From contig CAZKFF010000001.1 of NCBI GenBank assembly GCA_964552045.1, positions 64,120 through 128,119 on the forward strand: 64,000 nt of DNA, read 5' to 3'. The DNA comes from an uncultured Candidatus Saccharibacteria bacterium (GTDB lineage Bacteria; Patescibacteriota; Minisyncoccia; Phycocordibacterales; UBA918). The notes under the pieces are model-generated. The model saw only the letters and a list, made by a program, of their open reading frames with translations, was not told where the DNA came from and ran no database searches. Positions within the stretch are counted from its first letter, which is position 1. The number at the start of each line of letters is the position of its first letter. The translations under genes were made by a program, and so were the position numbers. Below are positions 1 through 64,000 of this stretch, piece after piece.

Positions 1-61
1 CGATGAGTCTGTATAGGTTTTACAGACTTCTGGGAACAGCGTGATCACATGAAAATGCATA

Positions 62-493
62 TTAAAATAATTCTTTATATTTATTTAAAAAGAATGGGAA
101 TTGGGAATGCTGCGGATGCGGGATCTCATCAATGGCACACCAGCGCTGTTCTGTACATTTCCCCGGCTCGGTAATAGCAACTTCACTGGGATCAATGCGC
201 GCTTTAAAATCAAACGCTATCCAGTGCGATTTCTTTCCCTGTATCTCTCGGAACACCTCCCGGAAGCCTATAAGTTCGATCGCATACGCTGAAGCGCCGC
301 ACTCTTCTTTGATCTCCCGTCTTACCGCATCTTCAAGGGATTCATGCGGTTCAACACTTCCTCCTCCAGCGGGTTCCCAGCAACCCTGTTCATCTTTGCA
401 TAAAGGCCCGCGCTGCGAGATGAGATATTTTCCTTCCCCATTGTGGCACATAGTTATGACCGATACACCAGTGTAGTCGAAGCCTTTCTGCAT
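62..493 (-). CDS. NUDIX hydrolase
   Basis: 143-aa ORF with a Nudix box GGGSVEPHESLEDAVRREIKEECG (GX5EX7REUXEEXGU). ATG at 491-493. Confidence 0.8.
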   Translation of the reverse strand: MQKGFDYTGVSVITMCHNGEGKYLISQRGPLCKDEQGCWEPAGGGSVEPHESLEDAVRREIKEECGASAYAIELIGFREVFREIQGKKSHWIAFDFKARIDPSEVAITEPGKCTEQRWCAIDEIPHPQHSQFPFFLNKYKELF

Positions 494-509
494 GAATGTA
501 TACTAACAC

Positions 510-531
510 AAAACCCGCGCAGGCGGGTTTT
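510..531 (-). terminator. hairpin terminator after the rpsP-KH operon
   Basis: Perfect 9-bp stem aaaacccgc/gcgggtttt with a 4-nt loop. U-rich tail on the minus-strand RNA. Sits about 30 nt after the KH-protein stop. Confidence 0.5.
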
Positions 532-560
532 GTACCAGATTGAAAACTGGAAATTCCAAT

Positions 561-923
561 TTATATCTTAAGGTCGTCAATTGCCTGGTCGAGTGACTTC
601 GGCTCTGCAGCCATATCACTGGCTCCGCCCATATCTGTTCCCTGATCCTGTGAAAGCGCACTGCGCGGTCCGGTGCCGCCTTCCGGCTCATTGATCTTGA
701 GGTTCACGCGTGCTTCGTTCTTCATTCCCACTACGCGGAGCAATGTGCGGATCGCTTTGGCAGTATTGCCTGAGCGTCCGATGATCTTTCCCATATCCTC
801 TGCATGGACATCAAGCGTCAACAGAACGCCCATTTCGTCTACCGTGCGGGTAATGTGTACGCTGTCCGGATGGTCTACGAGTGCCTTGACTACTGTCTCT
901 AGAAATTGCTGATCTTCTTGCAT
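561..923 (-). CDS. KH-domain RNA-binding protein (YlqC/UPF0109-like), downstream of rpsP
   Basis: 120 aa with a KH-like core (GKIIGRSGNTAKAIRTL). The rpsP-KH gene order is conserved in bacteria. Confidence 0.7.
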   Translation of the reverse strand: MQEDQQFLETVVKALVDHPDSVHITRTVDEMGVLLTLDVHAEDMGKIIGRSGNTAKAIRTLLRVVGMKNEARVNLKINEPEGGTGPRSALSQDQGTDMGGASDMAAEPKSLDQAIDDLKI

Positions 924-1072
924 AGTACGTTTGTATTGAGAACTTTATGACTGATAAGCGTCCGTCACTTCTCTTTCAGTAACGTTGCCACAAACAATAG
1001 TACAAAGAATTATATATGTACGTCAACAGCGCCCGGTGCAATGCACCGGGCGCTGTTGATAAAATAATGGCT

Positions 1073-1489
1073 TTACGCAGCAGTCTCTTCCGTTTTCTCC
1101 TCTGTTGTTGCCTCATCAGGAGTTTCCGCCGTATCGGGAGTCTCCGCTTGTGCTGCAGCCGCCTCAGCTGCTGCCTTTTCCTCCTCCGCCTTCTTCAGAG
1201 CCTCCTCGTCAACAATCGGAGACTTGCGCGGCAGAGGGTTGATCTTCTTGCCATCAATCACCTTCTTGCTTACGAGCATATTGTGGAGCGTTACCGATGG
1301 TTGCACTCCCTGTGAGAGCCAGTGCTTCGCTTTCTCCTCATTGATCTGGAACGTACCTTGCTTCGGGCTGAACGAACCAAGAAGATCCACGTGCTTATTG
1401 CTTTTTGGACCTGTTCGCTTGTCAGTGACCACAATACGATATGAAGGATCGTTTTTGCGGCCGACTCGTTGTAATCGCATCATTAACAT
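1073..1489 (-). CDS. rpsP: 30S ribosomal protein S16 with Ala/Glu-rich C-terminal extension
   Basis: MLMMRLQRVGRKNDPSYRIVVTD matches the S16 N-terminus. Start chosen at the ATG at 1487-1489; the ORF track extends to 1528. Confidence 0.85.
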   Translation of the reverse strand: MLMMRLQRVGRKNDPSYRIVVTDKRTGPKSNKHVDLLGSFSPKQGTFQINEEKAKHWLSQGVQPSVTLHNMLVSKKVIDGKKINPLPRKSPIVDEEALKKAEEEKAAAEAAAAQAETPDTAETPDEATTEEKTEETAA

Positions 1490-1781
1490 AAGTGGCTGAA
1501 ACTGTATCAAAACTGCACAAAAAGTCAAATGAGCAAAGGCCAGTATGGACTATTGCGAATTTGTGCCCCGTCTTTTTTACAAGGAGAGTAAATCGCTGGG
1601 CCAAGGAACTGAGGGCGTCTGCGACATATTCTGCGACATATGTTATGTGTGTCAGAATTTACGCTTTCCGAGAGCCAATATTGACCAAAGAAATAGCAGT
1701 GCCATTGTGGAACACACTGCCCTCTTCACGAATACGGTATACTAAATAATACTCATACGTGCTAGACTCCTTCCACTTTGT

Positions 1782-3737
1782 ATGACACAGCAACAAACAT
1801 ATCAGGGGCCGATCATGGTACGGGCAAAAGGTACCGGCTTTTTGACTGTAGAGGGACTGCCTGAGGACGTCCTCATTCCGCCCGAATCACTCTCCTTCGC
1901 TCTGGATGGAGACATTGTCGAGGTCGCATTGGTTAAAAAAGTGCCCGGCAAACGACAGGAAGGCCGTGTGGTCCGTGTGGTTGAGCCGGCACATGAAGAA
2001 CTCATTGGCACAGTAAAGAAAGAAAAGGATGCCCCTAGGTTCTATCTGTCCCCCGATAACTACCGTATCCATGTCAAACCGCAGCTGCGCGAGGCAAGCA
2101 GTAACGACGAAGGCATGAAGGTGGCGGCCAAGATAATCAAATGGACCGATCCGCTGAAGGATCCCATCGCTGAGATAACTGAGACGCTTGGAAAAGCGGG
2201 TGACCATGAAACAGAAATGCAGGCCATCATCCGCTCAGGCGGATTTTCCGAGAGCTTCAATGAGGCTATACAACAGGCTGGACAGGAGCTCTATGCAAAA
2301 AAAGAAGAGATATTCAGGGAAGCTGTTGAAGCGAGCAAGGGACCACAGCCTTTTCGCCGCGATATGCGAGACCGGACAACAATGACCATTGATCCGGTGG
2401 ACGCAAAGGACTTCGACGATGCGCTCTCCTTCCATGTGCTTCAAAACGGGAATTACGAGGTGGGCATTCACATAGCCGATGTGTCGCATTATGTCCACGA
2501 GGGGGATGTCATCGACAAAGAAGCTCAGGAGCGCGGAACGTCGATTTATCTGGTAGACCGGGTCATCCCTATGCTTCCTGAGGTGCTGTCCAATGATCTC
2601 TGCTCACTGCGGCCCGATGAAGACCGCCTCGCATTCTCTGCAGTCTTTGAAATGGATGCAGACGCCCACATTGTCAGTGAATGGTACGGACAGACCATCA
2701 TCCATTCAAATAAACGGTTCAGCTATGAGGAAGCACAAGGGGTGCTCGATGCCCAGGATGGCCCCTTCCTTGCGGAGCTCTCTACCCTGATGGCCCTTGG
2801 GCGTATTCTGCGCAAAAGGCGCTACCAGGAAGGTGCTATAGCCTTTGATCAGCCGGAAGTAAAATTCAAGCTCGATGAGCACGGTAAACCGATCGCCGTT
2901 GTTGCAAAGGTGCGCACCGAAACCATGCTCATGATCGAAGATTTCATGCTGCTGTGCAATCAGCGTGTTTCAGAACATATCTATACGCTCTGTAAAGACA
3001 AGGGCCGCGATGCGGCATTCATTTACCGCATCCACGATGTACCGAACCCCGATAAGATCGAGGAGCTCTCGCTGTTCATCCATGCGCTCGGCTACGAATT
3101 CGAAACAAAACAAGGAGAGGTGCATGCAAAAGAGATCAACCGGCTTCTGAAGGACATCGAAGGTAAGCCTGAAGAGAATCTCATCAAGACAGCCACTATC
3201 CGCTCGATGGCAAAGGCTGTCTATTCAACGAAGAACATCGGACATTTTGGACTTGCATTCAAATACTATACCCACTTCACCTCTCCTATTCGCCGCTATC
3301 CCGACCTGATGGCACACCGGATGCTGCGGCGACACCTCGATGGATCGCAGATCGGCAAGCAGGAGATGCTCCGGTATGAAAAGCTCGCGATCAAGTCTTC
3401 AAAGCGGGAAATCGAGGCAGTGAAGGCAGAGCGCGATTCGATCAAGTTCAAGCAGGTTGAATACATGCTCGACAAGGTCGGACAGGAGTTCGACGGCGTA
3501 GTTACTGGCGTCACTGACTGGGGTATTTATGTCGAGGAAAAAGAATCCAAAGCAGAAGGTATGGTTCGCCTGGGTAGCCTCCGCAGCGACTATTTCGTCA
3601 TAGACCCGGGCAAATACCGCATCAAAGGAGAGAGGACGGGACAGACCTACTCACTCGGACAGGAAGTGCGCATCAAGCTGGTACGGGCAGACTTGGAAGA
3701 ACGACAGCTCGATTTCGAACTCATCGCTCGTGCTTGA
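1782..3737 (+). CDS. rnr: ribonuclease R (RNB family 3'-5' exoribonuclease)
   Basis: 651 aa. N-terminal cold-shock/OB region. RNB catalytic motif TMTIDPVDAKDFDDALS. C-terminal S1 domain. Ends at TGA 3735-3737. Confidence 0.85.
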   Translation: MTQQQTYQGPIMVRAKGTGFLTVEGLPEDVLIPPESLSFALDGDIVEVALVKKVPGKRQEGRVVRVVEPAHEELIGTVKKEKDAPRFYLSPDNYRIHVKPQLREASSNDEGMKVAAKIIKWTDPLKDPIAEITETLGKAGDHETEMQAIIRSGGFSESFNEAIQQAGQELYAKKEEIFREAVEASKGPQPFRRDMRDRTTMTIDPVDAKDFDDALSFHVLQNGNYEVGIHIADVSHYVHEGDVIDKEAQERGTSIYLVDRVIPMLPEVLSNDLCSLRPDEDRLAFSAVFEMDADAHIVSEWYGQTIIHSNKRFSYEEAQGVLDAQDGPFLAELSTLMALGRILRKRRYQEGAIAFDQPEVKFKLDEHGKPIAVVAKVRTETMLMIEDFMLLCNQRVSEHIYTLCKDKGRDAAFIYRIHDVPNPDKIEELSLFIHALGYEFETKQGEVHAKEINRLLKDIEGKPEENLIKTATIRSMAKAVYSTKNIGHFGLAFKYYTHFTSPIRRYPDLMAHRMLRRHLDGSQIGKQEMLRYEKLAIKSSKREIEAVKAERDSIKFKQVEYMLDKVGQEFDGVVTGVTDWGIYVEEKESKAEGMVRLGSLRSDYFVIDPGKYRIKGERTGQTYSLGQEVRIKLVRADLEERQLDFELIARA

Positions 3738-4051
3738 TAGACAACTTCTTAAAGCTGTTGCGCACTACAGATATCTCAAGCTCATCTGTAAGGAACGGCC
3801 ATTTGCTGCGTCACAATAAGTATATGGGTACTACCGGGCACAACGTAACATATTCACTTCCTCTCTATCTGAAGAATATGGCAGTGCTCTGTTTAATGCG
3901 CACGAAGTGGACAACGCGTGCGCTTTGTTCTAGCCGAGATTCCGTTTCTCTCCGGTAATCCCCTCTCAGAAAATGAAACCTCGGCTGGATCAAAGTCGAG
4001 GTATTTTGTACGAAAACCAGCAGCGGCTCTTTCACAGAGGGAGTATATGTC

Positions 4052-4300
4052 ATGCTCATCGACACTGTTTGCCCGGGTGCGAGCGATGCCGAAATGGACT
4101 TCACCGTCCACTTCGTCACCCATGGGAAATTCAAACTCGGGGAGTTTCTTGAGCTGGTGAACGAACGGTATCCGCTGATCGTCACCGAAAAAAGCAGGAG
4201 CGGAGTGACCACGGTCGCTATCCGCATGCGGCATTCGCACCTGCGCCTGCTCATTGCGATACTGCCCAAGTACGTGGGCGTCTCGTATGAACCTGCGTGA
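4052..4300 (+). CDS. small hypothetical protein (82 aa)
   Basis: GAGGGAG RBS-like sequence about 9 nt before the ATG. A perfect terminator hairpin follows directly after the stop. No recognisable domain. Confidence 0.4.
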   Translation: MLIDTVCPGASDAEMDFTVHFVTHGKFKLGEFLELVNERYPLIVTEKSRSGVTTVAIRMRHSHLRLLIAILPKYVGVSYEPA

Positions 4301-4335
4301 GCCTGCAAAACATCCGTATGTTTTGCAGGCTCTTC
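4301..4335. terminator. bidirectional intrinsic terminator hairpin
   Basis: gcctgcaaaaca-tccgta-tgttttgcaggc gives a perfect 12-bp stem, followed by tcttctttattt. Lies between the converging small ORF (+) and smc (-). Confidence 0.65.
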
Positions 4336-4336
4336 T

Positions 4337-6613
4337 TTATTTGGCGACAGTGACCGCCTCCTCAAACTTTACCGACAGCAGTTTCGAGACCCCGTCGCCA
4401 CCCATAGTAACGCCGTAGAGTATGCCGGCGCGACTCATGGTCTCGCGGTTGTGCGTAATGAGGATAAGCTGCGACTTCTCCGCAAGCGCCTCGATCATGT
4501 CGCCGTAGCGCCGCGAATTTGCCTCATCAAGTGCCGCATCGGTCTCATCAAGAATGATGAACAGAGGGGGGTTGACCTGGCTCATGGCGAAAATAAGCGC
4601 GATGGAAGTAAGTGCCCGCTCCCCTCCGGAAAGCATATCCAAGCCCCGCACGCGCTTGTTGGGAAGTTTGACGTCAAGCTCGATCCCTTCCTGTACCAGC
4701 TCATCCTCTTCCCCCGCTGCTGGAGCCGTTTCTTCCTCACCTTCTTCAAGTTCATCGTTCTGTTTGCGGATCTTCGGCTTCACACGGAGGAGTTTTGCCT
4801 CACCGCCCCCGAACATCAGCGCGAAGAACCGGTTGAACTCAGCTCCGATCTTTTCAATGCCGGCGACAAACTCGCTATTGAGCGAAGCAGTGAGTTCCGC
4901 GATGAGTTCCTCGAGCTTTGTGATGGAGGCTTCCAGATCGGCTATTTCCCGAACCAGGAATTCATCACGGCCTTTCACTTCCTTGTATTCCTTCTCGACA
5001 TCCTGATCAACGCCGCCAAGCTCTTCAAGGCGTATCTTGAGCTTCTCAAGCTCATGCCGGCGATCCTTCTGCACCTGCCGATCTTCGCTGACTATCTCTT
5101 TGGTACCGACCGGCTTCCCATCCTTCTCTATCTCAAGAGTGAAATATTTTGATGCGCCGCTGCCGATCAGTGCCACCGCCTCCTGCAGTTCCCGTTTGAA
5201 TTCATTGCGGTCACGTTCAAGCGCACCCAATTCTGCATCAATGCGGGAGATGAGATTTTCGCATTCGCGCTGCTCTCCGATGATACGGAACACTTCCCGC
5301 TCGGCATCCCGGCTCTCCGATTGCTCTGCCTCAATGGACCGCCGTATCTCTTCATATGCGGAGGTCAGTTCTGACTCCTCTTTCTCAATATGGACTATGC
5401 GGCTTTCGCATTCCTGTTGTTCCACCTCCAGATCCTGAAGCTCCTTTTCCTCATCCTTGGTGCTCCCGGCAGCAGACCCGGACGCATGCTGCAGCAGTTT
5501 CCGCAACATATGCACCATATCGGCAAACGACCGACGCAGAAAATGGAGGTCTTCACTTGCTGCCGCCTTCTGTGCGGCCACCTCGATCGCATCGAGTACT
5601 TTTTTGAATTCACTGCCCGGAACGGGAGCAACCTCTTCCTGCGCATGTTTCTCTTTCATCTGGGTAATGCGGCGCTTCAGGAAGAGCACCTGTCCCTCCA
5701 CCGTCCCGCTCTTGCGCAACAGTTCCTGGCGCTTCTTGCGCACAGCCGATATCTTTTCTTCAAGGTCCATCAGCGTCTTGCTCTTCTCGTCATTCTCGCT
5801 TGCAGCGAGCACTGACTTTGCTTTGCCCAGTTCCTGGGTAAGCGCGTGGAGCTTCTGCGTCGGCTCATCCTTCTGTGCGGTAAGCCTGTCGTGATGGAAT
5901 GCTATATACGTGTCCTCACGTTTGAGATATTCCGCATACACTGCCGTCAACTCCTGCCGCAGCTGCAAGGCACGCTCTATCTTCTTCAATTGCCGCTCCA
6001 AAAACTGCAGATGTGGCGCGACCTCGCGGCGCAGCGACTGCACCCGCCCAACGTTTTCACGGGTTTTCTCCAGTTTCCTTTCTGCCTCGTTCTTCTTGTA
6101 TTGATATACCTTCAGCCCCAAAGCATCCTCGATCATTTCTCTGCGCTCCTGGTTTGAAGCTGAAAGGATGCGGTCCGCCTCACCCTGGGAAATGATATGG
6201 TGGCCTGTTGAACCAATATTTGCTGCAGCGAGCAGCTCCTGAACGTCTTTCAGGCGGACCTTCGAGCTATTGATTGCATACTCATTGGTACCGTCGCGGT
6301 TGACCGTACGTTCAATGAGGATCTCATCGAAATCCATCTGGAACACTCTTTGTGTGTTGTCGAGGACCACACTGACCTGCGCACGGTTGCCGCGTGAGAC
6401 GCTGTCCGAGCCGTTGAATATGAGGTCCTCACCTCTCTTGCCGCGCATCGATTTTATGGATTGCTCACCCAATACAAAGCGAAACGCTTCAGCGACATTT
6501 GACTTGCCAGAACCATTTGGACCCACGATCGCAGTTATGGGCGCACTGAATTCAAGCTCGCTCTTCTTAGCAAATGATTTGAAACCACTGATTGTGAGGT
6601 GTTTAAGATACAT
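4337..6613 (-). CDS. smc: chromosome segregation protein SMC (short form, 758 aa)
   Basis: N-terminal Walker A FKSF...GPNGSGKSN. Long coiled-coil middle. C-terminal signature LSGGERALTSIALIFA and Walker B LFIILDETDAALD. Confidence 0.85.
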   Translation of the reverse strand: MYLKHLTISGFKSFAKKSELEFSAPITAIVGPNGSGKSNVAEAFRFVLGEQSIKSMRGKRGEDLIFNGSDSVSRGNRAQVSVVLDNTQRVFQMDFDEILIERTVNRDGTNEYAINSSKVRLKDVQELLAAANIGSTGHHIISQGEADRILSASNQERREMIEDALGLKVYQYKKNEAERKLEKTRENVGRVQSLRREVAPHLQFLERQLKKIERALQLRQELTAVYAEYLKREDTYIAFHHDRLTAQKDEPTQKLHALTQELGKAKSVLAASENDEKSKTLMDLEEKISAVRKKRQELLRKSGTVEGQVLFLKRRITQMKEKHAQEEVAPVPGSEFKKVLDAIEVAAQKAAASEDLHFLRRSFADMVHMLRKLLQHASGSAAGSTKDEEKELQDLEVEQQECESRIVHIEKEESELTSAYEEIRRSIEAEQSESRDAEREVFRIIGEQRECENLISRIDAELGALERDRNEFKRELQEAVALIGSGASKYFTLEIEKDGKPVGTKEIVSEDRQVQKDRRHELEKLKIRLEELGGVDQDVEKEYKEVKGRDEFLVREIADLEASITKLEELIAELTASLNSEFVAGIEKIGAEFNRFFALMFGGGEAKLLRVKPKIRKQNDELEEGEEETAPAAGEEDELVQEGIELDVKLPNKRVRGLDMLSGGERALTSIALIFAMSQVNPPLFIILDETDAALDEANSRRYGDMIEALAEKSQLILITHNRETMSRAGILYGVTMGGDGVSKLLSVKFEEAVTVAK

Positions 6614-6633
6614 TGCAGCTGGTCCGCTCCACC

Positions 6634-7497
6634 TTAATTGACAAAGATGATATACGCATCGTCAAGGTCGATCTCATCATTGATCCAATTGTATGCTCCC
6701 TGCGTGTAATAGGAACTCTGGGTGTAGTAAGACGTCTGGGTGTAGTAGGATGTCTGCGCATAATAATTTCCCTGGATGTAGTACGAGGTCTGCGCATAAT
6801 ATGAAGTCTGCGTGTAGTACGAGGTCTGCATATAGTACGAAGACTGCATGTAGTATGAACTCTGTACATAGTACGAACCCTGGGCATAGTACCCGGATTG
6901 TGAGTAGTACCCGCTTTGGCTGTAGTAGCCTGATTGCGAGTAGTACCCACTTTGGCTGTAGTACCCGCTCTGACCATAGTAGCCGCTCTGCCGATAGTAT
7001 CCTGACTGTGAGTAATACCCGCTCTGGCCGTAACCCGCATACGCAACCGGCAGGAACGAATCGTCTTCAAGGTTAAGCTCTTCTTCCCCGCATACATCGG
7101 TGTAGTTCCCGTTCCCTTCAGACTCCATGTTCTGGACAATGATGACATCCCTGGTTTCGCCATTGCATTCAAAATCAGAGAAATACCAATATCCGTAGTT
7201 GCTTTTATCTCCGAGTGGGTCTTTGTTTATTTCAGGCAAGAACGGAGCAAGTTCGTCATCGATCGCCTCCCCTACGCCTATCTCTACCCCGTCGCTGAAT
7301 TCAGGGTATTCACCGTTCGCTTCTTTGTAGAGGCGAACCCCGAGCTTGAGCTGTTCAAGGTCATTCACCCGCGCTGTATCACGCGCTTCTTTCCGTGCGT
7401 TGCTGAAAACAGTGAAGGCAAGCACTGCCAGAGTAATGATGATGCCGACAACAGTCATCACTTCAACAAGTGTAAAACCTGTTCTTCTCATTAGCAC
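6634..7497 (-). CDS. type IV pilin-like protein with C-terminal Tyr-rich pentapeptide repeat
   Basis: N-terminal class III (prepilin) signal RRTGFTLVEVMTVVGIIITLAVLAF. Conserved pilin-like core shared with the neighbouring gene. About 23 tandem copies of S-G/S/T-YY-x-Q. Confidence 0.75.
   Translation of the reverse strand: MLMRRTGFTLVEVMTVVGIIITLAVLAFTVFSNARKEARDTARVNDLEQLKLGVRLYKEANGEYPEFSDGVEIGVGEAIDDELAPFLPEINKDPLGDKSNYGYWYFSDFECNGETRDVIIVQNMESEGNGNYTDVCGEEELNLEDDSFLPVAYAGYGQSGYYSQSGYYRQSGYYGQSGYYSQSGYYSQSGYYSQSGYYSQSGYYAQGSYYVQSSYYMQSSYYMQTSYYTQTSYYAQTSYYIQGNYYAQTSYYTQTSYYTQSSYYTQGAYNWINDEIDLDDAYIIFVN
6690..7045 (-). repeat. 15-nt periodic coding repeat encoding (S-x-Y-Y-x-Q)n
   Basis: Visible 15-bp periodicity gtagta...ctg..., with synonymous and near-synonymous variation between units. 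Confidence 0.8.
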
Positions 7498-7543
7498 AAT
7501 AATATCATCCGTAGAGCACTAAAAAAGAGCGACCGGGGGAATA

Positions 7544-8032
7544 TCAGTCCTTCAGTACGATAATGTACGACCCTGACCCTGCCACGGTCGCATCGGGACT
7601 TGCATCTGTACAAACAGTTGCAAAGTTCGCGTTCTTTGAAAGTTCCATGTTGCGGGCAAAAATGACATGCTGGCCGGATTCAGAACAGGTGAAATCAGAA
7701 TCGTACCAGTAGCTGTATTGGGTGCCCTCCGCTGCCCGCTTCGGATCACTGTAGATATTGCCGTTGAAAAGCCGGATATCGTCATCGAGATCACCGCCCA
7801 TCCCGATTTCAACCCCATTATCGAACGATGGGTAATCCCTGTATTTCTCCTTATAGAGCGTGAGGGCGAACTGGATATTGGTCAGATCAGAGACACGTTT
7901 TTCTTCGCGCGTTTTCTGCCGTGCCTGGGACATCGAGGCAAGCACGATGGTGAGTATGATCATGATGAGAGCGATCACAACCGCAAGTTCAACAAGTGTG
8001 AACCCGTCTTTTGTCTTCGCAATCTGTCGCAT
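7544..8032 (-). CDS. type IV pilin-like / pseudopilin protein
   Basis: 162 aa. N-terminal KDGFTLVELAVVIALIMIILTIV (G|FTLVE prepilin cleavage/methylation motif). Core paralogous to the 6634..7497 gene (YP-FxxGVEIG-G...YWY-SDF-C). Confidence 0.75.
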   Translation of the reverse strand: MRQIAKTKDGFTLVELAVVIALIMIILTIVLASMSQARQKTREEKRVSDLTNIQFALTLYKEKYRDYPSFDNGVEIGMGGDLDDDIRLFNGNIYSDPKRAAEGTQYSYWYDSDFTCSESGQHVIFARNMELSKNANFATVCTDASPDATVAGSGSYIIVLKD

Positions 8033-8098
8033 GCCTTAATCCTATCATGCACTTACTGTGCAAAACTGAGATAGCCACCAGGCCCAAGGCTGCATAAT

Positions 8099-8821
8099 TT
8101 ACCAGCCTTTCTGCTCGATCGCTTTCAGCGCTGCTTCCTGTTCAGCCTCCTGTTTCGCCCGTCCCTTCCCTTCGCCTACCTTTTCTTTCCCGAGAAAAAC
8201 GCCAACAGTGAATACGCGGTCATGGTCTGGTCCTTCCTGGCTGAGCGTAGCATAGGTCGGCGTCAGGTTTGTGTGTTCCTGCGCCAGCTCCTGAAACCTG
8301 CTTTTTGGATCTTGCCACAGGCGCTTCTCCACTATCTCATCAGTTTTGCTGAACAACTGATCAGCGATGAATTTCTGGGCGATGCCGTACCCCTGATCCA
8401 CGTACAAAGCTCCAATGAATGCTTCGAATGCATTTGCCAGAATATACTGCCGTGCTCTTCCAACATCCTTTGATTCGCCTTTGGACATCAGGAGATAATC
8501 ATTGACGCCGAGCTTCGTCGAGGCATTGGAAAGCGAGACCGTATTGACAAGCGCCGACCTGATGGCGGTAAGCTCGCCTTCCGGCTTATCTGGATACTTG
8601 CGGAACAGGAAATCCGTCACCACAAGCTCCAACACTGCATCCCCAAGGAATTCGAGCCGTTCGTTGTGGTCTTGCTTAGCATCGCGGTGCTCATTGAGAT
8701 ACGAACGGTGTGTTATGGCGGTCAACAGGTGCATTTTGTCATTGAACACAAAACCGAGCACGCGTTCAAGTGCGAGCAGGTCAGCTTCAATGTTCCGTTC
8801 ATCGCTTTCTTTTTGAGCCAT
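8099..8821 (-). CDS. rnc: ribonuclease III
   Basis: RNase III signature ERLEFLGDAVLELVVTDFLF. C-terminal dsRBD with a KAKQEAEQEAALKAIE-like tail. Confidence 0.9.
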   Translation of the reverse strand: MAQKESDERNIEADLLALERVLGFVFNDKMHLLTAITHRSYLNEHRDAKQDHNERLEFLGDAVLELVVTDFLFRKYPDKPEGELTAIRSALVNTVSLSNASTKLGVNDYLLMSKGESKDVGRARQYILANAFEAFIGALYVDQGYGIAQKFIADQLFSKTDEIVEKRLWQDPKSRFQELAQEHTNLTPTYATLSQEGPDHDRVFTVGVFLGKEKVGEGKGRAKQEAEQEAALKAIEQKGW

Positions 8822-8862
8822 AGTTCTGTGTAGCTCAACGCTACCACGTTTTAAAAAATGCG

Positions 8863-9768
8863 CTACTTCCTGCTATTGTTTGCAACAAGCATCGTCACCG
8901 CCTTGGTCACAATGGGCAGAATGTCCTCATAGAAATTGAGATCGAGTATCTCGGCAACCTTGAACCATTTCGCGTCATCAAGGCCACCTTTATTCTCCAA
9001 AGTAAGCTCAGTATATCCGCTTCGGGCGAGGAAATACGTGACCTGCTTCCGCACTTTGCCGAGTTCTGGGTGCGATGCCACGTATTCATTCTTGCCAAGT
9101 TCACCTTCGAGGATAACATCGACGCCGATCTCTTCTTTGATCTCACGCATGGCGCCGGCCTCGACTGTTTCACCCTCCTCGATCTTCCCCTTTGAGAGAG
9201 TCCAGTGTCCGAAGATATCGTGAACCAGAGCCAGATAGATGTCACCATCAGACTCCGAATACACCACAGCACCCGACAGACGTTGTATCGGCATCTTTTC
9301 AAAAGGAATATCCTTCCGCGGCCGTTTGCCCGTCTCATCCTTCCCCGGCTCGCCTATCTCCTTATACACTGCACCGAGCACGCCGTTGACGAACCGGCTG
9401 CTGTTCTCGCCGCCGAACTGTTTTGCAAGTTCTATTGCTTCGTTGATGGCGACCTTCGCAGGCACCTCTTTCCGGTCAGCAAAAAGAAGCTCGTAGAGTC
9501 CCAAGCGCAATATATTTCTATCTACCGGTGAAATACGGTCAATGGGCCACTCGGGAGCAGCCTTTTCGATCACCTGGTCGAGTTCCGGCTGCTTGCCAAG
9601 TACGCCGTCAAGAAGCTTCTCAATAAACGGTGCGTCGGTCTTGTTCGGGGCAAACTCGGATATGTTGCGTTCCAAAACGTCTGCTACGCCCTTCTTTTCA
9701 ATATCATTTAAATCCCACTCAAAAAGTGTCTGAAGAACGATAGACCTGCTTAAATGTCGATTTGCCAT
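8863..9768 (-). CDS. nusB: NusB antitermination factor fused to a C-terminal NUDIX hydrolase domain
   Basis: N-terminal about 140 aa are NusB-like (ends ...RFVNGVLGAVYKE). The C-terminal half carries the Nudix box GKIEEGETVEAGAMREIKEEIGV. Confidence 0.8.
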   Translation of the reverse strand: MANRHLSRSIVLQTLFEWDLNDIEKKGVADVLERNISEFAPNKTDAPFIEKLLDGVLGKQPELDQVIEKAAPEWPIDRISPVDRNILRLGLYELLFADRKEVPAKVAINEAIELAKQFGGENSSRFVNGVLGAVYKEIGEPGKDETGKRPRKDIPFEKMPIQRLSGAVVYSESDGDIYLALVHDIFGHWTLSKGKIEEGETVEAGAMREIKEEIGVDVILEGELGKNEYVASHPELGKVRKQVTYFLARSGYTELTLENKGGLDDAKWFKVAEILDLNFYEDILPIVTKAVTMLVANNSRK

Positions 9769-9819
9769 AAAAAATGTACTAACTTCTACTGAGACCAGTG
9801 TACAACACCCCTCTCAAAC

Positions 9820-9846
9820 AAAAAACCGGCGGGGGCCGGAATTTTG
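9820..9846 (-). terminator. GC hairpin + U-tract after rpmF
   Basis: aaaaaccggc-gggg-gccgg-attttg. Stem ccggc/gccgg. U-run on the minus-strand RNA immediately after the L32 stop. Confidence 0.4.
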
Positions 9847-9855
9847 TGGATTAGG

Positions 9856-10143
9856 TTATTTCGTTTCCTGTGCAGCCGGTTCTTGCGAGACAGTTTCCGC
9901 GTCTGAAGAGCTCTGCGCCCTGATCGCCTCGCGTTTTGCCTGCATCCGTGCATCACGCTTTTCCTTTTGCGCCTTCAGGTCCATTACCTGTCGTCCTTTG
10001 TAAAAGCCGCATTCCAGGCACATGTGATGAGGACGGTGCTGGGCACCGCAGTTTGAACACACAGCCAAAGTAGGGTTCTTCAGCGCATGGTGTGATCGGC
10101 GGTTGCTTGTATGCGCCCGCGTATGTCGCATTCGTATTACCAT
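9856..10143 (-). CDS. rpmF: 50S ribosomal protein L32 with C-terminal basic/acidic extension
   Basis: [53 protein letters not shown]. Zn-ribbon CxxC...CxxC typical of L32. ATG at 10141-10143. Confidence 0.75.
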
Positions 10144-10234
10144 AGTGGGCGCAACTATAGCAGACAAAGGCTTTTTTGGCAATAAGAAAGGGCGCCAAGC
10201 GTCGGCGCCCCCTGCTTGATGCACAATCGGGAAG

Positions 10235-10525
10235 CTATTTCCCGTGGAATTGCTGCTCGCGCAACTCCGGAAGATTGGACGTGAGCGCAAGTTTCCGGTA
10301 TACACCCAGATCTTCTTGACTGCACGACATCACGAGACAAGCCGCCGCAATGCCGTGGTTCTCACAGTATTGGGCAAGTTGTTCCCGGCTCTCCTCCTTG
10401 ATGGTGTTTGTGCCATCACTTTTTGCTTGTGACAAGACTGTACCTCTTCGATTCTGTAGAAAATTGAAACGCTCTTTTGCGTTCCTCCCACACCCCCTGA
10501 TGTGGCTTCCCATACTGTACCACAC
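10235..10525 (-). CDS. hypothetical protein (96 aa) between rnhB and rpmF
   Basis: Protein-like composition in an operon position. No recognisable motif. Might correspond to the YceD/DUF177 slot upstream of rpmF, but it is much shorter than that family. Confidence 0.3.
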
Positions 10526-10527
10526 AT

Positions 10528-11139
10528 TCAGCTCCCTATCAATTTCTGACAGTAACTTTTTCTGTGCACGTCAGAAACCCCGAGGGTAAGGATGAGCTTC
10601 CGATGATGCGCGGTGCCGTAGCCCTTATGCTGCTCGAAGCAATACGGAGCATATGCGGCACGAGCGGACAATCGGGACATGTGTCGGTCACGGGTCACTT
10701 TGGCGGCGATCGAAGCGAGGCCGATCACTTTCTCCTGTGCGTCGCCGCCGATGATGGTTTCCTGGTACAAAAACTCTTCCGGGGCTCGAAGCGAGCCATC
10801 GAGCTTCACCTGGCAAAATGCTTCCTCAAAGTGAAGCTCGCTTTTGAGTTTATGGAGCGCGATCCGCATCGCTTTGCGGACAGACGGGACGATGCCGATA
10901 GCATCAATGGAAGCCGCGCTGACCATCGCCACGGCAAACGCAAGTTTCCGTTCCTGCTGCAGTACGCACGCCTGTCTAAAAATCTCTTCTCGCTTCTGAG
11001 GCGTAAGTTTTTTTGAATCATCAACGCCCGGGATATGGCTCCAATTGAAGTCCGGAGAGACACAGACCACGCCGACAGCAACCGGGCCCGCTAATGGGCC
11101 GCGCCCAGCCTCGTCTATGCCAATGAGCCATTTTTGCAT
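10528..11139 (-). CDS. rnhB: ribonuclease HII
   Basis: IGIDEAGRGPLAGPVAVGVV catalytic N-terminal motif. ATG at 11137-11139; the ORF track extends further upstream. Confidence 0.85.
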   Translation of the reverse strand: MQKWLIGIDEAGRGPLAGPVAVGVVCVSPDFNWSHIPGVDDSKKLTPQKREEIFRQACVLQQERKLAFAVAMVSAASIDAIGIVPSVRKAMRIALHKLKSELHFEEAFCQVKLDGSLRAPEEFLYQETIIGGDAQEKVIGLASIAAKVTRDRHMSRLSARAAYAPYCFEQHKGYGTAHHRKLILTLGVSDVHRKSYCQKLIGS

Positions 11140-11170
11140 GTAGATAACTATACCAAGGATTTTTGATATA

Positions 11171-14100
11171 ATGGCCATATTCATGTCCCCCAAGCCCATC
11201 GAGTCCGAATTCGTCCATCTGCACGTGCATTCGCACTATTCCCTTCTTAATGCGATCCCGACTCCCAAAGAGCTCGCACAGGCGGCAAAGGAAGACGACC
11301 AGCAGGCACTTGCATTGACCGACGCCGGAGCGCTGTATGGCATCATCGACTTCTATAAAGCGTGTGCCAAAGAGGAGATCAGGCCTATCATTGGTCTTGA
11401 TGCGTTCCTCGCACCGCGGACACGCTTTGATAAGGAGCCGCTCGACAAACCGCGCGCTCGTCTGGTTTTGCTCGCAGAGAACGACGCAGGCTACAAGAAC
11501 CTCATCAAACTGGTCACGCTCTCGAACATTGAAGGCTTCTACTACCGCCCCCGTCTGGACCGCGAACTGCTGCAAACATATGCAAACGGGCTGTTCTGTC
11601 TGATCCCTTCATTCGCCGGAGAGACGTCTCAGCACTTGAAGAACAACGATCTCGAAAAAGCACAGGCCGATGCGGATTGGTACAAGAGTGTCTTCGGCGA
11701 TCACTGCTATCTTGAGATCACGCACCACCCCGAGATGCTCGAACATCAGGAACTGCAGGAGAAAATACGTGGGTTGAGCGAACGGTCCCGTATTCCGCTT
11801 GTTGCAGCGCACGATGTCTATTACCTCAACAAAGACGACGCCACCGCGCGTGAGGTGATGATCAAGATCCAGAACGGCGGCAGTGTTGACCCGCACGAAG
11901 AGCGCAGCGAGGATTTCTCGTTCATCACGCAGACGCAGGCAAAAGAATATTTCACAGACGTCCCCGAAGCGCTGCAGAATACCGTACGTATTGCAGAACA
12001 GTGTTTTGTCGATATCCCGATCGGTACAAAGTGGTACTTTCCCAACTACATCATTGAGAGCGGCAAAAAAGCAGACGAGGAGCTTCGTGAACGTGCATAC
12101 AAAGGAGTCGCCTGGCGCGGACATGACATCAATGACCCCGCCATCAAGGAGCGCCTCGACTACGAACTTGAGGTCATCAAGAACAAAGGCTATGCGAAGT
12201 ACTTTTTGACTGTAAGCGACCTGCTGCGTGAGGCGCGCGAACGAAAGATCCTCACCACCATTCGCGGATCAGTTGCCGGTTCGTATGCCACGTACGTGCT
12301 CGGCATCACGAACGTAGATCCACTTGAATATAAGCTCCCCTTTGAGCGTTTCTTGAACCCTGAGCGTCCTTCAGCGCCTGACGTCGATATGGACTACGCC
12401 GATAATCGGCGCGATGAGATCATCGAATACGCGAAGCAGAAGTACGGCGAAGATAAAGTGGCCCAGATCGGCACGTTCGGAACAATGATGGCTCGCGCGG
12501 CAGTGCGCGATGTTGCGCGCGCATTGGGCCATCCCTATTCGGTTGGCGACCGCATCGCAAAGCTCATTCCAATGGGAAGCCAGGGATTCCCGATGACGAT
12601 CAAACGCGCTCTGGAGATCGAACCGGAACTGAAAAAACTCTACAAGGCAGACAGCGAATCCCGCGATGTGCTTGACCTCGCACAGAAGATCGAAGGGCGC
12701 GCACGGCACGTGGGCGTGCATGCAGCTGGTGTGGTGATTGCACCCGAGCCATTGGACCAGTTTGTTCCTATACAACTCGATACCAAAACCGGCAAATACA
12801 TCACACAATATGAGATGCGCTCTGTCGGCGAAGACGGGGTCGGTCTCCTTAAGTTCGACTTCCTTGGCATCAAGAATCTCTCCATTCTGGCTGACGCCGT
12901 CAAACGCGTGAAGGCTATCCGCAATATTGATGTCGATATCGAAGACATCCCGCTTGATGATCCGAAGACGTTCAAGATGCTCGCCGCCGGGGAGACGATG
13001 GGGCTGTTCCAGCTCAACGGCTCAGGCATGACTGCATTCCTCAAGCAACTGCAGCCGTCATCGATTCATGACATCAACGCTATGGTCGCCCTGTATCGTC
13101 CGGGCCCGATGGAATCGATCCCGCAGTATATTGAGCGCAAGCACAACGCGAACCTCATCACCTATCTTGACCCGCGCCTGCAGAAGATACTCGACCGTTC
13201 GTACGGGGTGATCACCTATCAGGATGACGTCATGATGATCTCGATCGAGCTCGCCGGTTATTCATGGCTCGACGCCGACAAGCTCCGCAAAGCCATGGGG
13301 AAGAAGATTCCCGAGGTGATGGAGGCGGAAAAGGAGAAACTCATGAAAGGTTTTCTCGAATACGGGAAGCTCTCTCCTTCTGTTGCTGACAAGCTCTGGA
13401 GGCTCATCGAGCCATTTGCCGCGTATGGATTCAACAAAGCACATGCGGCCAGCTACGGACGGGTTGCATACCAGACCGCGTACATGAAAGCGAACTATCC
13501 CGAGGAGTATATGTCTGCGGTACTCACTGCCGACTCCGGAGATACGGAGAAGATCGCCGAGATCATCCACGAATGCGAACGCATGGGTATTGAGGTGCTG
13601 CCGCCGGATATCAACGAGAGCTTTGCAGCTTTCTCTGTGATACCCAACACGCAAAAGATACGCTTCGGCCTGACGACCATCAAGAATTTTGGCGCCGGAA
13701 TCGCAGAAGCGATCATTTCGGAACGCAAAGAGAATGGACCATTTGCTTCCCTCTCTGACTTCCTGACGCGCGTCCATGACAAAAATCTCAACAAGAAATC
13801 ACTTGAGGCGCTCATTATGGCGGGAGCATTCGACCGCTTTGAGGTGCGCGGCAAGATGTATGAGAACCTCGACACGCTCCTTGCGTTCAATAAGGAGCAC
13901 GTTGCCGGAAAGGAAGCAAACCAGGATTCGCTCTTCGGCGGACTTACCACCGCCATCAATATGCTTGTGCTTGCTGATGCTCCTGATGTGTCGCTTGAAC
14001 AGAAACTTTTGTGGGAAAAGGAGCTTTTGGGCGTGTATGTCTCCGGGCATCCGCTTGATCGGTTCAAAGAAGAGCTTTCCAAACGCTCGACCATACAGCA

Positions 14101-14404
14101 GATAAAGAATGACGGACGCAATGGCATTCCGGTAGTCACTGCCGGCATGATCGAGACAGTACGCGAACTGCTTACAAAGAAAGGAGACCGTATGGCCTTC
14201 ATTCAACTATCGAACCACGATGACACCATTGAGATGGTCGCATTTCCTGAGGTATTCCAGGCAAACCGCGAATTTCTTACGCCCGGCTCCTGTGTTGCAG
14301 TCAAAGGCAAGCTCAATATCCGTAATGATGAGCCAAGTATACTCGTTGATAAACTCAAGCTCCTCGGAGCCTCTCCAGTTGACGCAACACCTGAAACCGC
14401 CTAA
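11171..14404 (+). CDS. dnaE: DNA polymerase III alpha subunit
   Basis: 1077 aa. PHP domain start HLHVHSHYSLL. Conserved polymerase core (GLLKFDFLGIKNL, ITYQDDVMM). C-terminal OB region. An alternative start lies at 11183. Confidence 0.9.
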   Translation: MAIFMSPKPIESEFVHLHVHSHYSLLNAIPTPKELAQAAKEDDQQALALTDAGALYGIIDFYKACAKEEIRPIIGLDAFLAPRTRFDKEPLDKPRARLVLLAENDAGYKNLIKLVTLSNIEGFYYRPRLDRELLQTYANGLFCLIPSFAGETSQHLKNNDLEKAQADADWYKSVFGDHCYLEITHHPEMLEHQELQEKIRGLSERSRIPLVAAHDVYYLNKDDATAREVMIKIQNGGSVDPHEERSEDFSFITQTQAKEYFTDVPEALQNTVRIAEQCFVDIPIGTKWYFPNYIIESGKKADEELRERAYKGVAWRGHDINDPAIKERLDYELEVIKNKGYAKYFLTVSDLLREARERKILTTIRGSVAGSYATYVLGITNVDPLEYKLPFERFLNPERPSAPDVDMDYADNRRDEIIEYAKQKYGEDKVAQIGTFGTMMARAAVRDVARALGHPYSVGDRIAKLIPMGSQGFPMTIKRALEIEPELKKLYKADSESRDVLDLAQKIEGRARHVGVHAAGVVIAPEPLDQFVPIQLDTKTGKYITQYEMRSVGEDGVGLLKFDFLGIKNLSILADAVKRVKAIRNIDVDIEDIPLDDPKTFKMLAAGETMGLFQLNGSGMTAFLKQLQPSSIHDINAMVALYRPGPMESIPQYIERKHNANLITYLDPRLQKILDRSYGVITYQDDVMMISIELAGYSWLDADKLRKAMGKKIPEVMEAEKEKLMKGFLEYGKLSPSVADKLWRLIEPFAAYGFNKAHAASYGRVAYQTAYMKANYPEEYMSAVLTADSGDTEKIAEIIHECERMGIEVLPPDINESFAAFSVIPNTQKIRFGLTTIKNFGAGIAEAIISERKENGPFASLSDFLTRVHDKNLNKKSLEALIMAGAFDRFEVRGKMYENLDTLLAFNKEHVAGKEANQDSLFGGLTTAINMLVLADAPDVSLEQKLLWEKELLGVYVSGHPLDRFKEELSKRSTIQQIKNDGRNGIPVVTAGMIETVRELLTKKGDRMAFIQLSNHDDTIEMVAFPEVFQANREFLTPGSCVAVKGKLNIRNDEPSILVDKLKLLGASPVDATPETA

Positions 14405-14431
14405 AGTACCAGGGAAACACGGAGGCCAAGA

Positions 14432-14626
14432 ATGGTTTCGAAGGGTGTAATAAGACAGATTGAGGAACTGGTCGCCCATCAATTGCCGGAACTTGAGAAG
14501 CTTGAGGCTCTCTATGCACAGGTTTTCTGTATAGAGATCATTGCTGAAGGAAAGACACCTTCTAAGGAAGGGCTTCCTTCACTTGGAGAACAACGGAGCT
14601 CCGTGAAAAGCTCAACGAACTCTTGA
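14432..14626 (+). CDS. small hypothetical protein (64 aa)
   Basis: GGAGG RBS 7 nt upstream of the ATG. Sits between dnaE and a terminator. No known domain. Confidence 0.35.
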   Translation: MVSKGVIRQIEELVAHQLPELEKLEALYAQVFCIEIIAEGKTPSKEGLPSLGEQRSSVKSSTNS

Positions 14627-14717
14627 GTACCCCATACGTCATAGAAACGCTTTTGGTTCTGTTGCCGACACTCATTGATGTCAAAAAGCGCGGATCGGGA
14701 GGTTCTTGAAATCTCAC

Positions 14718-14745
14718 CCCGGCACCTACGGTGCCGGGTTTTTTG
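14718..14745 (+). terminator. intrinsic terminator of the dnaE transcription unit
   Basis: cccggcacc-tac-ggtgccggg perfect 9-bp stem, followed by tttttt. Confidence 0.65.
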
Positions 14746-14763
14746 AATAGTTGACCTATGGTA

Positions 14764-15522
14764 TTAAAATTTCAGAGAATTCAATATCTTTTCAGTCACC
14801 GAGACATCTCCGCTTATGTGCCACATAGTCAAGCCACTACCGTTAACAAACAGATGATATTTTAAAGTATCACCCACACATTCCTCACATTCCTTCTCAG
14901 TTATATCATTTCCCTTTGCATCAAACAGAGCCGGGCTAGTGATTTGCTTTAGCAAATTTACTCCATTTTCAAGAGTGATATAAACACTATATTTGGGAAT
15001 TTCTTTAAAAGTAATAATGCCATATTTAGAACTCTCCCCCGCTAGAGATGTTCTTTCTTTTTCAAAATCTTTTAACGAAGTTATTTCTGAATAGCCGACC
15101 CCACATGGCGTGTTTGGCGTACAGATTTTCACAGCATATTTTTTTGAATTGCTGCTATCTCGAAGAATAACATCACCTTCTTTGCTGACTTCCAATTCTT
15201 TCGGATACATGAAGCTAAAACCATACTGTTCATCAGTATATGTTTCTGTAAGAGGACCGTATGAGATAGGCTGCTTTTTGGTTGCAGACTCTACCGGTGC
15301 AGCTGCTTCTTGTGTCACCTCAAGTTCGCTGCATGGTGTTGTTGTTGCAGTCAGGTCGCAGTCAGGTTGCATTTGATTTTCTGGAACAGTTGCATCTGGA
15401 GTAGATATAAATGGCAGCATACGGACAAGATCATAGCCAAATGCAGATGAAACTGAGAAAGCAACCGCAACAATTACAACAATCGCGATGAGTAATGCGA
15501 TTATTTTTTTGTTTGATTTCAT
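14764..15522 (-). CDS. membrane-anchored secreted hypothetical protein (AT-rich islet)
   Basis: Start MKSNKKIIALLIAIVVIVAVAF (signal anchor). Cys-containing extracellular region. Local GC is much lower than the flanks. Confidence 0.55.
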   Translation of the reverse strand: MKSNKKIIALLIAIVVIVAVAFSVSSAFGYDLVRMLPFISTPDATVPENQMQPDCDLTATTTPCSELEVTQEAAAPVESATKKQPISYGPLTETYTDEQYGFSFMYPKELEVSKEGDVILRDSSNSKKYAVKICTPNTPCGVGYSEITSLKDFEKERTSLAGESSKYGIITFKEIPKYSVYITLENGVNLLKQITSPALFDAKGNDITEKECEECVGDTLKYHLFVNGSGLTMWHISGDVSVTEKILNSLKF

Positions 15523-15578
15523 ATAGGTGCATTTTATCATGCATCTATTGAATTTAATTGACAAAACTGGAGAAGCTC

Positions 15579-16814
15579 ATGCATAAAAAGATCCAAGTGT
15601 TACGATTAATGTGTATGAACCACTCTAAAATTTTTCTTCTCCTAAGTCTTTTAGTTACATTTATTTCTCAATCCGCACATGCAGAAAATGTCTACTACCA
15701 ACCCACTCCTTACGCGACGACCACAACGAACGGTGTGCACCTATATGACGGCTGGGTACCTAGCGTTTTTTATGGAAAAAAATTTATCCAAGATGAGAAG
15801 CTGAGAACCGGTGGCTGGGGCGATACATACCGTACATATCTTAACTTTGATCTTGAAGGTCTCCCAACAAATGTTTCAACAACAACCCTCTGGCTTACGC
15901 CATATTTTGATGGTGCTGGTGCAACTACCACCTCACTGGATATATATAGAGTAACAAGTAGCTGGTCCCCCACTATGACCTGGACTACACAACCTTCATT
16001 AAGCTATGTCGGGCAACTCGGAAGACCTGAATACAATATCCCTTGGGGCATAAACATATCGAGTTTGTATACTAACTGGAAGAATGGTACTTATTCGAAT
16101 TATGGGTTAATGCTAAACCCAGATTTAACCAACAATAAATTTAGTGTTTTTCGTTCTTCGAGATATACAACTGATGAAGAAGATCGGCCCATGTTGCAAT
16201 TTGATTTCACTCCACCGGTTACTATTCCCGATTTTAAGATTCCTCTACCTGGAGATCTCTCATGGTTAGTTACTAACGAGACTGGCGGCTATCGTTGCCT
16301 AAACGATGGACAAACTATATCTCACACCAACAATAATTATTTCTCCATAGACTTTGACGATCTAAACAAAGATGGGAGCGGCAACCCACAGACGACTTTC
16401 ACTATAGGAAGCACAAGTACCACTTCAGTTCCAATTCTTGCTGCTGCAGATGGGAAGGTAGTTGAACGAGGTACGAATGAGAATGTGCCCAATGGTTATT
16501 ATTTGGTGTTGGATCATGACACTGACTATGATGCCGATACTGGCTTTACAACAAGGTATTTACATCTGGCATATCCTCCAGAAGTCGCTATAAACGATAC
16601 TGTTTTACAAGGTGATTTGCTTGGTTATTTAGGTAACACTGGATCAAGTACAGGTTCACATCTACACTTTGGACTTCGATATGAAAACGATGGTACAAGT
16701 TCCTCAAATGTTCAATATGCAACTATTGAAAGCTGGCTCACTAAAGGAATTCAGACCGAATGTACTAGCGTAATACTAAATCGTTATTATCTATCCTCAA
16801 ATCAGGCTTACTAG
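15579..16814 (+). CDS. secreted peptidase M23 (LytM-type) with N-terminal DNRLRE-like domain
   Basis: Signal peptide ...MNHSKIFLLLSLLVTFISQSAHA. N-domain motifs YRTYLNFDLEGLP and VTSSWSPTMTWTTQP resemble the DNRLRE domain. C-terminal M23 active-site block LGYLGNTGSSTGSHLHFGLRY. GGAG RBS precedes the ATG at 15579. Confidence 0.75.
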   Translation: MHKKIQVLRLMCMNHSKIFLLLSLLVTFISQSAHAENVYYQPTPYATTTTNGVHLYDGWVPSVFYGKKFIQDEKLRTGGWGDTYRTYLNFDLEGLPTNVSTTTLWLTPYFDGAGATTTSLDIYRVTSSWSPTMTWTTQPSLSYVGQLGRPEYNIPWGINISSLYTNWKNGTYSNYGLMLNPDLTNNKFSVFRSSRYTTDEEDRPMLQFDFTPPVTIPDFKIPLPGDLSWLVTNETGGYRCLNDGQTISHTNNNYFSIDFDDLNKDGSGNPQTTFTIGSTSTTSVPILAAADGKVVERGTNENVPNGYYLVLDHDTDYDADTGFTTRYLHLAYPPEVAINDTVLQGDLLGYLGNTGSSTGSHLHFGLRYENDGTSSSNVQYATIESWLTKGIQTECTSVILNRYYLSSNQAY

Positions 16815-16879
16815 ACGATTCGATAGTGAAGTTGACTTAATAGCTGACCTTACGCTAGGATGTAGTGACCCAGAGATTG

Positions 16880-17050
16880 TGGTGGCTACCAACCGCCAGT
16901 GCGCATGCACGTGTTATCTGATCTGGAACAGCAAAGTGCCATGCAGTATACCTGCATGGAAGCCCGGTGGAACCGCGGTACTCACGAAAGTGAAGATCGT
17001 CCGAGCGAACACACGAACTATCGTGTAGTCGCTTGGGCGATTTATTTTTA
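16880..17050 (+). promoter_or_regulatory. candidate thrS leader with T-box-like motif
   Basis: GGTGGAACCGCGG at 16967-16979 is one mismatch from the T-box core GGUGGUACCGCGG. An upstream stem contains an ACC (Thr) triplet in gctACCAacc. A weak hairpin tcgcttgggcga plus TTTATTTTT sits at 17029-17049. Weak, unconfirmed. Confidence 0.25.
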
Positions 17051-17068
17051 TTACTTAATGCAATACAC

Positions 17069-18817
17069 ATGTCAGAACAACTTCAAAACAAACGCCATAC
17101 GCTCGCGCACCTGCTGGCTGCAGCGGTTGTAGAGCAGTATCCGCATGCAAAACTGACTCTTGGTCCGGCGATCGATACCGGCTTCTATTACGACATTGAT
17201 TTTTCGGGTGGCCCCGCCCTCACCGACGATGGTCTCAAGGAGATTGAGAAGCGTATGAAGAAGCTCCTCAACTCATGGACGGAATTCACCCATAGAGAAG
17301 TGGCAAAAGAAGAGGCCACAGCTCTTTTTGCAGGGAATCCGTATAAGATTGAACTCATCGAAGAGATCGCGCAGAAAGGCGAAACGATCACGTTGTACAC
17401 CTGCGGAGGCTTCACCGACCTGTGCCGCGGAGGGCACAGCCAGCACCCGAACAAGGATATACACGCTGATGCGTTCACACTCGACAAAGTGGCGGGAGCG
17501 TACTGGCGGGGCGACGAGAAGAATCCGATGCTCACCCGCGTGTACGGGCTCGCATTCGATACGGCAGCAGACCTCCAGGCGTACCAGACACAGTTAGAGG
17601 AAGCAAAGAAACGCGACCACCGCAAGCTCGGCAAGGAACTCGACCTGTTCACCTTCTCTGAGCTTGTCGGCTCTGGTCTGCCGCTGTGGACGCCTAAAGG
17701 CACAGTTGTGCGTCATGAGCTCGATACCTACATCTGGCAGCTGCGGAGCAAGCACGGATATCAGCGGGTCACTATCCCCCATATCACAAAAAAAGACCTC
17801 TACCAGACATCAGGACACTGGGAGAAATTCGCCGATGAACTCTTCCGCATCACCACGCGCGAGGGCAAGGAGTATGCTTTAAAGCCGATGAACTGCCCGC
17901 ACCATACGCAGATCTTCAACCGCACGCCGCACAGCTACCGTGACATGCCGCAGCGCTATGCGGAAACCACTATGGTGTACCGCGACGAACAGTCAGGCGA
18001 GCTCGGCGGCCTTACCCGCGTTCTGTCCATTACGCAGGACGATAGCCACGTCTTCTGCCGGCATACTCAGGTGCGCGAGGAATTCTTCCGTATCTGGGAT
18101 ATCATCGATACTTTCTACGGGACATTCGGATTCAAACTCCGCGTCCGCCTGTCCTTCCACGAACCGACGGAAATGGAAAAGTATCTCGGCACCAAGGAGA
18201 TATGGGACAATGCAGAAAATGCGCTCCGTGAAATCGCACAGGAGCGAAAGGCCGATTATTTCGAAGCGCAGGGAGAAGCAGCTATGTATGGACCCAAGCT
18301 CGATTTCATGGCACAAGATTCCATCGGCCGTGAACACCAGGTTGCGACCATACAGCTTGATATGAACTTGCCTGAGCGCTTCGACCTTTCCTGCATCAAT
18401 GAAGCAGGGCAGAAGGAACGCATCGTCATGATCCACTGCGCCATCATGGGATCGATCGAACGCTTCAGCGCGGTGCTGATCGAACACTTGGGCGGCAATT
18501 TCCCCTTGTGGCTTTCTCCAGTACAGATCGCAGTCATCCCTGTTGCCGACACGCATAGAGCATATGCGCAACAGGTGTACGATAGCCTGAGGGCAGTCGG
18601 CATTCGTGCGACCTTTGATGATTCCAATGAGTCCATGGGAAAGAAGATCCGCAATGCCAAGAAAGAGCGCCTTCCCTACTTCATCGTTATCGGCGACAAG
18701 GAGGTTGCAGCAAAAAACGTCACTCTGGAGTCGCGTAACGGAATCTCAGAACAGGTAGAACTCGGAGTGCTTGGCAACCGCCTCCTTGCAGAAATGAGCG
18801 AAAAGCTTCTTTCATAG
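17069..18817 (+). CDS. thrS: threonyl-tRNA synthetase (no N-terminal TGS domain)
   Basis: Editing domain start HTLAHLLAAAVVEQYPHAKLTLGPAIDTGFYYDIDF. Class II core and anticodon-binding domain. ATG at 17069. Confidence 0.9.
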   Translation: MSEQLQNKRHTLAHLLAAAVVEQYPHAKLTLGPAIDTGFYYDIDFSGGPALTDDGLKEIEKRMKKLLNSWTEFTHREVAKEEATALFAGNPYKIELIEEIAQKGETITLYTCGGFTDLCRGGHSQHPNKDIHADAFTLDKVAGAYWRGDEKNPMLTRVYGLAFDTAADLQAYQTQLEEAKKRDHRKLGKELDLFTFSELVGSGLPLWTPKGTVVRHELDTYIWQLRSKHGYQRVTIPHITKKDLYQTSGHWEKFADELFRITTREGKEYALKPMNCPHHTQIFNRTPHSYRDMPQRYAETTMVYRDEQSGELGGLTRVLSITQDDSHVFCRHTQVREEFFRIWDIIDTFYGTFGFKLRVRLSFHEPTEMEKYLGTKEIWDNAENALREIAQERKADYFEAQGEAAMYGPKLDFMAQDSIGREHQVATIQLDMNLPERFDLSCINEAGQKERIVMIHCAIMGSIERFSAVLIEHLGGNFPLWLSPVQIAVIPVADTHRAYAQQVYDSLRAVGIRATFDDSNESMGKKIRNAKKERLPYFIVIGDKEVAAKNVTLESRNGISEQVELGVLGNRLLAEMSEKLLS

Positions 18818-18942
18818 CAATATTCCAAAATGAAATCTACAGCTCGGCAATTGCAGCAATTGCCGAGTTCTTGTATTTTTAAGAAAGAACACACAGTACG
18901 CAGCAGAGTATATTTCATCACGTACCTCAGAGGGAGGAACCC

Positions 18943-19242
18943 ATGAAGCATTCCAGTATCGTACATGACGGTTCGCATGCGGCGATCAAGCTCCCGCGAA
19001 GGCTCTTGTCGAGCATCTGCCAGAACTTGGGCAGGCCCGGTCCAAGCTTCTCGCATGAGAAGAATGAGCTCGGCGGCATGCAGCTTCATGTCTACTGCAC
19101 CGACGACAGCGGCACAGTCACCACGGCGGTGCACGGGACCGTCAGGCGCGTCTCGCGCAAAAGCCTGCGCCGGTGGGCGTTCGTGGGCAGCCGCATCGAA
19201 GACCTCACATCGTTCGACGCGAAAAAACTGGTCCGCATCTGA
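18943..19242 (+). CDS. hypothetical protein (99 aa)
   Basis: GAGGGAGG RBS immediately upstream of the ATG at 18943. GC-rich. No known domain. Confidence 0.4.
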   Translation: MKHSSIVHDGSHAAIKLPRRLLSSICQNLGRPGPSFSHEKNELGGMQLHVYCTDDSGTVTTAVHGTVRRVSRKSLRRWAFVGSRIEDLTSFDAKKLVRI

Positions 19243-19313
19243 ATCGTTCCAGGACGCACGAAGAAGCCGAGCATATCTGCTCGGCTTTTCCTATGATCAC
19301 ATTGATACGCACG

Positions 19314-20039
19314 TTATCCGATGATCTTTATCGCTTTCATGATCGCCATCTTTACCGCATACTCCTCGTCAGTATACGTCCCGTCGAGCGCTGAAGTGAG
19401 CGCCCTGAGTATCTCCTGCAGCTGCTCCTCAGAAAGGCGGGAGCCTTCCTTTTTGAGCATCTCTGAAATGGCGGGGTCTTCCCCTTTCTTGAAGCGGTAG
19501 AGAGCATCAAGATCGGTGGTGGCATCCGCAAGCGCCACCATAGGACGATTACTGATCATCGTATATGAAGCGGTCGTATTTCCGGCAAGGATCGCCTCTG
19601 CGAGTGACCCCGATGTTATCGGCTCCTGGGAAAGGTCGATAGCCGTATCTGCTGTCATCTCTCCTTCTTCGGTATCCATTTCTGAAAGCAGCGTTTCCAT
19701 ACGCGCGAGATTGACGACCACCCACCCGTCTTCACTTGGGAACGATATCCGCGCTTGAGCGAGCACAGTATCGAGTGCTGAACCGCGCGCATCCTCTGAC
19801 GGTACCTTCCCGATGAAATAGCGCATCGCATCACTTGAGAGGAGTACCTTTTGCGCATGTGCCTGGTTCTCAAGCGAGGTAAGGGCGGCATCCTCGCTTG
19901 CAGGACTCATCGTATCGAAGTCGAATGCTCCTGTGGGCAGATCAACCGGACCCGCTGCAGCGTGTGTGACGGAATCAAGGTACGCTTCGGCGACCGGGGA
20001 TGCCCCCTCTACGCTTACATCAGTGTACGTGGTGTGCAC
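19314..20039 (-). CDS. acidic hypothetical protein, last gene of the sortase cluster
   Basis: 241 aa. GTG start with a GGGAG RBS 4 nt upstream. Begins 20 nt after the stop of the sorted surface protein. Asp/Glu-rich. Confidence 0.5.
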   Translation of the reverse strand: MHTTYTDVSVEGASPVAEAYLDSVTHAAAGPVDLPTGAFDFDTMSPASEDAALTSLENQAHAQKVLLSSDAMRYFIGKVPSEDARGSALDTVLAQARISFPSEDGWVVVNLARMETLLSEMDTEEGEMTADTAIDLSQEPITSGSLAEAILAGNTTASYTMISNRPMVALADATTDLDALYRFKKGEDPAISEMLKKEGSRLSEEQLQEILRALTSALDGTYTDEEYAVKMAIMKAIKIIG

Positions 20040-20059
20040 TGGCTCCCTGAATCTGAAGC

Positions 20060-21211
20060 CTAAGAAACCTTTTTTTTTATGACAACAATGTATGCTACGA
20101 AGAGTGCCCAGAGGGTGAGGAGACCGTAGAAGATGAAAGTGAGCACTGGACCGGCTTCAAATCCCGTATAGGGAACTTCCGTCAGGTAAATACTTCCGAC
20201 AACCGGCTTCTGATCGCGCGTCTCAAGAACGATGATCTCGCCCTCTACTTCTACTTCAACTTTACAGGTTCTATCCTTGCTGCCTCGCTCCGCTTCGAGC
20301 GTATAGGTAGTATCCTTTGTTGGACGCAGCTTGATCTCGCCGTCAAGGAAGTCCTTCTTATCCCTGCTTGAGAGATCATCGGTATCAACAAGCGTATTGC
20401 CGTGATTGTCCTTCAGAAGGATGTCGTACGCATTGGTAGTTTCCCACTCTAGCGTTATTTCTTTCCCCCTCTTTATTTTTTTCGCAGAGATGTCGAGATC
20501 ACACTTCGGCGTCTTTGATCCGCCTCCTCCGTATGAACCCTGTGAATAGTACGAACTCTGGCTGTAATTGTTATATGAGCCCTGCGAATAGTAACTGCTC
20601 TGGGAGTAGTAACTGCTTTGAGAATATGACGGCTCATCCACGACTACCTTAGCATTGCAGGTATCGTCATCACCGGTACCTTCGGCGGTGAGCTGGAAGG
20701 TCGTATCGTCTGTAACATGGACAACCTTTGTCCCGTTAGCATTCACTTCGCCAACGCCATTATCAATGGTGACTTTCGTTGCATTCGTGGTCTTCCAGGT
20801 GAGGGTCACATCGCCGCCGCCATTCGGAAGCGAAGATGGAGAGGCGGTAAAGAGATCACAGGATGCATTCGATACATATGACGACTGCGAATAGTACGAA
20901 CTTTGAGAGTAATAAGAACTCTGGGAGTAGTAGGAACTCTGAGAATAGTAATCACTCTGGGAGTAGTAGCTTCCCTGCGAGTAGTAGCTGCTCTGAGAAT
21001 AGTAATCGCTCTGAGAGTAATAAGAACTCTGGGAATAGTAATCGCTCTGAGAATAGTAATCGCTTTGCGAGTAACAACTGCCACAGCTGGTCTGAGCCTC
21101 TGCTGTACCCAGCAAAAGCGGAGAACCGGCGACATAGCTCAGTATCCCGAACACTGCAAAAAATACCAGTGCAGCGATAAGTGTCTTGTTGATTAATGTT
21201 GTCATATACAT
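20060..21211 (-). CDS. sortase-substrate surface protein with Tyr-rich repeats and two Cys-bounded beta-domains
   Basis: Signal peptide MTTLINKTLIAALVFFAVFGILSYVAGS. (S-D/S-YY-S-Q)n repeat blocks. C-terminal sorting signal VPYTG, then the hydrophobic stretch FEAGPVLTFIFYGLLTLWALFVAYIVVI, then KKK. The ORF track extends to 21382, but that start overlaps the upstream gene. Confidence 0.65.
   Translation of the reverse strand: MYMTTLINKTLIAALVFFAVFGILSYVAGSPLLLGTAEAQTSCGSCYSQSDYYSQSDYYSQSSYYSQSDYYSQSSYYSQGSYYSQSDYYSQSSYYSQSSYYSQSSYYSQSSYVSNASCDLFTASPSSLPNGGGDVTLTWKTTNATKVTIDNGVGEVNANGTKVVHVTDDTTFQLTAEGTGDDDTCNAKVVVDEPSYSQSSYYSQSSYYSQGSYNNYSQSSYYSQGSYGGGGSKTPKCDLDISAKKIKRGKEITLEWETTNAYDILLKDNHGNTLVDTDDLSSRDKKDFLDGEIKLRPTKDTTYTLEAERGSKDRTCKVEVEVEGEIIVLETRDQKPVVGSIYLTEVPYTGFEAGPVLTFIFYGLLTLWALFVAYIVVIKKKVS
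20512..20640 (-). repeat. coding repeat (S-S-Y-Y-S-Q)n block 2
   Basis: Second, shorter block of the same pentapeptide repeat: SYSQSSYYSQSSYYSQGSY... Confidence 0.75.
20863..21073 (-). repeat. coding repeat (S-D/S-Y-Y-S-Q)n block 1
   Basis: About 14 tandem 15-nt units. Confidence 0.8.
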
Positions 21212-21253
21212 GTAGTAAATAATATACCGCCCGAATCTCTTCGGATGCCAATA

Positions 21254-21325
21254 GTTGTGCATCGCACAACTGCTCGCATCCAAATTGATAGTGGTTCCGG
21301 ACGCAAGCATGGGTGCTTGCGTCCG
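21254..21325 (-). other. two stable hairpins in the intergenic region between the secreted-protein gene and the sorted-protein gene
   Basis: gttgtgc-atc-gcacaac has a 7-bp stem. ccggacgcaagca-tggg-tgcttgcgtccg has a 12-bp stem at 21298-21325. No clear U-tract. Confidence 0.4.
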
Positions 21326-21332
21326 AAGACCG

Positions 21333-21782
21333 TCAGACCGGCGAGTAGGACCACTCCTCTCCGCCGACCCGTTCCATGACATAGGTGCCGTCCTTCGTGA
21401 TCGCCGGAGTCGAGACCCAGCCGGTGTACTCCGGACAGGTCACATAGACCGCGATCCTGGTGCCGGATGTGACGAACTGGTCGCGGCACTGCGCGTTCTG
21501 CATCGTCGCGATGCGTTCGAACGTGCCGCGCTTGTAACGCAGGTGCACCACCCACTCGTTGGTTCCGTCAGGACGAGTGATGATCCGGTGCTCACGGTCT
21601 GTGAAGCAGACCGTGACCTTGATCGTAGGGTGCACATCGCTCTGCCCATGGTAGTGCGTTTCCGGCACAACCGGACACACGACCTTCTGGGCGCAGTTGT
21701 CAGCGAATGCCGGCGATGCGATCCCGAGCGAGCCGCCAAGCAGCAGTGAAGCAGCAAGGACGGCAGCAGCATACTTGGTCAT
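21333..21782 (-). CDS. secreted hypothetical protein (high-GC gene)
   Basis: Signal peptide MTKYAAAVLAASLLLGGSLGIASPAFA. Four Cys. About 62% GC against about 48% in the neighbours. Confidence 0.5.
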   Translation of the reverse strand: MTKYAAAVLAASLLLGGSLGIASPAFADNCAQKVVCPVVPETHYHGQSDVHPTIKVTVCFTDREHRIITRPDGTNEWVVHLRYKRGTFERIATMQNAQCRDQFVTSGTRIAVYVTCPEYTGWVSTPAITKDGTYVMERVGGEEWSYSPV

Positions 21783-22123
21783 TGAAATGCGCCTCCGTAG
21801 CGCTTCGTTGTGAAAGCAGCACCATGCCGCTTTCTGTTCAATGTGCGAAGCCTCCCGTCGTGGCAATACGGAAGCTCACCGAGCTTCCGTACATACACGT
21901 GGAGAGCTTGCTTGTAAGAAGACCAACCCATCGGTTCCAAAAAGAAAGCTCACCGCCTGTGTCTCCAGTATGCATGAGATAGATATTATTGAAGAGAAGT
22001 ACTTTCGAGATACTATACCCCAAAGAACTGAGCAATACTTCACTTTAGCCCATTTATGACAATTTGTCAAGAGCTCCGTTCAGCATTGATTATAAGGGCA
22101 CGGCAATGAGGTTTTTGTGAATT

Positions 22124-22807
22124 TTAGAGCTTTTTGGTCTCAATAAGAGACGCCTCAACGACGAAACGGTCGTCTTTTGAGCCGAAACTGTTGCAGGTTG
22201 CAAGCGTCAGCTTTGCCTTCCCCGGAGTTGCAGGCACAGCGACTTCACTCGCTTTTGCCTTGTACACATTCTGGACGCGATAAATATACTCCGCATCTGC
22301 AGAACGGACGCGGATCGTGTCTCCCCAGACCAGATTCTGGATACCGTTGAAAGCCTGAAAATTCTTGTTGAAGACAGTCGGCAGATAGCTCGAATGCCCG
22401 AGGATGAACATATTGCCCTTGGTCGTAAGATCAGCTGAATCAGGATGGCGCACAGCGCCGGAAAGAAGTGCAGCATCAAGGTCCGCAACTTCATCGGAAT
22501 CCGGGTTGAGTACGGGCACTTCTTTGCCCAGTGAATCGAATATGATGCTTGTCGGCAGCGCTGAGTGCGGTTCTTCTTCAACCACGGCAACTACGCGTTC
22601 TTCTGCTGGCTCTGTGTCCGATTCTTCAATCATCTCCGTATCTGTATCTTCTGTGGAGGCATCAGCTTTGTGCGGCTCAGGATAAAAATCAAGCGCAAAT
22701 AAAAGCCCGTACGTCATGAGCACGACGATGAAGAACACCACGAGAAATGGCGCACGGTTGACCTTTATTTGAGCATAGAGCTCTTCAAACAATTCACGTA
22801 TGTCCAT
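22124..22807 (-). CDS. sortase (transpeptidase) family protein
   Basis: N-terminal TM anchor. Catalytic His context NMFILGHS and the conserved TLxTC block KLTLATCNSF. Confidence 0.75.
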   Translation of the reverse strand: MDIRELFEELYAQIKVNRAPFLVVFFIVVLMTYGLLFALDFYPEPHKADASTEDTDTEMIEESDTEPAEERVVAVVEEEPHSALPTSIIFDSLGKEVPVLNPDSDEVADLDAALLSGAVRHPDSADLTTKGNMFILGHSSYLPTVFNKNFQAFNGIQNLVWGDTIRVRSADAEYIYRVQNVYKAKASEVAVPATPGKAKLTLATCNSFGSKDDRFVVEASLIETKKL

Positions 22808-23038
22808 AAAATAGTCACGACATAATACATTATTTTTGTCAAAAGTCAACCCTTTCCTGTTCAGGTGAAGGTTGACACTAGCTACATAATATGATATGGT
22901 TCATGTGTACTATTCCAATCGGCAATTGGATCTCGTTCTCACTACTTTTGCGTCCTTTTCCCTCAGTGTATGGGGGCTTTTGTGCAATTGCATTGAGGCG
23001 GCGGCGTACGATAACGTTAGTAATAGTTTTTAATTTTT

Positions 23039-24064
23039 ATGAATCAGGTATCAGAGGATAAGAAGACGACGCTCATGAAGGTTCTAGCCATTCTGGGCTT
23101 TCTGGCGATCATCATTCTCGCTGTGTGGCTTGCGGTGAAAATCGTAAGCGTCATACCGAGTGCATTCTCGTCTTTGGCTTCGCTCGCTGACAGCGTATAC
23201 AACTACGACCGCGAAGAGAAGCTCGAGGTAGCAACTGAGAACAGCGTGGTCAATGCTGGTGAGGCGTTCACCATCTCATGGACAAACATGCGGGAGAACG
23301 GTTCGTACACGTTCTCATACTCATGTATCGACGGAGTTTCGGTGGACATCCGCGATCAGGAGGGCACTATTGAAGCACTTGCCTGTGACACGCCGCTTGA
23401 TGTGCAGCATGAAACGTCGCTTGAGATCCGTATCTCATCGGAAAAATCACGATTCGTCGATGTTCCCTATACGATCACCTTTACCGCGAGCGATGAGGAA
23501 GGATCAGCTCTCTCAAGCAAATCCACTGTTACTATCGTCAATGCCACCATACCGACTTCAGGCCTAGTACAGGAAGAGCCTGAGGAAGAAGAGACAGTTA
23601 CACCGGAAGCAGCAAAGCCGGAAGCTGCTCCAAAAGCGCCGCGTTACACTCCAGGCACGCCTGTTGTCACCAAAAAGATAATCTACACCATCCCGGTGTC
23701 TGATCCGAATGGAACGATCGACCTCCAGGTCACCTATCTTGGTGCGGGTACGCTTTCACAGTTTGGCTTTATCAAGAAATCAAGCATTGATATTGATGAC
23801 CAGGGCGCAGTGCAGTTTGAGGTCAAGAACATCGGCACCAAAACTGCAGAAGACTGGGAATATGAAGCAGAGCTTCCCGGCGACATCACCTACTCATCAA
23901 ACGACCAGAAGGCTTTGAAGCCGAACGAACGTGCGGTTATTACCCTCGGATTTGAAGGACTCAGCAATGATGGTACAGAAAAAGTAAGCGTCGAGGTCAC
24001 CGCAAAGCATGACGTGAAGAAGTCGAACAATGACTTTACACACACTGTTAAGATCACTGACTAA
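23039..24064 (+). CDS. membrane-anchored extracellular hypothetical protein
   Basis: N-terminal TM LMKVLAILGFLAIIILAVWLAV. Acidic, Pro-rich linker. Beta-rich C-terminal region. Confidence 0.5.
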   Translation: MNQVSEDKKTTLMKVLAILGFLAIIILAVWLAVKIVSVIPSAFSSLASLADSVYNYDREEKLEVATENSVVNAGEAFTISWTNMRENGSYTFSYSCIDGVSVDIRDQEGTIEALACDTPLDVQHETSLEIRISSEKSRFVDVPYTITFTASDEEGSALSSKSTVTIVNATIPTSGLVQEEPEEEETVTPEAAKPEAAPKAPRYTPGTPVVTKKIIYTIPVSDPNGTIDLQVTYLGAGTLSQFGFIKKSSIDIDDQGAVQFEVKNIGTKTAEDWEYEAELPGDITYSSNDQKALKPNERAVITLGFEGLSNDGTEKVSVEVTAKHDVKKSNNDFTHTVKITD

Positions 24065-24072
24065 CATTAAAA

Positions 24073-24103
24073 AAAGCCGCAGGAGTGATCCGCGGCTTTT
24101 TTA
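24073..24103. terminator. bidirectional terminator hairpin
   Basis: aaaaagccgc-aggagtgatc-cgcggctttttt between convergent genes. Confidence 0.5.
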
Positions 24104-25492
24104 GCGCCCAAACCACAAAACCTTTTTGTCGGGATCCTGCTCTTCGGGGAAAAGCGCATTCCAGGTTGCCCGGTCCACTGTCCCTGGTATGACCTCGGAC
24201 TCAAGCATTTCCTTGCTGAAGACGCGCTGCTGAAAATCATATACCGCTTGTCGCGTGCCGGTGCCGTACAGTCCGTCAATTGCCACGCTTTCGTCCCCGT
24301 ACTCGTAGAGTGCCATCTGCACCTTTATGGTAAGCGCTCTTTTTTGCGGAGCCTCAGCCTCATCGAGTTCCATTGAGATGATCGTCTTGACCGTATCGAG
24401 CATAGCGCCGACCACTTCCGGCCCATGAATAAGGACGATGGTGTACTTTTCCCCGCTTGGCGACATCCGGTCTATGGCACCCCATTCGATGCCCGAAGGC
24501 ATGCGCACTCCAGCAGCACAGTCGCGGTCAAGGAACACCGGCGAACCGGAAATGCCCTCAAGGTCGTAGGCATTTTGCTTCTGGTCACCGTTGGAATCGT
24601 TCATCTTTGTGAGGAACGCATACGAAGACAAGAATGCTTCCTCGTATTCTCTGCTCGCGCGTGCTCCGAACAGCGCCTCTTTTTCATCTGTGGTTAGCAA
24701 CCCTTCTGTCACCTTGAATACGACGCCGGAGAGGATGTCGGTCCCGTCACTTGCCCTGCCTCTCCGTTCATGGATCGAGGGGATATGCACGAGATTGCCG
24801 CTGATATCCTCTGACGCTTTCCTCCTATCCCACTGCAGCTGTACCTTGTCTATCTCCTCTTTTCCTTCTTCGTTGGTGACCAACTCCGATACCGCGCACC
24901 CGCCGATATCCTCCCTTCCCCCCAGAAGTTCACAGCGGAACGAATGCTCCATGACGTGCTTATTGGCGATGAGTGCGTCATTAACAAAAAATCCGTTACT
25001 GTATCCCGCAAGATACATGTCTTCATTATTGCGCTGATGCGCAAAGCGGATATGGGGAATGCGATCCTTTCCCTCATGCCTGATCTGTACCGACGGCCAT
25101 GATCCGCCCTCGCGGAAAAAACCCTCACGGTCAACCTCTGAACCCTCCAGAACAGAGCGGTCGGTGACCGGTATTCCTTCCTCTCCTTCAAGGATGCTCC
25201 AGATCTCCTCTTCAGTTATATCGATCCGGGCGAGTTCCATCTTCAATTGCTTCAGTCGGGCTTCGTATGCACGGATCGACCCCACCAAATCCTCGGCGTT
25301 TTCTGGCGAGAACGGCGACGCCTCAGCACCGTGCACGCCTGAGACACCCAATGCGCTTGCTGCAGCCAAAGCACCAGCTCCCTTTAAGAACTGGCGTCTT
25401 TGAAGACCCTGTGCATTCAGCTCATGAGCGTTATCCGCTGTCTTTGAGGTGCGGGGCGTATCTTTTTTAAAGAAAAGGCTTTCAAATCCCAT
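24101..25492 (-). CDS. Tat-secreted trypsin-like serine-protease-like protein with C-terminal peptidoglycan-binding domain
   Basis: Twin-arginine signal RRQFLKGAGALAAASALG. GISGSPVF resembles the S1 catalytic-Ser motif GxSGxPV. C-terminal LTIKVQMALYEYGDESVAIDGLYGTGTRQAVYDFQ resembles a PG_binding_1 repeat. Confidence 0.55.
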   Translation of the reverse strand: MGFESLFFKKDTPRTSKTADNAHELNAQGLQRRQFLKGAGALAAASALGVSGVHGAEASPFSPENAEDLVGSIRAYEARLKQLKMELARIDITEEEIWSILEGEEGIPVTDRSVLEGSEVDREGFFREGGSWPSVQIRHEGKDRIPHIRFAHQRNNEDMYLAGYSNGFFVNDALIANKHVMEHSFRCELLGGREDIGGCAVSELVTNEEGKEEIDKVQLQWDRRKASEDISGNLVHIPSIHERRGRASDGTDILSGVVFKVTEGLLTTDEKEALFGARASREYEEAFLSSYAFLTKMNDSNGDQKQNAYDLEGISGSPVFLDRDCAAGVRMPSGIEWGAIDRMSPSGEKYTIVLIHGPEVVGAMLDTVKTIISMELDEAEAPQKRALTIKVQMALYEYGDESVAIDGLYGTGTRQAVYDFQQRVFSKEMLESEVIPGTVDRATWNALFPEEQDPDKKVLWFGR

Positions 25493-25495
25493 GAA

Positions 25496-27598
25496 TTAGA
25501 TATCCAGGTTTGCAGTGTGGGCGTTTGACTGGATGAACAGCTTTCGGCTTTCCACATCCGTTCCCATCAGTATATCAAATACTTTGTCAGCTTCCTGCGC
25601 ATCTTCAATGGTGACCTGCCTGAGAATGCGGTTCTCAGGATTCATCGTAGTCTCCCAGAGCTCTTCGGCATTCATTTCGCCGAGGCCTTTGTACCGTTGA
25701 ATGCGGAACTTCGTGCCGCCCTTCTTCGCGGCTTCTTCCTCAGGCTCCTCATCAGCTTCCTCCTCCGTTGATTCGTCCTGCGCAATCTCATCGAGCGCTG
25801 ACGCCTCTTCACCGACAATATCGAATTTTTCCTGGTCGGAATATGCGTATGAGGTCATCTTGCCCTGCTGAATCTTGTACAGAGGAGGTTGCGCGATATA
25901 GATATATCCTTCTTCAATGAGCGGACGGAAATAGCGGTAGAAAAGTGTCAACAGAAGCGTGCGGATATGCGCTCCGTCCACGTCCGCATCAGTTGCGATG
26001 ATGATCTTGTGGTAACGCAGTTTCGAAAGATCGAACACGTCGCCGATGGCCGTCCCCAATGCAATGACAAGGTTCTTGATCTGTTCGGACACGAGCATCT
26101 TATCAATGCGCGCGCGTTCCACATTGAGGATCTTGCCGCGCAACGGCAGGATCGCCTGCGTACGCCGGTCACGGCCCATCTTCGCAGAACCTCCCGCAGA
26201 GTCTCCCTCCACGATGAAGAGCTCGGATTCCTCTGCACTCTTGGTCTGACAGTCCGCAAGTTTTCCCGGCAGCGACATGCCCTCAAGCGCACCCTTGCGC
26301 AATACCGAATCTTTTGCCGCTTTTGCAGCCTTTCGCGCTTTCACAGCGATAATCACCTTGTTGATGATCGCTTTGGCATCATCGGGATTCTCCTCAAGAT
26401 ATTCGGTGAACGCCTCTCCGAAAATGGTCTCAACGGCGCTGCGCGCTTCGACGCTGCCAAGTTTGCCTTTGGTTTGTCCTTCAAATTGGATCTCCGGCAT
26501 TTTCACTGACACAACTGCAGTGATCCCCTCGAGCACATCGTCTCCGGTAAAGCCGGCGTCCTTATCCTTCTCTTTGAAGAAATTGTTCTTTTTTGCGTAA
26601 TTGTTGAGCGTGCGGGTGAGGGCTGTCTTAAAACCCGTTATGTGCGTTCCATGCTCAGGGTTGTAAATATTGTTCGCAAAGGCGGAGATGCGCGACTGAA
26701 TGTCATCGACGTACTGCAGCGCGACCTCAACGGACATGACCGGACCCTCCATGCTGTTCTTCTCAACGTAGAAGATATTCTTGTGGACTGGCTTTTGATA
26801 CTGGTTGTTGAACGCGACAAGTGATTTCAGCCCCCCCTCGAAGTAGAAGGACATGCTCGGAACCTCAAGATGCTCGTCGGCGAGGTAGATGACCTCAGCG
26901 ATGCTGTTGGCATCAAGTCTCGCCTGGCTTTCGCGTGCATCAAGCACGGTCATGTGCAGTCCTTTCACGAGATACGCCTGCTGGCGCAGATGTCCGACGA
27001 TACGCTTCCAGTCATACTTGATCTCAGGGAAGATCGCCGGATCGGCCTGGAACAAGACGATCGATCCATTGAACGACGTCGCGCTCAATTTCTTGACCTT
27101 CGCCTTTGCCTTGCCGATAGCGTATTCCTGCATGTAGTGGCCGCCGTCCTTGTGCACGTCAACGCGCATATGTGTTGAAAGTGCATTCACCACCGACGCG
27201 CCGACGCCATGGAGTCCGCCGGAAACTTTGTAGCCCGTCCCTTCGCCGCCGAACTTGCCGCCGGCATGGAGCGTAGTCATGATCGTCTCAAGCGCGGAGA
27301 CCTTCGTCTGCTTATGGATATCGACAGGAATGCCGCGGCCGTTGTCAACCACGCGGATATAATTGTCCGGCAGCAGCGCCACTTCGACACGATTGGCAAA
27401 ACCACCCATCGCCTCGTCGCGTGAGTTGTCGAATATTTCCCAGATCAGGTGATGAAGGCCATCGAGACCGGTGGTACCGATGTACATTCCTGGACGTTTG
27501 CGCACCGGTTCCAGCCCTTCGAGTACGGAGATTGAAGAGGCATCATATCCGCTCTTTTTTTTGGCATCCTTCTGTGCAGCTACTTTTTTTACAGGCAT
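25496..27598 (-). CDS. gyrB: type IIA topoisomerase ATPase subunit (GyrB/ParE family, most likely DNA gyrase B)
   Basis: GHKL ATPase domain (LHHLIWEIFDNSRDEAMGG, GLHGVGASVVNALS), a TOPRIM domain, and a C-terminal tail ending EELWETTMNP... Confidence 0.85.
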   Translation of the reverse strand: MPVKKVAAQKDAKKKSGYDASSISVLEGLEPVRKRPGMYIGTTGLDGLHHLIWEIFDNSRDEAMGGFANRVEVALLPDNYIRVVDNGRGIPVDIHKQTKVSALETIMTTLHAGGKFGGEGTGYKVSGGLHGVGASVVNALSTHMRVDVHKDGGHYMQEYAIGKAKAKVKKLSATSFNGSIVLFQADPAIFPEIKYDWKRIVGHLRQQAYLVKGLHMTVLDARESQARLDANSIAEVIYLADEHLEVPSMSFYFEGGLKSLVAFNNQYQKPVHKNIFYVEKNSMEGPVMSVEVALQYVDDIQSRISAFANNIYNPEHGTHITGFKTALTRTLNNYAKKNNFFKEKDKDAGFTGDDVLEGITAVVSVKMPEIQFEGQTKGKLGSVEARSAVETIFGEAFTEYLEENPDDAKAIINKVIIAVKARKAAKAAKDSVLRKGALEGMSLPGKLADCQTKSAEESELFIVEGDSAGGSAKMGRDRRTQAILPLRGKILNVERARIDKMLVSEQIKNLVIALGTAIGDVFDLSKLRYHKIIIATDADVDGAHIRTLLLTLFYRYFRPLIEEGYIYIAQPPLYKIQQGKMTSYAYSDQEKFDIVGEEASALDEIAQDESTEEEADEEPEEEAAKKGGTKFRIQRYKGLGEMNAEELWETTMNPENRILRQVTIEDAQEADKVFDILMGTDVESRKLFIQSNAHTANLDI

Positions 27599-27746
27599 GA
27601 GTTCAATTTTTTCTTAAATAGTGCCTCTTAGTATAGCAAAAAACATGCTCTCATGCTTCTTGCGGAAGTGGGAAAATGAGCCTTAATTCCATTGCAAAAT
27701 CACTGTTTTTGGGTATCCTGTAAGACCGCATCAAGGAGGTCGCGGC

Positions 27747-27950
27747 ATGGGCGCAAATATGGTGATACGGACACCCAATTACGGGGAGGCTGTCCGTGAA
27801 TACAGGACACAGACAGGTGAATGGTCGCGCGATCCAGACGACGCGTTCCACACCTCAGAGGAGGACGCAAAGGCGATCGTGCGCACGCTGAGGCAGGCGG
27901 ACAGGGCGCCAGCGCTCTATGAGTACGAGGAGAAACCTGTAGCACAGTAG
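27747..27950 (+). CDS. small hypothetical protein (67 aa)
   Basis: AGGAGG RBS 8 nt before the ATG. Terminator hairpin immediately downstream. Confidence 0.35.
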   Translation: MGANMVIRTPNYGEAVREYRTQTGEWSRDPDDAFHTSEEDAKAIVRTLRQADRAPALYEYEEKPVAQ

Positions 27951-27961
27951 ATGCAGTCCGG

Positions 27962-28002
27962 GCGTCCGTTTTGGTACTGATGTATTAAAACGGACGCTTT
28001 TT
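27962..28002 (+). terminator. intrinsic terminator hairpin
   Basis: gcgtccgtttt...aaaacggacgc has an 11-bp perfect stem, followed by ttttt. Confidence 0.6.
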
Positions 28003-28003
28003 C

Positions 28004-29941
28004 TTATCGCACTTCCCACCCTCGTTCTGCGACGACTGCATACACCTTCTCCATGACGCCGTTGACCTCAGCATCGGTAAGCGTCTTTTCATGTGACTGG
28101 AACACCAGCCGGAATGCATACGATGTCCTCCCCTCTTTGGTGAAGACGTCAACCAAGGTCGTCCGCACACGCAACGGTCCTGCTGACGCATTGATGATCT
28201 CCTCGACTGCTGCCGGGTCTGTTCCCTCAGTCACCCACAGTGCGATATCGCGTGACACAGCAGGAAAAGCCGAGAACGGCTTATAGACGATCTCCTGTGC
28301 GAACGCGATCTGCTCATACGCCGTCGGCGCAGGAAGATTCGTGAACACGTCGGTAAAATTGCACTCAGCGACTCCCTTCTGTGCAGTACATCCCATTTTG
28401 GTTCCCAACTGCGCTTCGAGGGAAGCAATAACCGATGCAAGAAGCGCATCATCAGCAGGTGTGTATCCCTGCACTCTGGAACGAACGCCTACGCACAACG
28501 ATACGTGCTCGCGTATCGTGTTGGATGCTTTATGAAAAACAGTCCCTATCTCAAACACGCGCGTATCTTGCGTGCCGAGCAGATCAACAAGATTCGCATT
28601 CTTCAGAAGCACCGCTTCAATATTCTTTCGCAGCGTCGATCGGAGGTACGACTTGTCGCTTGCAAGCGCATTGCGCAGGCGTACATCATCTTTTTTGTTG
28701 AATGATGAAGTGATGACTTCTGAGAACCCAAGGGCAGTGAGTATGCCGCGCACCTGTTCACTGTAATAATGCCGGGCATTTATCTCTGCAAGCGGCACTG
28801 CCTGAGGCACTTCGGATCGTATATGGTGGTAGCCGTAGAGCCGCCCTACTTCCTCAGTGAAGTCCTCCTCGATGTTCAGGTCATTGCGTTCCCATGGCGG
28901 CACAACAGAAAGCATCCCGTCTTCCTTTTGTTCAACTGCCGTGCCGGTACGTTGTATGAAGCCGATGATCTCATCTACTGACAATGAAAGCCCGAGGAGC
29001 GCATTTACCCGTGCAGGGTCAACGTCAACCGCATGCACAGGCTTGGATACTTCCTCTTCGTCAATGGAACCGACGCATGTGCCTCCTGCGATCTCCCGGA
29101 TGAGGGTGGCCACTTCGCGCAACGCGTGCGGGATCAATTCCTGCGAGGGATCATTCTCAAACCGTTTCGAGGCGTCAATGACGATCCCAAGCCTGCGCGC
29201 AGTTTTTCTGGTGATGATCGGGTCGAAATGCGCAGCTTCAACGATGATGCGTGTGGTATGCGCATCAACACCGGCAAACGCTCCGCCTTTGACCCCGGCA
29301 AGACCGATAGGCCGGTTTGCGCTTTTATCGACGATCAGAAGCTCTGTCCCTTCAAGTACAACGATGCGGTCGCCTTCTTTCCCTCCCTCAGCAATGAGGC
29401 TCACCTCCTCCCCCAACTGCGCAAACCGGACCTCGAACTGCCAGATGCCGTCAACCTGCGGAAATTTCTCAGCATCATACGCATGGAGCGGCTGCCCCAG
29501 TGCATACATGACGTAGTTCGTGGCGTCCACGATATTGTTGATCGGGCGCTGTCCCAGCGCGATCAGACGATCCTTAAGCCACTGCGGCGATTCTTTCACT
29601 TCAATGCCCTCGATGAGTGCAGCCCCGAAGCGGGTGCAGGCGTGCATGTCCTTGATATCAACCGTAATACGGTCGAACACCGGAAGACGCTCTGTGCTCT
29701 GGAGCGGATCATGCGCAAGCGGAACACCCGTGATGCTCGCGATCTCACGCGCGATGCCGCGGTGCGAAAGGCAGTATGAGGCGCGGTCAGGAAGCACCTT
29801 CACATCAAGGACGTCATGTGCTCCAACTTTTAGGATCTCTTCCACCTCAAACACATGGAACATCAGAAGCTCCTCAAGTTTCTGTACGTCGGGAAGGTTC
29901 GGGCCGACGTAGTCTTTAAGCCACTCATGTACAACTTTCAT
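28004..29941 (-). CDS. pheT: phenylalanyl-tRNA synthetase beta subunit (short form, 645 aa)
   Basis: MKVVHEWLKDYV start. B3/4 and B5 domain region. C-terminal anticodon-binding-like domain. Directly downstream of pheS. Confidence 0.85.
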   Translation of the reverse strand: MKVVHEWLKDYVGPNLPDVQKLEELLMFHVFEVEEILKVGAHDVLDVKVLPDRASYCLSHRGIAREIASITGVPLAHDPLQSTERLPVFDRITVDIKDMHACTRFGAALIEGIEVKESPQWLKDRLIALGQRPINNIVDATNYVMYALGQPLHAYDAEKFPQVDGIWQFEVRFAQLGEEVSLIAEGGKEGDRIVVLEGTELLIVDKSANRPIGLAGVKGGAFAGVDAHTTRIIVEAAHFDPIITRKTARRLGIVIDASKRFENDPSQELIPHALREVATLIREIAGGTCVGSIDEEEVSKPVHAVDVDPARVNALLGLSLSVDEIIGFIQRTGTAVEQKEDGMLSVVPPWERNDLNIEEDFTEEVGRLYGYHHIRSEVPQAVPLAEINARHYYSEQVRGILTALGFSEVITSSFNKKDDVRLRNALASDKSYLRSTLRKNIEAVLLKNANLVDLLGTQDTRVFEIGTVFHKASNTIREHVSLCVGVRSRVQGYTPADDALLASVIASLEAQLGTKMGCTAQKGVAECNFTDVFTNLPAPTAYEQIAFAQEIVYKPFSAFPAVSRDIALWVTEGTDPAAVEEIINASAGPLRVRTTLVDVFTKEGRTSYAFRLVFQSHEKTLTDAEVNGVMEKVYAVVAERGWEVR

Positions 29942-29943
29942 AT

Positions 29944-30669
29944 TTAAAATTGATTGATGAACCTCAGGTCTCCGGAGTAAAAATGACGTACATCATCAAC
30001 TCCATATTTCATGACTCCGAGGCGGTCGATGCCCATACCGAATGCAAATCCTGAATATTCTTTCGGATCAATGCCGCAGTTGCGCAGCACGTTGGGATGC
30101 ACCATGCCGGCACCCATGATCTCGATCCAGCGGTTGGCAAGTTTGCTGTCGCTTCCCTTAAGCATCATGTCAACCTCAACCCCCGGCTCGACGAACGGGA
30201 AAAAGCTCGGACGGAACCGCACCTCAACATCGCCCCCGAAGAACTTTGAGAAGAAGTATTCAATGGTGCCCTTCAGGTGCCCCATGTGCACCCCTCTGTC
30301 GACATAGAGACCTTCGAGCTGATGAAATTGAGCTTCGTGCGTGGCATCGGTCGCTTCATTGCGGAACACCTTGCCGGGCACGATCACACGGATCGGCGGT
30401 TTGTGTGCTTCCATGTAGCGAGCCTGTACAGGTGAGGTATGCGTACGAAGGACCATTGGTTCCTGTGTATCCTCCGGAGAAAGGAAGAATGTATCCTGCA
30501 TGTCGCGCGCCGGGTGGTCCTTGGGAAAATTGAGCTGGTCAAAATTGTAGTGCTCAGTTTCAGCCTCTGGACCTTCCGCAAACACAAAACCAATCTCAGA
30601 AAAAATACTGTTGATCTCCGAGATCATCTTTGAAAGCGGATGCTGGTGTCCGTGCTGCATTGTGGCCAT
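29944..30669 (-). CDS. pheS: phenylalanyl-tRNA synthetase alpha subunit (catalytic core only, 241 aa)
   Basis: Class II motifs FPKDHPARDMQDTFFL and GFAFGMGIDRLGVMKYGVDDVRHF. Confidence 0.85.
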   Translation of the reverse strand: MATMQHGHQHPLSKMISEINSIFSEIGFVFAEGPEAETEHYNFDQLNFPKDHPARDMQDTFFLSPEDTQEPMVLRTHTSPVQARYMEAHKPPIRVIVPGKVFRNEATDATHEAQFHQLEGLYVDRGVHMGHLKGTIEYFFSKFFGGDVEVRFRPSFFPFVEPGVEVDMMLKGSDSKLANRWIEIMGAGMVHPNVLRNCGIDPKEYSGFAFGMGIDRLGVMKYGVDDVRHFYSGDLRFINQF

Positions 30670-30681
30670 ACTAACAGATTA

Positions 30682-31833
30682 TTATTGTGAAGCAATTTCG
30701 GTAAACACCTCAATATAGTATTCCCCATCCTGCACATAGATGCGTCCTCCGTCCTGCACCACATGAATATCCGTACCCGGATACAACAGCTGGGTATTCT
30801 GCCACGAACGGTCATCGACCTCTACAACGTAGAGTCCGTCCTCAAGATGCATAAGCACCAGGTCAACGCTGTCGGGAAAGAAGTCGAACCACAGGACTTT
30901 CTTGCCGAGCCGGTCGATGCGGATATCATTGCGGCAGACCCGTTCACCGATGAGCGCGTTTAAATTTGCAATCCCTTTGAACTGCTTCTGCAACGCTTCA
31001 GTGATATGCTTGCCGTACTGTGCGGTGGTCTTCTTCTCTCCCTGGTAGACCACGCAATAATAATACGGGACATCTTCAGGGTTGCCGTTCCAGGAGACAT
31101 ACACTTCTCCATCCTGTTCATAAAGTGACACATCGCGCCATGTGCGCGTAGTGGTCGCGTTCAGCAGATCAATGTACGGTATCGAAGTCGCGTGCTCTGT
31201 ATCGAAGCGGAACGGTTCGATCTCCTCTCCATGGAGCAGCTGGTGCATTTCGGTTGACGATGCGATAAGACTTGCGACATATGCATATTCCGGATTCACC
31301 ACCAGGCTCGACGTTGCTGTAGAGGACGCCAAGCGCAGCTGTGTTGTGCTCGAGGCAAAGTCGAATGCCGTTGTTGTAGCGGCATCAAAGACCACTCCAC
31401 GGCCGTCAAGCGGGTCGCTCCACTGTGTAATGATCCTGATCTGAGGAACCTTCGGCATGTTGAAGCTCGCCACCTCGGTTACAAAGTGCGCATAGACCGG
31501 CAGATTCTTCACCCATGTCTGCACGTTGTTTCCCTGCACATGAAGCCGGTGCACCCCCGCCTCAAGATTTTGGATATACGCAGCCCGCTGGAACACGCGC
31601 ATGTCATGTACCGGTTCGTTATTGACATAGATCTCGGTTGCATCAATATCATTGCGGACATAAAGTCCACCGACACTTTTGATGCTCGTGAGCTCGCTTG
31701 AGAAATCGAAGCGGTACCCGATGGCATAAAAAACAGAGAACGGGACAGCAAACAAGAACAGCGCAAGCGAGAGCAAAAAAACGAAGCGGCGCTTCTTTTG
31801 TGACAGAGGCTTCATTTCGATTGTTGGTGTCAT
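30682..31833 (-). CDS. membrane-anchored extracytoplasmic hypothetical protein, co-transcribed with the glycosyltransferase
   Basis: N-terminal TM RRFVFLLSLALFLFAVPFSVFYAIGY. Its start overlaps the GT2 stop (ATGA). Confidence 0.5.
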   Translation of the reverse strand: MTPTIEMKPLSQKKRRFVFLLSLALFLFAVPFSVFYAIGYRFDFSSELTSIKSVGGLYVRNDIDATEIYVNNEPVHDMRVFQRAAYIQNLEAGVHRLHVQGNNVQTWVKNLPVYAHFVTEVASFNMPKVPQIRIITQWSDPLDGRGVVFDAATTTAFDFASSTTQLRLASSTATSSLVVNPEYAYVASLIASSTEMHQLLHGEEIEPFRFDTEHATSIPYIDLLNATTTRTWRDVSLYEQDGEVYVSWNGNPEDVPYYYCVVYQGEKKTTAQYGKHITEALQKQFKGIANLNALIGERVCRNDIRIDRLGKKVLWFDFFPDSVDLVLMHLEDGLYVVEVDDRSWQNTQLLYPGTDIHVVQDGGRIYVQDGEYYIEVFTEIASQ

Positions 31834-33404
31834 ACGTTGCTTTTACGCGTCTTCGGCGTTACCCAGAAGCCCATGTATTTGCCGAGCATCAGGCGCGTCT
31901 GCGCATCAAGTCCGGGAATGGCGCTGAAGACGATCATGGTCGCCGGGACAAGTACCCACTGTACCGCAAGGACAATGTAACGCAAGCGGCTTTTATCTTT
32001 CGGCCGCGGCGGCAGCATTGTGAGCGAAATAATGGATGATACCACCAGACCGAACATGGCAAGAATGAGAAGGTCGCGGACCATGATCGGCAGATTATAG
32101 GAAAGCACCGTCTGATGGAACTCCTGGGTTCCGAGAAAGATTGGCGCCCAGCCGAGAAGGAAGAGCATGATGGGGTTGGTCACTAAAGACCAATAACCCT
32201 CCGCCTGCTGCAGACCGACAGTGATTCGTTTCCTGAGGGATATGTTCTTGTTCTTCGTGAAATGATAGATGATATAGGCAAAATTCTCTACGCCGTATGT
32301 CCAGCGGCGATGCTGCCTGTAAATATTCTTGATGGTGCCCCACAAGGTCGGCGCTGCATTGGCATCCATAGAGACAGGGTACGAAAGCGGTACCACGTCA
32401 TATTCTCCGTCGTTTGCCATAAGGAGATTCCAAAAGATGCGGGAATCCTCGTTGACCATATTCACCTGCCAGTACCCCACCTCATAGAGCGCCTGGAATG
32501 AAAGCGAATGGGAGGAGAATGTCGCCATGCGTTCCGGCCGCTCCTGCTGTACCATTTCCCAGAATGTCGATGACATAGCAACCACCCGGGCGATCGCAGG
32601 AGCTTCCCAAATATTGTTATTGAAGATAGGTACCGGCTGGAATGAGGTCTTCAGCGGACGCTCTGCAGTCATGAAATGCCAAATGAGGCAATTGAAGTAA
32701 TCCCTATACAGGACGGTATCAATATCGAAGATCGACACCAGTACATGGTTGTACCGTATGCCATGCGGGTCAAGAATTTTGATGCGCGCCTCTTCCGCCG
32801 CATAGGACGCGTTCGAACCTTTTCCGGCCATTTCTCCGGGCACATCTTTCGGGTGCGTGGTCACCAAGAACGAACCGAAAGTGCTCCCCCACTTCTCTTG
32901 CATTGCGCGGGCAACCTGCTGTGCCCCCTCTCCCGCGCGCTCCTCCGCAGCGAGCACGACAATAAGGCTCTTCTTGTCATACTGCACCTGTGCGAGCGAC
33001 TCGATGGTCGCATTGACGATATCCTCCGGCTCTTCATAAAAAGGCAGGATCACCATCTGATAGAGGTGGCCGTATTCAAAGCGCTCGATCATCTGCAGCC
33101 AGTTGAGCGAAAGATGGTACCGGAGGCGCTTCCAGTTGTATCGGAGATGATATGACAGGAACGCGGTCTTCAAGACCCAGTAGATGGCGAAACCGATGAT
33201 GAAATACGCTGCGGCGAACGGCGCATAGTTAGACATGAGAATGACCCCGATGAGCGTTGTCCAGGACGCAAAACCAGGCACTATCTCAAGGAAGCGGTAA
33301 AAACGACGGTCTTCCCCTACCAGTTCAGGAGCACGCCCTACTTTGAAGTCAGAACGCCGGGCATACGGAAGCAGATGCGATGAATCCTCCATAAATAATA
33401 TCAA
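31830..33404 (-). CDS. integral-membrane family-2-like glycosyltransferase (processive synthase-like)
   Basis: 524 aa. Multiple TM segments flank a cytoplasmic catalytic-like domain (VLAAEERAGEG...SIFDIDTV...), which resembles membrane GT2 polysaccharide synthases. Domain call is by resemblance only. Confidence 0.5.
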   Translation of the reverse strand: MILFMEDSSHLLPYARRSDFKVGRAPELVGEDRRFYRFLEIVPGFASWTTLIGVILMSNYAPFAAAYFIIGFAIYWVLKTAFLSYHLRYNWKRLRYHLSLNWLQMIERFEYGHLYQMVILPFYEEPEDIVNATIESLAQVQYDKKSLIVVLAAEERAGEGAQQVARAMQEKWGSTFGSFLVTTHPKDVPGEMAGKGSNASYAAEEARIKILDPHGIRYNHVLVSIFDIDTVLYRDYFNCLIWHFMTAERPLKTSFQPVPIFNNNIWEAPAIARVVAMSSTFWEMVQQERPERMATFSSHSLSFQALYEVGYWQVNMVNEDSRIFWNLLMANDGEYDVVPLSYPVSMDANAAPTLWGTIKNIYRQHRRWTYGVENFAYIIYHFTKNKNISLRKRITVGLQQAEGYWSLVTNPIMLFLLGWAPIFLGTQEFHQTVLSYNLPIMVRDLLILAMFGLVVSSIISLTMLPPRPKDKSRLRYIVLAVQWVLVPATMIVFSAIPGLDAQTRLMLGKYMGFWVTPKTRKSNV

Positions 33405-33611
33405 GTGAGTATAACGCCCTTTTTAGCATAAAAAAAGTGGCTTTTTTACAGGAATGTGTGGTTGTGCGCGTCCTAAAACTGACTTTCCTGCGTGCGGTTT
33501 CCCCTGATTATTATGGCGGCAATACGCAAATTCCTCAGAGGCACCTGTATCACCGATACAGTTCTCGTTCACTCGGTTATTTCTGCAGGCGAGCTTGCAG
33601 TATGACACTCA

Positions 33612-33667
33612 TTCGCTCGACTGTCAGACGTCAACTGACGACCCACGGTTTACTTGGACAAGCGAGC
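33612..33667 (-). pseudogene. tRNA-derived fragment (3'-half-like copy of the tRNA-Thr gene)
   Basis: ctgtcagacGTCaactgacgacccacggtttac matches the tRNA T-arm and anticodon 3' side at 33812-33844 at 30 of 33 positions (3 mismatches). It lacks a D-arm and a 5' anticodon stem. Confidence 0.35.
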
Positions 33668-33767
33668 AGACATGGAAAAGTTTACTTTTACATGTACTGC
33701 GAGTGCCGTCCAAGAAAAGATATTTACAAAATCGTTCGGAACTGTCCCGCACTTCCTTACCGCAACC

Positions 33768-33790
33768 AACTGCGCTCAGGTGGCTTTGCA
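33768..33790 (-). pseudogene. tRNA-derived fragment (5'-half-like copy: acceptor + D-arm)
   Basis: ccaactgcgctcaggtggct resembles ccaactgagctaaggtggct, the 5' end of the tRNA-Thr. It is followed by a degenerate anticodon-loop-like ACGATTTTGTAAAT. Confidence 0.3.
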
Positions 33791-33805
33791 ACATAAAAGC
33801 CTCAG

Positions 33806-33878
33806 AGCCACCTGTCAGACTTGAACTGACGACCCACGGTTTACAAAACCGTTGCTCTACCAACTGAGCTAAGGTGGC
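33806..33878 (-). tRNA. tRNA-Thr (anticodon UGU)
   Basis: Cloverleaf readable on the minus strand: acceptor GCCACCT/AGGTGGC, D-arm GCTC-AGTTGGT-AGAGC, anticodon arm ACGGT-TTTGTAA-ACCGT, T-arm GTCAG-TTCAAGT-CTGAC, discriminator U. CCA is not encoded. An 18-bp extended inverted repeat flanks the gene. Confidence 0.8.
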
Positions 33879-33951
33879 TCTGAGGCTTTTATACTCGCTC
33901 AGAAATTGAGTCGCACCATTATTGCAACTTTTTTTAAAATTGCAACGTGCG

Positions 33952-34362
33952 CTAATGTGATAACCGCTCCTTTCTCTCCTCCTGGCTCAACGCAACTTCT
34001 TCCTTATGTTCTGCAATAGCGTCAAGGTGATTCCTCGTTTTCGACTCGCGTATATCTTTGGCCACTTTCCTGTTCTTTCGGACGAGCTCTTCGACCCTGC
34101 TTTCAAGCGCCCGCAGTGCTGTAAGCAGACGCTTGAGGATCGTGTGCGCTCCGTAATGGAGCAGAAGACGCATGAATCCATGAGTGAAGAAAGAGGTCGC
34201 TTTCTGTATGTGCTGCTGTATGAACGCAAGCGCCCTGTCAAAGGATTCACGCACACGCGGAAGGAGGATCCTTCTGCCCTGTATATCCTCTACCACATAC
34301 AGCAGGGTCAGCAGCAACAGCACTGCAATACTTGTCCCCATGTATGCGAGCGCAGTTACCAT
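33952..34362 (-). CDS. small membrane-anchored hypothetical protein downstream of tsf
   Basis: N-terminal TM MVTALAYMGTSIAVLLLLTLLYVV. Overlaps the tsf stop. Confidence 0.4.
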   Translation of the reverse strand: MVTALAYMGTSIAVLLLLTLLYVVEDIQGRRILLPRVRESFDRALAFIQQHIQKATSFFTHGFMRLLLHYGAHTILKRLLTALRALESRVEELVRKNRKVAKDIRESKTRNHLDAIAEHKEEVALSQEERKERLSH

Positions 34363-34363
34363 A

Positions 34364-34948
34364 CTATTTTACAGATAGGCGGCGCACCTCTGTGAGTTGC
34401 ACGTTCTCGCCGAACTTTTGAACTGCGCCGGTTATGAGTTCACCGATGGTCGTGTCCGGATTTTTTATGAATGGCTGCTCAAGCAGTATCTGCTCCTTGA
34501 AGTAGGCATTGAGCTTTCCTTCGAGGATCTTCTCCTGCATGTCTGCGGGCTTGTCTGCGATCTCGGAAGCGAAGACCTCTTTAGCCTTCGAGAGTGCCTG
34601 TTGGTCAACCTCTGCCCGTGAGATGAACTTCGGATTGAGTGCAGCAACGTGCATTGCGATTTCGCGTGCAAGAGCGATGAACTCCTCGTTCTTGGAGACG
34701 AAGTCCGTCTCGCATGAAAGGAGGACCATCGCGGCAACCTCATTCGTATTGTGCACATAGGAACCGATCGTACCTGCCGCAAGTTCGCGGTCAGCCTTTT
34801 TCTCAGCTGCTTCGCTGCGCTTCTTCTTGAGAATGATAAGCGCCTTTTCCATATCTCCTGCTGCCTCCTCGAGCGCTTTCTTGCACTGCATGACCGATAT
34901 GCCTGTCTGGTCGCGCAGCTCCTTTATTTGTGTTGATGTGATCTCCAT
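34364..34948 (-). CDS. tsf: elongation factor Ts (short form)
   Basis: MEITSTQIKELRDQTGISVMQCKKALEEAAGDMEKALIILKKK is the UBA-like N-terminus of EF-Ts. Lies downstream of rpsB. Confidence 0.85.
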   Translation of the reverse strand: MEITSTQIKELRDQTGISVMQCKKALEEAAGDMEKALIILKKKRSEAAEKKADRELAAGTIGSYVHNTNEVAAMVLLSCETDFVSKNEEFIALAREIAMHVAALNPKFISRAEVDQQALSKAKEVFASEIADKPADMQEKILEGKLNAYFKEQILLEQPFIKNPDTTIGELITGAVQKFGENVQLTEVRRLSVK

Positions 34949-34998
34949 AGATACAAATGTACTAAAACTGGTAAGTATTCCCCTCTGTCCGGGAAATG

Positions 34999-35766
34999 CT
35001 ATCGTCGGTCAGCAGCTGGGCGGGGTGCGCGGCGCACCTCAGGGCGCGTTGTGCGCACTGGTGCAGGCGTGTAGTTCTTGCGTCCTTCAAGATACGCTGA
35101 GGTGAGTTCATCCAAAGCAAGCGCAACGCTTGACGTAAGCGCGTCGTTGAGCACAACCGGCTTCGTTACTTTGGACGCGTCGCAGTCTGAGCTCATGATG
35201 GCTACAACAGGAATTCCCATATCTGTTGCCTCCTGCACCGCTATGAAGTCATGACGAGGATCTACAACCAAAAGAATGTGCGGAAGACGATCCATTTTCT
35301 GGATGCCGCCGAAGTTGAATTCGAGCTTATTGATCTCGCGGCCGATGACCACGCGCTCTTTTTTGATGTATTTGCGTTCGAGTTCTCCTGATTCGCGCTC
35401 AGAGACGAGTGCCTTGAACCGTTCGATCCGCTTGCGGATTTCGCTGAAGTTCGTAAGAACCCCGCCGATCCACCGGTTTACGACAACTGGCATCTCCGCC
35501 TTTGCAGCATATTCGCGCACCACCGAAGCCACCTCGTCTTTGGTACCGACGTAGAGTACAGTCTTGCCCTGCTCTCCTGCCTCTTTGAGCATCTGCTTGG
35601 CGTCTTCAATAAGCGCAGCAGTCTGCTCCAGATCAATGATATCTGTGCCGAGCTTGTTGCCGAAAATATACGGGGTGATGGTCGGGTGGCGACGGCTCTT
35701 GGTAAAACCAAAATGTGCGCCGGCATTGAAAAGTCGTTCAATGAGCGATGAATTGTTTTCTGACAT
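34999..35766 (-). CDS. rpsB: 30S ribosomal protein S2
   Basis: LFNAGAHFGFTKSRRHPTITPYIFG... is a typical S2 N-terminus. Basic C-terminal tail. Confidence 0.9.
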   Translation of the reverse strand: MSENNSSLIERLFNAGAHFGFTKSRRHPTITPYIFGNKLGTDIIDLEQTAALIEDAKQMLKEAGEQGKTVLYVGTKDEVASVVREYAAKAEMPVVVNRWIGGVLTNFSEIRKRIERFKALVSERESGELERKYIKKERVVIGREINKLEFNFGGIQKMDRLPHILLVVDPRHDFIAVQEATDMGIPVVAIMSSDCDASKVTKPVVLNDALTSSVALALDELTSAYLEGRKNYTPAPVRTTRPEVRRAPRPAADRR

Positions 35767-35952
35767 GCGTAATGATTACTGATCCAAACTGTCCTTGTTA
35801 ACTAATAAACTGGTGCATAAGGATACATCGAGGTGGCTTTTCAGTGCCGCACGAGCCTTATTGACAGTTCTCAGGTGTCTGGAGATTGTATCCGGAACAA
35901 AGAAAGTGCCCGGTACAAGCGGGGGCAATACTACCACACCATATGGCGCGTT

Positions 35953-36924
35953 TCAACCCTCAAGCGCGGCTGCATCACGCAGCGCCTCGAGCATATCGTC
36001 GAGCTCTCCTGCAAACGTACTCTCAATTGAGTGCCACGATTCCTTGATCCGGTGATCCGTGATGCGGTTTTGCGGGAAATTGTACGTGCGGATCTTTTCA
36101 GAGCGGTCGCCCGTACCGATCTGGTTCTTGCGGGTGCTCGCATGGGTTTTCGCCTCTTCTTCCTCATGCAGGGCTTCAAGTTTCGCGATCAGAATAGCCA
36201 TCGCCTTTTCCTTATTCTTGAGCTGAGACCGTTCCGACTGGCTGCGGACATCGATGCCGGTCGGCTTGTGGATGAGCCGGACAGCAGTCTCAACCTTATT
36301 GACGTTCTGTCCGCCAGCGCCGCCAGAACGGGAAAATTCCATCTCTATGTCACCGGCATTGACCTCGATGGTTGGCTTCTTGCGCAGCGGCAATATGGCA
36401 ACCGATGCGGTCGATGTATGGATGCGGCCGGCTTTTTCTGTGACCGGGACACGCTGAACGCGATGGACGCCCGTTTCGTACCGGAGCGCATCATATGCAT
36501 CGGGGTGGAGTATCTCGAATGTCGCTTCCTTATAACCGCCGCTTTGGGCGAACGATTCGGAGTTCACTGTCTTTTGCCATCCTCGTTTCTCGGCGTATTT
36601 CAGATACATCGATGCGAGCTCTGAAGCGAACAGAGCTGCCTCATCGCCTCCCGCTCCTGCGCGGACCTCAAGGATGATACCGTACGGCTTTGCCTCCTCC
36701 TCTTTTGAGGATTCGATGATCGCATCCATCTCGGCGAACATGCTCTGCAGCTGCTGCTGAATCGTTGCGATCTCTTCGTTCGCGAGTTCCGCCATCTCGG
36801 GATCAGAATCCGCGAGCGCTTGCGCGTCTGCGAGCTTCTGCGTGTACGCATCGAACTGGGACGCGAGGAATTGCGTTTTGTGATTCTCCCGGAATTCCGC
36901 TAATTTTTCCTGATCAAACTCCAT
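35953..36924 (-). CDS. prfA: peptide chain release factor 1 (short form)
   Basis: GGQ motif [18 protein letters not shown]. Codon-recognition tripeptide P-V-T (RVQRVPVTE) is RF1-type, not the SPF of RF2. Confidence 0.8.
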
Positions 36925-37008
36925 AGTGAATAAACATAAGCATACAACAAAAAGCGCCCGCGTGTCGTAAAAGTCTTTGACCGTACGATGCGCGTGCGCT
37001 TTGTATCG

Positions 37009-37275
37009 TTACGCCTTCTTCTTGCGCGAAGCAAGCGATGCGCGTGCCTTGAACCGTTCAACACGTCCTGCAGTATCCATCACTTTTTCCTGTCCGGTGT
37101 AGAACGGATGTGAGGCGCTTGAAACGTCGATATACGCAATCGGATATTCCTTGCCGTCCTCCCACTTGTCTGTGGCTTCAGTATCAATGGTGGATCCAAC
37201 AAGAAAACGGGTTCCACTTGAGTTGTCGTGGAAGATCACGAGTCGGTATTTTTCCGGGTGAATGTCTGTTTTCAT
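37009..37275 (-). CDS. rpmE: 50S ribosomal protein L31
   Basis: [10 protein letters not shown]... is an L31 N-terminus. ATG at 37273-37275; the ORF track extends upstream. Confidence 0.8.
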
Positions 37276-37328
37276 GGCCAGTACTATAACAAATAAATGT
37301 ATTTTGACAAGAACGCAGGCACAGAGCA

Positions 37329-38693
37329 CTATCCGGCGTCAAGTGTGCGGATATCTCCTTCGAGCCGTGCCTTTCGTTCCATCACCTGATCCCCGTAAAA
37401 CTGGTTCTCCGACCGTGACGCGCCTCCCCACCCTGCATAGTAGCGCAGCGCCGCAAGCCGATCGCTTGCATAGCTGCCGGTTGCGCCATTGTCCCGCAAG
37501 AGAAGCGCCGCTGCCATAAAGGCATCCTGCTTATTGAACGGATTGGAGGCGGTGGAGCCTCCTGTAAGACTGCGGATGGCATCCTGCGCTTTTGAGTACA
37601 CATATCCCCCGCTGCCATTGCTGACAATACCTCCATAGATCGCCCAAGTAGACGGAATGAACTGCAGCGGACCCATCGCGCCTCCCCAGCCGATACGCGA
37701 GCCGTCTGCACGCATAAGCGGGCAGGAAACGTTCTGTGTGGATGCTTCAAAACCGAGTACATCTGCAATTGCCAGGAAAATAGGTGCATCACGTTCAGGA
37801 TGCATGACCGATTTGCCCTGGCGGATATCTCCCACCTGGCACGAGCCAGTGTTGCTGCCGTAATTCGACTCTTGCTCGACAACCGCGAGAATGAGTGCCG
37901 GACTGACACCCGTTTGAGTCCCCGCGTATTGCGCGAGCGCTACTGCCTCAGGGAATGGGATCGCGCCGCTTCCTCCGAGCAGCTGGAAGAGCTGATTGCG
38001 CAGCTGTGCGGCAGTTTTCTGTTGTGAAGCAAGCAGTTCCTGATATGCCTTTTCTTCTCCTTTGGTCACTTGAAGAATCTGTTCTTTCTGTCCTTCTTTC
38101 GCCTCGATCTGCTTTTTTTCAAGTTCCTGCAACTGCTTCATGCGTGCTTCAGCAGTCTGCTTCTCCTCAAGCGACATCTTCTGCGTCTCCGTATCGGTTT
38201 TTATTTCGGTGAGCGCCTGGAGCGAATCGTTGAGTGAATGCTTCACCGCATGGAAGCTCTCAACATCAGTGAAAAAATCCGAAAAGCTCTGGTTGCTGAG
38301 CAGCACCTCCACCAGTGAGTAATCATCGACTGCTTCGGTCTGGCGTATAAGTTCGGCAAGAGACGTGCGCTGCTTCTCCAGGCGTTCATTGAGAATGCTG
38401 ATCAGCTCTTCCTTGTCGCCGATCTGGTCAGTGAGCGACGATATAGCAAGCGCTCGCGCCTGAATGCCGAGCTGCGCTTTCTCTATCTCGGCATCAAGGA
38501 TACCGAGGTCGCGCTCCAGTGACTGCCGCTCCTGCTTTTTGCCTTCAACAAGCTGCTGCTGCACGATCATCTGCTTCTCCACCTGCTGCAGCTGCGCTTC
38601 GATGCGTGCACGCTTTTCTGCATCCGTCTCCGCCAGAGTCACCTGCGGCAGCAAATAAGCAGCGCACAGAAAAATAGCAACGTATCTTCGCAT
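37329..38693 (-). CDS. secreted coiled-coil protein with C-terminal lytic-transglycosylase (SLT-like) domain
   Basis: Signal peptide [21 protein letters not shown]. About 250 aa of heptad-like Q/E/K/L-rich coiled coil. C-terminal block [15 protein letters not shown] resembles the SLT catalytic-Glu motif. Confidence 0.65.
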
Positions 38694-38765
38694 GATACCT
38701 GTAGTATAGCATCTGCAGACAAGAAAACACCCGCGCATGCGGGTGTTTTCTTGTGGGATGCTCAT

Positions 38766-39395
38766 TTATTCTTTTGCTTCCGTCTCCTCGGACTTTCCTT
38801 TCGCCTCGACTTCCACAGCGTCCATATCAACCGGTACTGCTTCTGGCTCCGGCTCCTCCTCCACCTCCTGAACGAGTGCGACAACCTCTTCGCCGTCATG
38901 CTCTACTTTGATGCCATTCGGCACAACGAGGTTCTTCACATGGATCTGCTTCTCAAATGTATCAAGTCCGCTGATATCAACTTCGATATGCTGCGGCAAT
39001 GCGCTTGGCTTGCAGGTGATCTCTATCTCGTGAAGTACTTTTGTGAGCGAGCCTCCGGTTTTTGTAGCCGGCGCTTCGCCGACGAACTCAAGCGGCACGT
39101 GCACAGTGATCTCCTTGCCTTTCTCAATAGCATAGAAGTCCACATGTTCGACTCCTCCCTTCGCCGGGTTGAACGACACGTCATGCACCAACACCTCAAT
39201 GTCTTCACCGAGACCCACGAGATTGATGATCGTCGATTCCCCTGCTTCTTTGAGCATCTTCTCAAACACACCCTTATCAACCGCAATCGAAAGCGGCTCC
39301 TGCTTTGGACCATACACTACCGCCGGAATATTGCCGGCATTGCGCACCGCCTCAGCCCGAGTAGTCCTTTGCGTAACCTCTAATTTTACTGTCAT
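38766..39395 (-). CDS. rplY: 50S ribosomal protein L25 / general stress protein Ctc
   Basis: MTVKLEVTQRTTRAEAVRNAGNIPAVVYG is an L25 N-terminus. Acidic C-terminal extension. Confidence 0.85.
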   Translation of the reverse strand: MTVKLEVTQRTTRAEAVRNAGNIPAVVYGPKQEPLSIAVDKGVFEKMLKEAGESTIINLVGLGEDIEVLVHDVSFNPAKGGVEHVDFYAIEKGKEITVHVPLEFVGEAPATKTGGSLTKVLHEIEITCKPSALPQHIEVDISGLDTFEKQIHVKNLVVPNGIKVEHDGEEVVALVQEVEEEPEPEAVPVDMDAVEVEAKGKSEETEAKE

Positions 39396-39465
39396 AGTGC
39401 GAATACCATATCACAATTTGGGGAAAGCTCAATGCTCGTTTAGCCCCTGCTGCTATACTGTCTGT

Positions 39466-40473
39466 ATGTCTTTAGCATATGATTTTGTAGCGATCGGAGA
39501 CCTGGTCATTGATGCATTTATTGAGCTTTCCAAGGATGAAGCCGACGTATCCATCGACCTCGATACCGGCAGGAAGACCCTCCTGATGAAATTCGGGGAG
39601 AAGATACCGTATGAGAACGTGACGGTAGTGAACGCCGTCGGAAATTCCTCGAACGCCTCGGTCTCAGCACGGCGACTCGGACTGCAATCCGCCCTTATTT
39701 CAAGCGTGGGGCATGACCGGTACGGCAATGACTGCCTGCAAACGCTCCGCGAAGAAGGCGTCCATACCGATTACGTGAAGGTCCATGAGGGCAAATCCAC
39801 CAATTATCACTACGTTCTCCGTTATGGGCCTGAACGGACGATCCTTATAAAGCACGAGAAATTTCCCTACCTGCTGCCCAATTTCGAAAAGCCGCCGCGG
39901 TACATTTATTTCTCTTCCATCGGCGAGCACGGACTGCCTCACCATTTTGAGATAGCGAAGTTTGTGCGCGAACACCCGGAATCAAAGCTCGTATTCCAAC
40001 CGGGCACGTTCCAGATCAAGCTCGGAGCTGAAAAGCTGCAGGAAGTGTACGAGCAGACCGAGATATTCTTCTGCAACAAGGAAGAGGCGCAGACCATACT
40101 GAAGACAACACAGCAGCACATTCCCACGCTGCTGCGTGACTTCAAGAAACTCGGGCCGAAGCTTCCGGTCATCACCGACGGTCCCGGTGGTGCGTATGTG
40201 GTTGATGAAAATGACCAGGCGTGGCATATGCCTATGTACCCCGATCCTGCGGATCCGGTTGACCGAACTGGCGCAGGCGACGCATTCTCCTCAACCTTCA
40301 CTGCCGCAATAGCACTCGGGTTATCGCCAAAGGAGGCGCTCGCATGGGGACCGATCAATTCCATGTCGGTGGTCCAATACATTGGCGCACGAAAAGGGCT
40401 TCTGACAAAAGACCAGCTGTTGCAGTACCTGCAAAATGCGCCTGCGACATACACAGCCAAAGAGATTGACTAG
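39466..40473 (+). CDS. PfkB-family carbohydrate/nucleoside kinase (ribokinase-like)
   Basis: C-terminal anion-hole motif DRTGAGDAFSSTF. N-terminal GG-like region. ATG at 39466; the ORF track begins at 39169 without a start. Confidence 0.75.
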   Translation: MSLAYDFVAIGDLVIDAFIELSKDEADVSIDLDTGRKTLLMKFGEKIPYENVTVVNAVGNSSNASVSARRLGLQSALISSVGHDRYGNDCLQTLREEGVHTDYVKVHEGKSTNYHYVLRYGPERTILIKHEKFPYLLPNFEKPPRYIYFSSIGEHGLPHHFEIAKFVREHPESKLVFQPGTFQIKLGAEKLQEVYEQTEIFFCNKEEAQTILKTTQQHIPTLLRDFKKLGPKLPVITDGPGGAYVVDENDQAWHMPMYPDPADPVDRTGAGDAFSSTFTAAIALGLSPKEALAWGPINSMSVVQYIGARKGLLTKDQLLQYLQNAPATYTAKEID

Positions 40474-40487
40474 ACTGCATACATAAA

Positions 40488-40522
40488 GGAAAAGGCCGAA
40501 AGCTTCGCTTTCGGCCTTTTCC
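40488..40522. terminator. bidirectional terminator hairpin
   Basis: aaaaggccgaaagc-ttc-gctttcggcctttt is a perfect palindrome between convergent genes. Confidence 0.6.
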
Positions 40523-40524
40523 TT

Positions 40525-41514
40525 TTAGCGCTCTACGGCGGCCCTAACCGCTGCAATAATGGAATCTGTATCCATGCCGTAATGAGCAATGAGTTCTTCC
40601 GGATCGCCTGATTGCCCGAACTGATCCTCAACACCGACCCTGATGATCCGCTTGGGGGCATGCGCACTGTAGTACTCCGCAATAGCCCCGCCCAATCCTC
40701 CGGCAACCTGATGCTCTTCGACAGTCACAATAAGATCATGAGCTTCCCCGAATTGGTCGAGCGCCGCCGTATCGAGCGGTTTGACCGTCGGCATGTGGAG
40801 CAGAGAGGCGCCGATTCCCTCCTCATTGAGTCGCTGCGCGGCAGACAATGCATTGTGCGCCAAAATCCCTGTGCTGATTATCCCGACTGTTTTTTCGTGA
40901 GCAGGGTTCTTATGGAAAAAAGTGTATGCTTTGCCGATCTCAAAGGGCGAGGACTCAGTTGTCACCACAGGAGATTTATCCCGGGCGATGCGAATATACA
41001 CCGGCCCGTCGTACTCCGCAGCGGCAAGCACCGCCTTCTGTGCCTCATGCACATCGCACGGGGCTATGACCACCATGTTCGGCATTACACGCATGAGTGC
41101 GATGTCCTCTATCGCCTGATGTGTTGCTCCGTCCGGTCCCACAGAGACGCCGGCATGAGCGCCGATGATCTTCACATTGCGGTTGTTGTAAGCAATGGTC
41201 GTTCGCACCTGTTCCCAGCTTCGTCCGGGAGAGAACATCGCATATGAAGCGATAAACGGTATCTTCCCGCAGGCAGCCATGCCCGAAGCTACCGAAGCCA
41301 TGTTCTGCTCGGCGACACCCACCTGCACAAACCGCTCAGGGAACGCCTCTGCAAACAGATTGGTGCGCGTCGATTCTGTGAGATCAGCGCATAAGGCGAC
41401 AACGCGCGCATCCTTTTCTGCCGCCTCTTTCAGACCTGTGCCGTATCCGTCCCGGTTCGGTATTTTTTCTACCTGATCGGTGCATATTCTTTTGTCGAGA
41501 TGATCTGCAAACAT
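40525..41514 (-). CDS. transketolase, C-terminal subunit (split transketolase)
   Basis: Pyrimidine-binding and C-terminal domains. Directly follows the N-terminal subunit gene with a 2-nt gap. Confidence 0.85.
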   Translation of the reverse strand: MFADHLDKRICTDQVEKIPNRDGYGTGLKEAAEKDARVVALCADLTESTRTNLFAEAFPERFVQVGVAEQNMASVASGMAACGKIPFIASYAMFSPGRSWEQVRTTIAYNNRNVKIIGAHAGVSVGPDGATHQAIEDIALMRVMPNMVVIAPCDVHEAQKAVLAAAEYDGPVYIRIARDKSPVVTTESSPFEIGKAYTFFHKNPAHEKTVGIISTGILAHNALSAAQRLNEEGIGASLLHMPTVKPLDTAALDQFGEAHDLIVTVEEHQVAGGLGGAIAEYYSAHAPKRIIRVGVEDQFGQSGDPEELIAHYGMDTDSIIAAVRAAVER

Positions 41515-41516
41515 AC

Positions 41517-42410
41517 TTATGAGTCTGATGGGATTATGGTCCCTCCGAGCGTGCGCAGCCGCTGGAGCGCTATTTTCGCCTGCTCACTTCGCGGCACCCG
41601 GTCTTCCGGTCCCTTGCCCGGAGGATTACCGTGCCATTTGAAGTCGCGCTCGAACACATCCACGCCTTTTGAAGGGATGGTGTTGGCGATGATAACCGAT
41701 GGCTGGGAATAGATCGCCTGTGCTTTTCCGATGGCGTCATTGACCGCACGGATATTGTGTCCGTCCACTTCCTGCACATCGAAATTGAATGATTCAAATT
41801 TTTCCCGCAGCGGCTCGAGCGGCATTACGTCCTTGGTAAAACCGTCTATCTGAATGCCGTTGCGGTCGATGATGACCACGAGATTATGAAGCCCCTCCTT
41901 CCCCGCAAGCATAGCCGCTTCCCATATCTGCCCTTCGTTGAGTTCGCCGTCCCCGCAGATGCAATAGATGAACCGGGAGGTATACGGATTGTCCATGCGC
42001 TGCGCAATGGCCATGCCCACCGCCTGCGAGAGGCCCGAGCCTAAAGGTCCGGAACTCGTTTCGAGGCCCGGAAGCGACTCCCGATGCGGATGCCCCTGCA
42101 GACGCGAACCGAATTTGCGCAGTGTCAGCAGCTCCTCAATGGGAAAATAGCCCGCGTGCGCCATGGTCGCATACAGTACCGGACAGATGTGTCCTGCTGA
42201 AAGTACGAGACGGTCGCGGTCCTCCCAGTCCGGGTTCTTTGGGTCATGCTGCATGACGCTGAAATACAAAAGCGTGAAGATATCTGCCATATCAAGCGGA
42301 CCGGCAGTATGGCCGCTGCCGGCCGCAACCAGCATTTCTATTACGCTCTGACGTATCTCGTTCGCTTTCAATTCGAGCGCTTCTATCTCGGAAGTGGAAA
42401 GATAATGCAT
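41517..42410 (-). CDS. transketolase, N-terminal (TPP-binding) subunit
   Basis: GHTAGPLDMADIFTLLYF and GDGELNEGQIWEAAMLAG are the TPP-binding motifs of the transketolase N-terminal section. Confidence 0.85.
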   Translation of the reverse strand: MHYLSTSEIEALELKANEIRQSVIEMLVAAGSGHTAGPLDMADIFTLLYFSVMQHDPKNPDWEDRDRLVLSAGHICPVLYATMAHAGYFPIEELLTLRKFGSRLQGHPHRESLPGLETSSGPLGSGLSQAVGMAIAQRMDNPYTSRFIYCICGDGELNEGQIWEAAMLAGKEGLHNLVVIIDRNGIQIDGFTKDVMPLEPLREKFESFNFDVQEVDGHNIRAVNDAIGKAQAIYSQPSVIIANTIPSKGVDVFERDFKWHGNPPGKGPEDRVPRSEQAKIALQRLRTLGGTIIPSDS

Positions 42411-42430
42411 AACTACCCTTTAGTATATCC

Positions 42431-43576
42431 TTAGGAGAGACCAATGAGGCGTGCGAGCTGTTTATAGGCGGCGGCAGGATCCTTTGCGCGTGCGATCGCT
42501 GAACCGGGAGCAAAACGATTTACTCCCGCGTCGCGCAGACGCACGATAGTGTCCGCATTGACCGCGCCGTCGACTGCGATCTCCAGAGAAGGATGCGCTG
42601 TACGGAGCGCGGACACAGTCGCAATAGTCCGTTCGTCGAACGGCTCCCCTTGGACGCCGACATGCGCAATACCCATCACCTGCACAAAGTCTATCTCCGG
42701 GATATATGGCTCAAGCTCCGCATGCGGAATGTCATTGGTGACCGCAATACCGATTGAGTACCGATGCTCGCGCGCATGCGCGATGCATGCGGTGTATTCC
42801 TCTGTGCTGCCGAAGTGTATGACCACGCGCTTGACTCCCATGGATGCGCACAGGTCTAAAAAACGTTCGGGGTGCACGCACATACAGTCGATCTCAAGAT
42901 CAAATTGTTTTGTATAGCGCTGCAGCTTACCCAATTCTGCCTCGGCATTGGTCACCAGAAATGGCCACGAAGTGTGCGGCACGAATACTCCATCGACGAT
43001 ATCTATCTGGACCGCGTCTGCCGTTCCCGCAAGGGCATCAAGCAGTGTGGTAATTTCCTCAAAGGATGAGGCAGGAAGCGACGGCGCAAGAGCCAGGGAT
43101 GTATTCGGCGCGTGCACGCTGCTCAGCGTCTCGAGTTCCTCTATGCGGCGGTCATATTTCTCTTTTGGCTCATGCGCAGAAGCGAGCCAGAGCGCCACCG
43201 CCTTCTTGGCGGTCTGCTGGTCGAGGAATCGTGCGCCGAGCGACAGCACATTTGCGTCATTGTGCTGCCGTGAAAGCTTCACGATCTCATCACTTCCGCC
43301 GTAATAGACCGCAGCGCGGACGTCATGGAACCGGTTGGCCATCATGGCCTCCCCCTGCCCTGAGCCGCCGAGAATGATCGCCTTGGTCTGAAGCGGCCGC
43401 GCACTTACTTCCCTCGCAGCTTTCGCTATAAAGTCAGTGAAGTCATCCTCCGCATCGTACGCGTATGCGCCGCAGTCAACAACCTCATACCCGAGCTCAT
43501 CTCTGACATAGTCGATGAGCTTGTCTTTGAGTTCGAATCCGGCATGGTCAGAAGCAAAATAAATTGTATCCTCCAT
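42431..43576 (-). CDS. fusion protein: ribose-5-phosphate isomerase B (N-terminal) + ribulose-phosphate 3-epimerase (C-terminal)
   Basis: N-terminus IYFASDHAGFELKDKLIDYVRDELGYEVVDCG...ILGGSGQGEAMMANR is RpiB/LacAB-like. C-terminus IDIVDGVFVPHTSWP...VMGIAHVGVQGEPF is an Rpe TIM barrel. Confidence 0.75.
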   Translation of the reverse strand: MEDTIYFASDHAGFELKDKLIDYVRDELGYEVVDCGAYAYDAEDDFTDFIAKAAREVSARPLQTKAIILGGSGQGEAMMANRFHDVRAAVYYGGSDEIVKLSRQHNDANVLSLGARFLDQQTAKKAVALWLASAHEPKEKYDRRIEELETLSSVHAPNTSLALAPSLPASSFEEITTLLDALAGTADAVQIDIVDGVFVPHTSWPFLVTNAEAELGKLQRYTKQFDLEIDCMCVHPERFLDLCASMGVKRVVIHFGSTEEYTACIAHAREHRYSIGIAVTNDIPHAELEPYIPEIDFVQVMGIAHVGVQGEPFDERTIATVSALRTAHPSLEIAVDGAVNADTIVRLRDAGVNRFAPGSAIARAKDPAAAYKQLARLIGLS

Positions 43577-43585
43577 AGAAAAAGA

Positions 43586-44626
43586 TCACATGCCCGTTTT
43601 TGCATTGAAGAATCGTGAGACTGCAGCCACGTGAGTGACAAGCGTGTGGGTATAGCTTGACTCGTTGTCGTACCACGCAAGTACCTTCACGAGGTTGCCG
43701 TCAACCACGCGGGTCATGGCCAGGTCAGCAATAGCGCCATATCGTGCGCCGATGATATCGGAAGACACGAGCGGCTCGTCCGTCACCGCAAAAAGATCCT
43801 TCCAGTTATCGGTTACAGCGGCTTTTTTGAGCGCTTCATTGACCTCTTCAACACTGGTATTGCGGGACGCGATGAAGGTGACGTCCACGATCGAACCGAC
43901 CGCCACTGGAACGCGGATGGCAATGCCATCAAACTTATTGGACAGGTCCGTGTGCGCAAGCGTTGTTGCTTTTGCAGCGCCGGTAGATGTCGGCACGATA
44001 TTCATAGCAGCTGCCCGTCCTGCCCGGAGATCCTTCTTGTTCGGACCGTCAACAAGCGACTGGGACGCGGTATAAGCATGGGTGGTGTTGAGTATTGCCT
44101 TTTCAATACCGATCGCTTCCTTGAGGATTGCGATAAGCGGGCTGGTTGCATTGGTGGTGCAGGAGGCATTGGAGCTTATGGTGCAGGTTGCGAGCATGGC
44201 GTCATTGACGCCCATGAGCACAGTAGCCCCGGTTACGCCCGCAGCAGACGGGTCGTCCTTTACCGGGCCAGAGATCACCACGCGCTTCGCGCCGGCATCG
44301 AGATGGGCCTTGGAGCCTTCATAGCTGGTGAAAAATCCGGTTGATTCGACCACCACATCAATGCCCATATCATTCCATGGCAACGCCTTCGGATCTTTTT
44401 CCTGCAGGAAGGTGATCTTCTTGCCGTCGATCAAAAGCGCTCCTTCCTTTACTTCAATATTCATCTGCGCATGGCCGTAGACGGTATCGTACTTCAAAAG
44501 ATATGCCAGGCTTTCGAGCGAGCCGAGATCATTGATGGCCACTATCTCAAAATCGGGATGACCGAACGCCATTCTGAAGAACGTGCGGCCGATGCGACCA
44601 AAACCGTTGATTGCTACTTTCGCCAT
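43586..44626 (-). CDS. gap: glyceraldehyde-3-phosphate dehydrogenase
   Basis: MAKVAINGFGRIGR Rossmann start. Active-site block ASCTTNATSPLIAIL. Confidence 0.9.
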   Translation of the reverse strand: MAKVAINGFGRIGRTFFRMAFGHPDFEIVAINDLGSLESLAYLLKYDTVYGHAQMNIEVKEGALLIDGKKITFLQEKDPKALPWNDMGIDVVVESTGFFTSYEGSKAHLDAGAKRVVISGPVKDDPSAAGVTGATVLMGVNDAMLATCTISSNASCTTNATSPLIAILKEAIGIEKAILNTTHAYTASQSLVDGPNKKDLRAGRAAAMNIVPTSTGAAKATTLAHTDLSNKFDGIAIRVPVAVGSIVDVTFIASRNTSVEEVNEALKKAAVTDNWKDLFAVTDEPLVSSDIIGARYGAIADLAMTRVVDGNLVKVLAWYDNESSYTHTLVTHVAAVSRFFNAKTGM

Positions 44627-44706
44627 GGATCATTGAAAATTATATTGCTAACTGCATATAACTATACGCCATCATCCTTCCTTCATACAGGGGTATTATC
44701 CTCACG

Positions 44707-46407
44707 CTACTTCCGCTTTGCGAGCACTGCGAGGATGAAAACCACGCAACACAGCGCGATGCACGCCAGGAAGAACGGGTGCACGAAGAACAAGGGCAGG
44801 CCGGAGATGACCGCAGCCCCGGTAGTACTGCTCTCGATGAAGACAAAAGATGCACAGAGCAAACCGGTACAGAACAGCACGATACACAGTACTTTCAGGG
44901 CAGCAACGGCTGTGTGACGAGTCATCTTTTTACGCACGATCACATACACAAGCAATAACAGAAGCCCGAGGGCAATCGCCCAAAAGAAAGGCCCTGTAGT
45001 GTAGAAAATCCGCTCCGTACTTCCCGACAAGCCTGTGGGCGATAATGGTGCGCCTGCAAGGAAACGGTACGAGCCTTCAACCTGCTGCATCTTCTGAGTC
45101 TTGTGGTCAAACACGGTAACGACAACCGGATAGACTCCGGCTGTGCGAAGCGGTGCTATATGTGCTTCATAGTCTGTCTTGTCCTTGTTGATGCGCAGGA
45201 GGAACGAGAACGTGAGATTCTGATCCACCGGATGCGTGAACGTCACGCGGACGGTCTTCAGATGTTCCGGGAGCTTTTCATATGCTATGCGCAGAAGAAA
45301 CGGTGCATTCGCATCAAGCGTGCCGCCCTGAACCTGTGCGCCATTCTGTATGACTTCGATATCGCTAAACGACAGCGGGAATGCCGGATAATGCTCGGTG
45401 TCACCGCTGGTTGCAATGGCCTGTTGCGCTGCGGCAACCACCGCGCCTGAGGAAATGTTGCCCTGCGTGTCGTACGCAAATACCGTATAGTACTGCGCGT
45501 CATATTTTGAAAGTGCCCGGCTGTCTGAAAAGACTTCGGCATCTCCCTGATACGCGATGAACCCGTCATACGGATCATCCGGATAGAACAAGTGGCTCCG
45601 CACAATGCGCACAAAGGCGAAATCGGGATCGCTTGGGTTCTCCCATGAAAGCTCCACATCATTGCCAGACAGAGCCGCGCGCAAACCGGAGACATTCGAC
45701 GGCGGCGTTATGTCGGGTGCTTCAAGTGTTTTGAATTCTCCTGATGAAAGCGCGTGCCTGCGCCCGTCGCGGTCAAAGCCGAGCAGCTGATAAGAATAGG
45801 TCGTACCGGGCTCCAGATCGGTGATTACAGTCGAGTGGGTATGCTTGAAGAGCTCGTTTGAGACGAACCCGAGTTCATATGCTGCGGTCCTGCCCCAGCG
45901 CAGTTCAAACTGTGCATAGCCTCTTGTCTGCCATTCCACCTGTACGGTTCGGATATCCGGGATGACATCAAAATGGATCAGGTACAGATCGCTTCCACCG
46001 CCTCCATCGTCAGACACAGGCGCAGGTATGTCCAACGTAGTGGTGGAAACTGCCGCTGACGATGACGAGAAGTTTTCGGATGTATCGAAAGCGGTCACAA
46101 AATAGCTGTACAAGGTGTCCGCAGTCAGGCCGGTATCCGCATAGGTGGTCAAAGATGTGGTTGCAATCTGGATTGCATCACGGAAGACCTGGTATCCGCC
46201 AAGCACGGTATCGTCAGTTGCGGCATTCCATGAAAGGTCGATCTGCGAAGAAGCAACCGGCGTTGCGCTTAGTCCTGTCGGAGTCGTGGGCGGATTGGCG
46301 TCCCCCACTATACGCATGCGTACATTGAACTCGTCCGTCTGTGCCTGCGCTGCAAAAACGCAGACGAAGAGAAATACAGCCACATGTATGCAGAGTCTGG
46401 AGATCAT
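44707..46407 (-). CDS. surface protein with fibronectin-type-III-like domains and C-terminal membrane anchor(s)
   Basis: Signal peptide MISRLCIHVAVFLFVCVFAAQA. FN3-like PPTTPTGLSATPVASSQIDLSWNAATDD...YSYFVTAFD. C-terminal FYTTG, then TM, then RKK, then further TM segments. Start overlaps the upstream gene stop. Confidence 0.6.
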   Translation of the reverse strand: MISRLCIHVAVFLFVCVFAAQAQTDEFNVRMRIVGDANPPTTPTGLSATPVASSQIDLSWNAATDDTVLGGYQVFRDAIQIATTSLTTYADTGLTADTLYSYFVTAFDTSENFSSSSAAVSTTTLDIPAPVSDDGGGGSDLYLIHFDVIPDIRTVQVEWQTRGYAQFELRWGRTAAYELGFVSNELFKHTHSTVITDLEPGTTYSYQLLGFDRDGRRHALSSGEFKTLEAPDITPPSNVSGLRAALSGNDVELSWENPSDPDFAFVRIVRSHLFYPDDPYDGFIAYQGDAEVFSDSRALSKYDAQYYTVFAYDTQGNISSGAVVAAAQQAIATSGDTEHYPAFPLSFSDIEVIQNGAQVQGGTLDANAPFLLRIAYEKLPEHLKTVRVTFTHPVDQNLTFSFLLRINKDKTDYEAHIAPLRTAGVYPVVVTVFDHKTQKMQQVEGSYRFLAGAPLSPTGLSGSTERIFYTTGPFFWAIALGLLLLLVYVIVRKKMTRHTAVAALKVLCIVLFCTGLLCASFVFIESSTTGAAVISGLPLFFVHPFFLACIALCCVVFILAVLAKRK

Positions 46408-47165
46408 AAGGGCAGTGCGGTTACTGTTGTTGTGGCAACATACGAGCCGGGCGCCTGGATGACCGACCCCCCCACCCCAACACGGAAGCGGATCGATGTC
46501 GTCGCGCCTGTGGGATGATTGGCGCTTCCGTGAGACGCAATTATTTCAGGTGCGGTAGAAAGACCGTCCCAGCATGCAAATGGCGTTTCTCCGGAGCCGG
46601 TATTGCAGGACGACCCATTGTCCTTAAAGCGCTGCACAACGTCAGCGCCTTCGGGAGTGTAGCCCAAATGCGCGTCAGCTGCGCCAGTTTCGAACGAGAA
46701 GTCCGGATCGCCCTGCGGTGCATAATCTGCGATCGCATCGGGTCCTTTCTGCATAGCCGGACTGTCTGATGCGGCAATGGAAAGCGCATAGCCGGAAGGA
46801 CTGTCGGTGATGACCGTAACAGTGGTCGATCCGTTCGCTATGCCGCCTGACACACCCGGAATCGACGGAGAGAGCGCAATATCCGATGACGCGCTGAGCG
46901 CGATGTATACCTCCTGCATCTGCTGATATCCCGCCTTCAATGCGTAGTTCGTACTCGTGGACACACCGCTTGCAAGTTCTCCCGCAGTGGATTCCAAGAC
47001 ATAATTGGTTGAAGTGGAAAGCCCGCCACTGAAGTTGATGCTGTCGCTCTGGATCTGAAAGTTACTGCTCTCCATCACCTGCGCGCCGGCACAATGAAGG
47101 CTGGCTACGACCAAAAGTGTAGCGATACTTGCTTGAGATAATGGCGAGAATAATTCTCTCCACAT
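46404..47165 (-). CDS. secreted beta-rich protein, paralog A
   Basis: Signal peptide. Shares the blocks DNGSSCNTGSGETPFACW and ATTSIRFRV with the 48278..48964 gene. Confidence 0.55.
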   Translation of the reverse strand: MWRELFSPLSQASIATLLVVASLHCAGAQVMESSNFQIQSDSINFSGGLSTSTNYVLESTAGELASGVSTSTNYALKAGYQQMQEVYIALSASSDIALSPSIPGVSGGIANGSTTVTVITDSPSGYALSIAASDSPAMQKGPDAIADYAPQGDPDFSFETGAADAHLGYTPEGADVVQRFKDNGSSCNTGSGETPFACWDGLSTAPEIIASHGSANHPTGATTSIRFRVGVGGSVIQAPGSYVATTTVTALPL

Positions 47166-47173
47166 GGCACAGG

Positions 47174-48262
47174 TTACTTAGACTTTCGTTTAAACTCGAA
47201 ATTTCGTGCAAAGAAGCGAATTATGAAGAAGACGAGGAAGAGTCCGAGGAATACCGGCAATACGATCTTCCACGGAAGCACCCAGAAGGTTATGGTCTGC
47301 GTATCGATAATGTCATCATACCCGCGGTTGATGTGTGCAGTTGCTGTGTACTTGCCGATGAGCAGCTCACGGTTCCAGGAGATCTCCCGCGAACGCAGCG
47401 ATTTCGGCAATGCAAACCACGGATCAAGCTCAACGAAGCCGACCTCCTCATTGAAGAGGTTCGTAATCCTGATCTCTCCGTACGGATTCAGGTGGAGGTC
47501 TCCTTTGTTCTCGTACAGTATCTGAAAATTGATCGGGCCTTCAGTGAAGAACTGCTGATCGGGTACCGTAGCAAAACTGTGCAACTCTCCTGCTATCTCC
47601 GTTTCTCCAGGAATGGTCAAGAAAAAAAGCGTTCCTACACGGGAAATGATAGCTGAAGACGGTGAGGCACCATTCGTTTCAGCAATGTCGGCCTTCTTCG
47701 AAACGGTTGTAACAAGCACACTGCCGTAGCGTCCGCCCGGTTCAGCATTTGGAGGGACTGCAACAGTTACTGGAATACGAGCCCGTTGATTGTGTTTAAG
47801 CGTCAGCTTCTTGGTCGGAAGCTGTATATAGTCTTTGAGCGTATAGGGACCCCTGTCATCACCGAGAAGCACGACAGGTGTCCGAGGATCATCGGAGCCG
47901 GTTGCGTCTTCAACAAACAGTTCAAACTCGCGTTCCTCGCCTGTTCTGTTTGAGACGATGATCTCAACAGTCTTAGATGAGCCGGGAGCGACCGTGAGTT
48001 CAGTCTTGCCCGGTCCGACCACAAAGTCACCAGGAACCTCGTCCGACGCAGAGGTGAGCATTTCGGTTGAGTATCCGGCCTGGGCAGGAGTTTGAACGGT
48101 TCCGGCCTCCTGGGTAGGATCCCCTTCCATAGCGTCTGTGCCAGTTGCTGTTTCCTGTGCAGAAGCCGGAAGGCCGCCGAGCAGCATGGCTGCAAACAAA
48201 ACAACAACTACCGCACACACAGAGGCGGTAGTTGCTGTCTTAAAGGAGTGACCATTCATCAT
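47174..48262 (-). CDS. cell-surface protein with N-terminal signal peptide and C-terminal TM anchor + basic tail
   Basis: Signal ...VCAVVVVLFAAMLLGGLPASA. C-terminal LPVFLGLFLVFFIIRFFARNFEFKRKSK. Architecture resembles DUF916/DUF3324-type surface proteins (inference). Confidence 0.55.
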   Translation of the reverse strand: MMNGHSFKTATTASVCAVVVVLFAAMLLGGLPASAQETATGTDAMEGDPTQEAGTVQTPAQAGYSTEMLTSASDEVPGDFVVGPGKTELTVAPGSSKTVEIIVSNRTGEEREFELFVEDATGSDDPRTPVVLLGDDRGPYTLKDYIQLPTKKLTLKHNQRARIPVTVAVPPNAEPGGRYGSVLVTTVSKKADIAETNGASPSSAIISRVGTLFFLTIPGETEIAGELHSFATVPDQQFFTEGPINFQILYENKGDLHLNPYGEIRITNLFNEEVGFVELDPWFALPKSLRSREISWNRELLIGKYTATAHINRGYDDIIDTQTITFWVLPWKIVLPVFLGLFLVFFIIRFFARNFEFKRKSK

Positions 48263-48277
48263 TAGAATGATTTTATG

Positions 48278-48964
48278 CTAGTTAGTTGTGGCGGTCAACG
48301 TAGCAGTTGCTGTGTAAAATCCGGTTGAAACTGCAGGACTTGGATTGGAAGGCACCAGAACGCGGAAGCCGATTGTGGTTGTTGCTCCTGAAAGCGGTGT
48401 TGCGGTACTTCGACTAATGATCGTTTCTGCTGCGTCATCAGGATCGAGCCAACATGTGTTTGCCGTATCCCCGGAACCAGTATTACATGCAGAGCCATTG
48501 TCTGCGAACGAAGGATCAAGATCAGAAGATGATGAGGCTGCGACCGTATAACCAAACTGTGCATACGTCTCAGCGCCGAAACCATAATCCGGTACGCCGA
48601 CAGCTGTTGGATTGTAGTTTGAGATATATCCTCCGCCGCCATCCTTTGTCATGGCAGTCGTGCTTGAAAATGCGATGGTCATATTATAGCCGGCTGTATT
48701 GTTGGTATTCACGCGGACCGTATACGAACCGTCTGATTGACCTCCAGTGAGACCAGCAATGTTTGGAGACATAACCACATCAGTTGATGTTGCGATGAAG
48801 GCGATCTCAGCAGTGATCTCCTGGGTCACTTCAAATGTATCGGTTGCCTGAGCCAGTCCTACCTGCGGCTCAAGCATGAAGAATGAAGCAAGCGCCAACA
48901 GCGACGCGAGCGTTGCGGCAACCAGTGCGCCAAAGGTTGAATGCCTGATAAGTGTAAGGGTCAT
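48278..48964 (-). CDS. secreted beta-rich protein, paralog B
   Basis: Signal peptide. Conserved blocks DNGSACNTGSGDTANTCW and ATTTIGFRV are shared with paralog A. Confidence 0.55.
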   Translation of the reverse strand: MTLTLIRHSTFGALVAATLASLLALASFFMLEPQVGLAQATDTFEVTQEITAEIAFIATSTDVVMSPNIAGLTGGQSDGSYTVRVNTNNTAGYNMTIAFSSTTAMTKDGGGGYISNYNPTAVGVPDYGFGAETYAQFGYTVAASSSSDLDPSFADNGSACNTGSGDTANTCWLDPDDAAETIISRSTATPLSGATTTIGFRVLVPSNPSPAVSTGFYTATATLTATTN

Positions 48965-49065
48965 ACGTTGTTGTGTGTTTATGATTAACTTCCTTTAATT
49001 ATAGGGTGGATTTGCTCTCTCTTCCCTCTCTTTTTGGCTCTTCTGTGGATTACTTTGCAGGCAAT

Positions 49066-49099
49066 AAATAAGGACACTTTATAAAGTGTCCTTATTTTG
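49066..49099. terminator. palindromic terminator hairpin
   Basis: aataaggacacttTATAaagtgtccttatt is a perfect palindrome. T-runs on both sides. Lies downstream of the 49120..50355 gene. Confidence 0.55.
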
Positions 49100-49119
49100 T
49101 GGCCCAATCCTACTACGGA

Positions 49120-50355
49120 TTATGTCTCCTGCGAGGTCGGCAAGACCTTGACCGTTGCCTCAGCCGATCGCGTTGTGGAGCCAAGTGTGCATTCGAGCGT
49201 GTACGTTGATTCCGAAGTGATGCCGACCACTGTTCCCTCTCCTTTAACCTCTGTTACAGACATGCCAGGGCCTTTCACGGTACAATTTTCCGCATTGCCT
49301 CCGTCCCAAGTGACCGTCACCTCACCTCCATAACGGATAAGTCCAGGCACAGCACTGATAGATATGTTGGACATCGTCAATGGATTATCTACCGCACAAG
49401 ACAAGTAGGTATATGCGCTGCTGCCGGAAAGTGTACCGTCGGTACAGGTACGGTTTATTGAGCTGCATGTTTCGCCGTCCGGAACCAGATTTTCATCGTA
49501 CAGTTTGCGGGTCGAACCATCGGCTATAGTGACGCCATTGACCGAACAATCTCTTTTGACCGTCGGGGTCGGCGACGAAGGCTGCGCTGGCGTCTGCGTT
49601 GCTGGTGTCGGGGTTGTCTTTGGAGTTGTTTTCGGCGTCGGTGCCGGGTCAATGGTACATGAGGAGTACTTGAACTTGTTCTTTCCGGAAAGATCGCCAT
49701 CGTCACATGTGCGTTTTATGAATTCGCATGTCTTTCCATAGTCAACATTCCGGTCCTTGTAGAATTTCCTCGATTTCCCGTCCTTTACCGTGACGCCATC
49801 AAGTTTGCAATCCTTCGGTTTTTCGCACACGAGCTCAGTGGTGCTCCAGGAGAAGAAGAATAATTGGTGCTTTACTGTCTTCTGTTCGCACCAGCTCTCC
49901 TTATAACAGGTTCCTTGGTAGAGGACGTATCCATTTTTACATTGCGGCGTCGGTGTGCGGGGTGTGGGATTATTCGGCGTCGGATCATCATTATTCAAAC
50001 CACAGGGGTCGTTTGGACCAGAACAGGCACTCGGTGTGCCACCATATGAGGCCTCTGAGGGACTCTGCGAGTATGAACCCTGACGGTAATATGAACTCTG
50101 CGAATACCCACTGGGAAGTGTCGCAGATATGGGCGAGGGAACGCCGAAACCTGTATCTGTTCCGGTTAAACCACCCGCATTGCATGACGGACAGCCCGAA
50201 TCAGAGAGTGCACCCGATGGATTGCCCGCCGTGCCACTATTGACCAGTGCCCGCTGATCCTCGTCGGTAAGCCGCGCGTTAGCAATTATGGGCATCGCGT
50301 ATAGCAATACGAGGGCGAAGCAAATGTAAACGTACGGACGTAAATATTTATTCAT
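49120..50355 (-). CDS. secreted Cys-rich protein with tandem Cys-bounded domains, Pro/Thr linkers and a short Tyr-rich S-Y-Y-x-Q segment
   Basis: Signal peptide MNKYLRPYVYICFALVLLYAMPIIANA. SGYSQSSYYRQGSYSQS. Two homologous modules C..DGVT..DG..RK.Y.....G.TC....RTC.DG.LSG. Linker TPKTTPKTTPTPATQTPAQP. C-terminal beta-domain ending C-T-L-G. Confidence 0.55.
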   Translation of the reverse strand: MNKYLRPYVYICFALVLLYAMPIIANARLTDEDQRALVNSGTAGNPSGALSDSGCPSCNAGGLTGTDTGFGVPSPISATLPSGYSQSSYYRQGSYSQSPSEASYGGTPSACSGPNDPCGLNNDDPTPNNPTPRTPTPQCKNGYVLYQGTCYKESWCEQKTVKHQLFFFSWSTTELVCEKPKDCKLDGVTVKDGKSRKFYKDRNVDYGKTCEFIKRTCDDGDLSGKNKFKYSSCTIDPAPTPKTTPKTTPTPATQTPAQPSSPTPTVKRDCSVNGVTIADGSTRKLYDENLVPDGETCSSINRTCTDGTLSGSSAYTYLSCAVDNPLTMSNISISAVPGLIRYGGEVTVTWDGGNAENCTVKGPGMSVTEVKGEGTVVGITSESTYTLECTLGSTTRSAEATVKVLPTSQET

Positions 50356-50366
50356 ATGATCAGGGG

Positions 50367-51440
50367 TTATTCGATCCAGTCACTTACAATGATACTCGAC
50401 TGCGGGAATGCATTGAGCGGTGTCACGGTAGTCACCACTCCGGAAAGCAAGTTCAAAAGTGTCAGTCTCCTATTTTCTGCTTCCGCTCCTGATGCTGGTG
50501 CCCAATCGACCTGTTCGAACGCAAGCCATTGGCTGTCCGGAGAAAAGACCGGCCAGAAAGCCTGTATATCATGAACCTCGCTTTCTCCCAGCGTGAACGG
50601 AGCCCATGAGGTGATGGCAGATACCGATACTGTCTGCACGAATGCATCGGTCATAGCCAGCATTTTCCCATCCGGAGATATATCGAACATGCGTTCAGTC
50701 GAAACCAGATTTTCATCCAAAACTACAGCGAGTCTGTCCTGTTTGTTTGTCACGGAGTACGCATGCACACCGTCATTCGCCAGATAAACAATCTGCGAAC
50801 CATCCGGAGAGAAGCGCGCATTATACCCGTGCGCTATAAATTGCGGTTCTTGTACATCCTGCACCAGATATATGCTCCAAGTGCTCGGCAAGTAGTACGC
50901 TTTTGTGTCTGTCGATTTCTCGGGCGGAACTTCGAAAGTGTATGACGCGCCTGTTGGTGCCTGCCGGACATTCCAGAAAGGTCTCTGTGCTGTTGTGGAC
51001 GCATACAAGACCTCATCACCGAGAGTGTCTTTAAGGGTACGGAACACAGCTACTTCGGGCGTGGCGCTCTTTACGAGAAAACCTGACCCAAGTGCGGTCT
51101 GTTTGTCGTTTGACACACTTGGCATGAAGTAATTGAAGAGTGAACGTTCGAGAGTTGACTTACCCAGGTCGAAGACAGCGAATATCGTTCCACTCGCATG
51201 TGGTTCCTGCAGGTTAAGCAGTATCTGACCCGACGGTGGCTCCATAGACTCTTCTGGAAGATCTGTATCCTCATCCATTTCAGAATACGTGTTCGTGAGT
51301 ACTGGCCCGGCAGGATTCCAGACGATCTTGATACCGATCACAATAGAAAGCAGGAGCAGAAACAACAAGAAGCATACGAGAACTATACCCAAGATGTTGC
51401 GTGTGGGCTCTTGCGGCTCTCGTGTATAGAGAAGGCTCAT
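50367..51440 (-). CDS. membrane-anchored PD40/TolB-like beta-propeller repeat protein
   Basis: TM ILGIVLVCFLLFLLLLSIVIGI. Repeated F/I-SPDG-x-x-L/I blades (FSPDGSQIVYL, ISPDGKMLAM, FSPDSQWLAF). Confidence 0.6.
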   Translation of the reverse strand: MSLLYTREPQEPTRNILGIVLVCFLLFLLLLSIVIGIKIVWNPAGPVLTNTYSEMDEDTDLPEESMEPPSGQILLNLQEPHASGTIFAVFDLGKSTLERSLFNYFMPSVSNDKQTALGSGFLVKSATPEVAVFRTLKDTLGDEVLYASTTAQRPFWNVRQAPTGASYTFEVPPEKSTDTKAYYLPSTWSIYLVQDVQEPQFIAHGYNARFSPDGSQIVYLANDGVHAYSVTNKQDRLAVVLDENLVSTERMFDISPDGKMLAMTDAFVQTVSVSAITSWAPFTLGESEVHDIQAFWPVFSPDSQWLAFEQVDWAPASGAEAENRRLTLLNLLSGVVTTVTPLNAFPQSSIIVSDWIE

Positions 51441-51599
51441 AAAGTATGTAGCGCACCTACAGACAGCACAATCAATGATAAGCATCGCTGTGGGTATTCT
51501 GCATCTGCGCTTAAACTCTCCCTATAGTATAAGCCACATCCCTAACTCATGCGCTGTAAAAGGAAGGGCGGATGTGGATTACTCCCAAAGTGAGTGGGG

Positions 51600-54500
51600 C
51601 TATATTTCGCCGCCGCCGCCGCCACCGCCGCCGCCTGCCTGGGTATACGGCTTTACCTGAATGGCATCGACCTTGACCGTATTCTGATCCGGCTGGTCAA
51701 TGACACGGACGAAGAAGTTGCCGCCTGAGAGGTCACTTGGACTCCAGCTGCGGCCCCAGGTATCGGACGCACCGCCGAGCGTATAGACTGCGTCGCTTCC
51801 CGTGAGCACGGATGTTGCCTTTGTCGCCGTCACACTTTCGTCGCCATTCCAGGAAAGTGCCACCTGAATCGTTCCCGCCCCGGTTGAACCGGACGCTTCA
51901 AGCTTCACTTCGATACCGGTCACCGTATTCCCTGCCGGCACATTGAAGCCGAAGACACTGTACGACTGACGAAGGTCCGCCGATGCAGCCGTTGCGTAGA
52001 CGTCGTCGGAGGTAAGCGCATTGCTGCCGTTTGTCCACTCATTGTAGAGTTCTCCGGTTGCGGTCGGCGCTTTGAAGCCGGGTTCGTTGCCAATCTGCTC
52101 TCCATTATCCTCTTCCCCTACTCCGCCGCCGCCGTTGTTGCCGCCGCCGCCGATGTCACCATCACCTTCTGGTGCATCGTCTCCCACTTCAGCGCTGAAG
52201 AGACTGCCGCCGCCCTTATTGCCGCCGCGGATATGCTGCACTGAGGTCACACCTCCGAGCGGGACAACAACTCCTTCAGTCGTCGCGCCCGTGCCGGTAA
52301 CACCGTTACGATTGAGGTCAATGGTCAGATACTCATTGGTATGTACGCCCGTGACATCTCCCGTAAGGACATAGTCTTTGGTCGTCGTTGCATCCCATGA
52401 TGTTGAGAATGTTATTGTCCCTGATTGTCCCGTGATGGCTAACACGCCAGTGCCGCCGATCTGGTTGTCAGAAGCGTCTGCCGTACCGTTGCTGTTATTG
52501 TCGCGGTAGAGCTTAAAGTCCCCAATATTACTGCTATCGATACGATGGATGCCGGAGAGTGTAAATACAGCTGACGTGATCGTTGCATTCTCTCCAACAG
52601 GTGCAAGATTAAAGGCAAACAATGGTTCGTCGCTCTTGTTCTGGTAGCTGAATGCATTGTCGATCTGACCAGCGGTGTGATCTGCAAGGTTTGCTGCACC
52701 ATAGATAGCCACAGTCTTATCATCATGAACGCCAGTAGCTGCCACAGGATCAAGTGTATAAGCGTTGATATCGTCACCCGTATAACCCATCACATAGAGC
52801 GTGGTACCGTCGTTGTTGAAGAGTGCCGCAGCAGGAGCAGATTCCTGTGCGGCGACCGAGAACGCGATCTCGTCGAAGGTCGCCGTTGAGATGTCGTACG
52901 GAGTGGAGAGCGTATAGGCATTGATGTCTTGTCCTGTTAAGCCCACAACATACAATACAGTACCGGTGTTGTTGAAGAATATATCAGAGGGGGCGTTTTC
53001 TTCTGAAAGGACCGAGAACGCGATCTCGTCGAAGGTCGCCGTTGAGATGTCGTACGGAGTGGAGAGCGTATAGGCATTGATCTCCCCACCAGATGCTTGC
53101 ACAACATACAGGACGGTACCGGTGTTGTTGAATTCCATATCATAGGGGAAGGATCCCTCTGCCGAAACCGAGAACGCGATCTCGTCGAAGGTCGCCGTTG
53201 AGATGTCATACGGAGTGGAGAGCGTATAGGTATTGATGTCGAGACCAGAAGTACCCATCACATAAAGAACGGTGCCGGTGTTATTGAAGAGCATTGAACG
53301 GGGGTTGATTTCCTGTGCGGCGACCGAGAGAGCGATCTCGTCGAAGGTGGCAGTTGAGATGTCATACGGAGTGGAGAGCGTATAGGCATTGATGTCATCA
53401 CCGGTAGAACCCATCACATAGAGCGTGGTACCGTTGTTGTTGAAGAGCATTGCACGAGGAGCGTCTTCTTGTGAAGAGACAGAAAGGGAGATTCCATTGA
53501 AGATGGCAGTTGAGACATCGTATGAACCTGACTCTTGATCAACAACAAACGACAGCGTCGATGTTGGCGCAGCAAGTGCGTTAAATTGTGTAAATGAAAG
53601 CCCCGAAATAGTGAGGGTATCCCCTCCTGAGAAGTCATTCGAGACGGGTACGACGAGTGTGGCACCGCTGTCCTCATACGAAACAGGATTAGAGACTTTG
53701 CCTGAGGCGGTTCCTCCAAAGACTGCAGTGGTATCGGTCGTATCCCACTTCATATTTGTCTTTGTAGTGTCAATGGTAATACGAAGGTCATTCGCTGCCG
53801 TAATCGTCGGGGTCTCGGCGTCGGTTATGGTAATGGCGGCAATAGACGTGGTCGCCTGGCCGTATCCAAAGATCTGGTTCGATGCTGAGGAAATCGTCCC
53901 CGCCCCGCCTCCACCTGCTGGCGCTGTGATGTCCCAGCAGTCGTTATTGCCGCTGTCGGTCGAGCTGGCTGCAGTGATGGTGCTTGCGCTGTCGCATGCG
54001 TTTGAGTCCATCACATCGACATACGTAACGGATATCTGGGTATCTGCATCGAGGCCCCACTGGGTTCCGTCCTGTGTTGAACGGAGTACGATCTCGTCAT
54101 TCTCTGCGCCGTCTATCTGTATAGAGGCGAAGGTTGAGGTCGCATCCGCAGGGAATTCCAGAGTAATACCGGGAGTGATCGCTACCAATTTTGCAGCCTC
54201 TACCGGATCAGTGAAGGTGGTGACCGGAACTCCGCCAGTATTGCCGGGCGAAGTCATCACGAGATCGGTACCAGATTGCGCTACCGCAACAAACGTACCG
54301 TTGCCGTAGGTCACTGACCGCCAAGAACTCGCTGCTCCTTCTTGTCGAGCAGTCCACGTGATTCCGTCAGGCGAGGTCATCACTTGATCAGTGCCACCGA
54401 GAGATACCGCAACAAACAGGCCGTTGCCGTAGGAAACGGAATGCCAGAAGGAAGCTTCTGTCGCCGAATGCGAGGTCCACGTGATGCCGTCCTCTGAGCT

Positions 54501-57500
54501 CATGACTCGGTTGGTGCCGGCTTGCGCGACGGCCACGAACGTGCCATTGCCATGCACCACGGAAATCCATGAACTTGCTTCAGCAGCACGTGCCGTCCAG
54601 GTGATGCCGTCAGGAGAGGTCATGACGCGGTTGGTGCCATCTTGAGAAACAGCGACAAATAAGCCATCGCCGTAGGTTACAGAAGTCCATGTGTTCGCCT
54701 CCGTTGCGGATCGTGCCGTCCACGTAATGCCGTCAGGAGAGGTCATGACGCGGTTGGTGCCGTCGGAAGAAACAGCGACAAACAGGTCGTCGCCGTAGGT
54801 GACTGATCGCCACTGGTTCGCTTCTGCGGCTGTGCGTACAGTCCAGGTAATGCCGTCGGGCGAGGTCATGACGCGGTTGGTGCCATCTTGAGAAACAGCA
54901 ACAAATAAGCCATCGCCGTAGGTGACTGATCGCCACTGGTTCGCTGCTGCGGCTGTGCGTGCAGTCCAGGTAATGCCGTCGGGCGAGGTCATGACGCGGT
55001 TGGTGCCCGTGAGTGCTACCGCGACGAACTGGCCGTTGCCGTAGGTGACTGAGTGCCACTGGTTCGCTTCTGCGGCTGTGCGTACTGTCCATGTTTGTCC
55101 GCCTTCGACCACTGGCGTATCCACTGAAGCGACCTCAAGCGTACCGAAGCTGGAGCTGCCGGTCAGGTTCCCACTGAAGGTTTGTGTGCCTCCATGTATG
55201 GTCGTCGTACCGTTCCCCCAGTCTATGGTCCCATTGTTCTCATAATCACCCGCAATCGAGAACTGCGACGGTGCTGTTACATACGTGTCCTCTGTAATGC
55301 TCAAGTCACTGGTCGAAGCATTGTTGGCAAACACCACTTCGCCGAGGAGCTCCCCGTCTGCAGAAGTCATGACGCAGTTTGTGGTACAGGTCGCTCCTGC
55401 GCTTGTCTGCTGTGCAATCGCGACAAATTTATTTTCTCCGTAAACAATATCCCACCATTTATTGACATTTATCGATGCGCGAGGTGTCCAATTTGCTCCA
55501 TTGTCACTAGAGGTCATGATCTGGTTTGTGCCGTCAGGTGAGACCGCAACAAAGAGGCCGCCGCCGTACGTGACTGACTGCCAGCTGTTCGCTTCATATC
55601 CGCTCGATACAATACTCCATGTGATGCCATCCTCTGAGGTCATGACATTATCATAGGCAACCGCGACAAACGTGCCACCGCCGTATCCCAAGCCGTACCA
55701 TGTACTACCCGGCACATTGCGCGATGTCCACGTGATGCCGTCGGGCGAGGTCATGACCAGATCGGTCCCCGTCGATGCGATCGCCACGTAGAGGCCTTCT
55801 CCGTAGACCACTCTCTCCCATTTGTTTGCCGCCGCAGCAGTACGTGCAGTCCACGTGATGCCGTCGGGCGAGGTCATGACGCAGCTGGTGCTGCAGGTGG
55901 CCGTACCATCGATATTGTTGTGGGCAATCGCAACAAACTGCCCTCCTCCATACGTTACCGAGTACCATTCGTTCTGCGCAGCTGCTGACCTGTTGGTCCA
56001 CGTGACTCCGTCAGGTGAGGTCATCACCTGATTGGTGCCGTTGCCAGCAACCGCAACAAACAGGCCTTCGCCATAGGTCAGGCTATTCCACGAGTTCGCC
56101 TGCGATGCTGAACGAGAGGTCCACGTGATGCCGTCAGGCGAGGTCATGACGCGGTTGGTGCCCGTGTATGCAAGCGCAACAAATGTGCCGTTGCCGTAGG
56201 TTATCGCAGACCAGGTACTGTTCTCCGATTGATTTTGTGCTGTCCAGTTCGCCCCGTCCGGTACGAACAGCTGCGGGGCATCAATGGTAATATCGTTGAA
56301 TGCCGAGCTTCCCGTCATGTTGCCCGAGAGAGTTGTCGTACCCGTGTAGGTTGTGGTTTCTGAGTAATCAAGACTGTACGGGAAAATATCCGAGGCAGAC
56401 TCTCCGTGGACATACATCTTCGAACCGTCGGGTTTGAACTCAAAACCATCAGGGAAGTCCTCCTGACTCGTAACCGAGATTGAAGTTCCGTCATATACTG
56501 CCGTGGTGACATCCCACGGGGTTGAAAGCGTGTATGGGGAGATATAGTCGTTGAGATAACCGCTGACGAACATCTTCGTTCCATCGTCGTTGAAGGCCAC
56601 ATCCTGGATATTCGTCTGCTGTGTATTGACCGAGAAGGACTTGCTGTCGTAGCTCGCACTTGAGATATCCCACGGGGTTGAAAGCGTATACGAATAGACC
56701 CGATTGTTTGCATCACCGCCGATGTACATGCGCGTGCCATCCTGCTTGAAGGTCATACCGAATGGTGTTGCATCCTGCGTCGTTACTGAAAAACTGACAC
56801 TGTCGTAGCTTGCTGTGGTGACATCCCATGCAGAAGACAGTGTGTACTGGAAGACGCGGTCATTGCCGGAACCGAGCGCAAACATCTTCGTACCGTCGCT
56901 TGAGAACGAGACTTTTTCGACAAAGCTATCCTGGGATGCAGTTGAGAATTCATTGACGTAACTCGCTGTGGTGACATCCCATGCAGAAGACAGCGAGTAT
57001 TCGGCAACGGCATCGCTGTTGTAGCCGTTGATGAAGAATTTCGTGCCGTCAGGCTTGAATGCGAGGCTTGTCACCTGCGACTCCTGCGAGGTCACCGAGT
57101 ACGCCACACCATCATAGGTTGCGGTGGTGATGTCCCAACTGGCAATCGCTGTTGTTGACGCTGTGGTGGTCCCGACAATATAGGTGAGGCCGCTTCCGCT
57201 GTCGAAGGTGCCGTTATTGGTGTAGTCGCCGGTTATGGTGAGCACCTCCGGCGCTTCCACAGTCGCGCCCGAAGCGATCGTAAAGTCGCTCGTCGAGGCA
57301 TTATCAGAGAACGTCTTAGTGCCATTTCCGGAGAAAGAGACTGCATTGAATGCGCTCGATCCGGTCATGCCGCCCGAAAACGCTTGTATGCCTGAACCGT
57401 CGAAATTGACGATACCGTTATGATGCGCGAAGACGCCGGTGTTCGCATAGTCGCCAGAGATCGTCAATTCAGCCGGAGCGATAAGCGTCGTCTGTCCGCC

Positions 57501-60500
57501 GATGGTGAGATCAGTTGTGGATGCTGTGGAACTAAGACTGATCGTATTGCCGTATGTACCGTCGCTGGAGTAGAGAACCTGATTGGTCCCATCCGTACTT
57601 GCCGACACAAACTTCCCCTCACCATAGGTCATCGAAATGAAGAAGTTCGTATTGGGAGTCGTGACCTCAGTCCACGTGATGCCGTCAGGCGAGATCATAA
57701 GGTATGTACTGCCCGTGAGCGGGTCTCCCAGTGCGGCAAAATATCCACCGCCGTACGCAAGTCCATACCAATCGGAATTGCCCGGAGTTATTCTCGTAGT
57801 CCACGTGATGCCGTCCTCTGAGGACATAGCGGTATCGGTCTCACTGACCGCAACGAATCTCCCTTCTCCATACACAACCCGCTGCCATCCGCTCGCGCTA
57901 GCCGCACTGCGGCTGGTCCAGGTAATGCCATCGGGTGAGGTCATCACGCGGTCAGAACCGGTACTCGCGACCGCCACGAAGAGGCCGTTGCCATAGGTCA
58001 CGTTTTTCCATTGATTTGCCTCAGGCGCGACCACCCCCGTCCAAATGATGCCATCTTCAGAGACCATCACGCGATATCCGCCGCCAGTAGTGTTACAGCT
58101 TGATGCATTCACGCCGCAGGCCACTGCTACGAAGAGGCCATTGCCGTAGGTGACGCTACTCCAGTTGTTCATCGCAGCTGCGGTACGGCTGGTCCAGGTA
58201 ATGCCGTCAGGCGAGGTCATGACGCGATTCGATCCAGTACTGGCGACTGCCACAAACAATCCGTCTCCATAGGTAACCCACTGCCATGAGTCTCCAACCG
58301 GCTGGGTTCGCGTAGTCCAGGTGACCCCGTCTGGAGATGACATGACATCTCCGTCCCATGAGACCGCTACGAAGGTTCCCCCACCGTACGTGATTGCGCT
58401 CCATTGTGATGATTTTGATGCGCTTCCCTCTTGCCATACGGCTGCACTATTAAAGAATTCACCCGATGAGGTGGCGGTCACATTGCCGAGTGTAGATGAG
58501 CCAGTGAGTGTTCCTGACACCGTACTGCTGCCCGTGATCACCAGTAGGCCATCATTTGAAAAGGTTCCGTTATTGATGAGGTTGCCGTTGACGGTGAGCG
58601 TTCCCGACGGGGCATTCAGTGCAGCCGTACCGCCGATGGTGAGATCGGAGGTCTCCGCGTCGTCCGCGAAGGTGATGTCGCTGTCCTCTGCACTGATTGT
58701 GAACACATTGAAGGCGTTCTCCCCCGTCATATTCCCTGCAAAGACCTTATCAGTGTCCGGCGTTCCGGTGCCTTCTGTTCCTGTCGTGTACTGGTACACC
58801 GCATCATCATCAATATCGAGTATGAACATCTTTACGCCGTCATCGCTGAACTTCACCTGCAATCCTCCACTGACCTGTGCTATTGGCGAGAAGCTGTTCG
58901 TGTAGCTTGCAGTACTGATATCAAAAGGCGTAGAAAGTGTATATCCGTACACATCCTGCCACCCGAAGAAAAAGAGTTTGGTTCCGTCAGTACTGAAATG
59001 TATACCTGAAACACTCGTATCCTGTGCCGAGAAAGAGAAACTCTCTTCATATACGGCAGTTGATACATCCCATGCCGGAGAAAGGGTGTATGCATGGATA
59101 CTGTCGCTGTTATCGCCAGCGATATACAAGCGTGTTCCGTCTGCGTTGAATGCAAGACCAAAAGGTTTTGTTTCTTCTGTGAAGAAGAACGCGTCTACAT
59201 AGGTTGCAGTAGTGATGTCGTACGGGGTGGAGAGCGACAGTTCTGCGACCGCATCACTTGAGTCCCCAGTGAAATACACTTTTGTACCGTCGTCCTTTAC
59301 GTATACCGCATTCGGAAAATCATCAAGTCCACCCACATTGAATGCGCCCTGGTATGAAGCGGTGCTGATATCCCACGGGGTACCCAGCGTGTACCAGCGG
59401 ATATTGTCAGCATCATAGCCAAGCACATAAAGATGTTCCCCATCACGGCTAAAATCCATTCCGTAGGCATTGGTTTCAGTAACGCCGAGCGAGACCGCGT
59501 CATACGAAGCGCTTGAGAGATCGTAGCCAACTGTATTGTTCTCCACCGCGACAGTCACTGTTCCATCGCCAGCGGTAAATACGCCGTCATTGGTGTAGTC
59601 TCCGTTGATCGTCAATACGGACGGAGCTACGACAGTCGAGGTTGCGGTGATAGAAAGATCGTTCACTTCCGCATCTGTTGAAAATGTCTGTGTCGTCAGG
59701 GCGTACGAACCGCTCTCTGAGGTCATGACTCGATCAGTACCATCAAGCGAGACCGCGACGAACTTCCCTTCCGCAAAGGTGACCGAACTCAGTGAATTTG
59801 CAACAGGCGTAGTTGCAAGCGACCACGTGATGCCGTCGGGTGAGGTCATGATACGGTCGTTTGTCGTATGGAAGCTTGAGACCGCTACATAGACCCCACC
59901 TCCGTATGCCACATCAACAACATTGCTGATGTCCGGCTTCGTGCGCGAGGTCCAGGTGGTGCCGTCTTGCGAGGTCATGATGTCTCCCCCCCATGAAGTG
60001 GCCACGAAGAGGCCGTTGCCGTAGCCGAGTCCGACCCATTGTTGGGCCGACGCAGCGGTGCGATTCGTCCAGGTGGTGCCGTCAGGTGAGGTCATAACGC
60101 GGTTCGTACCATCCTGAGCGACGGCGACGAAGATGTTGTTCCCATATGCCACACTATTCCATGTGTTCGCCTGGGAAGCGCTCTTCATGCTCCAGGTGAT
60201 GCCGTCGGGCGAGGTCATGACACGATCGGTCCCCGAGCCCGCGACTGCGACGAAGGTGCCGTTGCCATAGGCGACGGATTTCCACGCGCTCAGGCTGACG
60301 CTCGTCGTATCCCATGTAATGCCGTCGCTCGAATATGCCGCCCGATCGGTTCCGTCGCTCGAGACGGCGACAAACGTATCATTTCCGAATGTGACGGATT
60401 CCCACGTGTTGTCAGGGAGTGAATCGTCGTGCTCTACCCAATTCTCGCCATCAGTTGAAGTCATAACGCCCGTGCCGCTTCCGACTGTCACAAACAGTCC

Positions 60501-62690
60501 ATTACCGTAGGCGATGGATCTCCATGTCCAGGTGGGGACGTTGTGCGTTGCCCATGTCTCTCCGTCATGTTCAAAACTTGAGACCAACAAACGCCGCGCT
60601 CCGTCTGCAGTCATCACGCGGTTGGTTCCGGAGTCTGCAACCGCAACCAGCAATCCGTCTCCGTAGACCACGGATACCCACGAGCTTGCGTTCGCATCAT
60701 CAACGGCCGTCCACGTGATGCCGTCGGGCGAGGTCATGACCTGATCACTAACATCTGCCACTGCAACAGCCACGAAGTAATCTCCTGTATGCGTCACTGC
60801 TGTCCACGATCCGGTTTCGGGAACAGTACGGACTGTCCACGTGATGCCATCAGGAGAACTCATGACGCTATGGGTACCCTCGTTGAGAGAGCCTACCGCT
60901 ACATACATGCCGTCGCCGTAGGCTACGCTATTCCACCAGTTGTGTTCGGCTGCGGTTTGATTCGTCCATGTGATGCCGTCGGGCGAGGTCTCGACACGAT
61001 TGTCACCCACAGCCACAAACTGTCCATTGCCGTACGTCACAGAGTAGATACCATTCCCCGAGGAAGCCGTTCCTGAAACCCACGAAAGGCCGTCATCTGA
61101 ATACATTGCCGTACCCGTGAATGAGAGCGCCACAAATCTGCCCTCGCCATAACTGATCGAGGACCAGGCTTGCGCTGAAGCGGCACTGCGTGACGTCCAC
61201 GTGATGCCGTCGGGTGAGGTCATGACGCGGTTGGTGCCGTCTTCAGACACTGCCACAAATAAACCTTCCCCGTAGGTCACTTGTGTCCAGGTATTTGCTG
61301 CAGCAGCAGTGCGGTTCGTCCACGTGATGCCGTCGGGCGAGGTCATGACGCGGTTGGTGCCGCTTTCAGCCAAAGCAACAAACAGGCCTTCACCATAGGT
61401 GACTGATTTCCACAGATTGGCCTGTGATGCGCTGCGTGCAGTCCAATGCGTACCATCGTGTATCACCAGTTCCGTTGAGGAGCCAGTTATCAGGTTCCCC
61501 ATTTCGACAGCATCGCCGCTTATGGTGGAGTCTGTCGGCATCTGCGTTTCACCGGAAGACAGGTCAAGTGTACCGTTGTTTCCCAGGTCTCCCCCGAACA
61601 CTGTGGTGGTGGCACCAGTGAACGAGTCTCCATCACCCACATAGAATTTCTGTCCCTCTTCGATAAAGAGCATGCCTTCAACTTCATTGGCTATGAATGG
61701 AACATCACTATCTTGTAGCCCATCGTAAATAGCCATGTCGTCGATGGTCACCGCATCGGTGTCCTCATTGCGGACTATGACATGATCCTTATAGAGATCC
61801 AATCCCGATACAGCATTGGAGGCATCTGCGAGCGTAGTTATCACGGCAGCTCTGGTAGCCGGATCGCCATCGACCCATGTGACCACCGGCGTGCCCGCGG
61901 TAATGCCGGATGAGTTTGGTGTTATGGTCCAGTCTCCACTGCTGTCTGTTGTCGCAGACGCAACAGTCACTGGAGTGGTTGTACCTATGGCGATCTTAAT
62001 GGTCTTTCCAGATGTAATAGCCGTACTGCCTTCATCGGAATACAGAGTTCCCGATAAGCTCAGCGGAGGAAGCGTATAGTCGACCTCAATAGTGACATAG
62101 TCCACGTCGACATCAGCATTTGCAGCGGTAGCGAGTACGCCGAGCGCAATCCCGAAATCTGGATCTTTTATCCAGCTTGCTGTCAGCGTATTTCCCCACA
62201 GATTGGACGAACCTCCTTTCGTGATAACGGTGGAATTCGTGGTCGTCAGTGCCGTTGGGGTCGAGCACAGATTTGTGCCGACTTTTGCCCCGGAAGCATT
62301 GAGCAGCTGGCAGAGATCGAGCGAGCCGGACCCGTTTCCTGACCTGTAGAATGCATTGACACGTACGGTTATTCCATTGATGGTCGAGCCATCCGGAATG
62401 GAGCTGAAGTCAAAACCGGTCGCTTTAAGTACAGTGGTCTGGTCTCCGCTATCGTACTGCGATGCTGTCACATTGGCGGTGGCTCCATCATCTGCATAGA
62501 TGTTCGTTGGGGTGACCCAGTCATTGTCTGACCACGGTGATTCAGAAACGCCTGTACCCGAGGTCGGAAATACTGCACCAGTGGTTGCCGCTTCTGCTGT
62601 ATGCGTTCCAAAAAAGAACAGCGCGCTGAGCAGGAGCACATATATATGCATCTTTGCCTGCGTATTCTGTTGTAATAAATGAGTTTTCAT
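51600..62690 (-). CDS. giant secreted surface protein (3696 aa) built from Asp-box/BNR and beta-propeller-like repeats
   Basis: Signal peptide; a more likely start is the ATG at 62649-62651, giving MHIYVLLLSALFFFGTHTAEA. Dozens of S-x-D-G-x-T-W Asp-box units in repeats of about 40 aa (NRVMTSPDGITWT.R.AA.AN.W.SVTYGNGLFVAV). Blocks of about 50-aa repeats (YTLSTPWDISTASYD..SFSV..Q........F..DGTK.Y). Related N- and C-terminal domains. Gly-run at the C-terminus. Confidence 0.8.
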   Translation of the reverse strand: MKTHLLQQNTQAKMHIYVLLLSALFFFGTHTAEAATTGAVFPTSGTGVSESPWSDNDWVTPTNIYADDGATANVTASQYDSGDQTTVLKATGFDFSSIPDGSTINGITVRVNAFYRSGNGSGSLDLCQLLNASGAKVGTNLCSTPTALTTTNSTVITKGGSSNLWGNTLTASWIKDPDFGIALGVLATAANADVDVDYVTIEVDYTLPPLSLSGTLYSDEGSTAITSGKTIKIAIGTTTPVTVASATTDSSGDWTITPNSSGITAGTPVVTWVDGDPATRAAVITTLADASNAVSGLDLYKDHVIVRNEDTDAVTIDDMAIYDGLQDSDVPFIANEVEGMLFIEEGQKFYVGDGDSFTGATTTVFGGDLGNNGTLDLSSGETQMPTDSTISGDAVEMGNLITGSSTELVIHDGTHWTARSASQANLWKSVTYGEGLFVALAESGTNRVMTSPDGITWTNRTAAAANTWTQVTYGEGLFVAVSEDGTNRVMTSPDGITWTSRSAASAQAWSSISYGEGRFVALSFTGTAMYSDDGLSWVSGTASSGNGIYSVTYGNGQFVAVGDNRVETSPDGITWTNQTAAEHNWWNSVAYGDGMYVAVGSLNEGTHSVMSSPDGITWTVRTVPETGSWTAVTHTGDYFVAVAVADVSDQVMTSPDGITWTAVDDANASSWVSVVYGDGLLVAVADSGTNRVMTADGARRLLVSSFEHDGETWATHNVPTWTWRSIAYGNGLFVTVGSGTGVMTSTDGENWVEHDDSLPDNTWESVTFGNDTFVAVSSDGTDRAAYSSDGITWDTTSVSLSAWKSVAYGNGTFVAVAGSGTDRVMTSPDGITWSMKSASQANTWNSVAYGNNIFVAVAQDGTNRVMTSPDGTTWTNRTAASAQQWVGLGYGNGLFVATSWGGDIMTSQDGTTWTSRTKPDISNVVDVAYGGGVYVAVSSFHTTNDRIMTSPDGITWSLATTPVANSLSSVTFAEGKFVAVSLDGTDRVMTSESGSYALTTQTFSTDAEVNDLSITATSTVVAPSVLTINGDYTNDGVFTAGDGTVTVAVENNTVGYDLSSASYDAVSLGVTETNAYGMDFSRDGEHLYVLGYDADNIRWYTLGTPWDISTASYQGAFNVGGLDDFPNAVYVKDDGTKVYFTGDSSDAVAELSLSTPYDITTATYVDAFFFTEETKPFGLAFNADGTRLYIAGDNSDSIHAYTLSPAWDVSTAVYEESFSFSAQDTSVSGIHFSTDGTKLFFFGWQDVYGYTLSTPFDISTASYTNSFSPIAQVSGGLQVKFSDDGVKMFILDIDDDAVYQYTTGTEGTGTPDTDKVFAGNMTGENAFNVFTISAEDSDITFADDAETSDLTIGGTAALNAPSGTLTVNGNLINNGTFSNDGLLVITGSSTVSGTLTGSSTLGNVTATSSGEFFNSAAVWQEGSASKSSQWSAITYGGGTFVAVSWDGDVMSSPDGVTWTTRTQPVGDSWQWVTYGDGLFVAVASTGSNRVMTSPDGITWTSRTAAAMNNWSSVTYGNGLFVAVACGVNASSCNTTGGGYRVMVSEDGIIWTGVVAPEANQWKNVTYGNGLFVAVASTGSDRVMTSPDGITWTSRSAASASGWQRVVYGEGRFVAVSETDTAMSSEDGITWTTRITPGNSDWYGLAYGGGYFAALGDPLTGSTYLMISPDGITWTEVTTPNTNFFISMTYGEGKFVSASTDGTNQVLYSSDGTYGNTISLSSTASTTDLTIGGQTTLIAPAELTISGDYANTGVFAHHNGIVNFDGSGIQAFSGGMTGSSAFNAVSFSGNGTKTFSDNASTSDFTIASGATVEAPEVLTITGDYTNNGTFDSGSGLTYIVGTTTASTTAIASWDITTATYDGVAYSVTSQESQVTSLAFKPDGTKFFINGYNSDAVAEYSLSSAWDVTTASYVNEFSTASQDSFVEKVSFSSDGTKMFALGSGNDRVFQYTLSSAWDVTTASYDSVSFSVTTQDATPFGMTFKQDGTRMYIGGDANNRVYSYTLSTPWDISSASYDSKSFSVNTQQTNIQDVAFNDDGTKMFVSGYLNDYISPYTLSTPWDVTTAVYDGTSISVTSQEDFPDGFEFKPDGSKMYVHGESASDIFPYSLDYSETTTYTGTTTLSGNMTGSSAFNDITIDAPQLFVPDGANWTAQNQSENSTWSAITYGNGTFVALAYTGTNRVMTSPDGITWTSRSASQANSWNSLTYGEGLFVAVAGNGTNQVMTSPDGVTWTNRSAAAQNEWYSVTYGGGQFVAIAHNNIDGTATCSTSCVMTSPDGITWTARTAAAANKWERVVYGEGLYVAIASTGTDLVMTSPDGITWTSRNVPGSTWYGLGYGGGTFVAVAYDNVMTSEDGITWSIVSSGYEANSWQSVTYGGGLFVAVSPDGTNQIMTSSDNGANWTPRASINVNKWWDIVYGENKFVAIAQQTSAGATCTTNCVMTSADGELLGEVVFANNASTSDLSITEDTYVTAPSQFSIAGDYENNGTIDWGNGTTTIHGGTQTFSGNLTGSSSFGTLEVASVDTPVVEGGQTWTVRTAAEANQWHSVTYGNGQFVAVALTGTNRVMTSPDGITWTARTAAAANQWRSVTYGDGLFVAVSQDGTNRVMTSPDGITWTVRTAAEANQWRSVTYGDDLFVAVSSDGTNRVMTSPDGITWTARSATEANTWTSVTYGDGLFVAVSQDGTNRVMTSPDGITWTARAAEASSWISVVHGNGTFVAVAQAGTNRVMSSEDGITWTSHSATEASFWHSVSYGNGLFVAVSLGGTDQVMTSPDGITWTARQEGAASSWRSVTYGNGTFVAVAQSGTDLVMTSPGNTGGVPVTTFTDPVEAAKLVAITPGITLEFPADATSTFASIQIDGAENDEIVLRSTQDGTQWGLDADTQISVTYVDVMDSNACDSASTITAASSTDSGNNDCWDITAPAGGGGAGTISSASNQIFGYGQATTSIAAITITDAETPTITAANDLRITIDTTKTNMKWDTTDTTAVFGGTASGKVSNPVSYEDSGATLVVPVSNDFSGGDTLTISGLSFTQFNALAAPTSTLSFVVDQESGSYDVSTAIFNGISLSVSSQEDAPRAMLFNNNGTTLYVMGSTGDDINAYTLSTPYDISTATFDEIALSVAAQEINPRSMLFNNTGTVLYVMGTSGLDINTYTLSTPYDISTATFDEIAFSVSAEGSFPYDMEFNNTGTVLYVVQASGGEINAYTLSTPYDISTATFDEIAFSVLSEENAPSDIFFNNTGTVLYVVGLTGQDINAYTLSTPYDISTATFDEIAFSVAAQESAPAAALFNNDGTTLYVMGYTGDDINAYTLDPVAATGVHDDKTVAIYGAANLADHTAGQIDNAFSYQNKSDEPLFAFNLAPVGENATITSAVFTLSGIHRIDSSNIGDFKLYRDNNSNGTADASDNQIGGTGVLAITGQSGTITFSTSWDATTTKDYVLTGDVTGVHTNEYLTIDLNRNGVTGTGATTEGVVVPLGGVTSVQHIRGGNKGGGSLFSAEVGDDAPEGDGDIGGGGNNGGGGVGEEDNGEQIGNEPGFKAPTATGELYNEWTNGSNALTSDDVYATAASADLRQSYSVFGFNVPAGNTVTGIEVKLEASGSTGAGTIQVALSWNGDESVTATKATSVLTGSDAVYTLGGASDTWGRSWSPSDLSGGNFFVRVIDQPDQNTVKVDAIQVKPYTQAGGGGGGGGGEI
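54300..55100 (-). repeat. near-identical ~120-nt tandem coding repeats inside the giant gene
   Basis: ccaggtaatgccgtcgggcgaggtcatgacgcggttggtgcc... recurs about every 120 nt. It encodes TVRTAAEANQWRSVTYGDGLFVAVSQDGTNRVMTSPDGITWT units. Looser copies appear elsewhere at 55700-61400. Confidence 0.8.
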
Positions 62691-62700
62691 ACGTTATGCG

Positions 62701-63984
62701 TTATGCAGTGGGGGTCTGTTGCGGTTCTTCCTGCGGGCTTTCTTCGGCCGGTGCTTCTGCTGTCGCTTCTTCCTGTGGTTCTTCCGGCTGTACCTGTTCT
62801 TCTTCTGTGATTTCTTCAGATGCTTCCTGCGGCGGTTCAATCTCTTCTGTAGGTGTTTCTTGTTCCTGCGGTTGCTCCTGTTGCGGTTCTTCAGTTTCTG
62901 GTTCTTCCTGCGGCGGTGTTTCTGGCTGTTCCTGTTCCCCTGTACTGCTTTCTATCTGCGTATCTTCTTCCTCCTGCGCCGCTGCTTCGCCGCTTCCCTC
63001 TGGGGACGCGGGCGCTTCCTGCGGCGGCGGTGCTACCGGTTCTCCTGAACCCGAACCGCCTTCTGGACGATTAACCTCCTGCAGAAGCGCGCGCAAATCA
63101 TCGGCAGTGAGACACACGCCGTCAACGCAGAGCTGATTCTCGACGTACACATTCTCTGCACGCAAGCCCGTGATCGAGAGGACGCCATCGACGAATCCCT
63201 GCGCAAGCGTCTTAATGCGGCTCCAGAGTGTCTCTTCACCGTCGCCGTCAAGCACGAGATTAGTCGATGTGGAAGTCAGCTCCGCAAGGATCGTTTCGGT
63301 GTTTGCAGGCTGCCAGCCCAAGTTCACAAACATAAGCGCCTGTCCCACACGCACCTCTTCTCCGTCTGCAGTCTCCATCTCTGCAGCATCTTCGCGAGCA
63401 AGTTTACGAAGCGCCTGCTGCATGTTTTCGTGCTCATCAGAGATCGCCGACTCAACGGATTGGAAGCGTTCAACATCGCGCGGCGTGCATTCCTCTTCTT
63501 TCTCACCAAGTGCGCCGCCGCCGCCGAAGTAGCAGCCGTCATTGATGCGCTCGTCTTGCTCAACAGAGTCAGGCGTGGTGTCAGGTTCAGCGATGTCATC
63601 GCCGAACTGATCGATGAATCCCTCCGAGTAGGCATAGTCGCCGTTGAAGTCCTCAAGCGCAACGCCGACCACAGTGCCGCTCTCTGTTGCTTTCATGCCG
63701 ATTCCCGGAATAGACGAGAGCATGATCTTGTCTCCGGCGTTGATCGGTCCGTTCTCTGTTGAGAGCTTGACCGGAACACGTCCCTTAAGTGCAACTGGAT
63801 ATCCTTCCTGGCCGGAGATAAGCGACGAGTCATCGAATCCGAGCGTGAGGCCCGGTTTGGTCGAGACCACTCCGATGATATTGCCTGCATTGGTGCTGTC
63901 TGCCTTTTCAATACTGAGGATTCCTGCGGTTGCGATGATCTCGCCCGGCTGCAGGTCTTGTGACGAGAAGTACATTTCGGCCAA
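62701..63984 (-). CDS. hypothetical protein with Glu/Pro/Gln-rich C-terminal tail, immediately upstream of the giant gene (N-terminus may lie beyond the window)
   Basis: Long ORF ending 10 nt before the giant-gene start. Structured N-terminal part. C-terminal 110 aa of low-complexity EEPQQEQ repeats. Confidence 0.5.
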   Translation of the reverse strand: MAEMYFSSQDLQPGEIIATAGILSIEKADSTNAGNIIGVVSTKPGLTLGFDDSSLISGQEGYPVALKGRVPVKLSTENGPINAGDKIMLSSIPGIGMKATESGTVVGVALEDFNGDYAYSEGFIDQFGDDIAEPDTTPDSVEQDERINDGCYFGGGGALGEKEEECTPRDVERFQSVESAISDEHENMQQALRKLAREDAAEMETADGEEVRVGQALMFVNLGWQPANTETILAELTSTSTNLVLDGDGEETLWSRIKTLAQGFVDGVLSITGLRAENVYVENQLCVDGVCLTADDLRALLQEVNRPEGGSGSGEPVAPPPQEAPASPEGSGEAAAQEEEDTQIESSTGEQEQPETPPQEEPETEEPQQEQPQEQETPTEEIEPPQEASEEITEEEQVQPEEPQEEATAEAPAEESPQEEPQQTPTA

Positions 63985-64000
63985 GTCTGAGTTGCCGACT

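Follow-up and report, generated by a model that had tools for sequence, protein, structure and literature searches.

The locus described here raises the question of whether an array of tandem DNA units inside a giant gene marks a site where units are gained and lost, with consequences for the cell surface, or whether it encodes a fold that is itself made of repeats. The array lies in a window of 64,000 nucleotides, i.e., the whole stretch of DNA that was analyzed, and the gene product is a putatively secreted, surface-type protein from a Patescibacteria (Kaiserbacteria-like) bacterium. The original prediction described the array as a hotspot of recombination or phase variation. Our analysis leads to a different view: very probably, the 123-nt units encode a single closed β-propeller of the EPTP/DUF6242 type, one four-stranded blade per unit and seven in all, and the array is a structural repeat rather than a switch in copy number.

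The existence of a tandem array inside the giant gene is confirmed, far beyond chance, by Tandem Repeats Finder, which reports for positions 54475−55091 a period of 123 nt, with 4.1−4.4 copies, 81−84% matches, and scores of 349−724. The period corresponds to 41 codons and replaces the 120 nt first proposed; the location, placed at 54300−55100, becomes 54234−55103, with seven units on the minus (coding) strand. Exact copies of the 33-mer quoted in the original prediction lie at 54852, 54975, and 61329, and five further sites match it with one to three mismatches, for a chance expectation of 0 matches. To call the units near-identical is too strong, because the four blades E1−E4 (54579−55070) are 73−84% identical when compared in blade register, the best register giving 90% (54761−54885 versus 54884−55008), and E5 and E6 share 59−72% nucleotide identity with other blades of the array. 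Within the array, exact repeats do not exceed 46 nt, the length of a tract found at 54839 and 54962 (E1/E2), and a 38-nt exact tract is common to E4 and E2 at an offset of 246. More repetitive than the flagged array is a 156-nt array at 52684−53607, which contains an exact repeat of 72 nt; this is also the longest exact repeat in the whole window, where none of at least 77 nt occurs.

The gene has a length of ∼11 kb and its reading frame is unbroken throughout. The product combines an N-terminal signal-like segment, which is hydrophobic and represents a putative signal peptide, with five propellers made of 41-aa blades, three arrays of 52-aa repeats, and N- and C-terminal domains that are paralogous (26% identical, E 6e-6). 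A hidden Markov model of the blade finds seven consecutive units in each of the five propellers, and the flagged array, hereafter propeller E, is the fifth of them (Table 1). In the giant protein, Pfam matches to EPTP, DUF6242, and Lactonase exceed their cut-offs, with 88.9 bits for EPTP and 64.7 bits for DUF6242 when the whole protein is considered. An exact look-up of the protein returned nothing on record, and the unique segment directly C-terminal of the array (aa 2800−2960), used as a query, gave zero protein matches; searched against genome and metagenome collections, the unique flank had no orthologue and only remote domain relatives, at 34−40% identity.

Table 1. Positions in the window of the giant gene, its five propellers, and the blades of propeller E
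Feature	Position	Strand	Residues (aa)	Properties
Giant gene	51600..62690	−		single open reading frame, 3696 aa
Propeller A	60597..61424	−	423−698	seven blades; median blade identity 0.55
Propeller B	59706..60533	−	720−995	seven blades; median blade identity 0.52
Propeller C	57546..58415	−	1426−1715	seven blades; median blade identity 0.50
Propeller D	55350..56225	−	2156−2447	seven blades; median blade identity 0.58
Propeller E (flagged array)	54234..55103	−	2530−2819	N-terminal velcro strand QTWTVR and seven blades
Blade E1	54948..55070	−	2541−2581	84% nt identity with E2; E1/E2 dS 0.36
Blade E2	54825..54947	−	2582−2622	83−84% nt identity with E1, E3, E4
Blade E3	54702..54824	−	2623−2663	79−83% nt identity with E1, E2, E4
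Blade E4	54579..54701	−	2664−2704	73−83% nt identity with E1−E3
Blade E5	54459..54581	−		40-aa unit, diverged; 59−67% nt identity with other E blades
Blade E6	54336..54458	−		diverged; 59−72% nt identity with other E blades
Blade E7	54234..54335	−		truncated; blade HMM positions ∼1−34, score 52

Regarding the fold, the idea that the units are propeller blades is borne out by the AlphaFold2 model of the seven units, which closes as a seven-bladed β-propeller (pLDDT 93.1, pTM 0.89), a toroid of 28 strands with a velcro strand; in this model, propeller E has the features that define the fold, a closed ring of seven antiparallel four-stranded sheets, which in such propellers is often sealed by a strand from the opposite terminus. 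The last blade, E7, is without its outer DGITW strand and the N-terminal velcro strand fills the gap, in agreement with the strand pattern of the model. Closure of the ring would therefore set the number of blades at seven, the N-terminal strand completing the last one, and with the blade number set in this manner the array would be a fixed structural repeat. With the model as query, Foldseek ranks two seven-bladed propellers highest, Ycf48 and virginiamycin B lyase (TM up to 0.80); at the sequence level, solved structures yielded no more than a marginal WD40 match. Taken alone, propeller E scores 59.2 bits with Pfam EPTP (PF03736; gathering cut-off 21), although in each blade the EPTP match spans only ∼20 of 42 profile positions, and 44.7 bits with DUF6242 (PF19755; gathering cut-off 29).

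Propeller E thus resembles the propeller repeats of these two Pfam families, both in its scores and in its seven-blade ring, even though EPTP was defined on animal proteins that are far more diverged. No function is established for DUF6242, and the co-purification of one member with BamA of Bacteroides says little on a surface protein of Patescibacteria. There is also a likeness to Ycf48/HCF136 and other seven-bladed propellers of the Asp-box type, which stand at the top of the Foldseek results (E 3e-11, TM 0.67−0.70), and the hairpin S-P-D-G-I-T-W of propeller E recalls the Asp-box S-x-D-x-G-x-T-W, being one residue shorter. With Ycf48/HCF136, however, the sequence identity is only 14−16% and no link to photosystem assembly is conceivable; moreover, given this noncanonical, shorter motif and Pfam matches that include no BNR family, propeller E falls outside the Asp-box (BNR) class.

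Every blade of the whole family has in common the scaffold W-x-SVTYGNGLFVAV-xxx-GTNRVMTSPDGITWT-x-R, and its core GTNRVMTSPDGI is written with the same codons even in blades of propeller A, 6 kb away; two blades of this propeller (A1 and A2) are 72−78% identical in nucleotides to E2−E4 and 68−74% to E1. In the blade alignment, the variable residues are confined to the loop after the second strand and to the linker preceding the W of the next blade. We infer from these columns that they lie on the usual ligand-binding face, and for this reason the likely role of propeller E, as judged from its sequence, is cell-surface binding. The giant protein, with its five EPTP/DUF6242 propellers and three more propeller-like arrays, is a candidate host-attachment protein of this Kaiserbacteria-like organism.

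The module occurs across many phyla, in over 7,600 proteins, with up to 74% identity and many different partner domains; the homologues carry the same precomputed Pfam labels (EPTP and DUF6242), and the family consensus is identical for all seven blades. Blade counts were taken from the best 120 of these hits, a sample which, having been retrieved with a symmetric query, is biased toward symmetric propellers: seven hits were present in 93 of the 138 arrays and eight hits in 25, of the 14 eight-hit arrays that were inspected, 12 owed the extra hit to a velcro strand of 10−14 aa, and ∼85% of the arrays have seven blades. Eight blades seem to be present in at least one homologue and six in a few, so that seven is strongly preferred, not absolute. 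Homologues whose blades are as similar in DNA as 0.92, 0.86, and 0.77 all have seven of them. The DNA identity between the blades of a homologue climbs with the protein identity, with exact repeats of up to 126 nt, and the blades of different proteins are as similar at the same position (0.596) as at different positions (0.595), which means that there is no positional orthology. Collectively, these proteins form a large, uncharacterized, and unusually symmetric family, and its size and symmetry make it a good system to study blade amplification.

Such amplification has been described as an ongoing process by Pereira and Lupas (2022; PMC9218822), who call propellers with a median blade identity above 60%, amplified recently from single blades, "highly repetitive", attach to such genes the same caveat on assembly that is discussed below, and do not mention EPTP and DUF6242. 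Propeller E, with a median pairwise blade identity of 0.70, passes their threshold, whereas propellers A−D (0.50−0.58) fail. It also agrees with their highly repetitive propellers in that its blades are in tandem with a similarity visible at the nucleotide level, its family lacks positional orthology, and the blade number is biased to the family median. It differs from their fresh amplifications in being aged and partly differentiated, as only four of its seven blades belong to the younger group and synonymous divergence among these is considerable (see below). In our reading, propeller E is an ordinary structural repeat.

The age of the array can be read from its synonymous sites. Of the original prediction it holds that several consecutive blades are alike in DNA, and E1−E4 are more so than the other blades of the gene: at identical residues, the fraction of identical codons is 0.59−0.87, versus 0.46 for other canonical blades and 0.33 expected from codon usage. 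Among these four blades, dS ranges from 0.36 to 1.39 and dN/dS from 0.12 to 0.36, whereas dS between arrays is 1.45 or more. Values of dS in this range indicate that the units have not been homogenized for a long time. In addition, the informative sites, which are seven in total, form a mosaic: in columns 36−60, E1 goes with E3 and E2 with E4, and in columns 87−108, E1 goes with E2 and E3 with E4. From the excess of shared codons and this mosaic we infer an old local amplification or gene conversion, by which E1−E4 would be younger than the remaining blades; this would be one of two layers of DNA similarity, the other being very strong purifying selection on the blade scaffold. A single duplication of two blades (246 nt), prompted by a Tandem Repeats Finder period of 246, was also considered, and it was rejected because the 3′ part of the units pairs E1/E2 and E3/E4, not E1/E3 and E2/E4.

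The hotspot proposed at the outset would correspond to a contingency locus, in which unequal homologous recombination or slipped-strand mispairing alters the number of blades and hence the surface properties. This we judge to be improbable, even if the ingredients for it can be listed: tandem in-frame units, exact tracts of 31−46 nt at offsets of 123 and 246 nt that could in principle allow rare unequal recombination, traces of past exchange between units at the mosaic sites, and a host protein that is giant, secreted, and of the surface type. Large identical repeats of other bacterial surface proteins are known to vary in number. The streptococcal alpha C protein has 246-nt repeats of essentially identical DNA and variable copy number, arranged as an open, bead-like array that tolerates any number of units; propeller E is similar in having large in-frame tandem units in a secreted or surface protein, but its units are 16−27% diverged and, according to the model, close into a ring of fixed size. 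Frequent exchange would have held the units near-identical, at odds with this divergence and with their dS, and a closed ring with a velcro strand is predicted to be intolerant of arbitrary unit numbers. Seven blades recur in all five propellers and in most homologues, even at 92% DNA identity between blades. Contingency repeats are expected to consist of near-identical DNA units, and the units of the array reach 73−84% with a longest exact tract of 46 nt; a change in their number is also expected to shift the frame or to switch expression, and here, as the unit is in frame (3 × 41), slippage cannot turn the gene off. A false lead is thereby removed, since the copy number would be fixed by the fold and the array, judged by its synonymous divergence, has probably long been stable, and a rule for scans of this type follows: divergence at synonymous sites between units, as well as ring closure, should be checked before variation in copy number is proposed.

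At the opposite end, the likeness of E1−E4 could be due to purifying selection on an identical amino acid scaffold and to codon bias only, with no recent shared history of the DNA. The near invariance of the scaffold in thousands of proteins, the matching codons of the core in the distant propeller A, and the low dN/dS all agree with this explanation, which we still find unlikely: the fraction of identical codons in E1−E4 exceeds both codon usage and the equally canonical blades of the same gene, dS inside E1−E4 is two- to four-fold below that between arrays, and in the homologues DNA identity between blades rises together with protein identity up to the long exact repeats mentioned above. Many Patescibacteria have diversity-generating retroelements, the targets of which are surface proteins; that the array consists of template and variable repeats belonging to such an element is, nonetheless, an idea to which we give almost no credence, as the spectrum of mismatches between units has no adenine-specific pattern on either strand and refutes it, and no reverse transcriptase was present in the ten ORFs scanned (seven beside the giant gene and three within the initial 15 kb of the window). 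Finally, the array might be an artefact of assembly, i.e., a collapsed, expanded, or chimeric repeat that the organism does not have as given. The suspicion has some ground, since repeated 31-mers are concentrated in the giant gene, no independent k=31-type contig of this organism spans the interior of the gene, and the end of one such small-k contig coincides precisely with the first repeated 31-mer in the neighboring 156-nt array. Six sequencing runs (SRR11843817, 27, 29, 30, 34, and 36) gave contigs of this organism that are 100% identical to the window, although short and ending before the array; as the majority of these ends lie outside repeats, general low coverage fragments the contigs too. 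The risk of collapse noted in the original prediction is real only for small k, and hardly extends to the flagged array: the lack of any exact repeat of at least 47 nt, together with the structurally expected blade count, makes its collapse unlikely, and as all the units differ, reads place uniquely. An artefact is very unlikely also in view of the exactly seven blades with proper velcro closure in a high-confidence model, of the uninterrupted 11-kb frame, and of longest exact repeats (46 nt in the array and 72 nt in the window) that fall below both the length of usual reads and the highest k values of assemblers.

Returning to the blades of a ring of fixed size, one further scenario can be formulated, in which gene conversion continually homogenizes them and the 35 paralogous blades of the five propellers act as donor cassettes that reshuffle the few hypervariable loop residues. 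The absence of positional orthology, combined with DNA identities between blades of ∼0.70−0.92 at a constant number of seven, makes continual conversion rather than one amplification conceivable, and we rate the scenario as a long shot. If true, conversion among 35 blades would provide an episymbiotic bacterium with a recombination-based variation of binding specificity at constant blade number.

As a side observation, the giant gene also harbors an antisense ORF at 53611−54309 (+), which in all likelihood only reflects the long frame that is open on the opposite strand.

The giant gene (51600-62690, minus strand) is one open reading frame of 11,091 nt coding for 3696 amino acids, and the tandem units in its interior, propeller E, are predicted to be the blades of a beta-propeller, as the original prediction had held. 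The AlphaFold2 model of residues 2522-2835, made with an alignment of 31 homologues (mean pLDDT 93.1, pTM 0.89), has 28 strands arranged as seven four-stranded blades, the truncated last blade being completed by the first strand, QTWTVR, from the N-terminus. The Foldseek matches are seven-bladed propellers, headed by Ycf48 (E 3e-11) and virginiamycin B lyase (TM 0.80), and the domain passes the Pfam cut-offs of both EPTP (59.2 bits, cut-off 21) and DUF6242 (44.7 bits, cut-off 29). When the giant protein was scanned with a blade HMM derived from the blades in the window, five propellers (A-E) were found, with a median blade identity of 0.50-0.58 in A-D and 0.70 in E. Among the blade columns, variation peaks at the two positions that flank the leading W and at the two to three that follow FVAV; we infer that these sit in the loops forming the usual binding face of propellers, for which reason surface binding is the most likely function. 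Paired-cysteine insertions (CGVNASSC, CSTSC and CTTNC), which may staple loops by disulfides, precede the third strand in one blade of C and two of D, and are absent from E.

Coordinates of the features of the giant gene and its surroundings (window positions in nt)
Feature	Window position	Strand	Giant protein (aa)	Remark
N-terminal domain	62061-62588	minus	35-210	
Propeller A			423-698	seven blades, blade HMM
Propeller B			720-995	seven blades, blade HMM
Propeller C			1426-1715	seven blades, blade HMM
Propeller D			2156-2447	seven blades, blade HMM
Propeller E			2541-2819	seven blades, blade HMM
Cysteine-pair insertions	~58070-58130, ~55895-55940, ~55370-55415		~1520-1540, ~2250-2265, ~2425-2440	
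Blades E1-E6	55070-54336	minus		six full units
Blade E7	54335-54234	minus		truncated, directly after E6
Antisense ORF	53611-54309	plus		232 aa
156-nt array	52684-53607	minus		52-aa units, YTLSTPYDISTATFDEIAFSV..., same giant gene
Repeated 31-mers	52854-53396; 54604-85			156-nt array; propeller E; also a few in propellers D and A
C-terminal domain	51636-52103	minus	3530-3685	
Palindrome	49066-49097			perfect, 32 nt, AAATAAGGACACTTTA/TAAAGTGTCCTTATTT, between two secreted-protein genes
Two small secreted proteins	46404-47165, 48278-48964	minus		C-termini alike; just downstream of giant gene
WxL-interacting peptidoglycan-binding domain protein	47174-48262	minus		just downstream of giant gene
FN3 protein	44707-46407	minus		C-terminal membrane helices; just downstream of giant gene
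18-nt tandem repeats	6700-7032, 20885-21078, within 49120-50355	minus (first two)		(S/T)-Q-(S/T)-(G/S/D)-Y-Y hexapeptides

A tandem array is indeed present, although its period is 123 nt rather than the 120 nt proposed and it extends slightly beyond 54300-55100. Tandem Repeats Finder reports it at 54475-55091 (period and spacing of adjacent copies 123 nt, matches 81-84%, scores 349-724), and the unit measures 41 residues when anchored on the recurring peptide S-P-D-G-I-T-W. The 33-mer quoted in the original prediction has exact copies at 54852, 54975 and 61329 and five further sites with 1-3 mismatches, none being expected by chance in either case. To call this DNA almost identical is an overstatement: in blade register E1-E4 are mutually 73-84% identical, E5 and E6 share 59-72% with the remaining blades, a single pair of units reaches 90% in its best register, and the exact tracts in common are at most 46 nt long, the others being 31-38 nt. 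Even so, protein conservation alone does not account for the similarity of E1-E4, because where two of these blades have the same residue the codon is also the same in 59-87% of cases, against 33% predicted from the codon usage of the gene and 46% in its other, equally canonical blades. Nei-Gojobori estimates give a dS of 0.36-1.39 among E1-E4, a median of at least 1.45 between arrays (15 of 63 pairs saturated), and a dN/dS of 0.12-0.36. Taken with the codon fractions, these values indicate that E1-E4 share a DNA ancestry more recent than that of the other blades, yet old, and that the blades are under purifying selection.

These ages bear on whether the array is a recombination or phase-variation hotspot, a proposal we find unsupported. 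Frequent unequal exchange would hold the units near-identical, whereas their dS is 0.36-1.39; slippage is unable to switch expression since the unit length is a multiple of three; and the units close a ring of conserved size, with seven blades in each of the five propellers and in most homologues, even with DNA repeats that are 92% identical. Some past exchange may have left traces. Among E1-E4 seven sites are parsimony-informative, and they form two groups that conflict with each other and occupy separate stretches: columns 36-60 pair E1 with E3 and E2 with E4, and columns 87-108 pair E1 with E2 and E3 with E4. This small mosaic is at odds with an origin of E1-E4 by one two-blade duplication and tentatively suggests that blades exchanged sequence at least once in the past; unequal recombination between the 31-46-nt tracts may also occur, at a low rate. 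Propeller E is a moderately aged, "highly repetitive" seven-bladed propeller, a term used for a median blade identity above 60% (PMC9218822).

A search with the propeller E domain plus its flanks returned more than 7,600 proteins having the ~290-residue propeller (identity up to 74%) beside many different partner domains, named as from Paenibacillus, Lamprocystis, Nitrospirota, Rhizobiaceae, Fibrella and others, and none of them covered the flanks. The blade HMM gave seven matches in 93 and eight in 25 of the 138 arrays in 120 listed homologues, the extra match being a closing strand of 10-14 residues in 12 of 14 eight-match arrays inspected; a genuine eight-bladed ring seems to be present in one protein, and six blades in a few. 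The family consensus is identical across all seven blades. Between proteins, sharing a position does not make blades more similar: identity is 0.596 at the same position and 0.595 at different ones, so there is no positional orthology; inside one propeller the mean is 0.65. With a within-propeller median of 0.67 across homologues, 38% of them above 0.70, propeller E (0.70) is typical of its family. In the DNA of three homologues, each seven-bladed, inter-blade identities are 0.92, 0.86 and 0.77, same-codon fractions 0.94, 0.88 and 0.65, and longest exact repeats 126, 76 and 30 nt. Propellers have been described as continually amplified from single blades that later differentiate (PMC9218822), a picture that this EPTP/DUF6242-type family matches. 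Protein P0055, from another metagenome (contig L014, 3001-4839), has seven blades 92% identical in DNA with a 126-nt exact repeat, and its propeller would be far better suited to testing repeat instability than the window's array.

Genes of highly repetitive propellers are hard to assemble (PMC9218822), and the array had been considered prone to collapse in short-read assemblies. Part of this concern is justified, for the risk is real at small k. Within the window all repeated 31-mers but one lie inside the giant gene, the exception being the palindrome; at k=47 and k=55 a single 72-nt pair is left (52854-52925 = 53010-53081), and at k=77 none. Other sequencing runs supplied independent contigs of this organism that match the window at 100% identity. 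One of them (L005) stops at 52884, the exact end of the first repeated 31-mer, and two (L007, L008) stop at 49068, on the palindrome. We take the assemblies behind them to use k=31, and this would account for the missing interior of the giant gene in the protein collection. Collapse of propeller E itself is unlikely, because ordinary reads are longer than its exact repeats, its units are all distinguishable and its blade count is structurally expected. The 156-nt array, which matches Pfam Lactonase (a seven-bladed propeller) and holds the 72-nt tract, the longest exact repeat of the window, is more repetitive in DNA than the flagged one. The palindrome could be a protein-binding site, or merely an assembly breakpoint at small k.

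The genome and metagenome collections searched yielded no orthologue of the giant gene; for release factor 1 of the window, the closest relatives with a name are Candidatus Kaiserbacteria and Patescibacteria (74-75% identity). The terminal domains of the giant protein have no Pfam match and are paralogous (26% identity over 128 residues, E 6e-6), and a run of nine glycines occurs at the C-terminus. The antisense ORF is without support and probably exists only because the opposite strand has a long open frame. Downstream genes code for secreted or membrane products, and the four from 44707-48964 may together form a cell-surface complex. The hexapeptide repeats are carried by a prepilin-like protein (6634-7497, N-terminal motif GFTLVEVM), a secreted protein (20060-21382) and a third secreted protein. 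Within 40525-43576 (minus strand), RpiB and ribulose-phosphate 3-epimerase domains are fused in one 381-residue product and transketolase is split over two adjacent genes (297 and 329 residues), according to the precomputed Pfam labels of an identical contig, L001.
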